The notes under the pieces were generated by a model. That model was given only the letters and a program-made list of their open reading frames with translations, was not told the DNA's origin and ran no database searches. Both the position numbers and the translations under genes were made by a program. A stretch of 63,831 nt of DNA, counting the filler, from Pelomyxa schiedti (lineage: Eukaryota; Protista; Evosea): NCBI GenBank assembly GCA_020536535.1. It is 11 parts of 11 records of this genome, joined end to end, with 100 filler letters (N's around TTAATTAATTAA, not from the genome) between each part and the next. Parts side by side here need not be neighbours in the genome. Positions count along the whole stretch, not along the records: positions 21,946 to 41,641 come from JAHLWZ010000043.1; 10 more parts are not named here. One strand, given 5' to 3'. Shown here piece after piece: positions 1 to 63,831 of this stretch. Positions within the stretch are counted from its first letter, which is position 1, and every line of letters begins with the position of its first letter.

Positions 1-1011
1 CGATGGATACGTTCCAAGACTCACCATTTGCTCGTCTATACATTGTCTCTCCTCCGGACTGAATACCCCCTCGGGTGCGATCTCGTTTAACATCATCATT
101 TTTTCGGAATTGTTGTTTTTTGGAGATCTCCTCAACAGGACCTGCTTACCCGCGGGTGTGTGGCTGATGTTCATGACTCAATAATTCCGATTTTGTGGAA
201 AAAAGAGGGGCCGAGACAGACGCCAATTTGGCGCAAATCTGATAAAACAAGTTTTTCTCCGAAACGTGCTTGTGATGATCATTCGACTCGATTTCAAGGC
301 CTTTATAAGCTTGACACTCCAAGCTCAGAATCACATCGAAAAAACACACAAACTCAAACAAATAAACAACAAACACAAGGCAAACAATAGAACCCTTTAT
401 TCCAATTGAATTCATCTCTTTCTGTCTTCTGTTATTGAGTGAGTTCACCCCCCCACTTTTTTTCCCATAGCTCCACTAACTCTGCTGCAGGGAAATCTAC
501 CAAATTTTTAAGGTGGGGTACTTATTATGCTGCTTTTAAAGCTTTGCATGTTGCTAGTGAAGACCAAGACAAACCTACATTTTCATACCCTAAGTTTTTG
601 GAGATTGTAATATCCTCATTTAAATTCTTTATTTTCCACTCCACAGTGTAAAGACAATCATTACTTGTGGACTCTTTTTGATAAATAAATACTTGTTCTA
701 GAAAAGCTTGATGCTGTATATATACCTTTATTAGTGATTGTTTATAATTTTTGTAGGATAATCCTTCTGTGTACTTTAGCAAGTACACGAGCTTTAGCTC
801 TATGGACACTCTGCGGACTCTGTACGAATCTCGACTCTCGAGATCCAATGCGGGCTTGATGGAATTACTGGAATAAGGCAGCGACGATCTTATGAGACAC
901 AGAACGCACTAATGCGGACTGCAGCGGTGATTGATTCTGAGGCAATCTTGACTGAGAATTGGACAACAGCGTGGCTTTGAAGCTAACCGCACCTAACCGC
1001 ACCAAAATAAT

Positions 1012-1129
1012 TATCCTTTGAACACGTGCAACCCAAGCACGAGAACAAGCAAGAGAACCTTTACACTCTCACTCTCTTTCGTTCTTTTCCCTCTGTGGGG
1101 CTTTATTCTCTTCCCACAGAAGCTAACAC
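1012..1129 (+). mobile_element. 118-bp dispersed repeat, copy 1 (candidate non-autonomous element)
   Basis: Near-identical copies at 4375-4492 (+) and 56070-56187 (-). 8-bp stem TCTGTGGG/CCCACAGA ends 9 nt before the shared right end. No TIR or TSD seen. Confidence 0.55.
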
Positions 1130-2072
1130 TTCTAGTCGTTACCAATACCACTGAAAACAGGTCACACAGTTGTCTGAAGCTGAGAGCAATGCAAAGAACA
1201 TTTACCAGTGACAATTCTATCTTATTGCAATAGGTGAGGCACTGTTTGTTGCTGACTATAGTAGATTCCATGAGTCTGAAAGTTTCAAGGTTTCCAGGAA
1301 CATGTTTTGGCCAACAAAGTTGCAACAATGATTTTGTTGAACACAAAACACCCAACAACAACAAGGGCCACAGTGCTATGTTTCCCTCTCCTTTTCATCA
1401 TCACCCCACTTAAACATAATAGGTATCCCCTACTGACACCACTCAGGGGAATTGTGTGCGCAGCTCTGCTCTGCTTTTCCTCATCAGGTTTTCACCTTTT
1501 CATTGTCCGCTATTCCCTGACCTCCAATCCCAGATTTGTTTTTTTCTTTTCCCACATTCAACCTGTGTTGAAATGTTCTGTTTCTGGCACCTTGTGGTGC
1601 TGGTGTACGACTCCTCCTTTTTTCTTTTTCGATTTCTGTGGCACCAAGACTGACTTGAACCAGGTATTTCTCTGTTTTTCTTTATCGATTTCTCACACTT
1701 GAGACCAGGTCTCCTACGCACTCCATGGGCTCCTACACTCCACACTTCCACATTCCCAACATACACCTCTCCACGATGTGGAGCATCCAAATCGAGCCCA
1801 TTGTGATTTTACCTCCACTTTCTCCACTTGGGTAGTGTTTTTTCACATTTTGAGACCACTCTGGGTGTGATCTGGAATCACAGTGCAGCAGAGCACCGGT
1901 GTGGGCTTTGATGATTGGGAAACTTGGTTCAAGTCTGTGCCAGAGTTCAGAGAACAAGACGAAACCCACAATTGTCAAATCGAGAGCGAAATCTTCTCAC
2001 AAAACCACTCACTGGAGTACATTTTCAGCGACTTAGGAGGAGTGGATTTTGTGTGGCTGTGAGGTTGACTTT

Positions 2073-2268
2073 GTGTGCTTTGACCTCACCTCAATGTCTT
2101 TCCCTCAGCCTGAGTTCTATTTGTGTGAGCAGAGTAAGGAGTAGATTCATGATATGAATGTGTGCATTTTACGTTTCCATGTAGTTGCCTGACAATCCAC
2201 TCCTTCATCTGCTCACACAACTAGAACTCAGCCTGAGGGAAAGATGTTGAGGTGAGGTCGAAGCACAC
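2073..2268. repeat. Imperfect inverted repeat (61-bp arms, 74-bp spacer)
   Basis: 2073-2133 is the reverse complement of 2208-2268 with 5 mismatches. Confidence 0.85.
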
Positions 2269-3581
2269 ACCTCAACATCTTCATCTTTGTTGACACCATC
2301 TTTGTTGGCGTTTGCTGTGACCACATCGTCCACCGTTTCCCTCACCACCACCCCCACCACAACCACCACCACCACTCCCCTGTGCCTGCGCACGTGCCTG
2401 TGCCCCCCTCTCTTTGTTGTCCTTGTCCTCGATGTTGTTGATGTTGTCTCTCGTTGCTGTTGGGTGCCCCACCGCCTCCTCCTCCTCCTCCTCAGCCACC
2501 GTGCGCATCATCGTGCCTCGGTGATCACAAGGGACTTCGTGAAAAATACAAAGTGCTTTTTTTTTTCCTTTTATTGGTGAGTGTGGTGTGATTGATGTCT
2601 AGGAGATGTGCAAGGGGAGGCGGAAGGAACGTCCGGAAACAATGGGTTCAAGGTTCTCGCCATCAACACTGACTGAGATATCTCACATAGGCTGCTATCA
2701 TTGATACCACAATGGGCATGTTTTTGATCGGAACTGAGGCTTCCCAGGTACCCCTGCACACAAGTTTTGGAGCAAAAATAAAAATCTTGCTGGTTTCAAA
2801 TTATTATTTTCAAGAGGATTGTCTCAAAAAATCCACTTTTTTGAATTATTGAGTCATGGGGTTTGTTTTATCAAAAATTCCAAGGTGGAAGTTGAGCTGG
2901 AGCAATGTTTCCCCTTTGCATGGAAGCCAAATGTGACAGAGGTTAAAACCTCTCTTTTAAGTGTCCTGCAGTTTACATATTACTGGTTACACTGTGAGAA
3001 ATTGACTCCTGAGGTTCATTCTCAATGGGAAGCAAGGGAGAAGATGTTGGCCTTATGTGCACTGTTTGGGAACTAGCTTAACCCAACTAGTGGTGAGCAT
3101 TCTTGGTGGGATGCTGTGCTGTATGATCCACCTAGTATTTTGAACACTTCATAGAGGAAAACACTGACAGCTTCACCCCTTTGCCCATGATCCACTTATG
3201 CACCTCAAGAAGTGAAATCATGGGGTGCAATGGGAACCACCAGGTATGCCAACCATAACACAGAAAAACCAGACAACAGGTAAATGCACGGTGCTGGCAC
3301 CACCCAACCAACACCCCCACCCACTGACACACAACCACAACGGCCAACACCCATCAGACACAATGCCTGGGTTTTTACTTGGTACTTTTAATTGTTTCAA
3401 ATACGTTGTGGTTGTTCACTCTTCAGCAGAGCACCAGTGTGGCTTTGAGGATTGAGAAACTCGGTTCAAGTTGGTGCCAGAGTTCAGAGAACAAGACGAA
3501 ACCCACAATTGTCAAATCGAGAGCGAAATCTTCTCACAAAACCAATCACCAGAGTTCATTTTTGGTGAGGGAGGAGATGTA

Positions 3582-3784
3582 TAGTCAGCTGGTGAGCTTC
3601 ACCATATCTGGTGAAGGTGACAGCTGCCAGTTACTGGTACTTGGGGCCAAATCCAATAATGTGGAATCGGTTGTGGGTTTCCCAACCAAATCGGTTGGAT
3701 TTCACATTATGGGATTCGGCCCCAAGTACCAGTAACTGGCAGCTGTTGTCTTCACCAGAAATGGTGAAGCTCACCAGCTGACTA
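3582..3784. repeat. Imperfect long palindrome (87-bp arms, 29-bp spacer)
   Basis: 3582-3668 is the reverse complement of 3698-3784 with about 7 mismatches. Confidence 0.9.
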
Positions 3785-4374
3785 CAACACCATCTGCAAC
3801 CAACTGGCAAAGCTTAGTAAGGAACCTCAACACCCCTCAATCTGGAACCAAGCCCTCTTAGTTGTAACCAACATGAAGAATAAAAAAGATTTCTTTTACT
3901 TCATCTTTGTTTTGGTTTGATGGTGGTTGCACAGCCACAGCACCATAAAGCAGGCCAGTGCCGCAGCTGTCAAGATGGCCACATGTTGCTGGCAGCACCA
4001 AGCTAACGCGGGTGTTGTGTGCACACATTGTTCCCGCAAGAACAGTAGTAGTAGAAGGCAAGGCATACTAGGGAGCCAGACAAGCACCACAGGTGCAGCT
4101 TGTTGGCGTTTGCGTTTGCTGTGACCACATCGTCCACCGTTTCCCTCACCACCACCACCACCACTCCCCTGTGCCTGCGCCCGTGCCCGTGCCCCCCTCT
4201 CATCATACTACTGCCATGGCACCACACTAGTGTGTGTGACTGTGTGACATGGCCCCCCCGAACCTCTTTCNNNNNNNNNNNNNNNNNNNNNNNNNNNNNN
4301 NNNNNNNNNNNNNNNNNNNNNNNNNNNNNNNNNNNNNNNNNNNNNNNNNNNNNNNNNNNNNNNNNNNNNNTAAT

Positions 4375-4492
4375 TATCCTTTGAACACGTGCAACCCAAG
4401 CACGAGAATAAGCAAGAGAACCTTTACACTCTCACTCTCTTTCGTTCTTTTCCCTCTGTGGGGCTTTATTCTCTTCCCACAGAAGCTAACAC
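4375..4492 (+). mobile_element. 118-bp dispersed repeat, copy 2, abutting the gypsy pol fragment
   Basis: Matches 1012-1129 except for one substitution. Confidence 0.55.
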
Positions 4493-4939
4493 TTTGGGCA
4501 CCACCACAGCCTTCGTTGCCCTAGTCTTCAAGGGATCTGCCTGCACCCAGTGTAATACGTCGCTCTCCGTGACGAAATCGTGGCGATTGAGCCCGGTCCT
4601 CAGCCTCTCAGGTAGGCTCTTGCCCCCTATCCATGCCAACAGCGCCTGGCAGTCCTTGTCCTTAGCCTGGGCCTCCCTCCACCATACGAGCCTATCCTCC
4701 AAGGCCACTATCATGAGAGCCCTCTCGGGTATTCTGCTGAGTGCATCCACGTTCCCCGACTCCTTTCCGGGCCTGAATTCCACTATTGCCCCATAGTCGT
4801 CCAGTAGCATCTGCCAGCATGCAACTTTCCCTGTGGGTTGCTCCTGGTTTTGCATCCATGTTAATGCCTTGTGGTCTGTTTTGACGGTGCACCCTATCCC
4901 ATGGATGTAGCTCTTGAATTTCTTAAGAGCCCACACCAC
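4466..4939 (-). mobile_element. Ty3/gypsy LTR retrotransposon pol fragment (RNase H and linker towards integrase)
   Basis: VWALKKFKSYIHG...TVKTDHKALTWM...KVACWQMLLDDY...IVEFRPGKESGNVDALSR is the gypsy RT-RNase H signature. Cut by the linker at 4941 and by the 118-bp repeat at about 4493. Confidence 0.9.
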
Positions 4940-5415
4940 TNNNNNNNNNNNNNNNNNNNNNNNNNNNNNNNNNNNNNNNNNNNNTTAATTAATTAANNNN
5001 NNNNNNNNNNNNNNNNNNNNNNNNNNNNNNNNNNNNNNNNTGTTGTCACTAGCACACTTTTTGCAAAAAGAGGTTTAACAGTGTTTTTTATCAAATACTA
5101 CCTTTTTACCTTATTTCCTCTCAAAAAGCTTCACCCCAGGAAAAGCTTCGCCCCATGGGGCAAGGCTTTTTGAGAGGAAAAACCTTCACCCTAGGGGCGA
5201 AGGTTTCCAGAGGGAAGTGACAGCAAAAACCTTCGCCCCTTGGGTTTTTGGGTGAAGACTTCATAGAGGAAAACACTGACACCTTCACCCCTTCGCCCAT
5301 GATCCAGTTATGAGCCTCCACAACACTTTGTCATCCCCAGGACACCACCACCACAGTGGATTGGGAGGTTGTCACATCATCCTTTCATTTCCACCATTGA
5401 ACCAGGATAACTACA

Positions 5416-6668
<1,253 letters not shown>

Positions 6669-6841
6669 TCCAAACTCTACATTTTAGATAGCAAAACGTT
6701 CAATAAGTGTACATCACACCTGCTTTTGCTGCCGCATGAGAACATAAATAACTTTTCAAAAAAAAAAAAAAGCGGAAAAAATTTTCCTGCTATTTGGCTA
6801 TTGTATTAAGTTATGTTCAAAGATAGTGGAAGTGTTGTGTT

Positions 6842-9800
6842 CTAGGGGAGGTTTTGTAGGAATTGGATGGGCCTAAGAAGAGCCTTGGTCAAGGGTCCTA
6901 ATTCAGAAGGAGGGGGTGTTTGTGAGGGTGATTCTGGGGGGAGAGATAGTGGGGAAGTTGCCACTGACCTGGGAATTTCTCCAGAGAAAGAGGGCGTCCT
7001 CCTGGGGGGTGGGTGATGGTGGTGATCCCGCCCCGGCACCGACCGCGTGGAAGAAGCCTGCGGAAGTGGGTATGTCTTGGTGCTGCTGGTTGACAGTCTC
7101 CGCGGCCGCGGGTGGTTGTAATCATCACCCACTTCACTGGTTACGGACCGGGCGTGGTGGGTGTGGTGGTGGTGATGTTCGTGGCTTCTTGGGGGCTGTT
7201 GTGGGTTGCTGGATGATGTTGATGATGCTGCTGCTGTTGGGAATGGTATTGCGGCGGGGGTAGCTCCTAAGAGATCAAATGGGGATGGACCGGAGCTCTT
7301 CTGAAACGCGTCCGTGATGATTTGCTGCAACTTGGGATCGGATGTAACCACCATTAAGGATTCTCTTCTTTGGTTCCGTAGCTCTTCCTTTCTTTGGTTC
7401 CGAAGCTCTTCCTTTTTTTGCCGGGATTCTTCCCGGTGTTGCCTGGGAGGCTTTCCTTCTGATGGTTGTGTGTCATGCTGATGGTGGTGATGGTGACTGT
7501 GCGTGGTCTTGGGGTTCTGTGAAGGCTGATTGGGAACTGGTATTTGTGGTGCCCTCAATGATGTGGTGAGTGACATACGAGGTGGCTGCTGAGTTTGTAT
7601 GTAAGGAATTCGTTTTTGTAAGTGGGGTTGCTGAAGTGTTTGTAGCCTATTAATATTTGAACCTTGTGGACAGGAAATATTCAGCTTATTGAGTTTCTCA
7701 TGTATCTGGCTGTTTACTGTTACCTCAGTAGCTGTGTGAAGTCTTTGTGTGGGATCTGCACGTGGATCTAGGAATACAGTATCTTTTTTTGGTTGTGCTC
7801 TGTCTAACTCTCTGGAAGGGGTTCGGTGCACTTCCAGAGCAGGAGGTTGGGAAACTCTCGTTTGCACTCCATTTACTTTTTCTGATAACAGTACACTACT
7901 GGAGTTTTGGGAGTTGATATTTTTGCTTTCCATTAACTTGTCAAACTTGGCAAATCTAGTCTTATCCACGCCATTTCCTGTGGGAACTTTATCCTCCATT
8001 GTGCCACTTGAACACCCTGTGTCACTATCATAATAATTGCTGTCGCTGCTATCGGATGACTCAGATGACGAGCTGTTTTCATCAGACATATTTGCCTTGG
8101 CGTCGTCGATATCTTTGATTTCAGAAGACGGGTCACTCTGTGGCACACACAATTGTGGCTGACTGGCCTCAACGCAAGGAGAGGGCTTCTCGCCATCAAG
8201 GGACTTTTCTAAGTCACCACTGTGATTATTGATTACGACAGGACCTGACTGCCGTAGAGTGTCTTTGTCGGCTTCTGATAATCCAAAAGGTACTTTATCA
8301 GCGATCAATTTTGACATGGGGCAAGGTGCTTTGAGTGGCGTTGATGCCACCCCGGCTTCACGCTGGAAACCACTCTCTTTATTGCATTGGTTCAAGGCGG
8401 GAGTAAGCGGGGAGTAGTAGAATCGAACAGTTTCTGCGGAGATAAATGGTGGTGTCATAAGTGTAGTCTGTGAAGTGTTTCTTGGGGGTGTAGACTGTGG
8501 CAATATTTGGCCATTGTTAGGAGCAGTTACATTTTGCATCCCATCTGTCTGAACATATGCACCTGGGTTCTCGTCATCTTTTCGTACCACTGGAAAGTTA
8601 TCATTCGCGCCTTCCGATGATTTCAAGGGAATGAGAACGCTATTTAACAGTTCAGGCTCCTTGCACTCTGGTGAGGTAATCATTGGATTCCTTGAATCGG
8701 AAGTGGGGAGGGCATCACTCACACCTTCTAAGGACATAGAGGGAGTAGGAATGAAAGTTGATGGCTCAGGAGATTCTGGTTGCTCTGCTGACGAAATCGG
8801 CAAAATTTCACACTGTGGGATTTCCTCTTTGGATGGCATGTTACCATCCAAGCTGGATTGTTCCTCCTGGCCAACTTCTTCCAAGTTTTGTGAGTTCACT
8901 GAATTGAGTGTAGAAGGTGGTGTTTCAAGTGTTGGATTTAATGGTGTGAATAAAGAAGAAGTAACTCGTGTTGCGGGTTCGTCTCTCGTGGGTGCTGGCT
9001 TACACTGCATACTTGATGGTAAATACGCATCATTGTTGCAAGTGAAAGAATCGCTTAGGAGTACTGATTGAGGAGAGTTCGTATTAAACTTGGTACAAAT
9101 GGAATCCTGCACTACAACATCAGTGTCAATAGTTGCTTGCTGGTTACTGTTCTCAGTAATCGCGTCCTCTGAAAGAGGGGAGGGAAAATTTGTTCTTGCT
9201 ATCATTGTTATATCTTGAACCCCGGTAATGCCAACATTAAGTGTCAGAACATTGGTTGATGGGAGTTGTTTTGTTGGTGTGGAAATAGGGATAAACTTTT
9301 CAACATCACTTGGGATTAATGACAGAGAGTCTTTTGGAGGCTCGGAGATTGGTTTCCTCGCGACTGGGGATTCATCTATGTTCGTTTCAGCAATTTCCGA
9401 TTGAAGAATAGGGATGGTTGAATGTGTTGATTCAAATTCGTGCTGATTTCCCGTATAAACCAATGTATCTGGCTCGCAGCTGATAAAGTTCTTCTCAGAG
9501 AGCTGGGGTTCTGAAATATCTACTGCAGGAATACTTGGTGATAGGGATGGGTTTGACTGCATGAGATTAGTTGAAGGACCACTTTGAGTAGTATGAAAGT
9601 GGGGTACTTCAGGTATTTTCATATCTGTCCCATACAGTGTGGAATCTGGCAAGGTTTCAATTGGTTCCTCTGTGGAAATGGCATTTGGAACTGTATTGTG
9701 TTCAAACTCCACTGTGGCTGTGGGCGTATATGATGTGAAGGAGATCCCTTCGTGGGACAGTGATAATTGTGAAGTACTGCCTACTGGGTTTGGTACGGTA

Positions 9801-12277
9801 AGAGGAAAATTGTCTTCCCTTTGTAGGGGACCAATCATTGCTTGTGTGGTGTCAGGGAGAACATATTCAACTCTACATGTGGTTGGGAGTGGCACCGGAG
9901 TGATGACCATGTTCGCGTTTTGGCAGCTTGCATTGGTGTATGGTTGTTGTTGTGCAGAGTCAGACCCTTGGTTAGATAGTTGGTCACTAATTGCTACAAG
10001 CAAAAAGGACTCAGATTTTGGAGCTGGATTCGCATCCCCTTCCATCAGTGGGGGTTCCACTCTACAGTCTTCTGTCCTAACAAGTGGGGTACTGTTTTCA
10101 TTATTGGTCTTAAGTGTACTGTTTTCACCATCCCTGTTAATGAAAACTCTTTCCTCTTTTTCAGATTTACTGCCCTCCTGCAAAAGGGAATCATAGACAA
10201 CAAGACCCGCAGAAAGTGCCGGGGAATCAGAGTGTTCCGTTTGCATATCATCCTCATGTTCTTTGGGTACTTCGCTGGAGTTTTGTGGCAGGTCTCCAAG
10301 AGCTTTGGTACAGTCACTTGGCTCAGTCAAGACAAGAATTTGTTGCAATGGTTCCTCAGGTTCTTTTTTTTCGGTAATTGTTGGCACACATACTAGTCCA
10401 ATCTGGCGGGAGTCCACTTCAGGGGTGCTTCTGGTTTCAGGGGGCGTGTCGTTGGTTACAATTTGTTCGACTACATTTTCATCCACTTGATGGGTTGTTG
10501 TTTGCTTGTGTGCGTCCTCACCACCCAACAGTGAAGGGGGCATTTGTCTGGGGTCTACACTACTTTCAAAAGATGTGATGGGCACTCCACTGCCACAGGG
10601 GTCTACCAGTGGTGTCATCTGGATTCCTCCAGTTTCTTGGGGTGAAGAGACAGACGCTTCCGTTCTCACCGATAATTCAGTTGAAGTGGGGGAGTCCACA
10701 ACAAAGGCACTAGTTTTCTTTTCTATTGTTGGCTGGGGCATGAAATCTCGGGTGGAATCTTCGTGAATGTGAGGTGTTGCGACTACTGTTGATTTCTCTT
10801 CTTGTGATGGAGACATGTTGAGTTGGGGTGTCACAGAGTTGAGAGGCAGGATGGGCAGTGCTTCGTGCTCCTCACTGTTCTTGTGGGAAATGTGGGGGCA
10901 CAAAATTGCCAGTGCAGGTTGAGGATCATGAGATTCTAAGGAAATAGAAGACTTGGTCTGTTTGGGACTGTGTAGTGGTTGCATGACTGGGTTGATTGTC
11001 ACTTCACTGAACTCTCCTTTCATAACGTCATTTGAAGGTTTCCTGCTTTCTATTAGCACATCATTTTCTTCAACCTCAAGAGCATCGGTGGTTTCTCCAA
11101 GGATCGGAAATTCTTCATTTAATTCAATATCTTCATCATGCAAGTGAGTGACTGAGGAGGTATTTTGAGTGCAGGAGGTTTCTTTGATGGGGAGAGACTG
11201 AACTGTACGTGTTGGGGCACTGTGTACATCATAGTTCTGTGGGTGCACGGTACTATTAACTGTTGACTCGGGCGATTTGAGAGGTTTTTCCCCTGTTTGA
11301 GGTTTGGGTTCTACGCCAGAATGTGGTAGGGAAGATATTGGTGGATGTGCGACGATCTTGCTGCTTTCTGGGGTACATACGATTTCTGGTGTATTTAACT
11401 TGGGATTGTGGATGTCTGTTGTTGGGTGCACAGGTGGAGGACTTGCAGTCTTTGGTGGGAGCATAAGTTGTTGTACCTGGGCAGCAATTTCTTGTTGCAG
11501 AAGTTCTTGTTGGCGCTGAATATGACTTTGTAGTTGTTGGTTGCTTTCAGCAATTTTCTCCTCCAAGTTATGCACAACAGAATCAAGGCACTTATCCAGG
11601 TGCTCCTTTACTATAATCTGAATATCGAAGAAGATAAGTAAGAACCAAGGTGTTCTTGTTACAGGGTGAGTATTCAAAATGGAACCCAAAAAAAATAGTT
11701 AACAATAAAACCAATTGTTTTTTTCCTTATTTTTATCTCTCACATTTTTATTTCTTTAAATATAGGTTTTTCATCCCAACCAAAGAGCGTGTCACACATT
11801 AAAGGATTCAGTGAAGTAGTGCATGAAATCCCCACCCACGCCATCATTGGCACGAGTGTTTCTGTTCTCCTTTTCCTTTCTAATGCCATTTCCATTACTC
11901 GCTGCCGCGCCTTTCGTCGCCGTTCCCGGTCTCGCGTTCGCGTTAACCCTCGTAGTACCAATTGATGGTGGTGACGATGACGATGTTGATGATGCTGCTG
12001 ATTCTGATGCTGTTGCTGTTTTATGGTGTGTTCTTGATGATGTTGTTGGTGGTGCCACAGCTGTCCCATAATGGCCCACGTGCGAGGTAGCAGCGGTATT
12101 GCTAGCGGCGGTGCTTCTACCGCGGCCTCCCATAACTGCGCCTTGGGTTGGGTTCCGCGGCGCCACCCCGTGCCTGGCCGGGTCCGACGCCCGCGCCGGT
12201 GGCGGCTTCGTTGCACCTGACGTCGATGTAGCTGCTGGCGGCTTGCGAGTCTCGCCACGGCCCGGGCCTCCCCGCAT
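6842..12277 (-). CDS. Large Ser/Pro/Thr/Glu-rich, probably disordered protein (about 1750 aa)
   Basis: 4.8-kb open frame 6842-11689 plus a probable first exon from ATG 12277 (MRGGPGRGETR...). No recognisable domain. Confidence 0.7.
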
Positions 12278-12465
12278 TATGATTGGCTTCGCCTTCGTGG
12301 AAACACAGTTGCGTATGGGAAATTTGTCAGATATTACAATCTCCCTCCCGAGCAGATTGGTGGCCAAAACTTGGCTTGGTGGGTCCGAGAGAAAGAAGCA
12401 GAACCCGTGCAGAAAGACCGCGGAGTTCAGTCTGTGGAAACGAGAATATGAATACACGATCAGCG

Positions 12466-13246
12466 ATGGCGGTCACGGTGGAGCCATTTCCGCGGTTGAA
12501 GTTAGAGGAGGTTGTCAAGCCCGATCCATTTGAAATAGCACGCCGCCGTGTAGTGCCACTTAAGGACGAGCCGGTTCGAGGACACCCCGTGGTTTGCGAA
12601 TTTCCCATAATGGAGGCACTGGCGCTTCTCACTGGCTCGCACACAAGGTGCGGAGCCAGCTCACCTGCTCGTACCTTGTGCGTCGAACTTTGTGAGTTAC
12701 TCATCGTAAGCATACACATCCACATTCATGACTTATCTGTGTTTGTAAAAAGTCAAAGAAATTTGCTTGTTTTTGTGGCACATCCCTGCTGGGAACTACC
12801 TGGTGCAGATTGATTTCACAGGGTTGCGAATGTATAATGAGAGGGAAGTACCAATGTATATCACAATTAATGAAAGTGGTGATATCGTCCAAGCTGCATC
12901 AGCAGAGCATTTCACATACTGGTGTGCTGGAGAAAAGGCACCATTCGGCCACATTGATTCCAATACCATGTCTCTGGAAATAAAACACACATACTATGGG
13001 GGTCTTGGAGGGTCAACAAACAGCTTTACAATGCCGTCATTGCAGTGGACAACCCGGGCCTTATTACAAGGCTCAGTCACTCATCATCATTTTCGTTCCC
13101 CAAGCCACAAAGAAGCAGTCCAAGGGCAAGCTAGTTTGAGCTTCCAGGGAAAACTGGGGGAACCCGACAGTGTGTCTCTCTTTATTTGCACCTTTCTTCA
13201 TGCACAAACTAAAGTACCCAACAGATTTAGAAACAACGACAACTGA
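12466..13246 (+). CDS. Hypothetical protein with ALALLTGSHTRCGASSPARTL N-terminal family motif; 3' end unresolved
   Basis: ATG 12466, divergent from the 12277 gene. Second coding block in ORF 12767-13246. Confidence 0.45.
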
Positions 13247-14160
13247 GATTGTTGCCCAGTGTGCCAAACAAGAAGCTATTGCCATTGCTGACACTGCTTT
13301 TCTCACCTAACTCTCCCTTGGAAGGAGTCAAGAAAAATCTTGTTCCTACCATTATTAGTGTCACCTACAAGAGCCAATGTAGCATATGTCAATGTTTCAG
13401 AGACTGTCCAGCCCTCAGATCCAGCACTCAGACATCATCAGTGTAAACAAACATAGAGACCAAAAACATCCCATTCAACAGTTTTTTGCCCAACAAAGAT
13501 TGACAGTCAAACTTGTCCTGTCTGGTGTGGTATTCAATGCAAAATTTGTGTGTTTGTTTGTGGTTGCTTTTGATGAAGAAACTCCACCTACATGACGATT
13601 TGCCCTTCTTTGGAGAGATTGTTTTTTTTTTTTCTTTGTGGATGGAATCTTCCTGTATTGTGTTGTTTGACCTTTTTTGCACAGCTGTCTGTTCAAAGTT
13701 ATTCAGTGGGATAGTTGTGGAACATAGTAACAACCTTAAATTCATTGGAAGCAATGACTTCATCCAAACTTGTAAGTGCACCTGGCTTTCTACAGGTATA
13801 TCTTGTAACTTATGTTTGTTTTTACTTTGTTTCTGGGAGGTCCTAATGGAAGGTGGAAATGTGTAGCCCACAAACCATGTTAATCCACAAGGCATTTCAA
13901 TCCAAGAAAAAAAATATTTTTTTTAATTGAATTGTGGGTGTACCCACTATGACTAGACTCTAGACTGAGGACCCAACCTGGCCCAAGAGTCAAGAGATCT
14001 AACATCTGGAATAGCACGATAGCCGTGACGTCAGCTAGCACCTGCAACGCGAATGATAACNNNNNNNNNNNNNNNNNNNNNNNNNNNNNNNNNNNNNNNN
14101 NNNNTTAATTAATTAANNNNNNNNNNNNNNNNNNNNNNNNNNNNNNNNNNNNNNNNNNNN

Positions 14161-15654
14161 TGGTGGCAATTATGGGACCCTGGAGTGCGCCTACAGCGCG
14201 GCGACGAGGGTGAGGGAGCAGGGGCCGAGGTGCAGCAGGCCGATGGCGTGCCTCATCCTCGCCTTCTTGTTCATGACTGACGTCAATCTCTTCGAGCCGC
14301 TCATGCCGTGCGATGTGTACTTGTGGGACAAACTGATGGGCGAGGTTAAAGAAGGCGAGGGATTCATCACCGATGGACAGTAGCGGTACTGGAAGATATC
14401 ATCAACAACCACGGCAACAACAGCCAGAATGGGAATTGTGGGATGATAACCGGCGGTGACAGCACAAGTAACAGTGGAGATAGGGTTGTTGTGAACTTTG
14501 GGAGGTTCCTGTTGAGTATGATGCTGGGCAACTTTGAGTTCCCGTTCAGTGATGAGAGAAAAGCCAAAGAGCTCATCAGAATGTCTGCGGATTCTGGTGA
14601 CCCGAGGGCACAGACTTGGTACTGGCAGAACTACGAGAAGGTGGACAAGTACTTACAAGAGGCTGTGGAACAGCGCTACCCTCCTGCACTCCGTGAATTA
14701 GGGATTGCATACTTGGATGGCACTGATTGCATGGCTCCAAATTGGGAAGAAGGCCTCAGGCTGTTGAGGATGAGTGCGGAATTGAGTGATGTTAATGCCC
14801 AGAATGAGTTGGCATCGTTTCTCCTTCACAGAGCTGACCACGTTGAGCAAACCACAGAGGATGAACAGGAGGCATTCAAGTGGGCACAATTGGCTGCACG
14901 AACCGGGATGAAATTTGCTCAGGAAAAATTGGCTGGCATGTATTTCCGAGGGATCGCAGTTGAATGGAATGTGGAAGAGGCCATGAGGCTGTTCAAGCTA
15001 TCTGCTGCACAAGGCAACACTCTGGCTCAAGTAGAACTGGGCGAAATTTATTTCAGTGGTGATCATGATGGAATTCCACTGGATAGGGAGTTGTCAGCAG
15101 AGTACTACTCCATGGCTGCAAACGGAGGTGACGAGGCAGCCCAGTACCACCTGGCACAGTGCTACATATTCGGGTGTGGTGTGGAAAAAGATCTACTCCA
15201 TGCCATGAGCCTTCTAGAGCAGTCATCACATGGAGGATACGCAAAAGCCTACTCCGAATTGGCTGATGTTTATACCTGTGGTGCAGACTTTGGAATTCCA
15301 CAGGATTATCCCAAGGCTGCCCATCTCTACAAACTGGGTCACAAGTTCGGTGATGCCTACGCAACAACAGCACTGGGGCGATGCTATCACCAAGGAAAGG
15401 GAGTCAAACCAAGTCACAGAAAGGCCCTGAAGCTGTTCCACAAGGCCGCTTACTCTGGTCACCATGTACACACTGACATTGGCAGGATTTACCGCGCATC
15501 GTTTAGCGATGAGAGGGAGGCATCAAGGTGGTTCAGGCTGGCTGCTGATGAATACTTCGAGTCGACAACACCTGACCTCCTGGAATCCATTGACGGATTT
15601 GTTGCAGCACACTACAGGGAGCAAATCAGTGCTTTTTACGATTACGATGACTGA
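14161..15654 (+). CDS. Sel1-like (SLR/TPR) repeat protein, 5'-partial
   Basis: ORF 14443-15654 has repeated A...L...Y..G.GV..D...A units (AQYHLAQCYIFGCGVEKDL, ATTALGRCYHQGKGVKPS). A coding-like stretch at 14162-14380 is in another frame. Confidence 0.9.
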
Positions 15655-15804
15655 CAGACTCAGGCTGGTTCGTTAACATGGTTTCCCCGAATGTAAAACT
15701 GATCAGTTTTGCGATGGTCAATAACACAACCAATGGTTTTAATCCTTCCTTCTTCTTCGTGCATTTTACCACCCATAAGTCTTGGATGTGTCCACCACTG
15801 CTGC

Positions 15805-17490
15805 TTAAGTGAGTGTTCCTGACACGGCCAATAATGCAACGAGGAACAACAGTAACGCCGAGGTCACGTGTGAGTGCAATGGTGAACCAGCTGATGTTGA
15901 CTCTGACACGGTAATTGTGCTTGACCGCGACGATTCATCACCCTGTGTGTATGTTATATAATAAATCATAGTAATGTATCGTATTCTAATAGTATGTATA
16001 CACACAGAAGAGGGACTAGAGCCATCATGGTGGCTTGTTGATGTGCTGGTACTTGTACTTGCGCTTGTGCTGTGGCTCACTGAATGTGATGTGGAGGCTG
16101 ACCTGGAATTGGATTGAGATAAAGAATGCGATGCGGAAGTGGATGGTGACACAGATGCTGAGAGTGAATGTGAGTGGGAGTGGGAATGGGATGTGGATTG
16201 GTACATGGACTGTGATGCTGATTGTGATTGCGATTGTGATTGCGATTGTGATTGTGATATGGAGTTCGATGGCGAAGTGGAGTGTGAAGTAGATTGTGAT
16301 TGTGAAGCTGAGTGTGATATAGAATCGGACTTGGAAGTTGAGTGGGAGCTTGATGATGCAGAAGAGGAGGAGAGAGAATCAGAAGAAGAGGAGTGAGAGC
16401 TTGAGGATGTAGATAGGGAGGATGAAGATGATAGAGATGATGAGTGCGAGGAACTTGAGGAGGATGACCTGGAGGATGATACAGAGTACTGGCTCAACGG
16501 ATCAGTAACATGTGGGTTGGTCAAGTAGACCAGTTCCGTGCTTCCGCAGACAATTACATCAGCCCAGCCATCACCTGTTGTGGGGGTCAGGAATTAATTG
16601 AAGTCATGCGAATTCATCAACCAGATATGTCCGCGGCCTTGATGTCCTTTACCCCAGACACATTGGCAATACTGAAGTTGTGCCAGCCGGACCCATCTCC
16701 ATTGTAGTTCGAGAACCACTGAACAGTATTTACTGCCCCCGAAGCCATGTCTGTGGTTGAATCCTGAAGAAAAAATGAGACATCAATACCTATACTTGAA
16801 TCTTACGTGGTTGAAGTCAGCCCACGCTGCAAAACGGTACCCAGTGATGGGTATAATGGGGTATGTAACCCATGTTCCACTGTTGCGAAGTCAAAAAACT
16901 GATGGCGTTACAGATGTCGATGTTGTACCTGTGACCTGGGTTCTTGTGCCAATAAGCGCCGGTCAGACTGAAACCCATTTGTACAACATCCAACCAGCTG
17001 TACACCGATGAGTATGGATCAAAAGAAAAACGACGTACCCATCGCCATCAATATCTACAGTGTATACCTCAGTAGCTGGAGCAAGGGCCGAAACGGAAGT
17101 GGGTGACCAGCACTCTGATGTAGAATCGCAATTGGAATGGAAGTATCTGAGTGGTCCGGCTGTGCTATTCTGTAGTCCGGCGGCAAAATCCCCAAGTTTT
17201 CCAGTTTTCTTAACATTTGTTAGAGACCAAGTGGAAACGAATTGGAAACATTACCGTAATGTTGCCTACAGCCAAACCCCTTAAATCTCTCTCGGGAGAC
17301 GAAACTGTGTGCTGTACAAAACCGGGGTTTTCAAACCACCATAGTCCTCCAACAATGGCCGGGTTTGATGCAAGGTAGTTGCCCCCAACTACTACATCCA
17401 TTGTTCCATCTAAACTGCGGATTAGTTCCACCGGGAAAAAGAGAGTCAAGGAGGTTTTACCTCCATTCACATCCCAGTGCTCCACTTGCT
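15805..17490 (-). CDS. FG-GAP/VCBS-repeat surface protein with Ser-rich stalk and hydrophobic C-terminus, 5'-partial
   Basis: Minus-strand exons give DVVVGGNY...GGLWWFENPG, VDIDGDG, and VQWFSNYNGDGSGW...DIKAADISG, then a (SQ)n/(SH)n/poly-S stalk and SALLLFLVALLAVSGTLT*. Confidence 0.7.
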
Positions 17491-17590
17491 NNNNNNNNNN
17501 NNNNNNNNNNNNNNNNNNNNNNNNNNNNNNNNNNTTAATTAATTAANNNNNNNNNNNNNNNNNNNNNNNNNNNNNNNNNNNNNNNNNNNN

Positions 17591-19736
17591 TCAATTGCGT
17601 CTATTCCTTCAACAAGTAGGTTCCAATAGTCTTCTTTGCCAGGAGCACCAGGAAAGCGGCAGCTCATACCAACAATTGCTGTGGGTTCAGTTCTGTTTCA
17701 TATAAGTTTTGAAAGGGAAAGGCAGTGCCTACACAACAGTGTCCTCACTAACTCCAGCTGTTGGTTTTATGTCATCATGAGCCAAATACTGTGAAAGCTG
17801 CTCGATATTGGGGTACTCAAACAGAAGAGTTGGCGTGAGTTTAGCGCCAATCCATGCTTCTAACTCTGCAGCAAGGGCTATTACGCTTGCTGAGGTAAGA
17901 CCAAGTGTGAAAAACGGTGCTTGTAGATCAACGTCTCCTCCCCCAAGTTTTATGGAAACTCGTCTCGCCAACCATTCTGCTATCTCAAGTGCCCTGGGAC
18001 TGAGTTGTGTAACCTGTGACAAGGTAAATAAACTTGAAAGGAACACCAAGAAACAACCTGAGGTGACTGATGTGTGGTGGCCAGCTGAGTTGGCAGAAGT
18101 GGAGATCCAAGTTGGGAAGGGGAGGTTGCAGTATGAGGAAGGGGAACTTGGCCTCCTACAGGTGACGAAGGGGTAGGAGCCGGAGTGGCTGATATTGGAG
18201 GGGTTCTGTTCCATTGAACAATGACCTCGAAAATCCTGTGGTCTTCCAAACACATTTGGCGTTGAATTTTTCCTGCTGTGCGCCGTAAAACACCTTGCTT
18301 GACCAAGAGAATACTTTCTATCTGTAAAGGAACTAAGGATAACAGTGGAAATCCTGAGGGAAAACCTGCAGGTTTAGGTCCTCTATAACTTTATGCGCTA
18401 TTTCAGCCAATACTGGAATGGCCATCTCAGGGGAAGAAAAATCAGGGGAAGCTTCAGCAACAACGACAGTATTCTTTCCATCCTCCTCTACAACAAATGC
18501 AGCAGAATCGGCTATCCCACTGAAAGAGTTCACCACTGCTTCCACATCCTTTTTTTATCAAATCAAAAAAAAAAAAAGGGAAAAACCTAAACGGTTACCT
18601 CAGGGAAGAAATATCTCCCATCAGCCAAACAGATTAAATCGCAAAGGCGGCCAAGTACAAATAACTTGTCATCATGGATGAAACCAACATCCCCTAAGAT
18701 CCGTTAGGGTGTTACGAGGAAAACACCACACACCAGTAGAAAGAGAGCGCTCTTCAAAACCCTCAAACCGAGTGCAGATAGCTGAAGGATCCCCAGACAT
18801 ATAACCAGAGGCAAGGGCACTTCCATATACCCAAATTTCACCAACATGTCCAGGTTTGCACTGAAATAAACTAAATTAACCCGCTAAGACAGTATAGGAA
18901 TGTACCTCTTCATGGGTTTTAATGTCAACAATGCATACAGAAGTGGCAGGAGGGGTTGGTGTGCCACAGCTCACAACTGAGCGTGTATCAGGACCAAAAC
19001 AGAAAGCAACATCAACTTCAAGTTTTTGTAAGGCAGAGCGGCGCACATAAACAACGCAAGGGGGGTGTGTCTGAAATTGTGTGAAAAAAGGTTAACCGGC
19101 GTTCACACAGTACATTTGATGCATTGAGACCAAGAAAGTAGCCTCTGCAATTGTATACATAGGGAGAAGAACATTTCGCTTAAGATGACAAACAGAAAAA
19201 CTTTGCCGGCATTTCTCAAGAAGAGCTGCACTAATGGAGTCTCCAGCTGGAGGAAAAGAGGATGGCATTTAGAAGAATAAAGGAAGGAATAACTTCCTAC
19301 TGATTATTGCTGTTGATAGTGAGGACAAATCAATGCGCTCCAATTCACTTGGGGGAAGACTTGAAGCTACCTGATAGGCAAACGGTGGAGCTATAGTAAT
19401 ATTCGCTTTAATTTCAGAAATCAACATAAGCCACCTGGGAAAAAACATCAGACCACCGAAGTTACAAAGATTCCCTAACCTCAGAGGGTTGGCCAAGAAT
19501 GAGACAGGTGACATTACGTATGATGCACATCCACACAGAGGCATAACCACCAGAGACAACAGCGCCATGCTTGAAGTAAAAGGTAACCAGGCAAGAAGTT
19601 TTGGCTGCTCTGCTGTAGCAGGAGTGGTATGAAGAAGCAGCCGGTTGCATACAACCCAGGCATTGTTAACAGCGGCCTCATGTCTAACAACAACTGGGCG
19701 AGGAAGCCCACATGTTCCTGAAGTGAACTGAACATA
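17591..19736 (-). CDS. Type I PKS/FAS N-terminal part: fatty acyl-AMP ligase-like adenylation domain, ACP and start of ketosynthase (partial at both ends)
   Basis: [14 protein letters not shown] (A3), WLPFTSSMA...[33 protein letters not shown] (A7/A8), RRTAGKIQR (A10), [17 protein letters not shown]...[53 protein letters not shown]. Spliced. Confidence 0.85.
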
Positions 19737-19836
19737 NNNNNNNNNNNNNNNNNNNNNNNNNNNNNNNNNNNNNNNNNNNNTTAATTAATTAANNNNNNNN
19801 NNNNNNNNNNNNNNNNNNNNNNNNNNNNNNNNNNNN

Positions 19837-21140
19837 GGACCGACCAACCTGTCGCTGGGTGTCAGTGAGTGGCACCATGCTGTCGTGCATCCTGCACTCG
19901 TGCTGATCCCCCCCTCGTGCCCCCCCTCTTGCCTCCGCCCCCCCGCCCCCGCCGCCGCCGCTGCTGGTGGCGCTAGTTGCCTGGTGCCTCCGTCCCCCCC
20001 GCCCTCCCGCTGTGTTGTTGTCGTTGCCGCTGCTGATGCTGGCGACGATCCCCCCCAGCACCCGGCGCTTCGTCGCTGTGCCCAGGGCGCGGGTGCGGGC
20101 CACGCCCCACGCAACCCCCCACCACGCCGGGGTACCACCACCACCACCACGGCCAATGACCCCCCTACTCACAGCGCTGCTGAGCATCGTGTGTCAGGTG
20201 ACTGTTTTATTGTTTAGTGGTATGAACAGAACCATCAAAAACCATCAGAGTGACAAGGAAGACGGAGTGAATTTCCCGTGGAGCACTGAAATCCAGTCCA
20301 CATTCTGCTGCTTGTGCACAGGGTTGAAATTTGAACAGGAGAGTGAGACTGACAGGACTCTTCTCCTCGTGCAATGCTCACGTAAACGATTTGAAGTTTC
20401 CAACTTGGGTGCGAAGCCGATGATCAGTGGCAACAGCGACTACGCCCGCGGCGGAGAACCCATAAGTCTGATTGCGCTAGGTTTCCACAGGTGTACCGCT
20501 AGGCGAAATACTACAGCAAGGTGATTTTCAAACATCATCAATTACTGCAAGGGAATACACCCGTTGCAGTCAAAGACAGCACTTTGTATTTGGCTTCAAT
20601 TGACGTGGAAGACAGGCTCATACAAGAGGCAGCTTACTTGCAGTAAGCAATAAACTTCTTTCCCCCATTTCTCCTCCTTTTGCTCACGGCATGATCGGAG
20701 GCGTCTTGCCATCACCACTCCTAACCAGTTGCATCTATTCATCAATATTCAATGTATTTCTTAAACTCCAAAGGGGATTATTGATACGAAAGAAAGTCTT
20801 TACCAAGTAGCCAGTTCTCCGGTAAAAAACTTGTGTGTTCCACTGCTAAAGTAAATTTAACAACACACATTAGAAAAGCTGTTTGTCCAGTTGAGGGAAC
20901 TACCTCTGGAACAAACCGCTATTCCCGAGTTCAATCCAACTCTTTTCAAGTCTTGCCCGGCATCTACCTTTGATAAGTCTGGGTTAAGGAATTGCCTCCA
21001 CCACCTAATTACGTACCACTGTCGGAAATGCTCAAAGCCAGTTTCACCATAAAGAATCTAAGAAAAAAGAAAATCCTGGCAGATGTGAGATGATGCGCGT
21101 ACACTTATTCAACAAAACATTCTTATTACTGGTGGGTAAA
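19837..21140 (+). CDS. Hypothetical multi-exon protein, 5'-partial
   Basis: GC-rich 5' block and ORF 19967-20524, followed by short exon-like segments. No domain recognised. Confidence 0.3.
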
Positions 21141-21945
21141 CTATTTTCCCGGGACTTGCGAATTAATGCCAATTAATGTCAATGCCCTCCTGGCCACTGA
21201 CATTTCGCACACCACAACAAAAAAAATTTGCAGCAAGCAAGGGCAACAGGTGCGTTGCAGGGTTATACTAGCGCCAATGTGGGTATCCTCCTTGGTTTGT
21301 TTCTCCCACACAACTGTCCAGAGCATCTGGTGAAAGGAGGCTTCTGTGGTGTCCATTACCCCCACCATCAAAGAGTAATACCATCAATTTGTGTTCTTCC
21401 CCAGAATAAGATCCCACAAGTCAACAATCTTGAGAAAACATTGTGGCAAAGAGTGTTTCCCATGCCATTGTTGTTGCAAGGGAAATTAGATGCTTCCCCC
21501 TGGGGCGCATCTGAACTTTCAGGATCTTTCCCAATCTTTTTGTGTTTTGAACATAAGAAAGTCAGGCGACGGGGGCGAGGGTACAGACAACAACGACGGC
21601 GGGAACACCCCCAGGCGAGGTGGTCAGGCTGGCTACAACGACGGGGATGACGATGATGGGATGTTGGACACAACAACAACAAACGGGGGGCATGTGTGAT
21701 GGTGATGGTGGTGGGGGGCACGGCCACAATCACACGCACTGGGTGGAGATGGCCAAACTGGCTGAGATGGCTGGGAGGTACTGTGGTATGTGCCGTGTGT
21801 ATGTCTGTGGGTATGCTGTATTATGTAAGTGGGGCGTGGCGTGTANNNNNNNNNNNNNNNNNNNNNNNNNNNNNNNNNNNNNNNNNNNNTTAATTAATTA
21901 ANNNNNNNNNNNNNNNNNNNNNNNNNNNNNNNNNNNNNNNNNNNN

Positions 21946-23908
21946 GAAGCGAGCTCGTTGGAGTACCTCTAGTTCAGGCTGCTGTCAACGGGCAACTTCA
22001 CATCATCCAGTGGCTGGTGAGCACCTTTGACTTGGATAATGATGCCACCACCAGAGTGGCTGTAGCAGATTCATTCCACCCAATGAAAGGCAGAGTCTCT
22101 GACGTGAGACGTTTCGTGGAGACCTTTCCACACTGGGACTTCAGTGAGTCTGCCAGGTCCTTGGCTGCATCAGCAGCATTCTGCAAGGGGTGCCCAGCAG
22201 ATGAGGTCATTGAGGTGTGCCAGTGGCTCAAGGATCATTTCTTGTTGAATGGTGAAGATTTCATTTCTCCAGACAGCCCAACCTCTTTGCCAAAGAGTGC
22301 AAAGGTTGTCAAGTGGGCACTCTCTGATGGTTTAACAGGTGATTATGAAATGTCCAACCTTTGGGACCTCTGTTCCTTGCATAGCGGTAATGTTGAACTG
22401 GGAAAGTGGCTTGTTGAGGAGAAGGGAGTGAGAATTGGAACCGACAGCTTTCTTCAGGCGTTTTCCTGCACTCATGACAAAGTGGAGCTTTTTGAATGGA
22501 TGTTCAAGAAACTGGGTGGTGAGTTGAGTTCCTCAGATTTGCTCGATGCACTCCACAGGGCTTTGGCCAACCCAAACCGTTTGGATTTGGTCTGCAAGTG
22601 GTTGGAGAAGCAGCTCCTCACAACGACAGGCACAAAGCCCAAAATTTCTCTCAAGGAGCTCCTTTATTGGCATCATCCTGTGGGTGAAGGCTGGCTTGAC
22701 TGGGTGTNNNNNNNNNNNNNNNNNNNNNNNNNNNNNNNNNNNNNNNNNNNNNNNNNNNNNNNNNNNNNNNNNNNNNNNNNNNNNNNNNNNNNNNNNNNNN
22801 NNNNNNNTTGGTCTGCAAGTGGTTGGAGAAGCAGCTCCTCACAACGACAGGCACAAAGCCCAAAATTTCTCTCAAGGAGCTCCTTTATTGGCATCATCCT
22901 GTGGGTGAAGGCTGGCTTGACTGGGTGTTTACCCATCACCCAGAAGCTTGTGAGATCAACTGGAGCCAATCTGAAGTGCTCACTTTGTACAAAGGGGGCT
23001 TCTTTGCACCCAAAATGGATGCTGTATTGTCCATTTGGAAGAAGTTTTCCTTGTCTCCTGTGACCCACCATCGCATCCTCATGGGACTTCTGCTCCACTT
23101 TCTGAAGCAGGGCACATCCTCAGAGATCCAGCAAGTTTTGTCCCTTGGTCAATTCTCCCGTTCTGAGATGGAGAGAGCCTTGGCGGTGTACAGTGAGGAC
23201 CCACAGTCGTCCAAGATTGTGAAGCTCTTGGTCTCCTCTGTGTTTCTTTGTGGAAGAAGAGCCACACCACAAAATAGAATTGAGAGCACACCACCAGTCA
23301 TCAATGTAGTGTTTTTCAAAATGGTTTCCAGCAACAAACGCAGCTGTGTGAGGTGGTTGTTCAACAGATTCAACATCACTCTTCCTCAGGTATTCTCCCT
23401 GTTCTCTTCTCTTTACCTGTCACTCAAACCTTTCCACTTTTGCAAAACACACACAGTTCCTTTCTGCAATTAATATTCAGTTGGAAAGTCAAGTGGACCT
23501 TGCCACATGGAAGCTGNNNNNNNNNNNNNNNNNNNNNNNNNNNNNNNNNNNNNNNNNNNNNNNNNNNNNNNNNNNNNNNNNNNNNNNNNNNNNNNNNNNN
23601 NNNNNNNNNNNNNNNNTCCCTGTTCTCTTCTCTTTACCTGTCACTCAAACCTTTCCACTTTTGCAAAACACACACAGTTCCTTTCTGCAATTAATATTCA
23701 GTTGGAAAGTCAAGTGGACCTTGCCACATGGAAGCTGCTGCCGACGCTGTTCCCAGACATCACAAGGGATGTCATCATCAACAACTTCATGGAAATTGTC
23801 GTGGCATCACCACGTCACTCACAGTTCACCACCAACAAGCTGGGTGTCACTCAGGATGACATTGAGAAGTTCCGCCTGACCCGACAACCATCAGAGAGCT
23901 CCTTGTAG
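21946..23908 (+). CDS. Degenerate ankyrin-like repeat family member, 5'-partial; contains two N gaps with duplicated flanks
   Basis: AAVNGQLHIIQWLV, CSLHSGNVELGKWLVEE, and the family C-terminal exon VDLATWKLLPTLFPDITRDVI...ASPRHSQFT. Confidence 0.8.
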
Positions 23909-23970
23909 AGTTTGTAGGAACAAGAGGTTTGTTTGTCGTTGCACTGGAGATCGACAATTGTGTGAGGCAG

Positions 23971-26304
23971 ATGAGTGCAACAAGAGGCACAGGTTGCCGT
24001 GCACCGGCGGTTACGATGTCAAACAACATAACACGCAGCCAACTACCCACGAGGATGACGACTACGAGGGAGACGGCGCTGTCGCACGCCGTGATGGTGT
24101 CGCGCGTGGTGTGGGACTCGGTGGTGGCGTGGCTCGCGCCCGAGCTGAGCGGCAGTGATGGAGACGGGGCTACGCTGCCTATGGAGCACGCGGTGGGGCT
24201 GTGCGTGGTGGGCGAGGCGCTGTTCCCGCTGAGGGGGCTCGTGCGCCGGGCCCTCGTGGCGCACACCGCCGACAAGTGGCACGTGGCCCTGCGCGCGGCG
24301 GCCGAGGCAGGGAGCGCCTCGTGCGTCGACTGGCTCGTAGCATCGAGGAGGACGGAGCGAGCGAGCGAGGAGAAGAAAGCAATGGGGTCCGTGGGCGCCG
24401 AACGAGGAGGAGAGCGAGGGAGAGGAGAGGAGATGGGGGGAGACGGGGGTGCGATGTTGGCACGGAGGAGGAGGAGGAGGAGGAGGAGGGAGAACAAGGA
24501 GTTCATGTGCGTGCTTGGGGCTGTGTGTGGGCGGGGGGAGGCTCAGAGGCTCGTGGGTGGTGGCTGGCCTGGCCTCACGTGGGAGAGTGATTTGATCCCT
24601 GGTGTTGGTGATGGAGGTGCTGGTAGAGGTAGTGGGAGTGACCTGGGGGATCATGTGAGGGGGAATCCAATTCTGTTTGGTGTGTGTGAAAGGGGACGGG
24701 TCGATGTGGCCGAATGGTTGGTCCAGAGGTTTGGGTTCAGGGACCCGTGGGAATTTTTAGTCCCACTTGAGGCTGCACTCAAAGGTGGCCACCTGGAGTT
24801 GGCCCAGTGGATTGTCAGTAGCTTTGATTTGGTGGCCGAAAAGTGCAAGAAATACAGCTCTCTCTTGGGCTTTCACTCGAAGGTGTGCAAGAGTGGGAAC
24901 CTGGAGGTTGTCAAGTGGTTCTTTGAAACGTTTCCCAAAGTGGATGCCAACAGTACTTTCAGGAGTTGCATTGAGGGAAAGAGTCTCAGCAGTGTGGAAA
25001 TCTGCAACTACGTCAGCAAGCACATTGAATTGCCTCTACATTTTGACCCCTTTGAGTGTTGCATTGGAAGACTCGATGTGTTGAAGTGGGTGATGTCTGA
25101 ATTGCCCTCCATTGATGCAAGTTTTCCGTTGGATAAAAAGATTGTAGAGGATTTATGTGGAAAAAAAGAAGCACTCGAGCTCATCAAGTTCTTTGTGGAA
25201 GGCAACTTAGTCGTTGCAACGCCAGCACTATTACTCAGAGCCTGCAGCAACTTAAAAGATAACACTGAACTAGTGAAATGGTTGTCAACAAGAGTGTCAC
25301 TTTCACAGGAGGATATTGACAACTCATTTGTTGCTGCGTTGGCCCACAGCAACACATCAATTGCATCATGGTTGGAAGATTCTCACCACATCTTGGAACG
25401 GCATAAGGAAGCTGCAGATTCCGCACAACTGCTTGGGAGGCTGTGTGAAAGGATTCCCTGTTATGCAAGAAGAAGAACAGCTGGCTTGAAGTGGCTCCTG
25501 AACCGCTTGGATACCAAATCTATCCCTTCTGATCAAGCAGTGGACTGTGTTGGTGACCTTCTAGAGAACTGCGAGTCAACCAGGGCAGCCCTCCTTCTTC
25601 TTGACAAGTTCCCAATGATCCCCAAAAAGGCAAGATCAGAACTCCTCACACTTACTCTCAGGCAAACCATTTGGGATGATTGTCTCACACAAGTAAAAAG
25701 GATTGTAGCCATGATGATGGACTGCAGCAATGGGTTCACCAAGGATGAGATTGCGAGGTGCCTTTCAAGTGCAACTAGTGCAGTATCCAGCAAAACAGTG
25801 AAGTGGCTTATCACACATTTTCAACTTGAACGGGAACACATCATAGCCGACAACAACAACATCCTGTGCAAACTGCTTTCATGGGGACAAGAGTGCTGTG
25901 CAGAGTGGCTCATAAACAAGTTCAACATCACATTTGATGAGGTAAAACTCCCCTTACTCATTAAATCTCCCTTTTCTCTTTGCTTATAATTCCTCTCTAT
26001 GATGCCTTTCAGGTTTTGAGGTTGTCATGGGTACAACTCCAACAATAGTTGATGCAATGTTGATTTTTGTTAGGTTTCCTCATCACTTTTCCGGTTTGAC
26101 TTTGCCACATGGCAGATGATGGTTGAAGTTTTCTCAGGCATCACAGCCACCATCATCAAGCAGAAGTACCTCAAGCTTGTGTGCCATTCACCTGTCATTG
26201 CACATTTCACACTGAGGCAGTTCCCTGATGTTACAATGGAGGACCTTCTTGCCTTCGGCAGGACTTATGAAGGATATTTACCGTTATGGTTACCAATTGG
26301 CTGA
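23971..26304 (+). CDS. Degenerate ankyrin-like repeat family member (exons about 23971-25941, 26013-26030, 26074-26304)
   Basis: N-terminal cassette VSRVVWD...HAVGLCVVGEALFPLRG...AAAEAGSASCVDWL, repeats CERGRVDVAEWLV, ALKGGHLELAQW and CKSGNLEVVKW. GT-AG introns keep the frame. Confidence 0.85.
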
Positions 26305-26440
26305 ATAAAAAAAACACCATACCGCCGATGACAACGAAAAAACGAGCGTTCCGGTCTGATGATTATTTTAAATTAAGTACACTTCCAAGAACTCCTTGTT
26401 CGGCTTTTTTCTTTGAACTCGTACTCATCAAAGTGTCCCG

Positions 26441-29148
26441 GTGATGGCTGCGACGAAGCGCCACGCTGACGACAGCAACAGCTCCTACGTGGGGTCCCTC
26501 GTCGAGCAGGCCAACGCAGGCAACGCCAAGGCGATGCGCGACCTAGCCCGCTGCTACCACTACGGCACCCGCGGCGTGGCCAAGTGCCTGGACCGCGCCA
26601 GCGACTGGTACCGCGCCGCGCGCGACGGCGGCGGCCTGTGCTTCGTCGGCCGCGAGTACTACAACGACGGCGCCGCGGGCACAAGCCGCCGCCACGTGGA
26701 CAAGGCGGTGTCGGCGTGGACCACGGCTGCCGTCGAATTCGGCGACCACTGGGCCATGGTGTGCCTTGCGTGGTGCTACAGTCGCGGCGTGGGCGTGGAG
26801 CGCGACCTGCCGAGGGCTGTGGCGCTCTACGAAGGCGCGATCAGCGGCGGGTCCAAGGCGCACTCGTGGTGGCTCGGCGCGTGCTATCTGCGCGGCGACG
26901 GGGTGGAGAGGGACTGGGGCAGGGCCGCGGGGCTCATGCAGCGGGCCGGGGACGACGGCGACGCGCAGGCGTATCTCGGGTGGTGCTATTTGTGGGGCGA
27001 TGGTGGTGGCGGCGGTGGCGGAGTGGAGAGGGACGTGGCGAAGGCTGTGAAGCTGCTCAGCAGCGCTGCTTCGGTGTTTGTGTCTAGTGCGAGGGCGAGG
27101 GTGTTCCTTGGGTATTGCTATCAGATGGGAATCGGGGTTGAGCGGGATGCAAAGTGGGCTGGTGAGCTGTTCAACAAGGCCAAGGGCTCGGCACCATGGG
27201 ATGCAGCGGCACTTGGGGAGCTCGGGGAGTTTTGTCAGAGGGGTGACTGCGGAGCACCAACAGACAAGAGAGCTGCTGCTGGATACTTCCAGATGGGTGC
27301 TGATGGTGGTGATCCAGTTTCAATGTTTCACCTTGGTGTGTGTCTCAGGGATGGTGACGGTGTGGATTGTGATCCAGAGCGGTCACACCACTGGCTGGTA
27401 AAGGCTGCCGAGCTCAGGCACAGAGGTGCAGCCAAGATCCTCTCTTCTTTATCAATCGAAGGGAAGAACAAGTCAGCTCAACAACAAGATATTGTTGGTT
27501 CACTGGAAACAATTTTGAAGGAACAGGAGCTCCCTGCAGGAGTGGCACATTCTGAAGAGGGGCGTAAGAAATCTGAAAGTATACAGGGACAAATCGTTGC
27601 GGAAAATCTGAGGAAACACCTCACAGAAGAAGAGGAACACAAGGTTTCTCCCTCCTTTTCCACATCACTTAAGAACACAATCATAAATCAAATCAGACAA
27701 TTGTGAACAAAATGATTTCACTGATGTCAGCAACTGTTGGTGATTTTTCCGTAGAGAAACTGATTGGAACAGGCTCAAATGCTTCTGCTGTTTTCCAAGT
27801 GCAATACCAAGCCACAAGAACAACGATGTCAGTGACTTCATGTATGAATGCTTCTGCTTGTTCAGAAACAAAGACTGAGATGGTGATGAAGATCATTTTC
27901 AACTGGGAGAACACACCACATGTGAGGAAATACATGGCCGAGTGCGTTGTCCTCTCACTGGTTCCAAATCACCCAAATGTTATCCACGCTCTTGGTGCCT
28001 TGATCATCCCATGGTATTTCTTCTTGTTTTTGTATTTTTCAATTTCAATAAAATCAACACATTGGTTTTTACTGCACAGCCTTCCAGCTGAGTTTGTGGA
28101 AAAATTACCAAGTGGCAACAAGGAGTCTCTCAGGGAACTCTGCAACAAACAATCGTTGGCCATCCTCATGCCCCATTGTGGGGTCACCCTTTCATCATTC
28201 ATCCTCTCTTCCTCCAGGAATCACACAACAGCCCAAGTTGTACAGAATCTGCTTGTTCAAGCACTCAAGGCCATCTGCCACATTGAGTCACATTTTGTTG
28301 TCCACAGGTTTTGTGTTCCCTAGCTTCAATGCCCGAATTTGTAACAAACACACCAACAAACACAGGGACATCAAGGGAGACAGCATTCTTGTTGATCCAG
28401 AGACTGGAAAACTGACATTGATCGACTTTGGTGAAGCACAGCACTGTCCAAACATGGAGATGATGGTGTCAGCCACAGCACAAGCATGGGGAAACACAGG
28501 CACCATACCACCAGAGCTGAGCATGTTCCTCCAGAGGATGACAACAATTGATGCCAGTGGTGTGTTCTCATACTCAAAGTGTGACTCTTTTGCCCTCGCC
28601 CTCACTTTCTACAATGCACTTCTACCACCTGATCACAAGTTCATTGGGCACCATCACATGAACCGTGACATGAGTGCATTCAACACCCAGTCACTCCGCA
28701 GAGAGTTCCCTGTCCCTTTGTTTTCGTCATCAGCATCAGCACAACTGTCAGCAGAATTGCAAGCACAACCAACACCAACAGCAACAAAACGGCTACGCCA
28801 TAGCAACAGCAGGAGCACAATCANNNNNNNNNNNNNNNNNNNNNNNNNNNNNNNNNNNNNNNNNNNNNNNNNNNNNNNNNNNNNNNNNNNNNNNNNNNNN
28901 NNNNNNNNNNNNNNNNNNNNNNNGAGTTCCCTGTCCCTTTGTTTTCGTCATCAGCATCAGCACAACTGTCAGCAGAATTGCAAGCACAACCAACACCAAC
29001 AGCAACAAAACGGCTACGCCATAGCAACAGCAGGAGCACAATCACGGAGCAACCCCTGCTTCTTGAGTCAGTGATGATTGGAATGATGATCCCTGAAAAA
29101 GCAGCCAGGCTCTGTGCTGCTGGTGCCATCGAGGCACTCACTTCTTGA
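26441..29148 (+). CDS. Sel1-repeat / protein kinase fusion (introns 27644-27696, 28014-28079, 28308-28365)
   Basis: Removing the 53-bp GT-AG intron joins the Sel1 ORF in frame to the kinase: IGTGSNASAV, VMKII, HRDIKGDSIL, IDFGEAQ, GNTGTIPPE, SKCDSFAL. Confidence 0.85.
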
Positions 29149-29331
29149 TCTTGGGAATGGAGTTCGGTGGGAATCGTAAGCAAGAGAAAAATCAATGGCC
29201 CCGCTCAGAATCGAACTGAGATCAAGAGAGCCAAAATCTCCCATACTAACCATTATACTACGGAGCCTCAGATTTCTGTCATCCCAATCACACCAGTTTT
29301 CGGCGGCCTCTGGTTTTCTTGCTCTGGTCTG

Positions 29332-29403
29332 AACGAGATAACTCAGAGGAAGAGTATTGGACTTCGGATCCAAGGGTCGCAGGTTCGATCCCTGCACAGC
29401 GCG
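29332..29403 (+). tRNA. tRNA-Arg(TCG)-like gene with unpaired acceptor stem (possible pseudogene)
   Basis: D stem ACTC/GAGT, anticodon arm TTGGA-CTTCGGA-TCCAA, T arm GCAGG-TTCGATC-CCTGC, and a T5 run downstream. The 5' strand AACGAGA pairs with 3' ACAGCGC at only 1 of 7 positions. Confidence 0.55.
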
Positions 29404-29418
29404 GATAATTTTTAGTTT

Positions 29419-30780
29419 TCAGTCGAGGGAGATACCCTCTTGTGACACAATGAGAGCAGAGGGGCAGAACTCGCCCCACAGGGTTGTGTCACTTCTAGTC
29501 ATCATCAGTGTTACAATTGGACATCCGTTTCCTGTAACCGTTATCTGGGATTCTCCGTGGTGGGAGAACAAGGCCATGCTGCCACCAAACCTGAATCCAC
29601 ATACATCTTTCAGGGGCTTTCTTCTCAGGAGGGTGCCTTCCACAGGTTTGTTGACATCACTGACAACAGAATCAGTATCAGTCTGAAGGAGAAATTGAGA
29701 GCACCCAACTTTGAAGATTGTAGAAAACTCAATAAGTGGTAATGTAGAACCAGAGTCCATTGAGTACAGCCATGCCTTCTTTCTTTCCTGGAGGGTACTG
29801 GATTCCACCACAACGACAAAGGCAGAGCCACTGTCAGACCAGCACACTGCTGGAAAATACTCATGGACGTGCCTCTGTAAGACGAGGCGCTCTATTATCT
29901 TCTCAAATACCAAGGTGTGACTCTGATAGGTCCTTTCCAAATCGAGGTCACTCAGCTGCAGCCACGACACCCTCTTATTCTCCAGGCGTGATACGCCCCT
30001 CAATGCAGGCATATCCGCATTGCCAGATGATCCTTGCCTGAAGTGCCAGTCATTTGTGTGCCTGCTCAAATCGATGTGAAGCTGGATTGTTGTGTGTGGC
30101 TCCCCTGGTAACGTGCCCTCGACCTTCCAAATGTGCATTTCACTGACACCATCACGCCTGCCATCATCAGTCACAGCCACAATCCACTCTGGGCTACATG
30201 CCACCCTGATTCCCGAGATGGCTGCATGAAATGTGAAATCCCACGCCCCGGTCCTGTTCCCATAATCCGCCTTCTCAGTGCCATCACCGTCGCCAAACGG
30301 GAGGGAATTCCAAGCGCTACTATCCTCGGGGTCATCCATCCCATGATCCATTCTGAACAGCCTCCTGCCTGTGGTAGGGCGCAACCAATCAGTTTCCAGG
30401 AACAGCAGCACCGAGGACGAGCTGTCGAGCCTCCCGACGAGGGACAGCGACCCGCAGCGGGTGTCCATCACCCTCGGGGGCGAGCACACGCCCCCGCCGT
30501 GGCGCGAGACGCGGAGCCACACAAGCTGCGTGACCAGCGAGTCGTCGCGGTCGCTGGACGAGGCCAGGGCTACGGCGCAGGCCGCCGGGGGAAGGGAGGC
30601 GCCGCGGCCGTGGCGGCGGCCCAGCAGCCAGAGGCAGATCTCGGCGACGAGGGGCGGAGAGAGCAGCGAGCCGAGGAGGGAGTGGGAGCCGCAGCGTGGC
30701 ACCAGCGCACAGAGCAGGGCTCGGGCCTGCGACCATGCGTCGACATGAACGTGGATCTCCGTTGCGGATTTGAGTGACGT
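29419..30780 (-). CDS. Hypothetical protein with DAWSQARALLCALVPRCG N-terminal family motif; start uncertain
   Basis: Open frame 29419-30702 extends further upstream without an in-frame ATG. Beta-rich body. Confidence 0.6.
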   Translation of the reverse strand, partial: TSLKSATEIHVHVDAWSQARALLCALVPRCGSHSLLGSLLSPPLVAEICLWLLGRRHGRGASLPPAACAVALASSSDRDDSLVTQLVWLRVSRHGGGVCSPPRVMDTRCGSLSLVGRLDSSSSVLLFLETDWLRPTTGRRLFRMDHGMDDPEDSSAWNSLPFGDGDGTEKADYGNRTGAWDFTFHAAISGIRVACSPEWIVAVTDDGRRDGVSEMHIWKVEGTLPGEPHTTIQLHIDLSRHTNDWHFRQGSSGNADMPALRGVSRLENKRVSWLQLSDLDLERTYQSHTLVFEKIIERLVLQRHVHEYFPAVCWSDSGSAFVVVVESSTLQERKKAWLYSMDSGSTLPLIEFSTIFKVGCSQFLLQTDTDSVVSDVNKPVEGTLLRRKPLKDVCGFRFGGSMALFSHHGESQITVTGNGCPIVTLMMTRSDTTLWGEFCPSALIVSQEGISLD

Positions 30781-30856
30781 GGTGCTTCGGGAGTTCTCAG
30801 GGTTCGTGAGAAGAAATTAGTTGTGATGCTTCTGCGAACGGAAACAGGCCGAAGAG

Positions 30857-33712
30857 ATGCAGCTTGGTGCTGGGGCGTCAGTTCTCGGCCGGATCTACGA
30901 CTTGTTGTCGGGGCGAAGATCCCCTCCCAAGGACGGCAATGACGATAGTAACAACAATAACAGTAAAGAGCAGTGTCGTAACATGGGGGGTGACCGGCCA
31001 ATGTCGCGGCACGCCGAGGTTCTTTTTGTAGCACTCAAACGTGCTCACAGGGTATTGTTCTCTGTTTTTTGTTTTTTGTTTTTGTGTTTTTTGTTTTTGT
31101 GTTTTTTGTTTTTTGTTTTTTTGTTTTGTTTATCATGTGGCGCTTCTTAAGGAGGCCATACTTGGAGTCGAGAAAACGAGACTATCTGTTCAGAACAGCA
31201 GGGAGCGATTGGAAGTGCTCGACAGGAGGCTACACGCTCTGTCGTACACGCATGCCCACTTGCAATCACAGATATCTGGTTGCCGGATGGCTGGGTATGC
31301 CATTTGTAACATTGCCATCATACATTTTCATTTTGACCGTGTGGTGCCAAGGTTCCTTGCTTCTTCCATTTCGAAGCTGGCACCAGATAGTGTTTTTTTC
31401 AAAAGCAGTCTTGCACTGCAACTCCCATCACCACTGAATGTGCAACCGCCGTCGCCAACAACTTCTCCAACTGATGTGCACCTTTACACAAAGGCACGTC
31501 TGACTTTTGAACTTGAATACCGGAAGAAGTACCTCCCTCCACCCTCTCACTTTTTTTTTCCTCCTCTCTCTTATCAATTTGGTTCCTCCTGTTTTATGCA
31601 AAAGATTGTTGGAACAATTGGAAGAAAGGAGAGCAAGGAAAAAAGCCCTCACTGAAATGCTCGCAGTCAACAAACGCTTCTTGATCTCAATCCCAGAATT
31701 AATCGGCAAACTCAAGCAAGATGCTCAGCAAGGGTCCCAGAGCTTCTCCGTCACCGTTCTTCCAACAGCCCATGTGAATTCCTGCTTTTTACTTCCGCCG
31801 GCACTTTACACACTGTACACGAACATTTGGTCTTATGTCACAGCAAAAGGTAAGAGATCGTGCTGCACACGCTTCTTCTTACTCCCGGCTTTCTATCAAT
31901 CACTCACGAATACCGAAATAAGGTAGACTCGGATTTGACTGTCAGGATTATTGAAAGGAAACCGGAGGTTGGTGATATCACCAATACACCAGATTTAAAC
32001 ACATTGTATCCCCTTAACTTGAAGTGTTTAGACAACATGTGTGAGCCCTTACACGGTGGCACTTGAAATAACATCTGGTATAATCATCATTATTATTGAT
32101 TGCCACCACCACATTTCCATTCCTGTTACTCCGTCTCAACAACGTTTACTACCACTCAGAGATCAAGGTCACAATCTCTTTCGACCTCGTTGACTGTCAA
32201 TCTGGTAACACACTTCCAAGTCTTCTTGTAGCTCCTTCCTCACCTAACAACAACGCAAAGTGCCAGTCTGCAGTTGTGTCTGCAAGTCTTGCTGCCAGTC
32301 TGGGGGGAAGAAGATTTCCGTGACTTTGGTTTTCCCATCAGCAAACACAAGTTCACAGTTCTCATTTGGGACTACTTTTCTGCTCAGTAACATATTCACG
32401 GGTGACCCAGGGTTATCAACTGGGTCTGGGTAAGGTTTCCATCACTTCGCAACAACTCGTGACCTTTTTGCCCACCAAGGAATTCGCAGCTTTTTATGTG
32501 GGCACAGTGGCTATCTGGGCTGCACAGTTCTCCTTTTGAGTGCCGTGATTCCATGGTGGAGGAAACATTGAAGAGATTGAAATGGAGACTGAAGGCACTC
32601 TCTTCCTTGTCAACACAGTTGAGTTTATTACGTACGTACGAAAACAAAAACCTTTGCACCACTGAAATAAATCTCAATGATGTGAGAACAGTGAAGGGAA
32701 CAATTCTCCAAATTCCCAATTTTCCAAAAACCGGAACAGTGCTGTCGAGCTTCACTGAAATTCTTGAGGTGTTAACCCTATTTACTTTTTAATTATATCA
32801 CCCATTAACTGATTTACAATCAAAAAGACACAACCTCCTGCTGTTGCACCAAGTCAACCTTCCACTGCGGTACCCCCTCCACGCTCACCATCACCCAATC
32901 CCTCTGTTGATCTTACAACATCGGAAGCACTTGTAGAGGATGGCGAACTCACTTGCGGTGCACCTCCTCCACCACCGCCTCCGCCGCCAAAGCCAGTCAC
33001 GCGGAGTACCACACCTCCCCCTTCTTCTTCACACACCGTAATACCGCAGCTGTCTTCGTTACAAAGGGTGCGAAGTTTCAGAGCAGTACTCACTTGCAGT
33101 AATAGTATGCCGCCTGCCACTTTTCAACAACTAACTAACACTTGAAGGACAAATGGAATGTGTCATCGAAATTACACCCCAATATCCAGTCATTTCTCCG
33201 CAGTGGTCTATCAAGCTGGGATCGATAACCGGAAACGCTTCCGCTACGGGGTTACAGTCTCCGCCCCGGCCACCTCTTTCACCGGCACATAAACTCACCC
33301 AGATAACCTCACCTCTGTCGTCTCCGCTTCTTTTCGATAACGCTCTGAAGGTTACTCCCCATCCTATCTAATAGGTGTAACCCATTGGCCTCACGATTGC
33401 CAGGCAATTGAAGTGAGTATCAACTCATTTGGCAAGGATGTTTCAAACTGGTATTGCACCAAAGCCAACTTGCTCTTGACGCACCAGCTCCGAAGTCTCC
33501 AAGTTTGTTCCCCTCTTTTTCATTCTTTCCATAACCCTACCGCTATTTATATTTACCATACCCGGCCAGGTTTTACTGGATTCCTATGTGGAAAGGTATT
33601 AAATTTCTGAATGCGTCTTTCAAGTAAGTAACCCTACAACAGCAACAAAGCAACGAGATGCGGCCGTGACCGGCACTTGATTATTGACAATACCACATTC
33701 CAAGTGGAATAG
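30857..33712 (+). CDS. THOC5: THO complex subunit 5 homologue (multi-exon)
   Basis: Exon peptides LKRAHR...LHALSYTHAHLQSQISGC, ARLTFELEYRKK, LLPPALYTLY, FMWAQWLSGL, IEITPQYP and C-terminal CGRDR occur in THOC5 motif order. Confidence 0.72.
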
Positions 33713-33826
33713 ATACAGAGTGCGGTAACCATTACTAGTGAAACTCGAAGCCAATACCACCGAAAAACACCCACAAACACCTTTTGTTGTTTTTCATTGA
33801 CAAAATATCAAATCAAAAGAAAAAGG

Positions 33827-36110
33827 ATGGCAGCAACGTCGCCAACGGCAACGACGCTGACGTGTAACAGCGTCGGCGTACCAGCAACCACCACGACTCC
33901 GACTACGAGGGAGATGGCGCTGGAGCGCGCCGTGATGGTGTCGCGCGTGGTGTGGGACGCCGTCCTCGTGCCCTGGCTCGTGCCCAAGCTCCGCCGTGGG
34001 CGCCACCACCCCCTGAGGATCAAGCACGCGGCGACGCTGTGCGTGGTGGGCGAGGCGCTGTTCCCGCTGAGGGGCGTGGTGCTCAGGGCACTCGTGGCCC
34101 CTCCCAACAAGTGGCACGTGGCCCTGCTCGCGGCGGCGGAGGCGGGGAGCACCTCGTGCGTGGACTGGCTCATCGCATGGAGGAGGATGGCGAGAGAGAG
34201 CGAGGCGGGGACGGAAACCGAGGGAGGAGTGGGAGAGGGAGGAGGAGCAAGCCAGAGAATGATGATGGTGATGGGCAGGACGAGGAGGAGGAGGAGGGAG
34301 AACAAGGAGTTCATGTGTGTGCTTGGGGGGCTGTGTGTGGGCGGAAACCTGGAGGACGCTCAGAGGCTCGTTGGAGGGGGCTGGCCTGGCCTCACGTGGG
34401 AGTCAAACAGGGAACAGAATATTGGCGTTGGCGGCGTGGAGGAGAGAGGAGGGCGAACAGGAGCAAATTACTGGGGGGAGCAGGAGCTGGCTGAAAACGT
34501 GAGGGCTTGTGGAATTTTGAGGGGGGTTTGTGAGAGGGGGTGGATGGAGGTTGCCAAGTGGTTGATTCAGAGGTTTGGAATCAAGGATCCGTGGGAATTT
34601 GTTCAGCCACTTGGATCTGCTCTGGCCGGTGGTCACCTGGAGTTGGCTCAGTGGATGGTTGACACCTTTGATTTGGTGCCAAGGTTCAATAGATACAGCT
34701 CTGTGGACTTTCACTCAAAGGCGTGCAAGAGTGGGAACCTGGATGTTGTCAAGTGGTGCTTTGAAACGTTTCCTCATGTGGATATCTACAGTACTGTCAC
34801 AGGTTGCATTGGGGGAAAGAGGAGCAGCAGTGTTGAAATCTGCAACTACGTCAGCAAGCACATTGAGTTCCCTGATGATCTTGACCCCTTGGAGGAGGGT
34901 AGCATCAGAAGGCTTGATGTGCTGAAGTGGGTGATGTCTGAACTGCCTGCTGTTGACGAAAGTGTTTCCATGGAAGTTGTGGAGGACTTCTCTAGAAAAA
35001 GTGAAGGAATTGAGTTCATCAAGTTCTTTGTGGAAAGCAACTTAATCACAGTAACACCAGCGCTCTTCCTCACAGCCTGCAAGAACTTCAAAGATAGCAC
35101 ACAACTGAAGTGGCTGTCAACTAGGTTGTCACTTTCACAAGAGGATATTGACAATTCGTTTGTCACCGCATTGGGCCACAGCAACACATTGATTGCGTCA
35201 TGGTTGGAAGATTCCCACCACATCTTGGAACGGTATAAGGGAGTCACAGCTGCAGGGCAGCTCCTTGTGAGAGTGTGCAAAGGAATTCCTTTTTTCAGAG
35301 GAGGGGTTGCAGGCCTGGAGTGGCTTCTGAGGCGGCTGGATTTCACTGGTACCCTTCAGCATCAAACAGGGTTTGTTGTTGACGGTGTGAGAGAGCTTTT
35401 GATCAACCCGAAGTCAACGAGGGCGGCAAGCCTGCTCCTTGAGAAGTTCCCAATGATCTCTGAACAAGACAAGTCAGAACTCCTCACACAGGCCCTCAGA
35501 GAAAGCATTCAACGTGATTCTCTCCAACAGGTACAAACGATTGCATCCATGGTGGAGAACAACATCCATGGGTTAACCAAGGAGTCTGTCTCAAAGTGCC
35601 TTTTATGCCCAGTTGGATTTCACTCCAGCAAAGCAGTGAAGTGGCTGATCACACACTTTCAACTGCAACGGGAACACATCACAGCTGACAACAACAAGAT
35701 CCTGTTCAAACTGATTTCGTGGGGACAAGAGTGCTGTGCAGAGTGGCTCATCAACAGGTTCACTATCACGTTGGAGGAGGTAAAGGCACCCGCAACCTCA
35801 CATCACTTTCTGACTGGTTCGTGTGTTTTCTTTTCAGGTTTTGAGGTTGTCCTGGGGCCCCTCTTCATTCCTCCTTGTTGACTTGGCGACATGGCAGATG
35901 ATTGTTGAGGTGTTACCAGGTATCACAGCTGACAACATCAAAGAGAAGTTCCTGAAGCTCGTGTGCCATTCACCTGTCATCACACAGTTCACACTGAGGC
36001 ACTTCCCTGATGTGACTATTCAGGACATCACCGACGTATGTATTCCCCGTGCTGAATATTATCTAGGGTGCTGGCTGATAGACACCAACCATCGATACAT
36101 TTTTCCTTGA
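33827..36110 (+). CDS. Degenerate ankyrin-like repeat family member (intron 35780-35837)
   Basis: Same N-terminal cassette, repeats and DLATWQM...CHSPVI...FPD terminal exon as 23971-26304. Confidence 0.85.
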
Positions 36111-36204
36111 AATCCAATAACTTTTTTTCCGACGTGCACGCAATGATGACTGGCTCAATCTGGCTACAGTTGGAGGCACCGAAAAACGCAACACAAAGCA
36201 CAGA

Positions 36205-37782
36205 ATGACAACACCCGAACTCAACACAACAGCAACATCGACGGCACAACACGTGTTGGACAACGACAACAGCGGCGCCCACCACCACCACCACGACACC
36301 CACGCCCAGCAGCAGCAGCAGCAGCAGCAACAGCAACCCCGCAGCGGCGGGGGCGGCATGGCTACGACGATAAGGAGGAGGGTGACCCTGTGGCCGCGGG
36401 AGATCCCCACCGCGTCGCAGGAGAAGGCGCAGGGGCAGGGGAGGGGCGGCGCCGCGCGCAGCGGGCGGCCGCCGTTGCTGCACTACAGTGGCCCCCCAGG
36501 GACAGCAGCAAACTGGGGGACAGGAGCGGGAGCGGGTGCCGGGCGCGGCGGTGGTGGGGGAGGGGGTGTTACGATTGTTGGGGGGGGACTTGGTGCGGGA
36601 GTTCCTGTGGTGTGGAGGGAGGGGGCGCAGGGGGTGGTGCGCGGCACAACGACGATGCCGGTGCCGCGGGGGGATGTGATCGGCCCGCCGATGCAGGTGT
36701 CACTGATGCATCAGGAGCAAGAGCGGCGCGGCTGCGGGGGGGGCTCTTATGGCCCCGCGGCGCGGTTGTGGAGTCAGCGGCACAATTCAGCTGTGTATTC
36801 TTATTGTGGCGGTGGTGGTGGTGGCGGTGGACAGCAGGCTGTGGTCACAGGGTTGTATTTTCCGGTGTGCAGTGTTGGAACAGGGAAAGGAACCTTGAGA
36901 AGAAGGGCATCTTATGGAGACTCCTTCAGTTCTTTTGGACATCATGGTTCCTGTTCTTACATTTTTTAAATACCCGTTCTTTACTCACATGAACATAGAT
37001 GCAAACTTTCCTGAGGGCTGGAAGGAGAGCACCGGCATAAAGACTACTCCTGCGAATGGTATTGAACATTCTCGCCCAATAAAGCGGCGCAGGTCTATCT
37101 CGCCTGCAGTGCACGAGATGGCTCTTACAACAGATGATATCTTCAACTTGTTAAGGTACAAATATTTTTTCCTAACTTCATCCGATTTTATTATTCTTTA
37201 CAGAGACATAAAGGACCCAGATTGTATTGAAAACTCCCTTGAAAGTTCCCACATAATTTGCCGGTGTGAAATTTAATTATAAAAATTGCACTGCCATAAT
37301 AACGTATCCGCAGTGACCTGATCAAAGTCGATTCCCGCACTGGAATTATTCAAGTGGGGATTCTTCCCACATGCCAAACCACGAACGTTGCCCTTGTGGG
37401 ACTGTGCATCAGAACCCGCCTGGACCAAGACCTCATCCTCCCTCTCACTCACAAAGTTGACCTCATTGTATTCCCTCCTCCCTCCCTCAACAAAAACGCC
37501 GAAAACAACAACACTAACAGCAGCAACAATCCACCTGATAAACAACAAGTGCTCTCTTGCACGTCCTATGGTACTACTACTGCTACTAGTAGTAGCACAT
37601 GCCAAGCACAACAAGTCACAACACCAACTCCTAATTCCCATAATCATCATCATGATGATTTGTGGCCGCAGTACAAGAAGCACTGCCAGCACCCCCTCAC
37701 CAAGCAGCTCAACGATAAAGAGCGAGTCGCAGCAGCAATGGAACAACAACCCCTCTTGGTTGCAGTCCTCAGTCTGCTCTGA
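36205..37782 (+). CDS. Hypothetical low-complexity protein (poly-H/Q/G), multi-exon
   Basis: ORFs 36205-36969, 36914-37276 and 37354-37782 are collinear, with a GC-rich 5' part. Confidence 0.5.
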
Positions 37783-38249
37783 TCACCAGATCTCCAACCC
37801 AAACGGTTTTAGTTGTAGGAAAAAACAACTTTGGGACTCACACTAGGGGGTTTTTGGTACAAAAAACGAAAATCTGTTCCAAAAAGTACTTTTTTTCTGT
37901 GAATTTCTGTGGCCTGTGGTTTTGTCACAGGGTGCGAGGCATGTGGTTGTCAGAGCTTGTTGTAACATGGACAACTAAATATTATTGTCACAACCAGCAA
38001 CAGTAATGACTGAAAACCAAGGTCTTTTTTTTTCTGGACCAGGGCACTTTTTGGGCAAAAAAAATTCCTTTCTCCCTTCAGGGCACAGAGACTGCTGCAG
38101 GACCAAGCACATTTTCTGGTCCACCCTTTGGGCCAGGTAAATCCAAAAGAGCAGATTTTTCCATCCACCCACGACTGAGAACAACACTCTGAACGAATTT
38201 TTTAGTGTGAGTCCCAAACTTTGTTATTTCAAATAATCCACGAAAGGGA

Positions 38250-40440
38250 ATGGACCCAGACGAGCCCCCCACTGCACAATCGTCGACGAGAAGCACGACT
38301 ACTACGAGGGAGATGGCGCTGTCGCGCGCCGTGGTGGTGTCGCGCGTGGTGTGGGACGCCGTCCTCGTGCCCTGGCTCGTGCCCGAGCTGCGCGTCGGCG
38401 ACGGCGGTGGCGGCGACGAGGAGGAGGCGTCGACGCTGTCTCCGAAGCACGCGGTGGGGCTGTGCGTGGTGGGCGAGGCGCTGTTCCCGCTGAGGGGCCT
38501 CGTGCGCAGGGCACTCGTGGCACACACCCACAAATGGCGCGCGGCCCTGCGCGCGGCGGCGGAGGCAGGGAGCACCTCGTGCGTGGACTGGCTCATCGCG
38601 TGGAGGAGGAGCAGGGGGCAGGGGGAGGGCGAGGGGGCAGATGGTGATGGTGGTGTACTTGAGCCGCCGAGCGCGGTCATGCAGAGGAGGAGGAGGAAGA
38701 ACAAGGAGTTCGTGAACGTGCTTTGGGGGCTGTGTGTGGGCGGACACCTGGGGGAGGCCCAGAGGCTCCTCGGAGGGGGCTGGCCTGGCCTCACGTGGAT
38801 GGGTGTCGATGTCGATGCCGTCGGTTGTGGGAGTGGGAGTGGGAGTTATTGGGGAGAACAAGATTTGCATGACCATGTGAGGGCATCTGGGATACTGTTG
38901 GGCGCGTGTCGGAGGGGATGGACTGACGTGGCCAAGTGGCTGGTCCAGAGGTTTGGGATCAGGGATCCGTCGGAGTTTGCGCAGCCACTTGAGGGTGCAC
39001 TGGCTGGGGGCCACTTGGAGTTGGCTCAGTGGATGGTTGGCACGTTCAGTTTGGTGAAAGGGTGGCGGAAATACAGCTCCATGGACTTTCCCTCGAAGGT
39101 GTGCAGGAGTGAGAACCTGGATGTTGTCAAGTGGTGCTTTGAAATGTTTCCTCAATTTAATGTGCTTTCTTCATACCGTACTTTCGCAAGCTGCATTGCA
39201 GGCAAGACCAGCAGCTGTCTTGAAATCTGTCAGTATGTGAGGAAACACCTTGAGTTACAGCACCCTCCTGGCAACACGGAGATTGACTACGTCAAAAGGC
39301 TTGATGTTTTGAAGTGGATGATGTCTGAATTCAGTATTGTTCCCACAAATGAAATGGCAGAGAGCCTCTGCAGAGGAATGGAAGGACTTGAGTTCATCAA
39401 GTTCTTTGTGGAAGGAAACCTGGTCACAGCAACACCAGCACTGTTCATTGCAGCGTGCAGGACCTTCGAAGATAACACGCAGCTGGTGAAGTGGTTGTCA
39501 ACGAGAGTGTTGCTTTCACAAGAGGATATTTACAACTCATTTGTCGCTGCGTTGGCCAACAGCAACACATCGATTGCATCATGGTTGGAAGATTCCCACC
39601 ACATCTTGGATCGCCATCAGGGAGCCACGGCTGCTGGGAAACTCCTTGTGAGGGTGTGTGAAAGGATGCCCTGTTATGCTGGAAGAACAGCTGGTTTGAA
39701 GTGGCTCCTGAACCGCATCGATACCAAATGCATCCCTTCTGATCAAGCAGTGGACTGTGTTGGTGACCTTCTGCGAAACCGCAAGTCAACCAGGGCAGCC
39801 CTCCTTCTCCTTGAAAAGTTCCCAATGATACCCAAACAGGAAAGATCAAGCCTCCTCACACTTGCTCTCCGGGAAACTGTTGTTGAATCTTTACCCCAAG
39901 TAAAAAGGATTGTATCCATGATGGATACACACAGATTGACCAAGGAGGATGTCTCAAAGTGCCTTTCAACTGCTGGATTTCACTCCAGCAAAGCAACAAA
40001 GTGGCTGATCACAGAGTTTCAACTGCAACGGGAACACATCACAGCTGACAACAACAACATCCTGTTCAATCATATATTGTGGGGACAAGAGGGCTGTGCA
40101 GAGTGGCTCATCAACAAGTTCAACATTACATTTGACGAGGTACAACTCTGACATACCATCCCACTTTGCTCTTTACTGACAACTGATTCCCATCTGTTTT
40201 CAGGTTTTGAGGTCATGGGACCCTAGCTCATTCCTTTCTGGGTTTGACTTGGCCACATGGCAGATGATTGTGGAGGTGTTCCCAGGCATCACAGCCACCA
40301 TCATCAAGGAGAAGCTATCCAAGCTTATGTGCCATTCACCTGTCATTGCACAGTTCACTCTGAGGCACTTCCCTGATATCGTCACTAGACAGTGTAGTAC
40401 AGTGCAGAGTGAGAGTAATCCGCCCTGTGGTGACTGTTGA
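38250..40440 (+). CDS. Degenerate ankyrin-like repeat family member (intron 40140-40203)
   Basis: 633-codon first exon with the family cassette. Terminal exon DLATWQMIVEVFPGIT...CHSPVIAQFTLRHFPD. Confidence 0.85.
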
Positions 40441-40513
40441 TTATGTGTTGTTTGGGTGGTATAAAAAGTAAAAAAATAATCAATGGCTGTGATGCCTGGG
40501 AACACAGTCAAAT

Positions 40514-40936
40514 GTCTGAACCCTTAAAGGTTTTTCTTCTTTTAGGGCTGCCGTAGTTTTTTTTTTCTGGGGGAGGGGGTTTTTACGGGGGGTCAGTCGA
40601 AGGATCAGTATCTGTTGGGGCTCTCGTTCTTTGGGGGGCTTCCATGTCTTGGGGTTATATTGGTTTTAATTCTTTTTTTATCCCTGGGGTCGGGTGGGGG
40701 GTTTTCGAGGCAGAGAGGTACCCGTAGGGGGTGCTGCATTTTTCCCATGGGGTTTTACATTTTTGTGGGGTGCTTCGCCGTGGGGGGATTCGCTGCCCGC
40801 ACCCCCGGAGCAAGGGGCGGGCAGGCTTCGACGAATTTGTTTTCTTTGGGTCTCCTCGTTTTGGGGTTTTTTTTTATCTTTTTCCCTGGGGTCGGGTCTT
40901 GGGGGGTCTCGTTGTTTTTTTTTTTGGGGGGGGGGG
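40514..40936 (-). repeat. Inverted, internally deleted copy of the 41742-43548 subrepeat array end
   Basis: 40514-about 40700 is the reverse complement of about 43365-43548. The rest matches other modules of the array. Confidence 0.9.
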
Positions 40937-41036
40937 NNNNNNNNNNNNNNNNNNNNNNNNNNNNNNNNNNNNNNNNNNNNNNNNNNNNNNNNNNNNNNNN
41001 NNNNNNNNNNNNNNNNNNNNNNNNNNNNNNNNNNNN

Positions 41037-41641
41037 ACGCCGTCCTCGTGCCCTGGCTCGTGCCCAAGCTCCGCCGTGGGCGCCACCACCCCCTGAGGAT
41101 CAAGCACGCGGCGACGCTGTGCGTGGTGGGCGAGGCGCTGTTCCCGCTGAGGGGCGTCGTGCTCAGGGCACTCGTGGCCCCTCCCAACAAGTGGCACGTG
41201 GCCCTGCTCGCGGCGGCGGAGGCGGGGAGCACCTCGTGCGTGGACTGGCTCATCACATGGAGGAGGATGGCGAGAGAGAGCGAGGCGGGGACGGAAACCG
41301 AGGGAGGAGTGGGAGAGGGAGGAGGAGCAAGCCAGAGAATGATGATGGTGATGGGCAGGACGAGGATGCAGAGGAGGAGGAGGGAGAACAAGGAGTTCAT
41401 GTGTGTGCTTGGGGGGCTGTGTGTGGGCGGAAACCTGGAGGACGCTCAGAGGCTCGTTGGAGGGGCCTGGCCTGGCCTCACGTGGGAGTCAAACAGGGAA
41501 CAGAATATTGGCGTTGGCGGCGTGGAGGAGAGAGGAGGGGGAACAGGAGCAAATTACTGGGGGGAGCAGGAGCTGGCTGAAAACGTGAGGGCTTGTGGAA
41601 TTTTGAGGGGGGTTTGTGAGAGGGGGTGGATGGAGGTTGCC
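41037..41641 (+). CDS. Partial ankyrin-like family copy, nearly identical to 33957-34558 (allele or recent duplicate)
   Basis: Only a few substitutions and a small insertion relative to the 33827 gene. Bounded by a gap and a linker. Confidence 0.75.
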
Positions 41642-41741
41642 NNNNNNNNNNNNNNNNNNNNNNNNNNNNNNNNNNNNNNNNNNNNTTAATTAATTAANNN
41701 NNNNNNNNNNNNNNNNNNNNNNNNNNNNNNNNNNNNNNNNN

Positions 41742-43548
41742 GCGCCCTCCTGGCGCCTCTCTCCGCCCCTCTCCAGTGATCCCTGCGACGTCAGAGTGAT
41801 GGAAAGGTCGGAAGGGAGGCTAATCCCACCATGAGGCCACCCGCCTCCCAAAAAAAAAAAAAACAACGAGAACCCCCAAGACCCGACCCCAGGGAAAAAA
41901 GATAAAAAAAAACCCCAAAACGAGGAGACCCCCAAAGAAAACAAATTCGTCGAAGCCTGCCCGCCCCTTGCTCCGGGGGTGCGGGCAGCGAATCCCCCCC
42001 ATGGCGAAGCACCCCACAAAAATGTAAAACCCCAGAGACCCAGACCCCATGGGAAAAAAATTCGAGCGCCTCCGTGCCCCTCTCCAGTGATCCCTGCAAC
42101 GCCAGAGTGACGGAAAGGTAGTAGGGGAGCTCACCCCCCCCAAAAAAAAAAAAAGAAATCCCCGACCCCAGGGAAAAAGTAGAACCCCAAAACGAGGAGA
42201 CCCCCAAAGAAATTGAAAACCCCCAAGACCCGACCCCAGGGAAAAAAATTCGGCGAGCGCGTCCTCCTGGCGCCTCTCTCTGCCCCTCTCCGGTGATCCC
42301 TGCAACGCCAGAGTGATGGAAATGGTGCAGAGGCGGGGCTAATCCCGCCAGGAGGCCACCCGTCCCCCCGAAAACCCCCCAGCCCGACCCCAGGGATAAA
42401 AAATAATAAAAAGCCCCCAAAATGAATTCGTAACCCTGCCCGCGCCCGAGCTGCAATCGGAGCTGCTGGCAGCGAATTCCCGCGAAGTGCCCCAACAAAA
42501 AAATTGAAAACCCCCAAAGACCCGACCCCAGGGAAAAAATACGGCGAGCGCGCCCTCCTGGCGCCTCTCTCCGCCCCTCTCCAGTGATCCCTGCGACGTC
42601 AGAGTGATGGAAAGGTCGGAAGGGAGGCTAATCCCACCATGAGGCCACCCGCCTCCCAAAAAAAAAAAAACAACGAGAACCCCCAAGACCCGACCCCAGG
42701 GAAAAAAGATAAAAAAAAAAACCCCAAAACGAGGAGACCCCCAAAAAATAAATTCGTCGAAGCCTGCCCGCCCCTTGCTCCGGGGGTGCGGGCGGCGAAT
42801 CCCCGCAGTCGAAGCGCCCCAACAAAAAAATCGAAAACCCCCCAAAAGCCCCGACCTCAGGGGAAAAAATGTAACTCGCCCAAGGTTGCCCCCAGTCTCT
42901 CACCGGGGGACGAGTCCCCAAGGAAACCCCAAAGCCCCGACCCCAGGGGAAAAAAAGAAAAGAAATAAAACGTAAAACCCCAAATACGAAGACCCCCACG
43001 AAATAAATTCGTCGAAGCCCGCCCGCCCCCCTAAATTGCTCCGGGGGTGCGGGCAGCGAATCCCCCCACGGCGAAGCACCCCACAAAAATGTAAAACCCC
43101 AGAGACCCAGACCCCATGGGAAAAATGCAGCGCCCCCTACGGGTACCTCTCTGCCTCTCTCCAGTGATCCCTGCAACGCCAGGGTGAGGTGATGGAAAGT
43201 GGGCAGAGAGGTTTATCCCAGGAGGCCAAAAAAGAATGAAACCCCCAAGACCCGACCCCAGGGAAAAAGATTAAAACCCCCAGAGGAGACCCCCAAAAAA
43301 AACGAATTCGGCTATGCATGCCCTGGATCCAGGTGTGTGAGCACGAATCCCGGAAAAAACCCCCGCCCGACCCCAGGGATAAAAAAAGAATTAAAACCAA
43401 TATAACCCCAAGACATGGAAGCCCCCCAAAGAACGAGAGCCCCAACAGATACCGATCCTTCGACTGACCCCCCGTAAAAACCCCCTCCCCCAGAAAAAAA
43501 AACTACGGCGGCCCTAAAAGAAGAAGAAAAACCTTTAAGGGTTCAGAC
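41742..43548 (+). repeat. Modular GC-rich / poly-A subrepeat array
   Basis: CCCGACCCCAGG occurs 9 times plus 1 variant. CAGTGATCCCTGC-type motif occurs 5 times. An about 255-bp block repeats at offset 808 (41742, 42550). Confidence 0.9.
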
Positions 43549-44511
43549 TCGGCTCCGTGACTCTGGTGCCTGGCGCCTCCGGCACCGGCGAAGGTGGCCA
43601 CAAAGTGTAGAGTGCCAATACCTTCGCCGGCCTGCCTGCCGCTGCCAGCCGCCTGGTCGAGGAAAAAAAGTCTGAGCCCTTGTGGGAAAGCTTGGTGCAC
43701 GGGGGGCGGGGCGAACTTGAGCATTTTTTTGGACTGGCTATTTGGAACTTTCGGACTCGGCTTGGCTTTTTCCCCTTCTGTGGCCCACGACGCTTGCTCT
43801 TGGCGTCCCGCGAGAGAAAGGCGGGATATCCTCGGCCGCGTCGCGCGCCCCGTGTTGGGTGTAAATCCCCCCCTAAGCCCAGGACGAGCCGACGGATGCA
43901 GATGTCGGTCTGATAACTCGCTAGGTTCTCCCCCCCCCAGGCGCCAGCTGGTCGTTGCCGTGTGTAGTTTGGTCAGCGGAGCGCGAGAGGCGGCGAGGCT
44001 GCGGCCCTCTGCCGCGGGAAGTCGAAGCGGCACCTGAGCCGATGCAGCGGCGGCACTTAATCGAATTGGCCAACACGCCCGTTGGTGCGTTCGAACCCCC
44101 GCCGACGCCGTCACGGCCAGCGATTGCCGCCGGTACTCCCCGCGGTCAAAGTCGTCCTGCAGCCGTCGGCGCCCCGAACGGCCCCGCGCGCCACTTGGGG
44201 CTGGTCCCGCACCGGCGCCACGCGTCGCACCCCGGATAAAGCCCCCCCCTGCCGAGAGATCCCCCCAGCAGGACGGGACGGCACCCCCGGGGTCTGCACA
44301 AGCGCCAGAGCGGGGCACTAGTGGCCCCGGAAAAAAAAAGGAGGAGAGAAGAGGAAGAAGAAAGGAGGACCGCGACCCCGGCGGCCGCTCGGAGATATTT
44401 TCCTCAGCCGCGTCGCGCCCCGAAATTGCGAGAAAGAATGCGGCGAGGGTCCTCGTAGAAGTGCAGGACCAGGCGTGGATGTAGCAGGCGTGACTGGCGA
44501 AAGTGGTCCGA

Positions 44512-44857
44512 CCGAGTCGGGTCCCTGGTGCACCGCCGAAGTGGATGGTTAGGGCGCCCTAGCATCCACTCGTCGACCCCAGGGGTCACCTCCGGCAGGT
44601 ACGGCCCCAACTTCCGCAGGTCGCCCCTGTGGTACCACGCATCCGAGCGGAGAAAGAGAGGGAGCCAGGCCACCGAAAAAGAAGAGAGAACCCCCCAATA
44701 AGTAACCCCAGGAAAAGTGGGCCTGGTCAAGAGCGGGAGACCCGGAAGTTGGGAACGGGAAGCGGACTCGGCCGAGTCGGGTCCCTGGTGCACCGCCGAA
44801 GTGGATGGTTAGGGCGCCCTAGCCATCCACTCGTCGGCCCCAGGGGTCACCTCCGGC
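44512..44857 (+). repeat. 86-bp direct repeat x2 (44512-44597, 44772-44857) plus a partial third copy near 44987; each full copy contains a hairpin
   Basis: Hairpin GTGGATGGTTAGGG-CG-CCCTAGCCATCCAC at 44801-44830, with a one-base-deleted version at 44541-44569. Confidence 0.85.
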
Positions 44858-45760
44858 AAGCCGGCAAAGCTTCCCGTAACCAGCCGACGGCCAACCGCGA
44901 GGAAGAGCTGGTGCGGCCGCGACCCCAGCGAGCCGCAGCCGAGTCCTGGCGAGCGGGCATGGCAGAGAGCGGGCGGGCGCAAGGGCCGACCGAGTCGGGT
45001 CCCCGATGCAGCGGGGGTCACCTCCGGCAGGTACGGATCCTAAGTTCAGCGCCCCCCCCGTTCCTCCCTGTCTTTTCGTCCAGGTCTCCCCGAGAGGAGA
45101 AGAGCAGGAGCGGCCGCGCGACCCCAGAAGCGGCGACCGCCCCGGGGCCGATTTTTTTCGGCCTTGCCTGATCCCCCCAGCTAGAGGCAAGGTTGAGCCC
45201 CGGGAAAAAAAAAAAAGAAAAAAAAAGGGGTTAGGGCCCAAGCCGGCTAAGGGGAGCCAGGCACACGGACCAAGAGTTCATCCTATGGGGAAGGGGAGAA
45301 AGCAGGGGAAAAAAGGCCTGCTTGAGACCCTCCCTTGGGGTGCCTCTGGTCCTTCTGCTTGTTGCTTCCCCATGTCGGTTTTGGGCTCTTCCTTTTTTTT
45401 TTAATCTTTTTTTTTACCTGCTCAGTTTCCTCTTGCCTGCCCTGACTCCCTCATGCCTCCTGCAGAGTTGGGCTATTTTATTGCCCTCTGTTTTTTTTTC
45501 CCTTTTCTCTTTGGGGGAAAAACACAAATTCAGGTAATTGTTTTTTTCCTGACTTTGCGTTTTTGGGGGGTTTTATACATATGCCCCCAATGTTTTTTTC
45601 CCATTTTTGGGTGAAAACGCAAAGTCAGATGTCATTTCATGTGATATGACTTTGTATTTTTTTACCTGAAAATGGAACACACAGGTAACAAGGTTTTTTT
45701 TTTAATATTATTTGTTTTTTGGCGGCATGTGTCACTCTGTTTTGAAAATCATCTTAGCTG

Positions 45761-45890
45761 TTTTTTTCCCTTTTTTTCCCTTTTTTTCCCTTTTTTTCCC
45801 TTTTTTTCCCTTTTTTTCCCTTTTTTTCCCTTTTTTTCCCTTTTTTTCCCTTTTTTTCCCTTTTTTTCCCTTTTTTTCCCTTTTTTTCCC
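45761..45890 (+). repeat. Perfect tandem repeat (TTTTTTTCCC)13
   Basis: 13 exact 10-bp units counted directly. Confidence 0.97.
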
Positions 45891-46094
45891 CCTTTTTTTG
45901 TTTGTTATTATGTATATATCTTTAATTACCATTAAAAACACTGCACATATTTAAGAATTACAACATAAAATAACTTAACAGTGTGAAAATGGTGTCGAAT
46001 AGTCTTTAATCTATTGTAAACACATTGCATGCTTTGGTGTGTCACAGTGCTGAGCTTCTAACTAATTGACTTACAATATAAACATAAACTAACT

Positions 46095-47731
46095 CTCTTT
46101 GACATGGCCAACAGTGTGTAGCTGTTCACCAAAAGCTTGCATCTGTGTGTAAGGTGGGGGAAACTGTGTTCAATGGTTAATTTATTAGACTCCCCCACCT
46201 CGGATTTGCAACTGCGGCATCTGATGCTGAGCTGCTGGCCGATACTTGCGTGAAGTGCATAGAATGGGGAAAAGTTGCACAGGAGACGTGTTTCTTGGTA
46301 GAACCACTTTCAAACTATCCAAACACCTATTACCTAAGTGTTAACCATTGTTGGCGCACAACTGGAACTTCTCACAGGTAGACTTACACTTGGAAACGTT
46401 CCGATCAGCTAACAGTTGATCGCAACAGTCAGGAACGAGATAGCAGTGTGAAGACAGTGTCAAACGGTCCCCAGTGCTGCTAAAAACACGTTGCACACTT
46501 CAATGCAACAACGCCGTGCTGCAGTGCTGAGCTTTTGACTAAAATTGGCTTATGATATGTCAACCCTTGACATGGCCAACTGTGCACAGCGGTCCACCAA
46601 AAGCTTATACTTGTGTGTAGGGTGGGGGAAACTGTGCTCAATGGTCAATTTATTAGACTCCCCCACCTCAGATTCACTGATATCATCATTTACAATGAGA
46701 AATAAACCAATGTTAGTTAATAGACAAGGAATAAAAAAAACAACAAAGATTCCTCAGTGACTACTGTGAGTATCTTTGTAAAACCAAAGAAAAATAACAC
46801 AAAAACCTTTTTTGAGGTGAATGCAAGTGTTTTGGTCAAGTTATAAACTAAAGATACCAAGGTACACATTAAACAACAAGTACAGTTTTACCTTTTATAA
46901 TATGAACATAGTGTACAGTGATCCATCAAAAACTGGCACTTACATGTAAAATGAGAGAAACTGTGTGAAAATAGTGCTAACATGTTACAAACTTCTGTGT
47001 AACTATGTCATACCACAGCACCAAGTGGTAAACTAATCTCTTTACAACATAACCTCTTTGACCTGGCCAATAGCACACAGCAGTTCACTAAAAGCTTACA
47101 CCTGTGTGTTGAGTAAAAGAAACCTGCTCAATGGTTGATTTATGAAACTTCTTCACCTCAGATTTGCAACTCAGCATCTGGTGCCAAGCTGCTGACTGAT
47201 ACTTGTGTGAAGTGTGTAGAATGGGGAAAGGTTGCACAGGAGACATGTTTCTTGGCAGAACCACTTTTAAACACTCTTACCACATGCATACTGCGCGCAC
47301 AGAGCTCCTGACACAGCTTTGGAGCCACTCTTGCGTGGCTGAACACTCTGAAAGGAACCGATGGTTGCGAGGTTAACCCTAACCCTCGAACGAACTGTAT
47401 CATGGCGAAAACAGTGCCAAACCACTCTAACTGCCACTGGAAACACCGTGCACACTTTGGAATCACAACGCCACACCGTCGGGCCGAGGATCCCACCTCA
47501 CGCGCAGGTGCAAGCTTCTGGTGGACCGCTGCGCGCCGTTGGCCATGTCAAGGGGAGTCGGTCTATGTCAATGTCGTAAGCCGATCGGTCAGAAGCTCGG
47601 CGCTGCGGCCCGGCGTTGTTGCACCGAAGCGTGCAACGCGTTTCCAGCAGCACTGGGGACCGTTTGGCACCGTCTCCACGCTGCTATCTCGTTCCTGACT
47701 GTTGCGATCAACCGTTAGCCGATCGGAACGT
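46095..47731. repeat. Degenerate about 470-490-bp period repeat (units at 46095, 46564, 47054) plus an inverted CpG-rich copy at about 47495-47731
   Basis: Shared CTYTTGACATGGCCAAC...AAGCTT... units. The reverse complement of 47588-47731 aligns without gaps to 46396-46539. Confidence 0.85.
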
Positions 47732-48171
47732 NNNNNNNNNNNNNNNNNNNNNNNNNNNNNNNNNNNNNNNNNNNNTTAATTAATTAANNNNNNNNNNNNN
47801 NNNNNNNNNNNNNNNNNNNNNNNNNNNNNNNGCACACGTTCACAGATGCTGTGTCTGGAAACTTCTTGTTCAGCATCAGCTTGCCTCATGGAATACTCCC
47901 ACAGTCCCTCGTTCCTCTCCCTTTCAGGAATCCCAAAGTTTTCACATTTTGATTCAAGTCAACCAAGCTTGGATTTTTATTCCTATTCACAATTGGTTTT
48001 TGGCCCAATGCAAAGATGCCGGGGCAGCCTGTTTAATTGGTTGTAATGGGAAGCCGAGGGGAAAAAGGAAGGGAAACAAGTAGTTGTTTTCCCAGTACAG
48101 GCACCTCCTATTCATCGCTTCTTTTTCAAGTCAAATCTCATTGGAATGATGAAAACAAAAAAAAAAGAAAA

Positions 48172-48243
48172 TTCCGATGCCGGGAATCGAACCCGGGGCC
48201 ACTGAGTGAAAGTCAGAGATGTTGCCAACTACACCACATCGGA
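48172..48243 (-). tRNA. tRNA-Glu(TTC)
   Basis: Reverse complement folds with acceptor TCCGATG/CATCGGA, anticodon loop CTTTCAC and T arm CCGGG-TTCGATT-CCCGG, followed by a T-run terminator. Confidence 0.95.
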
Positions 48244-48351
48244 TTGAACAGATTACGTCTTCATCTCATCTCAACTCATCCTGTACAGTACAACAGTCCG
48301 GAATGTGTCGGTCAACTTAATCCTTCTTGTGTGGGCACCAGAGTCACAGGG

Positions 48352-49658
48352 CTATTGGCGTAGCACAGAGCGCAGGCGTGATACCAAAAGATTTGTTTGC
48401 CTTGTGGTGACACTCTTTTGAGAAAATAAATTGAGTGAATTGCGTAAAAAAATAAACCTTGGGAGAGTCACTGGCTGGGAAAGGGATCCATTTCCAACAA
48501 AAGCTTCAAGGGTTCCGGCAACCAAATCCACTTCAATTGTGAAATCCTTTGTTTCCTTTTTTCCAGGATAGTTTCTGGGACATGGTGTGAATAAATCTCC
48601 CACCGCACTGTGATTCCAAAGTATTGCTCCGTCCGAGCAACGGAGTATCACTGAATATTTACATTCTGGAGGCCTGGAATGGAAATAACCGTTGAAACTG
48701 AAAGAGGTCACATCGATTTCAGATGTGTATCCCAGGATTCCAACAATAAATCCGTGTTTTTTGTCCATTCTTTTGTAACACCTGTGAACTGCGATTGGGG
48801 ATATTCACACTGCAGTGGTGATGTTTGAGAGGGAACTGACCTGGTTGTGGCATTCTTCTTCCAATGTGGCTTCTGCTTTGGATTGAACTCCACTGCACTC
48901 GGGTGCCCACTGACTCCCCACCCACACTTTCCCGCACCGATGTCGATTTCATCGCTTCTGAGGAGTGACAAATCCGCACCAGAGCCTTCAGGCAGACAAA
49001 AACTGTCACTTGTGAGAATCCACCCGTAGCGGCCGTCGTCCGGAATTCTGGTCGCAGTCAGTCCATCGTCGCTCAACCTATAATCTCCATTCTTCCTGAA
49101 CTGAATTCCAAATATCAGCACAAAAACCAAGGAACCCAATGTAAGCAAAAATCACAGAAACACAAGAAAAAAAAACAGACTTCAGACATACACCAAAGAA
49201 AGGCGGCTCAATCAACAGACAAATGGATATGGTGAGAGTCAGCGGCAGGTCTTCTATCCCACAATCGCAACGGCGGTCGCCGCTCGTCCACGGACGTGGT
49301 GCCACCCTGGTTGTGGTGCAACCAAAAATAACAGCGACGCACACCCTCCTCCAGCATTCCCTGTTCCACAAAACACCGGTGGTGCCCACCGTCCCATCAT
49401 TGTTCGTTCGGCAGATTTCGTACGCACCAACGGCCCGTTTCAACGTCCCCCACACTCCATCCATCAAAAAATCAAATTCTGCTTTCTTGTAAATCATAAT
49501 TCACAAGCACACAGAAAGAGTCGCCAGGGTGATTCCAGTGGTGCCATCCGTGACCACGATCACTTTCTGGTGCACTCTTTGTGGTGCACGCAATTGGTGC
49601 CACACAACAACGCCAGCGTGGGAGGGAACATCCATGAGTTCCATGTGAGGAAAGTGGC
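48352..49658 (-). CDS. Hypothetical protein with a SPRY/B30.2-like C-terminal region, 5'-partial, multi-exon
   Basis: YRLSDDGLTATR...WILTS and FTIEVDLVAGTLEAFVGNG resemble SPRY beta-strands. Confidence 0.45.
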
Positions 49659-49758
49659 NNNNNNNNNNNNNNNNNNNNNNNNNNNNNNNNNNNNNNNNNN
49701 NNTTAATTAATTAANNNNNNNNNNNNNNNNNNNNNNNNNNNNNNNNNNNNNNNNNNNN

Positions 49759-50255
49759 TATTTTTACAACTGTTTGCCACGTTTATAACCCTGGCGATTA
49801 GGTACCGTGCTGTAAAAGAGGGCTCTGTATTGATGGCGATGCTTTTTGCAGCTAACTTACTTATTGTGGGCATTCCAGCAGTTAGTATATTGCGGGGCTG
49901 GTTTACCTGGAGCGGTGTTATGGCATCCACAATGGCATTTGTATATAGAGAGCGCATGAAGCTGGTGCATGCTCTTGGTGCCTACAAATGGGCCTGGGTT
50001 GTTGCCCTTGGGTGTGGAATCCTAATGCTACTCATGCGGGCTGCGGTATACATCTTCATGATTTGTGGACACCCTGTTTTACAGTCACTGTGGAGCATTG
50101 CAATCTTCTTGTTCTGTGTCACTCTTATGACTTGCTGTGCGGCCAAGCTACAGGACTCATTTGTGGTGAACTTCAAAGACGGGACCACAGCAGGGCTACT
50201 CCTCGCCACCGTTTTCCAACTTATTTCACTCACAGGTGCCCTCTACACCCTCTAG
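49759..50255 (+). CDS. Polytopic membrane protein, C-terminal fragment
   Basis: About four to five hydrophobic helices in ORF 49830-50255. Begins at a linker. Confidence 0.5.
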
Positions 50256-50423
50256 CATACCATATGTTTTGTAATTAACATGTTAACAAAATTGGCCATG
50301 ATCAAACATCCCAGTGAATTCCATTGGTGTGGTTGTGCCACGTAACAGGCATTCCCTTCATCAAATCCCTTTGATAATTCCAGTGCACACTCCGTGTTAT
50401 GGGTTTTATTGTCACAGTACATA

Positions 50424-51785
50424 CTACAGACTCAAAGTGGGCCAAGGGGGTGATGGTGGTCGTGGTTTGACAAACCTTTCTCGTTTTGGGGGTGTTCTGT
50501 TTGAATAGTTGGCAGGGCTTGAAATGGAAAACAGCACCTGGCCTGTTACAAGGTCCTGGTATTCGTGTGTCTGCCTGCCTCTGGCAACAAGTAGCTCAAA
50601 GGAAGGAAGCAGACTGATGCTTAGGGACCTACCCTCGTGCACTCGCTGTGGAAGCCTCAGGGCAGATGCAGAGTAAAGATCGAAATGATAGTGCCCACAG
50701 CGAGGCTTGACAGTATATTCTCTTTTGGCAACCACATATGAGGGGGGAAGCAGCTCCGCACCTGCATGTGAAGAGCCCTGAAATACAACGGACTCGTCTG
50801 TGAGTGTGTTGTACAAAACCCTCTTCCAGTCCTTCAAAGAGCAGGGTATGGCTGGAGAATGGGAGGTGAGAAATTCATTGGGTTGCAGCTGCATTGCGTC
50901 ATCCATTTTTAAAGGCATGTGCTCCATAAGTAAGGAGGGAGGAGAAACTATTTTCTCCCTGGTAATAACCAGTTTTCCACTGAAAAAGCTTGCTTCCAAG
51001 TCAACAAAGAGCACATGCCACTGTGACAGAATAGAAGCTACAACAGTCACTTCATCAACATTATAGCTGCAAGTTTGGAACCTGACTTTGATGAGATTAA
51101 AGGTGACTTCCAGCACACAGTGGTCAACTGGTACACCATCTACGAGACGCCACAACCCCAAGCAAGGATGCTTGGGATGGGAGAAGAGGGGCGCAAGGCA
51201 CACCAGCCATTTGCGGTTGCTCTCAAAGTCAGTTGCTCTGATGATGTCAGTTTTAAAATCCAGCAATTCCCCAGGGATTCTGCGCCCAAGCCTCCCGCTG
51301 TCCTCGTTCATCACAAAGAAAGGGGACACATGAGCAGACTCGGAGTCCAGTCTCTCGGTGAATTCTGCAATCCAGTTGCCACAGCCAAGGTAGCACCCAA
51401 CCGCCACGTAATGCGCGCATGTGCGCGTCGAGTCAGAGAATATCCCGCCAAACACGTGGACCCTGTGCCACACCACGCCTAGCGTGTGCGACAGCCCGAC
51501 GAAAACGACGACGCTGTAATCTCCGCCTGGAAGGAAGTGCTTGCCCCAGACGTCGAAGCCGACGTGGCGCCCGCACGTGGCGACCCACTTTTGCCCGATC
51601 TGGCAGTCTTCGAGCAACACCTTGATCGCCGCCGACGCGAGCATTGGGGAGGCGCCGTAGTGGTGATAGTAGTGGAGCGACCGCGACGAAGACACGAGGG
51701 CGCCGCATGCCAACGCCACAAATTGTGAGCGCGCGTCCAGCACCGTGTGGAATGTCATCGGCAGGTGTTCGTCGTTGCAGTACAT
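50424..51785 (-). CDS. Hypothetical protein with VLDARSQFVALACG N-terminal family motif
   Basis: 453-codon ATG-to-stop ORF with a GC-rich 5' end. Confidence 0.7.
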   Translation of the reverse strand: MYCNDEHLPMTFHTVLDARSQFVALACGALVSSSRSLHYYHHYGASPMLASAAIKVLLEDCQIGQKWVATCGRHVGFDVWGKHFLPGGDYSVVVFVGLSHTLGVVWHRVHVFGGIFSDSTRTCAHYVAVGCYLGCGNWIAEFTERLDSESAHVSPFFVMNEDSGRLGRRIPGELLDFKTDIIRATDFESNRKWLVCLAPLFSHPKHPCLGLWRLVDGVPVDHCVLEVTFNLIKVRFQTCSYNVDEVTVVASILSQWHVLFVDLEASFFSGKLVITREKIVSPPSLLMEHMPLKMDDAMQLQPNEFLTSHSPAIPCSLKDWKRVLYNTLTDESVVFQGSSHAGAELLPPSYVVAKREYTVKPRCGHYHFDLYSASALRLPQRVHEGRSLSISLLPSFELLVARGRQTHEYQDLVTGQVLFSISSPANYSNRTPPKRERFVKPRPPSPPWPTLSL

Positions 51786-51973
51786 GGCGAAGAGGCAAAA
51801 ATTACTAATTTGTGATTCTTCGCTCCAGTTGTGCTTTGCAAGTTATGCAGACTTCTGTGAGATCCCCAACAAGCTCCGTGGATCTACGAAGCCAGAGTAG
51901 ATGTTAACAGAACCCACTATCGTATAAGCAAGGAAACCCAGCCAACTCGGGAGGGTGAACAAATCACAATCTG

Positions 51974-53912
51974 ATGAGTTTCGGGGAAGGCGTCATCATG
52001 ACCGGCGTGGCGTCGACCGAATTGAATTCGACAGCCGCGGCTCCGCCCACCATTGTTGGGGAACGCCACTCCTCCACAACTACAACCACGGCGGCCACTG
52101 TCTCGCCACCAACAACACAAGGAGGCGAAAGCAACCACAATAACAAAAAGAAGAAAGAGGGTAGGAACGTGGACCCGAGGTGTTTTACGCGAAGGCACGT
52201 GGCTATTAAGATAGCCTATGTAGGCTGGTATGTGGTTGTTTTTGTTTTTGTTTTTGTTTTTGTTTTTGTTTTTTTGGGTTTGGCCTGTAACCCCCTTCAT
52301 CATCGATAAACAGGCACTTCCACGGATTTCCCGCACAAGATTCAACTGAAAACACCGTGGAAGCTTATTTGTTTAAGGCATTGGCACAGGCAAAGCTTAT
52401 CCACGACCGTGCATCTTGCAATTATTCCAGATGTGGAAGGACTGATGTTGGTGTTTCTGCCTTCTCTCAGGGTATGTTTACTGTTACAACGATTTGCCCT
52501 CAAACAATGAACACAGTGATTGCACTTTCAGTGAAATCGAAGTTGTCAAATCATCCCGGCTTGCTCCCACCTCTGATGGCATCTAACCAAGACAGCAGTG
52601 GCCCAGCAGAAACCTCCACTTCAACAGCTGCCTCCCCCTCGAAGTCATCTATGGAAACCTATGTGCCACCTCCAACTGAAGGTGAATTGGATTATTGTGC
52701 CATACTCAATGGGTATTCTTCCTAAAGCACTGCAATACGAATTTACTATTTCTCTTAAGAACTACATGAAAACAGGATAATGCCCCCTATGATCAGAGCA
52801 ATAGCGTGCACCACTGTACCTCCGACTTTCAATGCTCGTTATGACTGCACATCCCGAACTTACAAGTACTTCTTTAGTTGTGCTGGTAAGTTTTATTTCT
52901 TTTTGTCTTTTTGTTTTCCTCAGAGTATTCATTTATCCCAGACCTTGACTTGGACACAGTCAACCAGGCAGCCAGTCTTCTTGTGGGGACTCATGACTTC
53001 AGAAATTTGTGCAAGATCGATTTGGAGAATGCCAAGACATTTGTCAGAGAGATTTTTTCTGCAGTTGTGGAACCAATGGGACCAACATCTACTCCAGACC
53101 GGTACAATCTCTTCTGCTTTACAATTAGAGGATCGGGCTTCCTTTGGCACATGGTAATTACTTCTCTTTTTTTTAAATATCATTTCTCACGGCATCTTCA
53201 GGTCCGTTGCATAATGGCCATTCTTCTTATGGTAGCACAAAAAAAGGAGAAACCTAGTATTGTAAGCGAACTGTTGGACATAAAATCCTGCCCACGCAAA
53301 CCTTCCTACGAAATGGCTAGCGAATTACCCCTGGTCTTGTTTGACTGCAGCTATCCGGACCTCACATTCATCCACAAACAAGGTAACACCCCATTTCCAC
53401 TCATTAGTTCCAGTTACAATCCCAATCCCAAGTTAATACAATACATTACAGATATTCTCGAGAATGTATGCAATACCTTCTACGCGGAGTGGAACCGGGC
53501 GTCCATGCAGTGCAGCCTCCTCCGCACCATGCTGGACTCCCTCTACGCCACGCCAACAGCTCCGCGTGCCGGGCCCCCGCGCGGCCCACCAAAGCACACC
53601 CCGCTACACCTGCGCCCCCACAACCACTCCCTGGAGGAGCTACAACAACACCAACACCAGCAGCAACAACAAATCACACACCAATCGTCGTCATCTTCTT
53701 CAGCATCATCATCCACAACGGCAACAGCAACAACAAAAGGGAAAGCAAAGCCACCTGTGCCCAAGAGGAGGTGCGTAGCACAAAAACCAACACCGCCGCC
53801 ATCATCAAAAGCAACTGCAACTACAAACAATAACGTGGACACAACAACTGCAGTCACGCCACCACAGTCCACTACTGCTCCCTCTGTGACTCCTCAATCC
53901 CACAGCACCTAA
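51974..53912 (+). CDS. PUS3: tRNA pseudouridine(38/39) synthase, TruA family (multi-exon)
   Basis: [75 protein letters not shown]. Confidence 0.9.
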
Positions 53913-54018
53913 CAACACACCATTCAAGTCAATAAAAGAAGGAATGATGGGGACTGGTTCTATTGGACTCAGAAATTTGATAGGGGCTTGTTGTTTCTTG
54001 GTGTGTTTGGCGTGATTT

Positions 54019-55765
54019 TTAAAGTCCGTGAAGCTTCTGGTATTGTTGGAGGAGACCAGAGAATGACCTGGTAAGTTCCTGGTTGAGGCGGGCCTTGGCA
54101 TCCTCAGGCCAGAGTTCGGCGTTGCCGCGGCAGAATGTGGTCAAATCCTCGTGGTTGTTGAAGAACGCAATTGGAAGATAGAACTTGCGGCCGTGTGTCT
54201 GAACCTGTATTGGATTGGTTATGTTAGTTTCCGGGTTTCCCCGTAATGAGGAAGCGCGTTTGGGGGATAGGAATAGGAAGGCGAACCATCACTGTGCTGG
54301 GGATATCTGATGTGCGGACAAGGTACTCAATGTCATCACAGCCGTAGGCGTTCCACATAACGTGGTCAGGGACAGAGTGGTTCAGAGAGTGCATGATCTG
54401 TGCACCAACACTAGCCGCAACATTGCCGGGAGCCTCAGCACCGCGTTGCTTGTTCTTTGCGCGGGACATTTCAGCGGTAACACTAACGTAGAGGATAGCA
54501 GCATTCTCAAGAATGCGTGGAGAAAGTTGGGAATAAGTGTACTGGTAACCATTGGGCTCCTTAATGGGGAATGTTATACCATGTGCTCCTGTTGACGCAG
54601 TTAAAAACAAGCAAGGCTTGGAAGAACTTTACCTCCGCGAGAAAATTCGATAATGACGGTCTTCCCTTCAAGAGTGTCGGGGATATCTTTCCATTTGGCA
54701 TCCAAGAAAGACCTGCAGCGCTCCTCCAGCAAGTCAGCTAGTGCCCACGCAGTTTTTGCCTTGCAGACATTTAGTTGGAGAAAATGGGAAAATTAATTTT
54801 ATTGTAAATACCGAGAGGTCACCAAAGAATCTTGTTATTCCCACCTTATTGTATGTTGGAGAAAGACTTGTACTACAATGGGGATACCTTGGCTCGGGCT
54901 TGATCATATCTCTCAAACATCCATCTGGCAGCTGAAGCCACAGTAGGTTTTGGTGGCTTGTTGACAAGGTCCTCATAGTCCTCGTTTACAAGGTGTGTCA
55001 GTGTCCCCCAGTCTACAAATATTTAGGTAACTCAGTTGTTACAAGAAAATTGTATCACCATGATCAGTAATGAAGCCACGGTCAGGCAAGTCAAAGAACA
55101 TCCTTTGTTGACCCAATCTATGGCACTTTGTGAGTACTAAAAAAAATAAATATTTACTATCAAAGGATCCCATTAAGTTAATACACGATTGCTTTATCAA
55201 GAAATNNNNNNNNNNNNNNNNNNNNNNNNNNNNNNNNNNNNNNNNNNNNNNNNNNNNNNNNNNNNNNNNNNNNNNNNNNNNNNNNNNNNNNNNNNNNNNN
55301 NNNNNGGCAAGTCAAAGAACATCCTTTGTTGACCCAATCTATGGCACTTTGTGAGTACTAAAAAAAATAAATATTTACTATCAAAGGATCCCATTAAGTT
55401 AATACACGATTGCTTTATCAAGAAATTGAGGGAAACACCTGTTGAGAGCCTCATCGACCCTCCTCATAATATCCACGTAAGGATAGTCATCGAGTTGCAC
55501 AAACTCACCAAGTCTGAAGTTTGTGACGCACTTCTCAGCTCCCAGGAACTTAAAGAACTTCCTTATTTCCGATTTCCCTCCTACGTTCCGAGTAGAGTGT
55601 TTGTTAATTTCTTGCTACGGGGAAAAAAAAAAAACCAAAAGAAAACGAAACGAGGACAAAAAAAATATGCGTGTGTAGGTCGATATTGAGTGCCACAATA
55701 ACGGCAAAGTTACCAGCCGGAAAAGCGTTCAGAAGTACAGTCTTGATCGTAGATGTCGCTGCCAT
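54019..55765 (-). CDS. Uncharacterised P-loop NTPase, NMP-kinase-like motif order, about 7 exons
   Basis: Spliced product VLLNAFPAGGKSEIRKF...VQLDDYPYV...DWGTLTHLVNEDY...KTVIIEFSRGG...AAILYVSVTAEMSRAKNKQR...YGCDDIEYL...NNHEDLTTFCR. ATG at 55765, TAA at 54019-54021. Confidence 0.8.
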
Positions 55766-56069
55766 CGCCTCTCTTGGTTTCGTTTAGTTTTCTCAAAATA
55801 GGTGGGTTTCTTTGAAGCCATCCAATGGGAACTCAAGTTACCAAGGGTGGCCACTCATCCACATAATTAATCTCTTGTGGGACGTTTGAGAGAGGATCTC
55901 AGAGTCCTAGTTCAAGGGGCCCTCTCAATCTGGATGCACAGACAAATGGTGTAATGGCACAGGAAGTTGCTGGTTCATGTGGAAGAGTCTATTTGGCTTT
56001 TGATGTTGATAATTTCCCCTGGTTTAATTGTCCAGTTTTCTTTTTGTAGCTTGTTCTAATGTAATTCCA

Positions 56070-56187
56070 GTGTTAGCTTCTGTGGGAAGAGAATAAAGCC
56101 CCACAGAGGAAAAAGAACGAAAGAGAGTGTGAGTGTAAAGGTTCTCTTGCTTGTTCTCATGCTTGAGTTGCACATGTTCAAAGGATA
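56070..56187 (-). mobile_element. 118-bp dispersed repeat, copy 3
   Basis: Reverse complement of 1012-1129 with several C-to-T changes, two of them at CpG. Confidence 0.55.
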
Positions 56188-56824
56188 AAAAGGGAGTGTG
56201 TAAAATCTCACAGAGCGGTTGTGCGATGTTCAAATGGATTCTTGGACAAGTGTGCATATAATCAAAACTGCCTGCCACGTTCTTGTTGCTGTATTTGTGC
56301 ACCCAGCTGCGCTGTGCGCTGATCATTACCTTCGCTGTCTCATTCTGGTAATAGTCCAGATTCAGCTCAGTCCTCAGTCTCTCCAATCCCACTAAAGTGA
56401 GCAAAGGCGAGTTCATGTACTTTGTGGAAGTACACACCAGGAGGTTGTGCAATGTCTTCTCTGGATGGAACTGACTTTGATGCTATTGGAAGAGGAGCAT
56501 GCTTTCCATTCACATATAAAACTCTGAATATTGTGAAGCAGGTCCTATCATTTGGAGTGAGTTTGTGTGATGCAACACCCATAGTGAATGTGGCAATTTG
56601 CTCAAAGAGGCCAGACTGTCAATGGGCAACAAAACAAATCCTTCTTCAGTGAATGCCCCCTCATGTGCATCATCAAACACCAGTTTGCAAAAGGCCCCCC
56701 TGAAAGTTTGGTGTTTTTGAACATAGATCCATGACTACATTGAGTTTGTTTTTGTCACAATGGTGGGTGGTGAGCCATTTGTTTGGGTTTTGTGGTTTAT
56801 TTTTTTAGTGTTGGAACTTGGGGG

Positions 56825-59094
56825 TCAAGAAAGAAGTGAAGAGCTCTTTTTGGGGTTCTTTTTGCTGTTGGTGATGGGCACACCGTCATCAGACATACAC
56901 TTTCACCAGGAACATAGAGCAAAAGAACCCAAGTGCCATCACTGTGCAGCCAATAAGCCAGGCTATCTGATAGTCTTTGATTCCAGTCCACTCCTTAGAA
57001 AGTATTAGGTACCGGAAAGAGGTTATCTACACATACCGAGGATGTTGCTGGACTACTAGTAGAGACGCTTGAGAGTGAACTCCCCAGTGCAGTAGAAGAT
57101 TGGTTTGTGACATTGTATGTTGGTGTGTAGTCATTCATATCATCAAGGATGAATATATTTGAGATGACAGAGCCAATAGCACCCCCTAAAATACGGAAAA
57201 AGGTGTTCACAGCTAGAGATGGTGAGAATGGAACGCAGCAGATGATATTAAGTACCAACAGCAGTAGCAAAGTAATTCAGCTCGACTGTGTCGGACAAAA
57301 CAACTACAATCAACGACATAACCCCAACTATGCCTACCCCAGAAAGAAGTGTTACCAGCACGATTTGGATTTCCGTCTCAGAGAAGAAAAATAGTAGAAG
57401 AAATGTGGCAACCATAACTAGCATTGAAAGAGGAATTATGTACACCGCTCCTAGTAAGTGTAAATTGCGATTTCAGTGAAGGGGTAGTACCAATTTTTTC
57501 CGCTAGTATAGGTATAAATAGCAAAACGACCGGACAAGGAGTTGACAATGCAAGGCCGATAGCAAGGGTACTAGTGTATTTGAATGGCCCATCGGGATCG
57601 CTCAGGAAGACAGCAAGAGTCTTAGAGCACGTAAGTGTAGGGAGAAAGGAAGATAACGAGAGACCTGAAATAGTGCAAACATCCCATATCCTATGGTGAG
57701 GGCAACAATATTCATAAGAATTACAGTTCGATTGAGCATTAACTTGGTAGGGAACAGTGCATCCTCCTTCATTCTTATCTCCCACAACACAAACAAAACG
57801 AGAAAAGCAGGAGTCAAGCAGAGAAGAATAATTGGCGTTGGGTCACTCCACCCCTTTTCCATTGTCAGATTTTCAAAAAAACCTTATGTTTTTTACCTGC
57901 TCACCAAGTGTAACTCCAATGAAGAACGTACCAATCACAAAACAAAGGAGAATAACACCTGTGATCAGATCAGGACAAAGCTAAGAAGAACCTACCACAG
58001 ATTCGCACCAATAAAGTCAATTCGCCTTTGTGCTCGTGCTTTGAGGATTGCCGGCTCTTCCATAGTGATCATAAATGCTATGACTATAAGTATAACAACC
58101 GGTCCTGTGATCCAAAACAGAGTTGCCCATGACATATTTTCACTGTCATATGTGAAGTGTATCCCTTCTAAAGCTGCCCCACCACCAAGAAGGCCTACAT
58201 ATGAACCAACTGCAAACATGGAGCTTACAATTCCAAGCTTCATTTATTGGAAGGTAAGATTAAATCAAGATAAAAACGGCCATACTGTAGGACCCACGAG
58301 CTTGGGTGGGAATGAGGCTTTGATTATAGTAAAGCAAAGAGTAAAAGAACCCTGACTAATGGTTCACTGAAATTCGAATGAGAGTTATTATGTACCATTC
58401 CAAATCCTTGGAGTCCCCTTAATAAAATAAGAGCTATGATATTTGGCGACAAAAAGGATAAGCCACAGCCTATGACACCTGGTCTCTGGTTAGAATTGTC
58501 TGGGCAAAACAGGTAATACCAGCAATATAGAAACTTAGGCAAGTGGCAACTGTTTTTTTTACACCAAGTTTGGTTGTTGACATGGCACTAAACATGGGTG
58601 TCGATATTCCTTTTTTTTTTTATTGAGAGTGCAAAATTAATCAAGGCAAGATTACCTCCAGTAATTAAATATGCGTACAATACCCACGGAACCCATTGGA
58701 TTTGCTCCATATAAGCGGTTCCAATCATGTTCAACGCAGGTACCTATCAGTTGATTACGGAAAGTGAAGGCATTAGTGAAACGGGAGATACCAACATTAT
58801 TTCAATGAACATAACTGACAGAGTAAGAATGGTCATTTCTAGGATCAAGAAGAACAGAGTGAGTGGAGTCAAAGGAGGAAGCGTTGTTGCGATAGCGTCG
58901 CCATCAGCACCCCACTTTTCTTCCGGTTCTTTATGCTTGCTTTTGCTGCTGTGGTGGCTCTTGTGGGATTTCTTCCCATCAGTTGGCGTAATTACAGCGC
59001 CTTCAGTACCGGGTGAGATCTGTTGTTCCTCCTCGTCGCGTTGCGACGACAGATCGTCGAGGTTGACGCCTTCGTGGTGAGATGCCTTCATCAT
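56825..59094 (-). CDS. MFS transporter, DHA2/EmrB-like 14-TM type (multi-exon; 3' end approximate)
   Basis: LSPNIIALILLRGLQGFG, GIVSSMFAVGSYVGLLGGG, ALFPTKLMLNR, NTFFRILGGAIG, and many TM segments. Confidence 0.8.
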
Positions 59095-59683
59095 AATTGG
59101 CAAAAATGGTGGACAGAATATGCCGGGAACTCAGACCAAAACGCCCGACTTCTTTTGTGATGGTGGCACCGTGTTCATCTTGAAGTCTTCAAACTGTTGT
59201 TGTAGTCTAGTGTGTCGCCTCGGCCACATATTTTTGGTCTCTTCTGCGAAGTGGGTCCAGAGACCGGTTAGCGGCGCTCCACTTCGTCGTGCTACGCTCC
59301 ACCCCTTCAGTAAGTACGTTCTCTTCATTAGCATTTGTTGTTGTGGTGTTTCATCCTCAGAACAGAATGACAATCTCAACCAGCACGGCGTGGACTGCCA
59401 TCAGGCTGCTGGCACCACATCGCGGGTGCCACCCACAAAGAAGTGCAACCTCACGCTGCCCTTTCCATTTGAACATCGCAGCCTTTTAACCCAATCACAC
59501 AAGCACTCTGTGAGATTTTACACACTCCCTTTTTATCCCTTTTCAACAACAAGAACAATCAAGAGAACCCTTTATTCTCTTCACTCTCACTCGTTTTCTT
59601 CCTTCTTATAAGTGGAAGAAGAAGCAAGAGGCAAAGGTGGCAGTGAAAGGAAAAACACCACTTTACTAAGAAAATTCAGTAAA

Positions 59684-60475
59684 ATGGCGTGGGTTCAACC
59701 TAAAAAATCAGTGATGACAATTTTGTGTTCAAGACAATTAATTCCAGGATTTATTGTTAGGTATGTGGAAGCTGATTACTTCTGGGATTCACAATGCAGT
59801 GTGTATGTCTCCATAGAGTCCTGTCCAACAACATGCACACAATACAATGACTATCCATCACAGAGGGCATGCTACTGTGGAAAAGATGCTGGTGGAAATA
59901 TACTTATTGAATACAGTCAATGCTACTATGAATTGAGCATACAACTAATTGTCTGGGATTTCTGGGGAGGTTGCTGTGACAGCAGCAAAGTGGAAGTTCA
60001 CTGCTGGTGCCTGGACCTACTCACCAACCACTCTGTGGTGGATCCTGTTTTTGTTGTTCCACAGAAGGAGGGTCTGTGGGTGGTGTTCATCCCCATGAAG
60101 ATGGCAGCATGGAAGGGCCACAGGGAAGTTGTCAAGGGGCAGAAACACACTTCAATATCAAATCGAAGCAGCGAAGTTCCTCGAACCAACACATCAATTT
60201 CAAATCCAATCTTGGTATCTTCTTGGCTGGTGTACAAAGTGACGATGGCTAGCAGCAGCAGCAGTGCCAGCGAGGCCAACCGGCAACACATTCGCGAGAT
60301 GGACGACATGTTGGCCGGCGGCGCAATTATGGGACGAGTAGGCAAGGTAGCCGGAGCAATCGCAGTAGTGCCTGGTACGCGCCGCCATATTTCTTTTCTT
60401 TTCTTTTTTTCTATTCCTATTCCTATTTTGGTTGTATTTGTACTATATAATCACTTAACCACACAACCAATATAA
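59684..60475 (+). CDS. Hypothetical protein with a single ankyrin-like stretch
   Basis: Open frame 59612-60475 includes MAAWKGHREVVK. Confidence 0.35.
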   Translation: MAWVQPKKSVMTILCSRQLIPGFIVRYVEADYFWDSQCSVYVSIESCPTTCTQYNDYPSQRACYCGKDAGGNILIEYSQCYYELSIQLIVWDFWGGCCDSSKVEVHCWCLDLLTNHSVVDPVFVVPQKEGLWVVFIPMKMAAWKGHREVVKGQKHTSISNRSSEVPRTNTSISNPILVSSWLVYKVTMASSSSSASEANRQHIREMDDMLAGGAIMGRVGKVAGAIAVVPGTRRHISFLFFFSIPIPILVVFVLYNHLTTQPI

Positions 60476-60741
60476 TTTGCTTTCTACAATACACGCGCGG
60501 CGCAGGTTTTTACGGTTACGCATTGTGTGTTGATAACCCCAAATAGGGATGATTTCTGAAAGATTACCAATTCCTCACATTGATAGGAAAAGGTGTGTAA
60601 CCCCAACTGTTACTTTGTGATGGAGACCAAGTACCTAGAATNNNNNNNNNNNNNNNNNNNNNNNNNNNNNNNNNNNNNNNNNNNNTTAATTAATTAANNN
60701 NNNNNNNNNNNNNNNNNNNNNNNNNNNNNNNNNNNNNNNNN

Positions 60742-60970
60742 CGTCCATGTGGCCGTTGTGCCACTCGCCGTCGTAGGTGTTGCCGGAGGACCACGAGTGG
60801 GCCCCTCGGCCGTGCCTGTCCCCGGCCCTCCACTCTCCGTCGTGCTTTTCACCGTCTGGCTTGGTGAGGGTGCCCTTGCCGTCAAGCAGGTTGTTGACGA
60901 CCCTGCCTGTATACGTGCCCTGGGAACCCTGCAACACGCAATTTACAACGTTTGACACTGATGACGACAT
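60742..60970 (-). CDS. MORN-repeat protein, N-terminal fragment
   Basis: YTGRVVNNLLDGKGTLTKPDGEKHDGEWRAGDRHGRGAHSWSSGNTYDGEWHNG. Cut by a linker. Confidence 0.85.
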
Positions 60971-61240
60971 CCCCTACAATGAGCTCTCAGGCGATGGTTT
61001 TTTGATTGTTTTCCGCGAAAAAGAGATTCAACGGATAATTAATCTACCCTAAAATAGTGAACGACTATGAACAAAACAAATTATTTTTCCTCTCTTTGGT
61101 TACAAAGATCAAGTGCGTTTAAACGCGTGGCACGCAGGCAATGCTGTCAACGCCGTTTAGCTTTCCGCAACTTGGCATTAGATTTAGAATCGCTATTCTA
61201 AGCGTCGCTCGATCCAAAGTAGTAGCCGTCAATAACATAA

Positions 61241-62339
61241 CTATTCCTTGTGTTCCACAAGATCAAAGGTGGTCAAGCCACCACCTTGTTTGAGAGAGGT
61301 CAGGATAGCTTGGCATGACTTGGAGGTGGGTCTTGCTGCAACAGAAGTCCTTGATGTCATCAAGTGTGATTCCAAGATTGGTGTTGTTGATGGTGAACTG
61401 TGCATGAAGTGGTGTGGATGCAATGATGTACATGAAGTACTTGATAGCAACATCCCTTGTGATGTCTGGAAAAAGCCTCAGAATCAACTTCCAAGTGGCA
61501 ATGTCAACTGAAGATCCCAATAACCTCCCCCTCACCTGTCACACAAACACTTGAGAGTGCCAAAGAAAAAGGAAATCTACACACATCGGGGAGAGTGAAT
61601 TTCAGCTTGTGGAACAGCCACTCTGCACATCCTCTTTTGTTTAGGGAAAGCATACAGAGAAATAGCAGGAGGAGGTGACTATGATTACTCTCATCATGTG
61701 ATTCTTCTTCTTGTTCTTCTGAACGAACAGAACCTGCTGTTGGTGTTGTTGTGCAGACAGAGGAAACGAACCACCTTGTAATCTTGGTGGATCGTGGGTT
61801 TCTGTAATTAAAGCATTGCTTACGGTCATCAACTGTGAATTCCCCAAAGGATAACACCTCCTTTAACTCGTAAAATGAGCCAACCTCCACAACATTTTTC
61901 AACAACGAGACAAGGAGATCATGGTGCTCAACTGGTGACAGGGGAAACCTCTTCCACACAGAAACGGCGCGACTGACCTTGGTTTTGACTGCAACGCCAG
62001 CAGAAGCTTTCACCACACTGAGAACCTCAGCGGGACTGCAATCAATGTCACAAGAGCGGGAATGGGTGAGAAGCCACACAAGCCAGTCTTCCTGTGTTGG
62101 AACGTCGCGCCAAGGGAGCTTGGAAAGAGAAACTTTTGGCTTTGCACCTGTTGTGGTGGTGATGTGCTGCTCCAACCATCTGGAAATGGACTGCTTTCGC
62201 GCAGCCAAAGCTCTGTGAAGGGCTCCAACAAGGTCATCTTGGCACAGATCCCCACCCACGTTCTGTAACAGCCACTTGAGGAATTCCACGTTGTCATGGT
62301 TTCCTGAACATGCAACCATGAAGTTGTCAGTTGTTGGTG
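61241..62339 (-). CDS. Degenerate ankyrin-like family member, 5'-partial
   Basis: ACSGNHDNVEFLKWL, NKRGCAEWLFHKLKFTLPD, and terminal exon VDIATWKLILRLFPDITRDV. Confidence 0.75.
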
Positions 62340-62439
62340 NNNNNNNNNNNNNNNNNNNNNNNNNNNNNNNNNNNNNNNNNNNNTTAATTAATTAANNNNN
62401 NNNNNNNNNNNNNNNNNNNNNNNNNNNNNNNNNNNNNNN

Positions 62440-63831
62440 GAAGGTCAGTGAAGTTCCCAATGTAAGCGGAAAAGCAACCATTTCCAAGCTGATTAATTTT
62501 TTCTTTAAGCTCATCTAGATTAATGATATCTAAGTCAACATTGTCGTCATAGTAGTCTCCTTCACGGTATACAGGAGACGTGGCGACTCTTGGATCAGAG
62601 GGTGATGGAAGAGCCCCAGATCGCATCCTTCTAGAATTTTGTACTGAATTTTGTAGATATGTGAGAATGAAAATGTGTCTGAAATGTAGAATTACACGCA
62701 ATAAATTGCTCCACTGTGAGGCCGTGCACAGCAAGATCATCTTCTAAAAGCTTGTGTTGAAGTGCCCGCGCTACAGCCTCATCTCTGGCAAGTTGGTCAA
62801 CCTTGTTATTCCAACAGTTATTTGTCAACGTGAGTGTATTTACACAAAGTTGATCGAGTCAAGAAATAAAGAACAATAAATCATTGGCAGCAAGCGAGAG
62901 AGCCAACAACAGGTTAAAGCAAGCACAATAATAAACTAAACTACTCATACTACTAGATGTACAATAACAAGGTTTGAATGTACCTTTGGCACTGGTGCAC
63001 CAACTTCGGTGTTAATTGGAGCCTCACCTTTCATTTGCAATATTGCATCGATAGTGCGTTCCATGTTCCCTGAGTTCGATGTTGACCTGTTGTCCGAAGT
63101 CCTCAAGGTGTGTGTTCTAGTGGCTAACCCCCCTAGCCACCTGGGTTGGTCGGCAGCCTCACTGAGTTGGTTTCTAATTGTGGGACGATAACAGGCGAAC
63201 CGCGGGCACATGGAACGCACTATCGATGCAATATTGCAAATGAAAGGTGAGGCTCCAATTAACACCGAAGTTGGTGCACCAGTGCCAAAGGTACATTCAA
63301 ACCTTGTTATTGTACTTCTAGTAGTATGAGTAGTTTAGTTTATTATTGTGCTTGCTTTAACCTGTTGTTGGCTCTCTCGCTTGCTGCCAATGGTTTATTG
63401 TTCTTTATTTCTTGACTCAATCAACTTTGTGTAAATACACTCACGTTGACAAATAACTGTTGGAATAAAAAGGTTGACCAACTTGCCAGAGATGAGGCTG
63501 TAGCGCGGGCACTTCAACACAAGCTTTTAGAAGATGATCTTGCTGTTCACGGCCTCACAGTGGAGCAATTTATTGCGTGTAATTCTACATTTCAGACACA
63601 TTTTCATTCTCACATATCTACAAAATTCAGTACAAAATTCTAGAAGGATTCGATCTGGGGCTCTTCCATCACCCTCTGATCCAAGAGTCGCCACGTCTCC
63701 TGTATACCGTGAAGGAGACTACTATGATGACAATGTTGACTTAGATATCATTAATCTAGATGAGCTTAAAGAAAAAATTAATCAGCTTGGAAATGGTTGC
63801 TTTTCCGCTTACATTAACTTCACTGACTTTT
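62440..63831. repeat. Inverted duplication (arms 62440-63066 and 63208-63831, 141-bp spacer)
   Basis: Arms are reverse complements with about 7 substitutions and a 3-bp indel. Junction microhomology CCATGT. Confidence 0.9.
63063..63831 (+). CDS. CUE-domain ubiquitin-binding protein, partial, multi-exon
   Basis: Splicing gives MFPEFDVDLLSEVLK|ANRGHMERTIDAILQM (CUE MFP motif), then QLARDEAVARALQ (UIM/MIU-like). Confidence 0.7.

Follow-up and report, generated by a model that had tools for sequence, protein, structure and literature searches.

CpG-island-like gene starts in otherwise CpG-depleted DNA of Pelomyxa schiedti, a probable footprint of CpG methylation that spares promoters

This study describes confirmed patches of normal CpG frequency, 0.4–0.9 kb long, at the gene starts of a contig from Pelomyxa schiedti (Archamoebae), where over half of the CpGs elsewhere have been lost to TpG and CpA. 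The probable cause is CpG methylation that covers gene bodies and transposons as well as the DNA between genes, and that leaves the start of each gene unmethylated. No report of such a CpG-island footprint for Archamoebae was found in the literature. The contig, JAHLWZ010000043.1 of assembly GCA_020536535.1, is 19.7 kb long, contains four 100-N gaps and occupies positions 21,946–41,641 of the window, the whole stretch of 63,831 nucleotides to which coordinates refer. P. schiedti is a free-living, anaerobic, unicellular amoebozoan with a genome of 52 Mb. Its assembly was built from phi29-amplified single cells and scaffolded with RNA, and the nanopore reads likewise come from phi29-amplified DNA. 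Annotated ATGs were used throughout as a proxy for transcription start sites (TSSs).

Islands were called with a 200-bp sliding window (GC at least 0.5, CpG observed/expected ratio, o/e, at least 0.75, length at least 300 bp). The seven islands found on the piece hold 28% of its bases and 61% of its CpGs, and are listed here with the genes of the region.

23852..24596, no strand: CpG island A, 745 bp, GC 0.64, 69 CpG, o/e 1.00; covers the start of ankyrin paralog A
24055..26304, plus: ankyrin-family gene Pelo_649 (annotated model, 696 aa); long first exon open to 25989; body CpG o/e 0.16–0.41
26312..27212, no strand: CpG island B, 901 bp, GC 0.65, 107 CpG, o/e 1.15; start of the Sel1-kinase gene
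26444..29148, plus: Sel1-repeat protein kinase gene (annotated, 748 aa); first exon 26444–27706, kinase exons downstream; body o/e 0.12–0.47
29288..30468, minus: hypothetical gene, 378 aa, minus partner of a divergent pair; first in-frame ATG 30468
30228..31080, no strand: CpG island C, 853 bp, GC 0.61, 80 CpG, o/e 1.00; covers the promoter region of the divergent pair and the 5' ends of both genes
30857..31926, plus: THOC5-like gene, 5' exons, intron-rich, ATG 30857; in the annotated model it is joined to the ankyrin gene that follows
33732..34380, no strand: CpG island D, 649 bp, GC 0.62, o/e 0.93; start of ankyrin paralog B, within the fused model
33827..35881, plus: ankyrin paralog B, one long open exon (684 codons, counting from its first ATG); CpG o/e in the body 0.19–0.47
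36098..36923, no strand: CpG island E, 826 bp, GC 0.64, o/e 0.82
36205..36969, plus: hypothetical gene, first open exon; low-complexity N-terminus (poly-Q, poly-G)
38130..39006, no strand: CpG island F, 877 bp, GC 0.64, o/e 0.93
38250..40151, plus: ankyrin paralog C, a 100% match to Pelo_653; its long first exon has 633 codons; CpG o/e in the body 0.12–0.52
41037..41465, no strand: CpG island G, 429 bp, GC 0.67, o/e 0.78; 5' side cut by the scaffold gap 40937–41036
41039..41641, plus: fourth ankyrin paralog, 53% identical to paralog C residues 37–228; truncated by the contig end

At 429–901 bp, with GC of 0.61–0.67 and o/e of 0.78–1.15, all seven satisfy the sequence definition of a CpG island (Gardiner-Garden/Frommer or Takai/Jones type: at least 200–500 bp, G+C at least 0.50–0.55, o/e at least 0.60–0.65), and they are embedded in CpG-depleted bulk DNA with TpG/CpA excess, on the piece as well as over the 146 kb considered below. 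A repeat check ruled out simple repeats as their source. Pooled, the islands have a GC of 0.64 and a CpG o/e of 0.96 (474 observed, 491 expected) versus 0.47 and 0.42 (301 observed, 718 expected) in the rest of the piece, with GpC o/e near-flat at 1.08 and 0.91. TpG and CpA o/e rise to 1.34 and 1.50 outside the islands; TpG is also at 1.3 within them. The 5' edge lies 100–200 bp upstream of the ATG, and the 3' edge 540–770 bp into long first exons, or about 220–240 bp into both genes of the divergent pair.

Much of the original prediction, which had been built on hand counts of CpG, held on recounting. The counts were exact for the Sel1-kinase gene (21 CpG at 26521–26640, GC 0.75, o/e 1.25, versus 1 at 27421–27540, o/e 0.16) and for the ankyrin gene (13 at 24121–24240 versus 2 at 25201–25320), and islands were called at every position proposed within the piece, that at 41037–41465 being additional. 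A less-depleted region at about 31000–33700 is real (CpG o/e 0.5–0.98). With base composition controlled for, CpG o/e was not flat, and TpG/CpA were in excess, the two properties by which the idea was to be judged. The divergent pair placed at about 30780/30857 with a gap of 200 bp or less is in fact separated by 388 bp from ATG to ATG (30468/30857) by the annotated start; 30780 is where the open frame ends on its upstream side. Pairs lying in islands with gaps of 50–163 bp do occur on other contigs, and divergent pairs share one island.

The wider sample comprised 146 kb on eight contigs, every one of them reached via one gene family. Among 50 genes, the median CpG o/e was 0.97 around the start (ATG +/-200) versus 0.49 in the body (+600..1600), and it was higher at the start in 42 (Wilcoxon p=4.8e-10), with no significant difference in GpC. 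Annotated ATGs, as TSS proxies, fell inside islands in 36 of 55 cases, against 13.2+/-3.1 by chance. The original prediction had named gene bodies or multicopy genes as methylated. The footprint is not special to multicopy genes: it is shared by 39 unrelated genes from other contigs, most of them rich in introns (median 0.95 at the start versus 0.51 in the body, p=2e-7). Nor is depletion limited to gene bodies: in the metagene the upstream bins (-800..-400) are at 0.45–0.6, other non-island DNA is likewise depleted, and two transposon-like stretches (BED-zf/hAT-like at 500–6000 of contig L008, and a DDE_3 fragment in contig L002) are depleted throughout (0.13–0.5), with no island in either. 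Over the 146 kb as a whole, CpG o/e is 0.62, TpG 1.27, CpA 1.30 and GpC 0.95; in the low-CpG windows the deficit of 2550 CpGs is covered by a TpG plus CpA excess of 3659. All 16 NCGN contexts are depleted (0.31–0.57), which fits a plain CG-specific enzyme. The distribution of CpG o/e in 400-bp windows, available for these 146 kb, is unimodal with a right tail and not cleanly bimodal. A mosaic type of gene-body methylation, with bimodal genes and unmethylated intergenic DNA and transposons, was rejected on this distribution and on the upstream and transposon-like values.

Given phi29-amplified single cells, RNA scaffolding and four 100-N gaps in the piece, an artefact of amplification, assembly, scaffolding or contamination might be considered. 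It deserves almost no credence, as amplification does not alter dinucleotides by gene position and eight independent contigs, bearing ordinary eukaryotic genes (THOC5, TELO2, HAT1, Rad4, IF-2B), all show the pattern.

The loss of CpG is independent of GC content. A pure GC gradient or GC-biased gene conversion (gBGC), which would leave CpG o/e flat, is rejected by the values of 0.96 versus 0.42 at GpC of 1.08 versus 0.91, and in 400-bp windows of GC 0.45–0.55 CpG o/e spans 0.28–0.95 (10th–90th percentile, 146 kb). In the bodies of four long exons, NCG/(NCG+NCC) is 0.34 versus 0.57 for the control NNG/(NNG+NNC), while their 5' parts have 0.65 versus 0.60. Across the junction of codon positions 3 and 1, bodies show o/e of 0.24 for C-G, 1.70 for T-G, 1.76 for C-A and 0.37 for T-A, and C-G is at 1.12 in the 5' parts. 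Fungal RIP, which predicts a TpA excess and a CpA deficit in repeats, was rejected as well: multicopy bodies have TpA o/e of 0.15–0.4 and CpA of 1.4–1.9, and single-copy genes are also affected.

The GC content of the islands needs a separate explanation. In the family genes GC3 starts at 0.86–0.94 (first 100 codons) and drops to about 0.5 within one exon; GC1 and GC2 are likewise raised at the starts. When island CpGs were decayed by calculation to the body level, GC fell from 0.64 to about 0.57 only, and not to 0.47. CpG retention explains less than half of the GC difference, so methylation is not the whole story, and the ankyrin and Sel1-kinase islands, at a GC3 of about 0.9, require an additional GC-raising force. 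Grasses, yeast and birds are known to have promoter-centred recombination with 5'–3' GC gradients. The steep fall in GC3, the portion of the GC difference not due to CpG retention, and the raised GC1 and GC2, which point to a general GC-ward pressure, would all suit a scheme with no methylation, in which gBGC acts on gene starts that are hot spots of recombination or gene conversion and a context-dependent bias of mutation or repair, with no part played by 5mC, lowers CpG elsewhere. Such a scheme is unlikely, however, because bodies are depleted of CpG and not of G+C (GpC 0.9–1.0), NCG is depleted relative to NCC with no G/C shift in the control codons, CpG is replaced by CA/TG between paralogs, and islands of non-family genes have a GC of only about 0.50 versus 0.44, yet a CpG o/e of 0.95 versus 0.51. 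CpG depletion by itself is also seen in some genomes that lack 5mC; no 5mC-free process is known to yield an o/e of 0.2–0.5 with a sharp, promoter-centred recovery.

Selection could also be invoked, with CpG (and UpA) disfavoured in the mature mRNA or codon usage of bodies, and CpG motifs or GC-rich codons favoured near the 5' end through their effect on initiation, mRNA structure or nucleosome exclusion. TpA is indeed depleted along with CpG in long exons (0.15–0.4, and 0.37 at the T-A junction), recalling CpG/UpA avoidance in RNA, and the protein sequence encoded by the 5' parts is conserved. This is nonetheless very improbable, since depletion extends to upstream (0.45–0.6 at -800..-400) and 3'-flanking sequence, to intron-rich genes and to decayed transposon stretches. 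The islands start upstream of the ATG and are common to divergent genes. Selection on the ankyrin family sequence is moreover weak, because amino-acid identity among its five paralogs (58–67%) is below their nucleotide identity (72–77%).

Those five paralogs show the fate of individual CpGs. In bodies, CpG has the lowest retention of any dinucleotide (0.23, versus 0.48–0.66 for the rest except TpA, 0.27) and is replaced by CA (133) or TG (111) in 244 of 410 non-retained comparisons (60%), while island CpGs are retained at a mid-range 0.54. Among 90 body columns with CpG, 74 show TG/CA in other copies and one is conserved in all five; of 83 island columns, 12 are conserved in all five. Lineage-specific transitions struck 4 of 7 ancestral CpG sites in bodies versus 37 of 278 non-CpG C/G sites (p=0.009), a CpG-specific C>T/G>A excess as in 5mC-driven decay, though from small numbers and with majority-rule polarity; in islands the figures are 4 of 45 and 4 of 86, not a significant difference. 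Island boundaries are sharp in every copy. CpG-specific transitions in bodies, absent at gene starts, are the expected outcome of 5mC deamination where promoters are protected. Of that earlier proposal, the part that stands as observation, through codon context and paralogs, is this transition process, with methylation as its probable cause.

After loss of methylation, composition relaxes slowly. The footprint could be a relic, left unrelaxed from a methylating ancestor of Pelomyxa after P. schiedti had lost the system; within Archamoebae, Entamoeba, with DNMT2 only, is a case of DNMT1 loss. A relic is nevertheless unlikely: the exchange of CpG for TG/CA postdates the split of the ankyrin paralogs (23–28% nucleotide divergence), TG/CA is still the main fate of body CpGs, and boundaries have stayed sharp in each copy.

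According to the methylation model, P. schiedti would methylate, or would until recently have methylated, CpG cytosines over most of its nuclear DNA, transposon remnants included. Spontaneous deamination of 5mC would then convert CpG to TpG/CpA faster than other mutations arise, and bring the bulk o/e down to about 0.4–0.5. A zone from about 100–200 bp upstream of the ATG to 200–770 bp inside an active gene, roughly the first few nucleosomes, would stay unmethylated; its CpGs would mutate at a rate no higher than that of other dinucleotides, and so keep their expected frequency. The outcome would be CpG-island promoters in a compact-genome version, with a common island for divergent pairs. Besides 5mC as the cause, we infer a DNMT1-type maintenance enzyme, kept out by permissive post-TSS chromatin (H3K4me3, possibly 6mA). 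Some observations speak against the model: no gene for a DNA methyltransferase or for an SRA, MBD or CXXC protein lies on the 146 kb of sampled contigs, TpG is raised within the islands too, the CpG o/e distribution lacks clean bimodality, and a near-global pattern would differ from the sparse methylome of Acanthamoeba. The original prediction had looked to Dictyostelium and Entamoeba, with Dnmt2 only; Suppl. Table 1 of PMC12344493 bears this out for Entamoeba but gives four DNMT1-class genes for the closer free-living relative, the archamoeba Mastigamoeba balamuthi. In protists with gene-body 5mC, the first post-TSS nucleosomes carry H3K4me3/6mA, and in prasinophytes 6mA replaces 5mC there (PMC12695648), a zone that fits the length of the islands. 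It is possible, if more doubtful than methylation as such, that this 52-Mb unicellular genome has a dense and near-global CG methylome with true unmethylated CpG-island promoters, a vertebrate-like arrangement, presumably maintained by DNMT1-class enzymes alone, as the repertoire listed for Mastigamoeba suggests.

Eukaryotes have lost cytosine methylation many times. With its sparse, purely repressive methylome, Acanthamoeba has encouraged the idea that 5mC in ancestral eukaryotes marked transposons and silent genes, not gene bodies. A member of the Archamoebae with a widespread CpG methylation footprint and spared starts would provide a contrasting data point inside Amoebozoa. Entamoeba, with Dnmt2 only, also belongs to Archamoebae, and the footprint would give a date for when its lineage lost DNMT1. 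If true, this would be the first near-global CG methylome with CpG-island promoters in Amoebozoa, and CpG-island architecture would arise wherever global CG methylation meets compact promoters. P. schiedti would offer a small, gene-dense system for asking what protects promoters from methylation and, in practical terms, its islands flag real gene starts and reveal fused gene models in the current annotation.

Among known systems, Acanthamoeba castellanii (DNMT1 and DNMT3) is a fellow amoebozoan, with CG-specific methylation on young transposons and silent or viral-derived genes that covers 1.3% of CpGs and 2.4% of genes, target promoters included, and no gene-body methylation (PMC12344493). 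The island-less transposon-like stretches of P. schiedti fit such a repressive role, but its footprint implies that most of the genome is methylated and promoters are spared. Micromonas, Ostreococcus, Chlorella and Amoebidium (PMC12695648) are similarly unicellular with compact genes, and the length of their post-TSS zone matches the 200–770 bp spared here. In Amoebidium, however, 5mC and 6mA coexist in that zone, and prasinophytes use DNMT5 with a nucleosome-linker periodicity (PMC12695648). Gene-body methylation of invertebrates and plants offers a likeness in CpG-depleted bodies with TpG/CpA excess and a spared start region. Those systems have unmethylated intergenic DNA and many unmethylated genes, giving a bimodal distribution, and methylate broadly expressed genes; P. 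schiedti depletes nearly all bodies, flanks and transposon-like stretches, and most of all its lineage-specific multicopy genes, not housekeeping genes.

The GC3 of family genes, falling from about 0.9 to 0.5 within the first 600–700 bp of coding sequence, resembles the 5'–3' gradients of grasses, attributed to gBGC; unlike in a pure gradient of that type, CpG o/e shifts three- to five-fold while GpC o/e stays constant, and ordinary P. schiedti genes switch CpG with almost no GC gradient. Vertebrate CpG-island promoters share with P. schiedti islands of 0.4–0.9 kb centred on gene starts, with GC of at least 0.6 and CpG o/e of about 1, bidirectional pairs with one common island, a bulk CpG o/e of 0.4–0.5 with TpG/CpA excess and, in the family genes, a positive GC skew just downstream. 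The depletion is milder than in mammals (0.62 overall), and the genome is compact, with genes every 2–4 kb and intergenic gaps of 50–400 bp, so that islands occupy about 24% of the sequence and, unlike those of vertebrates, lie mostly within coding sequence, pushing GC3 to 0.9.

The piece (window 21946–41641) is contig JAHLWZ010000043.1 of assembly GCA_020536535.1, and spans 19,696 bases including four 100-N scaffold gaps. The contig is of neither human nor pathogen origin. The free-living anaerobic archamoeba P. schiedti has a draft genome of 52.4 Mb, for which seven single cells were amplified with phi29 and the assembly was scaffolded with RNA-seq; 7.43 introns per gene have been reported (PMC8887013).

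Genes and gaps of the piece (window coordinates)
~22017–23473, distant ankyrin-like gene, 3′ part
24055–26304, ankyrin paralog A (Pelo_649)
26444–29148, Sel1-repeat protein kinase gene
29196–29267, minus strand, tRNA-Gln(TTG), between the 3′ end of the Sel1-kinase gene and the minus-strand hypothetical gene
29288–30468, minus strand, hypothetical gene
from 30857, THOC5-like gene, intron-rich
33827–35881, ankyrin paralog B
from 36205, hypothetical low-complexity gene
38250–40151, ankyrin paralog C, 633-codon ORF
41039–41641, fourth ankyrin paralog, cut by the contig end
22708–22807, 23517–23616, 28824–28923 and 40937–41036, gaps of exactly 100 N each

Composition changes abruptly along these genes, and the original observation is confirmed. 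In 300-bp windows, gene starts have a GC content of 0.70–0.74 and a CpG observed/expected ratio (o/e) of 1.1–1.3, while bodies have GC 0.41–0.50, CpG o/e 0.12–0.4, TpG/CpA o/e 1.3–2.0 and GpC o/e of about 0.7–1.2; the four hand counts of CpG in the original prediction all proved exact on recounting. A sliding-window definition gave seven strong islands of 429–901 bp, all with a 5′ edge 100–200 bp upstream of an ATG and a 3′ edge lying 540–770 bp inside the long exons, or about 220–240 bp inside both genes of the divergent pair. Of the 775 CpGs, 474 fall within these islands, which take up 28% of the non-N bases (CpG o/e 0.96, against 0.42 in the remainder of the piece). The ATGs of the divergent pair (30468/30857) are 388 bp apart, and not separated by 200 bp or less as had been proposed. 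The only arrays found are short ones of GGA, CAG and 17-mer units, too few for simple repeats to account for the islands.

Several other features of these genes can be recorded. Four to five ankyrin-family members lie on the same strand (24055–25989, 33827–35881, 38250–40151, 41039–41641 and 23021–23392). The ORF of paralog C matches "hypothetical protein Pelo_653 [Pelomyxa schiedti]" at 100% identity, and a search of 5.8 billion proteins gave 31 relatives, all from P. schiedti. The ankyrin genes have a single, very long first exon (~1.9 kb) in a genome that is otherwise full of introns, and the conserved genes on further loci fetched from this genome have exons of less than 160 aa each; protein searches used single exons, one at a time, with no spliced proteins assembled. 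A Pfam scan of small ORFs in 31000–33800 and 36900–37850 matched only THOC5. The assembly was scaffolded by RNA-seq read pairs (P_RNA_scaffolder), and if the 100-N gaps are such joins, transcripts would span the distant ankyrin-like gene, the Sel1-kinase gene and the fourth paralog, so that these family genes would be expressed. A 77-bp array of T-rich (TTGTTTT)n repeats (31055–31131), about 200 bp 3′ of the THOC5-like ATG and at the 3′ edge of the island of the divergent pair, is probably inside the first intron of that gene. The 5′ end and upstream flank of the tRNA-Gln gene are overlapped by a weak CpG patch (29258–29564, o/e 0.72). In the family genes (ankyrin and Sel1-kinase), the coding strand has a strong positive GC skew (+0.3 to +0.5) just 3′ of the CpG peak (24200–24950, 26700–27450, 34200–34950 and 38450–39200). 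This skew lies over low-complexity linkers rich in Gly/Arg/Glu and does not show in the metagene of other genes; it is reminiscent of that at human CpG-island promoters that form R-loops.

The original prediction had named a CpG o/e that becomes flat once GC is controlled as the outcome that would speak against it, and when this control was run the ratio was not flat. GpC contains the same two bases and stays flat, and 400-bp windows at GC 0.45–0.55 span CpG o/e values of 0.28–0.95. GC3 falls along the four long exons from 0.86–0.94 to about 0.5, but codon context separates CpG from this trend: in bodies, NCG/(NCG + NCC) is 0.34 against 0.57 for NNG/(NNG + NNC) at fourfold codons without C at position 2, the control used, while in 5′ parts the corresponding values are 0.65 and 0.60. 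At codon junctions, the body o/e is 0.24 for C|G, 1.70 for T|G and 1.76 for C|A, and in 5′ parts C|G stands at 1.12. A pure GC gradient fails this test, and the loss of CpG is context-specific and not a GC effect. RIP was also rejected, because TpA is depleted rather than enriched.

Evolutionary evidence came from a set of five ankyrin paralogs, of which the window holds three and other loci (L007 and L008) the remaining two. They share 72–77% identity in DNA and 58–67% in protein, the lower protein value indicating fast evolution under weak constraint. CpG o/e falls at one common alignment position in all five. Retention of body CpG between copies is 0.23, the lowest of the 16 dinucleotides (the others being 0.48–0.66, except TpA at 0.27), and a replaced CpG has become CA (133) or TG (111) in 60% of comparisons. 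Island CpG is retained at a mid-range 0.54, with replacements about equal among GG, CC, CA and TG. Among body columns with CpG in any copy, 74 of 90 show TG or CA in another and only one has CpG in all five, compared with 12 of 83 island columns. With majority-rule polarity, lineage-specific transitions were found in bodies at 4/7 ancestral CpG sites versus 37/278 other C/G sites (p = 0.009), a test of low power with only seven ancestral body CpG sites remaining, and in islands at 4/45 versus 4/86; the pairwise retention analysis was added because of this low power. Although the numbers are low and the pairwise comparisons non-independent, the direction is clear: body CpG is hypermutable towards TpG/CpA, CpG at gene starts is not, and the process went on after the family had expanded. 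Concerted evolution of the 5′ parts was unsupported, paralog identity being 0.76–0.79 over the first 120 codons versus 0.68–0.77 in bodies.

The same pattern is found well beyond the piece. Seven further P. schiedti loci with called genes brought the sample to 146 kb, with GC 0.477 and o/e values of 0.62 for CpG, 0.95 for GpC, 1.27 for TpG, 1.30 for CpA and 0.57 for TpA. All 16 NCGN contexts are depleted (0.31–0.57), and in low-CpG windows the excess of TpG + CpA (3659) covers the 2550 missing CpGs. The median CpG o/e of 50 genes falls from 0.97 in the 200 bp on either side of the ATG to 0.49 at +600 to +1600; the value is greater at the start in 42 of them (Wilcoxon p = 4.8e-10), and GpC does not differ. 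Annotated ATGs lie inside islands in 36 of 55 cases, against 13.2 ± 3.1 at random positions, and divergent pairs 50–163 bp apart have one island common to both genes. Eight genes are without a CpG peak, among them predicted genes within 5.5 kb of DNA that carries a BED-zinc-finger/hAT-like transposase remnant (L008).

Divergent pairs with a common island, and transposon remnants (coordinates of each locus)
L001, 7894/7975, divergent pair
L002, 9935/10001, divergent pair
L006, 9885/10001, divergent pair
L007, 2413/2577 and 6559/6610, divergent pairs
L008, 7774/7847, divergent pair
L008, 71–2483 and 500–6000, BED-zinc-finger/hAT-like transposase remnant, CpG o/e 0.13–0.5 in 500–6000, no island
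L002, 8529–8945, DDE_3 transposase fragment, o/e 0.26–0.4, no island, merged into a DnaJ gene model

A restriction to multicopy genes, one of the alternatives in the original prediction, does not hold, since 39 genes that belong to neither the ankyrin nor the Sel1 family show the same switch (CpG o/e 0.95 vs 0.51, p = 2e-7; GC 0.50 vs 0.44). Judged from about 146 kb reached via one gene family, the CpG-island footprint would belong to all genes and not to multicopy genes, and it provides a useful lead.

Islands can also be used for splitting fused gene models. An annotated 1622-aa model (30857–36304) fuses the THOC5-like gene to ankyrin paralog B, and its internal island at 33732–34380 marks the real start of the latter. 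Internal islands within long models at L002 11149–11760, in a model whose annotated start opens an ORF of only 330 codons, and at L003 15442–16177 suggest further fusions. On the minus strand of L001, an unannotated 613-codon ORF (18652–20493) without a Pfam match starts within a 1.8-kb island (19135–20912, GC 0.60, o/e 0.94). It probably represents a gene that the annotation overlooked, from a further lineage-specific family.

The simplest account of this footprint, in which CpG is exchanged locally for TpG/CpA, gene starts are spared independently of GC and transposon remnants have no islands, would be CG-specific cytosine methylation over most of the genome, an unmethylated zone at every active gene start, and deamination of 5mC in the methylated DNA. 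The gene-body methylation with protected promoters of the original prediction is partly supported, with a strong compositional and evolutionary footprint, and 5mC is the probable cause of the CpG loss. The support for a putative DNMT1-class maintenance enzyme is phylogenetic proximity: Mastigamoeba balamuthi is listed with four DNMT1-class genes, Entamoeba histolytica with DNMT2 alone, and Acanthamoeba with DNMT1 and DNMT3 (PMC12344493 Supplementary Table 1). In the limited literature searched, nothing beyond this table entry was found for Pelomyxa or Mastigamoeba on DNA methylation, DNMTs or a depletion of CpG; methylation is unmentioned in the Mastigamoeba genome paper, and the species concerned are absent from the supplements of PMC11244446. 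Methylation may be excluded by permissive chromatin downstream of the TSS. In protists with gene-body 5mC, H3K4me3 and 6mA mark the first nucleosomes past the TSS in active genes, and prasinophytes have 6mA in place of 5mC in this zone (PMC12695648); the spared zone of 200–770 bp seen here matches it in length scale.

Decay of CpG does not explain everything. Computed decay of island CpGs to the body level lowers GC from 0.64 to about 0.57, versus an actual 0.47 in the rest of the piece, and GC1 and GC2 are also raised, so the family-gene islands need an additional, GC-raising force. The obvious candidate for it would be GC-biased gene conversion at sites of promoter-proximal recombination. 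TpA is very rare in the long exons (o/e 0.15–0.4, in 24650–26250, 27250–28800, 34450–36000 and 39050–40500; codon-junction T|A 0.37; 146-kb sample 0.57) and is also poorly retained between paralogs (0.22–0.27). Avoidance of in-frame stops does not account for this deficit.

The footprint does not fit a sparse, repressive methylome such as that of Acanthamoeba, in which 1.3% of CpGs are methylated and the methylation takes in the promoters of its targets (PMC12344493). It also differs from the mosaic gene-body type, as CpG o/e is unimodally distributed and the depletion extends to flanks and transposons. The likeness is to vertebrates, with CpG islands by sequence criteria set within CpG-depleted bulk DNA, but in P. 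schiedti the islands occur in a compact protist genome, occupy about one quarter of the sequence and consist mostly of coding DNA. P. schiedti thus represents a new lineage for an already known genome architecture.

Follow-up and report, generated by a model that had tools for sequence, protein, structure and literature searches.

The window is the whole stretch of DNA analyzed, 63,831 nucleotides of Pelomyxa schiedti (assembly GCA_020536535.1), in which 11 parts of 11 records are joined end to end, and all coordinates given below are positions in this joined stretch. The locus lies on JAHLWZ010001458.1 (41,742 to 47,731), and every conclusion of this study is based on five repeat copies found at this single locus, on one short, repeat-only contig of 6 kb that ends at 47731 within one of the copies (C4, see below). 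No credible open reading frame (ORF) was found on the contig, no Pfam domain was detected in the ten ORFs tested, and no tRNA gene was found. An Rfam search yielded a single sub-threshold, miRNA-like match, which lies in the GC-rich flank to the left and outside the repeat family. Five ORFs of the contig starting with ATG were absent from the protein collection in an exact-sequence look-up, and the ORF spanning C5 and C4 had no match in a word-based search of proteins. When part b of the family and the most frequent motif of the left-hand repeats were used as patterns to scan metagenomes for further copies, there were 0 matches, as in pattern scans of viral contigs for related DNA. The features of the locus are as follows.

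43541-45199, no strand: GC-rich flank on the left, ~65% GC overall with peaks above 70%, non-coding, with short repeats of its own
about 45200-47290, no strand: AT-rich, CpG-poor domain of ~2 kb, 23-50% GC per 120 bp, observed/expected CpG (CpG o/e) of 0-0.56
45915-46326, plus strand: copy C1, with part a at ~45915-46062, part b at 46090-46206 and part c at 46207-46326; delimited by blastn self-comparison, alignments A1/A2 and composition (the start and the bounds of part a are approximate)
46396-46680, plus strand: copy C2, with part a at 46396-46539 (left arm of the inverted pair) and part b at 46564-46680
46925-47283, plus strand: copy C3, with parts a, b and c (the start is approximate)
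47291-47731, no strand: GC-rich flank on the right, 58% GC, CpG o/e 1.08, carrying C5 and C4
47358-47488, plus strand: copy C5, part a only, newly recognized in this analysis
47492-47731, minus strand: copy C4, with part a at 47588-47731 (right arm of the inverted pair) and part b at 47492-47570, cut by the contig end

A repeat search recovered 46396-46539 and 47588-47731 as an inverted pair of 144 nt, 88% complementary and 1048 nt apart, and both arms proved to be members of a five-copy non-coding family (C1-C5) in a blastn self-comparison combined with alignments. C1, C2, C3 and C5 are on the plus strand with a spacing of ~455-515 bp, and C4 is inverted at the contig end; the family is a short tandem array (period of ~470-515 bp) closing with an inverted unit. 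When ranked by transversions to C4, C2 is the nearest copy (9/237), followed by C1 (19/227), C3 (28/212) and C5 (27/132). C5 was detected with a transition-tolerant local alignment, in which it scored 100-104 against 34 +/- 5 for shuffled sequences, and is the most diverged copy, differing from C4 at 56 of 132 positions including the 27 transversions. Except for C5 at 47358-47488, no significant similarity to part c or to the rest of the domain was found in 47284-47495, the tail of C4. C5 and C4 together make up an imperfect fold-back; as a structured element it was rejected, its DNA fold being unremarkable (z = -2.2). We also rejected a fold-back element model in which part c is an inverted part a (z below 2.5).

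The copies are distributed over two compositionally distinct kinds of DNA. C1, C2 and C3 reside within the AT-rich domain, together with unique DNA and a (TTTTTTTCCC)13 array, whereas C5 and C4 lie just outside, in the CpG-normal flank. The edges of the domain are sharp, the composition changing within ~100-200 bp. On the left, CpG o/e is 0.91 over 43541-45340, and 300-bp windows of the GC-rich left part of the contig range from 51 to 73% in GC and from 0.77 to 0.91 in CpG o/e. Over 45941-47283, in contrast, the o/e values are 0.30 for CpG, 1.03 for GpC, 1.73 for TpG and 1.33 for CpA, and the ~700 bp from 46600 to about 47290 contain no CpG at all. Thus, CpG is short relative to GpC and TpG/CpA are in excess in the affected DNA only, which is the combination taken as a methylation footprint. 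The state of each copy follows its position. C3 is the most eroded one, with zero CpG across 46901-47283 and 35% GC in part a; C1 is also heavily eroded (30% GC and 1 CpG in part a), and C2 is lightly eroded (50% GC in part a and 9 CpG in the whole copy). Outside the eroded domain, C5 retains 53% GC with a CpG o/e of 1.03, and part a of C4 has 62% GC with a CpG o/e of 1.31. As the oldest copy, C5, is still at 53% GC while the younger C1 and C3 are eroded, location in the domain, rather than age or repeat status, sets the erosion. The unique stretches of the domain are as CpG-poor as the repeats, which lie within a few hundred bp (o/e of 0.24 at 45341-45940 and 0 at 46681-46900). The unit affected thus appears to be the ~2-kb domain and not the repeats as such. 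The first-pass annotation of this DNA, made from the sequence alone, had proposed a repeat-targeted system of cytosine modification or mutation; with C5 and C4 spared and the unique stretches equally CpG-poor, this proposal was not supported.

The base-by-base comparison of 46396-46539 with the reverse complement of 47588-47731 gave 17 differences, comprising 16 transitions and one transversion (T/G at 46517). All 16 transitions pair A/T on the left with G/C on the right, with none reversed (two-sided binomial p = 3e-5); ten of them fall on right-arm CpGs and the other six on non-CpG bases. This recount agrees to the base with what the first-pass annotation had reported for the gap-free pair. 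The annotation had also seen the trend go on in 46564-46625, and nine transitions in the same direction were indeed found between 46564-46626 and 47492-47554, along with one G>T and one opposite change. Over the whole aligned stretch of C2 and C4, one-way transitions amount to 30 versus 1 (p = 3e-8). The enrichment at CpG is borderline in the 144-nt pair only (10 of 36 CpG-site bases versus 6 of 53 others; Fisher p = 0.055) and clearer over the full C2 alignment (18/57 versus 12/93; p = 0.011), where it bears out the CpG enrichment claimed earlier. The 144-nt pair also contains two tandem GG>AA changes, at 46482-3 and 46502-3.

The substitution spectrum was then described for the three copies inside the domain relative to C4. 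Transitions have occurred at 53% (C1), 32% (C2) and 49% (C3) of the CpG-site bases, at 32%, 13% and 37% of the other C/G bases, and at 2%, 1% and 13% of the A/T bases, respectively. C-to-T changes are therefore seen in every context, transitions at A/T sites being 3-13 times rarer. The excess at CpG over non-CpG bases is significant in C1 and C2 only (Fisher tests) and, after correction for saturation, is a modest one of about 2-3-fold. Among the non-CpG contexts there is no preference, the transition fractions at CA, CC and CT in C1 being 0.30, 0.31 and 0.35 with CpG the highest. The two strands are affected equally (C>T/G>A counts of 30/26 in C1, 15/15 in C2 and 23/33 in C3), and runs tests found no significant strand-coordinated clusters (z = 1.1 in C1, -1.86 in C2 and 0.5 in C3); the equality of strands together with the lack of runs fits slow deamination on both strands. 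The value for C2 corresponds to a mild same-strand clustering. APOBEC/AID-type editing is disfavored, as there is no strand bias, no significant clustering and no 3' context preference when the 3' neighbour is tabulated. Among the G/C-A/T differences in the family, the ratio of transitions to transversions is ~5-6:1, and the implied equilibrium GC is 4-23%. The repeats of the left GC-rich flank, which served as an internal control, have a ratio of ~2.6:1 and change in both directions. The side remark of the first-pass annotation that the 118-bp element and a fold-back show the same CpG decay was consequently not borne out, since these left-hand repeat copies differ both ways with many transversions.

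One pair of copies alone cannot separate the loss of G/C in one arm from its gain in the other, and the remaining copies were therefore taken as witnesses. At the variable sites, with S for G/C and W for A/T in the order of C1, C2, C3 and C4, the patterns were WSWS at 20 sites, SSWS at 19, WWWS at 14, WSSS at 11, WWSW at 10, WWSS at 7, SWWS at 6 and SWSS at 6. C4 is never the lone copy with A/T (0 private losses of G/C), while the other three copies keep G/C at 11, 19 and 6 sites lost privately in C1, C3 and C2, respectively, and only C4 has G/C at 14 sites. In the witness test, the share of G/C in C5, C1 and C3 at the sites with W in C2 and S in C4 was compared with those at the sites where both have S or both have W. 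C5 carries S at 12 of 16 such sites, compared with 42 of 66 where both are S and 16 of 50 where both are W, and C1 and C3 behave in the same way. The hypothesis that all of the differences are gains in C4 is rejected with p = 5e-4 (C5), 9e-9 (C1) and 2e-3 (C3). The ancestral share of G/C at the sites in question is estimated at 0.6 to about 1, and the lower shares are expected if the sites are hotspots that decayed in the witnesses as well. We conclude that most of the differences between C2 and C4 are G:C-to-A:T losses in C2, as the earlier claim of erosion in one copy with the other spared would have it.

GC-biased conversion offers the opposite account, in which the ancestral copy looked like C2, and G/C was acquired by C4 once it had moved into the GC-rich flank. 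The one-way pattern by itself is compatible with either loss or gain, the 14 sites with G/C in C4 only could be read as gains, and parsimony on a transversion-based tree, ((((C2,C4),C1),C3),C5), places 6-10 A/T-to-G/C transitions on the stem of C2 and C4 and 2-4 on C4. However, 32-43 columns have an ambiguous root on that tree, and as parsimony is both ambiguous here and biased toward gains under parallel decay, the witness-copy test was put in its place. Besides the rejection by all three witnesses, the changes cluster at CpG/TpG/CpA, for which biased conversion gives no reason, and each eroded copy has private losses where three others keep G/C. An origin of the CpG-rich copy by GC-biased conversion, which the first-pass annotation had named as the converse of its reading, is thus rejected as the sole cause (witness p of 5e-4 to 9e-9) and we hold it to be very improbable as an explanation of the locus, while a minor contribution of GC gain is possible.

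The reading we favor, with a probability of roughly 0.4, is that the AT-rich block represents a heterochromatic, cytosine-methylated domain decaying by deamination of 5-methylcytosine (5mC). We propose that the tandem non-coding repeat, with its period of ~470-515 bp, straddles the edge of a ~2-kb chromatin domain (~45200-47290), inside which cytosine would turn into thymine far faster than any reverse change takes place. Putative enzymes of the DNMT1 family would methylate the domain chiefly at CpG, with less methylation in other contexts, and spontaneous deamination of 5mC would then convert C:G to T:A on both strands, so that CpG would be lost, TpG/CpA would pile up and GC would fall. C1, C3 and the younger C2 would have eroded in proportion to the time spent inside the domain, and C5 and C4, just outside, would have retained the GC-rich, CpG-normal composition of the flank. 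The 5mC-like spectrum pointed out in the first-pass annotation agrees with this reading in that the DNA holding the eroded copies bears a methylation-like footprint (CpG o/e of 0.30 versus 1.03 for GpC). The polarity, sequence contexts and strand symmetry of the changes and their restriction to one domain are observed, whereas we infer methylation, the enzyme and the chromatin state; as the CpG effect is only 2-3-fold, methylation is plausible rather than proven. In vertebrates, the CpG effect is 10-fold or more, far above the one seen here. CpG effects of a similar size and a shortage of CpG occur without DNMT1/3 in yeast mutation-accumulation lines and in several AT-rich protists, and a general AT-biased mutation spectrum without GC-biased conversion could account for the strong C>T bias at non-CpG sites.

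The main rival, which we consider rather unlikely in comparison, builds on that last point and assumes two compositional regimes and no methylation. Mutation would be strongly AT-biased throughout, most of the genome would be kept GC-rich by GC-biased conversion or selection, a non-recombining island of 2 kb would relax to AT, and the CpG excess would be an intrinsic context effect. Such a general AT drive is in line with C>T being high in all contexts with a CpG excess of just 2-3-fold, with the implied equilibrium GC of 4-23%, with erosion that tracks position and not repeat status, and with the fact that archamoebae include both genomes of 24-30% GC and one of 60.7% GC. Against it, a CpG o/e of 0.30 versus 1.03 for GpC and the lack of any CpG over 700 bp show a stronger focus on CpG than expected from an AT drive alone, the edges of the domain are as sharp as ~100-200 bp, and the ratio of transitions to transversions of ~6:1 in the G/C losses, versus ~2.6:1 in the control repeats, points to deamination. 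Improbable, in our view, is that the signature is real but the contig is non-archamoebal or chimeric, in which case the methylated DNA would be that of another eukaryote with ordinary CpG methylation and nothing on archamoebae would follow. The contig is a short, repeat-only piece whose origin is anchored by no gene, tRNA or Rfam match, and searches of the collections recovered neither related DNA nor a related ORF. Nevertheless, homologous copies that keep to the tandem period occur to the left and to the right of the composition boundary, which argues against a chimeric join there, and the composition of the flanks fits the 60.7% GC of the Mastigamoeba balamuthi genome, a consistency that proves nothing by itself. 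Nothing in the sequence, read on its own, suggested human DNA. Another account would have C4 unchanged because it is functional or was recently copied from a 'master' under selection, either an RNA gene or a mobile element that is still active, and would have C1-C3 as dead copies decaying by ordinary mutation, as in old versus young Alu. CpG decay of old copies of Alu/L1 in CpG-methylating vertebrate genomes resembles the present case in one-way changes of CpG to TpG/CpA relative to a source-like copy, equality of the strands and graded erosion; C4 has no private loss of G/C, divergence among the copies is graded, and the contig stops inside C4 as when an assembler meets a high-copy repeat. 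Unlike in vertebrates, however, erosion here goes with position and not with age, the CpG effect is weaker, non-CpG C>T is stronger, and the copies are in a local tandem/inverted arrangement instead of being dispersed insertions. C5 has escaped erosion despite its age, its divergence and its evident lack of conservation, so that selection on C4 is not needed for sparing. With no Rfam family, ORF or Pfam domain matching and no copy found outside the contig by the metagenome, viral-contig and protein word searches, we see only a small chance for a master copy.

It is highly unlikely that the duplicates were mutated by an active, repeat-sensing hypermutation system, be it RIP-like or based on a cytosine deaminase acting on DNA; RIP was one of the comparisons drawn by the first-pass annotation. 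RIP in most fungi converts CpA to TpA, mutates all of the duplicate copies and leaves AT-rich isochores. The likeness consists in nearly exclusive G:C-to-A:T transitions in repeated DNA and in a sharp-edged, repeat-bearing AT-rich block that adjoins GC-rich DNA, and the two tandem GG>AA changes (46482-3 and 46502-3) and the mild same-strand clustering in C2 (z = -1.86) could be counted on the same side. In contrast to RIP, CA, CC and CT are hit evenly (0.30/0.31/0.35 in C1) and CpG is the favored context, with no preference for CpA>TpA. The index (CpA+TpG)/(ApC+GpT) is 1.16 over 45941-47283, whereas RIP is indicated below about 1.03, and TpG/CpA are in excess and not depleted. The differences between C2 and C4 run 30:1 in one direction and are not reciprocal, C4 and C5 are untouched even though C4 and C2 have at least 240 bp in common, the unique DNA of the domain, within a few hundred bp of the repeats, is equally CpG-poor, and neither a strand bias nor strand-coordinated runs are seen. 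On these grounds the RIP-like part of the earlier reading is not supported. No gene of the DNMT4/RID type is tabulated for M. balamuthi (PMC12344493).

Returning to the reading of a methylated domain decaying by deamination, the literature searches turned up no paper on a methylome or on DNA methyltransferases of Mastigamoeba, only a supplementary-table listing, and no description of a RIP-like process in amoebae. To our knowledge, the Archamoebae (Entamoeba and relatives) are usually taken to be without canonical DNA methylation. In the table in question (Supplementary Table 1 of PMC12344493), M. balamuthi is entered with four genes of the DNMT1 family and no DNMT3, DNMT4/RID or DNMT2, and Entamoeba histolytica with DNMT2 only. 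The first-pass annotation had regarded a cytosine modification or mutation system as not known from archamoebae; this stands as far as papers on a methyltransferase or methylome in Mastigamoeba are concerned, but has to be amended in view of the four DNMT1-family genes tabulated (PMC12344493).

Two protists covered by the same source provide a closer comparison. In the amoebozoan Acanthamoeba castellanii, which possesses DNMT1/DNMT3, repressive CpG methylation on repeats is described for 3.4% of the genome, in repeat-rich, H3K9me-marked islands of an otherwise unmethylated GC-rich genome (PMC12344493). An island of this type would, over time, leave a domain-limited footprint of CpG decay. The present locus, known from its sequence alone, differs from Acanthamoeba in that non-CpG cytosines decay strongly here, while non-CpG methylation is given as background there, and in that DNMT3, present in Acanthamoeba, is not among the genes tabulated for M. 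balamuthi (PMC12344493). Naegleria gruberi, on the other hand, is reported to have DNMT1s only, the repertoire tabulated for M. balamuthi, and to methylate cytosine in each of the four CN contexts within heterochromatic repeat regions (PMC12344493). Methylation in all contexts would account for C>T at our locus not only in CG but also in CA, CC and CT. Nevertheless, Naegleria belongs to another supergroup, its methylation is described as low and variable from cell to cell, with no mutational footprint reported in that source (PMC12344493), and CpG is favored 2-3-fold here in contrast to its all-context methylation. By analogy with these systems, an archamoeba with a Mastigamoeba-like, DNMT1-only repertoire might have all-context heterochromatic methylation in the style of Naegleria, which over evolutionary time would act as a strong local mutator, carving kb-scale, sharp-edged, AT-rich and CpG-free islands out of a 60% GC genome and eroding the repeat copies inside; we put this forward as a speculative extension that is, at present, doubtful.

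The erosion footprint adds an example to a type already known, with the present evidence being one locus and an ordinary class of explanation. The locus illustrates how additional copies, used as witnesses, allow one-way transitions read as RIP-like to be checked on one and the same contig. If the extension to all-context methylation as a local mutator is true, the locus would be the first evidence that Archamoebae have genomic 5mC and bear the mutational footprint it leaves. If the contig is from a free-living archamoeba, it would provide a concrete and testable locus to set beside the four DNMT1-family genes tabulated for M. balamuthi, and would raise the questions of whether heterochromatic repeats are methylated by those enzymes, which contexts are involved, and whether methylation was lost en route to the parasitic Entamoeba.

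The following features were recognized in the window; C1, C2 and C3 are plus-strand copies of one non-coding repeat family, of which parts a, b and c are successive segments.

41742-43540, A+C-rich block, strongly strand-asymmetric (AT skew about +0.5, GC skew about -0.2)
44509-44597 and 44769-44858, 90-bp direct repeat (97% identity, 260 bp apart)
45761-45890, (TTTTTTTCCC)13 array inside the AT-rich domain, perfect (100% matches)
46153-46199 (C1), 46621-46667 (C2) and 47112-47157 (C3), plus-strand copies, hairpin region of part b
46207-46326 (C1) and 47165-47283 (C3), plus-strand copies, part c, about 120 bp, 3' of part b

The A+C-rich block was found to consist of nested modules with a common core motif, GACCCGACCCCAGGGAAAAA (at least nine occurrences), and includes a duplication of about 320 bp (41742-42059 versus 42550-42869, 92%). 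The differences among the module copies run both ways, and many are transversions. Both copies of the 90-bp direct repeat carry a palindromic core, TAGGGCGCCCTA, inside GGATGGTTAGGGCGCCCTAGC; partial self-complementarity was detected at 44783-44845 within the second copy, and near 44988-45035 the repeat occurs a third time, in partial form. The tandem array is surrounded by a T-rich, strand-asymmetric stretch (45341-45940). We rejected a telomere-like identity for this array, because T and G are on different strands.

In the right flank, C5 (plus strand, part a only) and C4, the inverted copy, form an imperfect fold-back (47358-47731) around part b of C4, the stability of which is unremarkable (DNA fold of -76 kcal/mol, z = -2.2 versus shuffles). 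As the contig end falls exactly inside C4, the inverted unit is seen only up to that point. Two of the differences between C2 and C4 are tandem GG-to-AA changes (CC-to-TT on the other strand; 46482-46483 and 46502-46503), too few for interpretation.

Part c of C1 and that of C3 are 85% identical at a spacing of 957 bp, yet this segment is missing from C4 and after C2. This distribution suggests either that the repeat has a higher-order unit of about 957 bp or that C2 has lost part c by deletion.

The hairpin arms of part b are GGTGGGGGA and TCCCCCACC in both C1 and C2, while both arms are eroded in C3 (AGTAAAAGA and TTCTTCACC). A compensatory change in the C3 hairpin was considered and rejected: G-to-A in one arm and C-to-T in the other only mimic compensation, and the arm changes are simply decay on the two strands.
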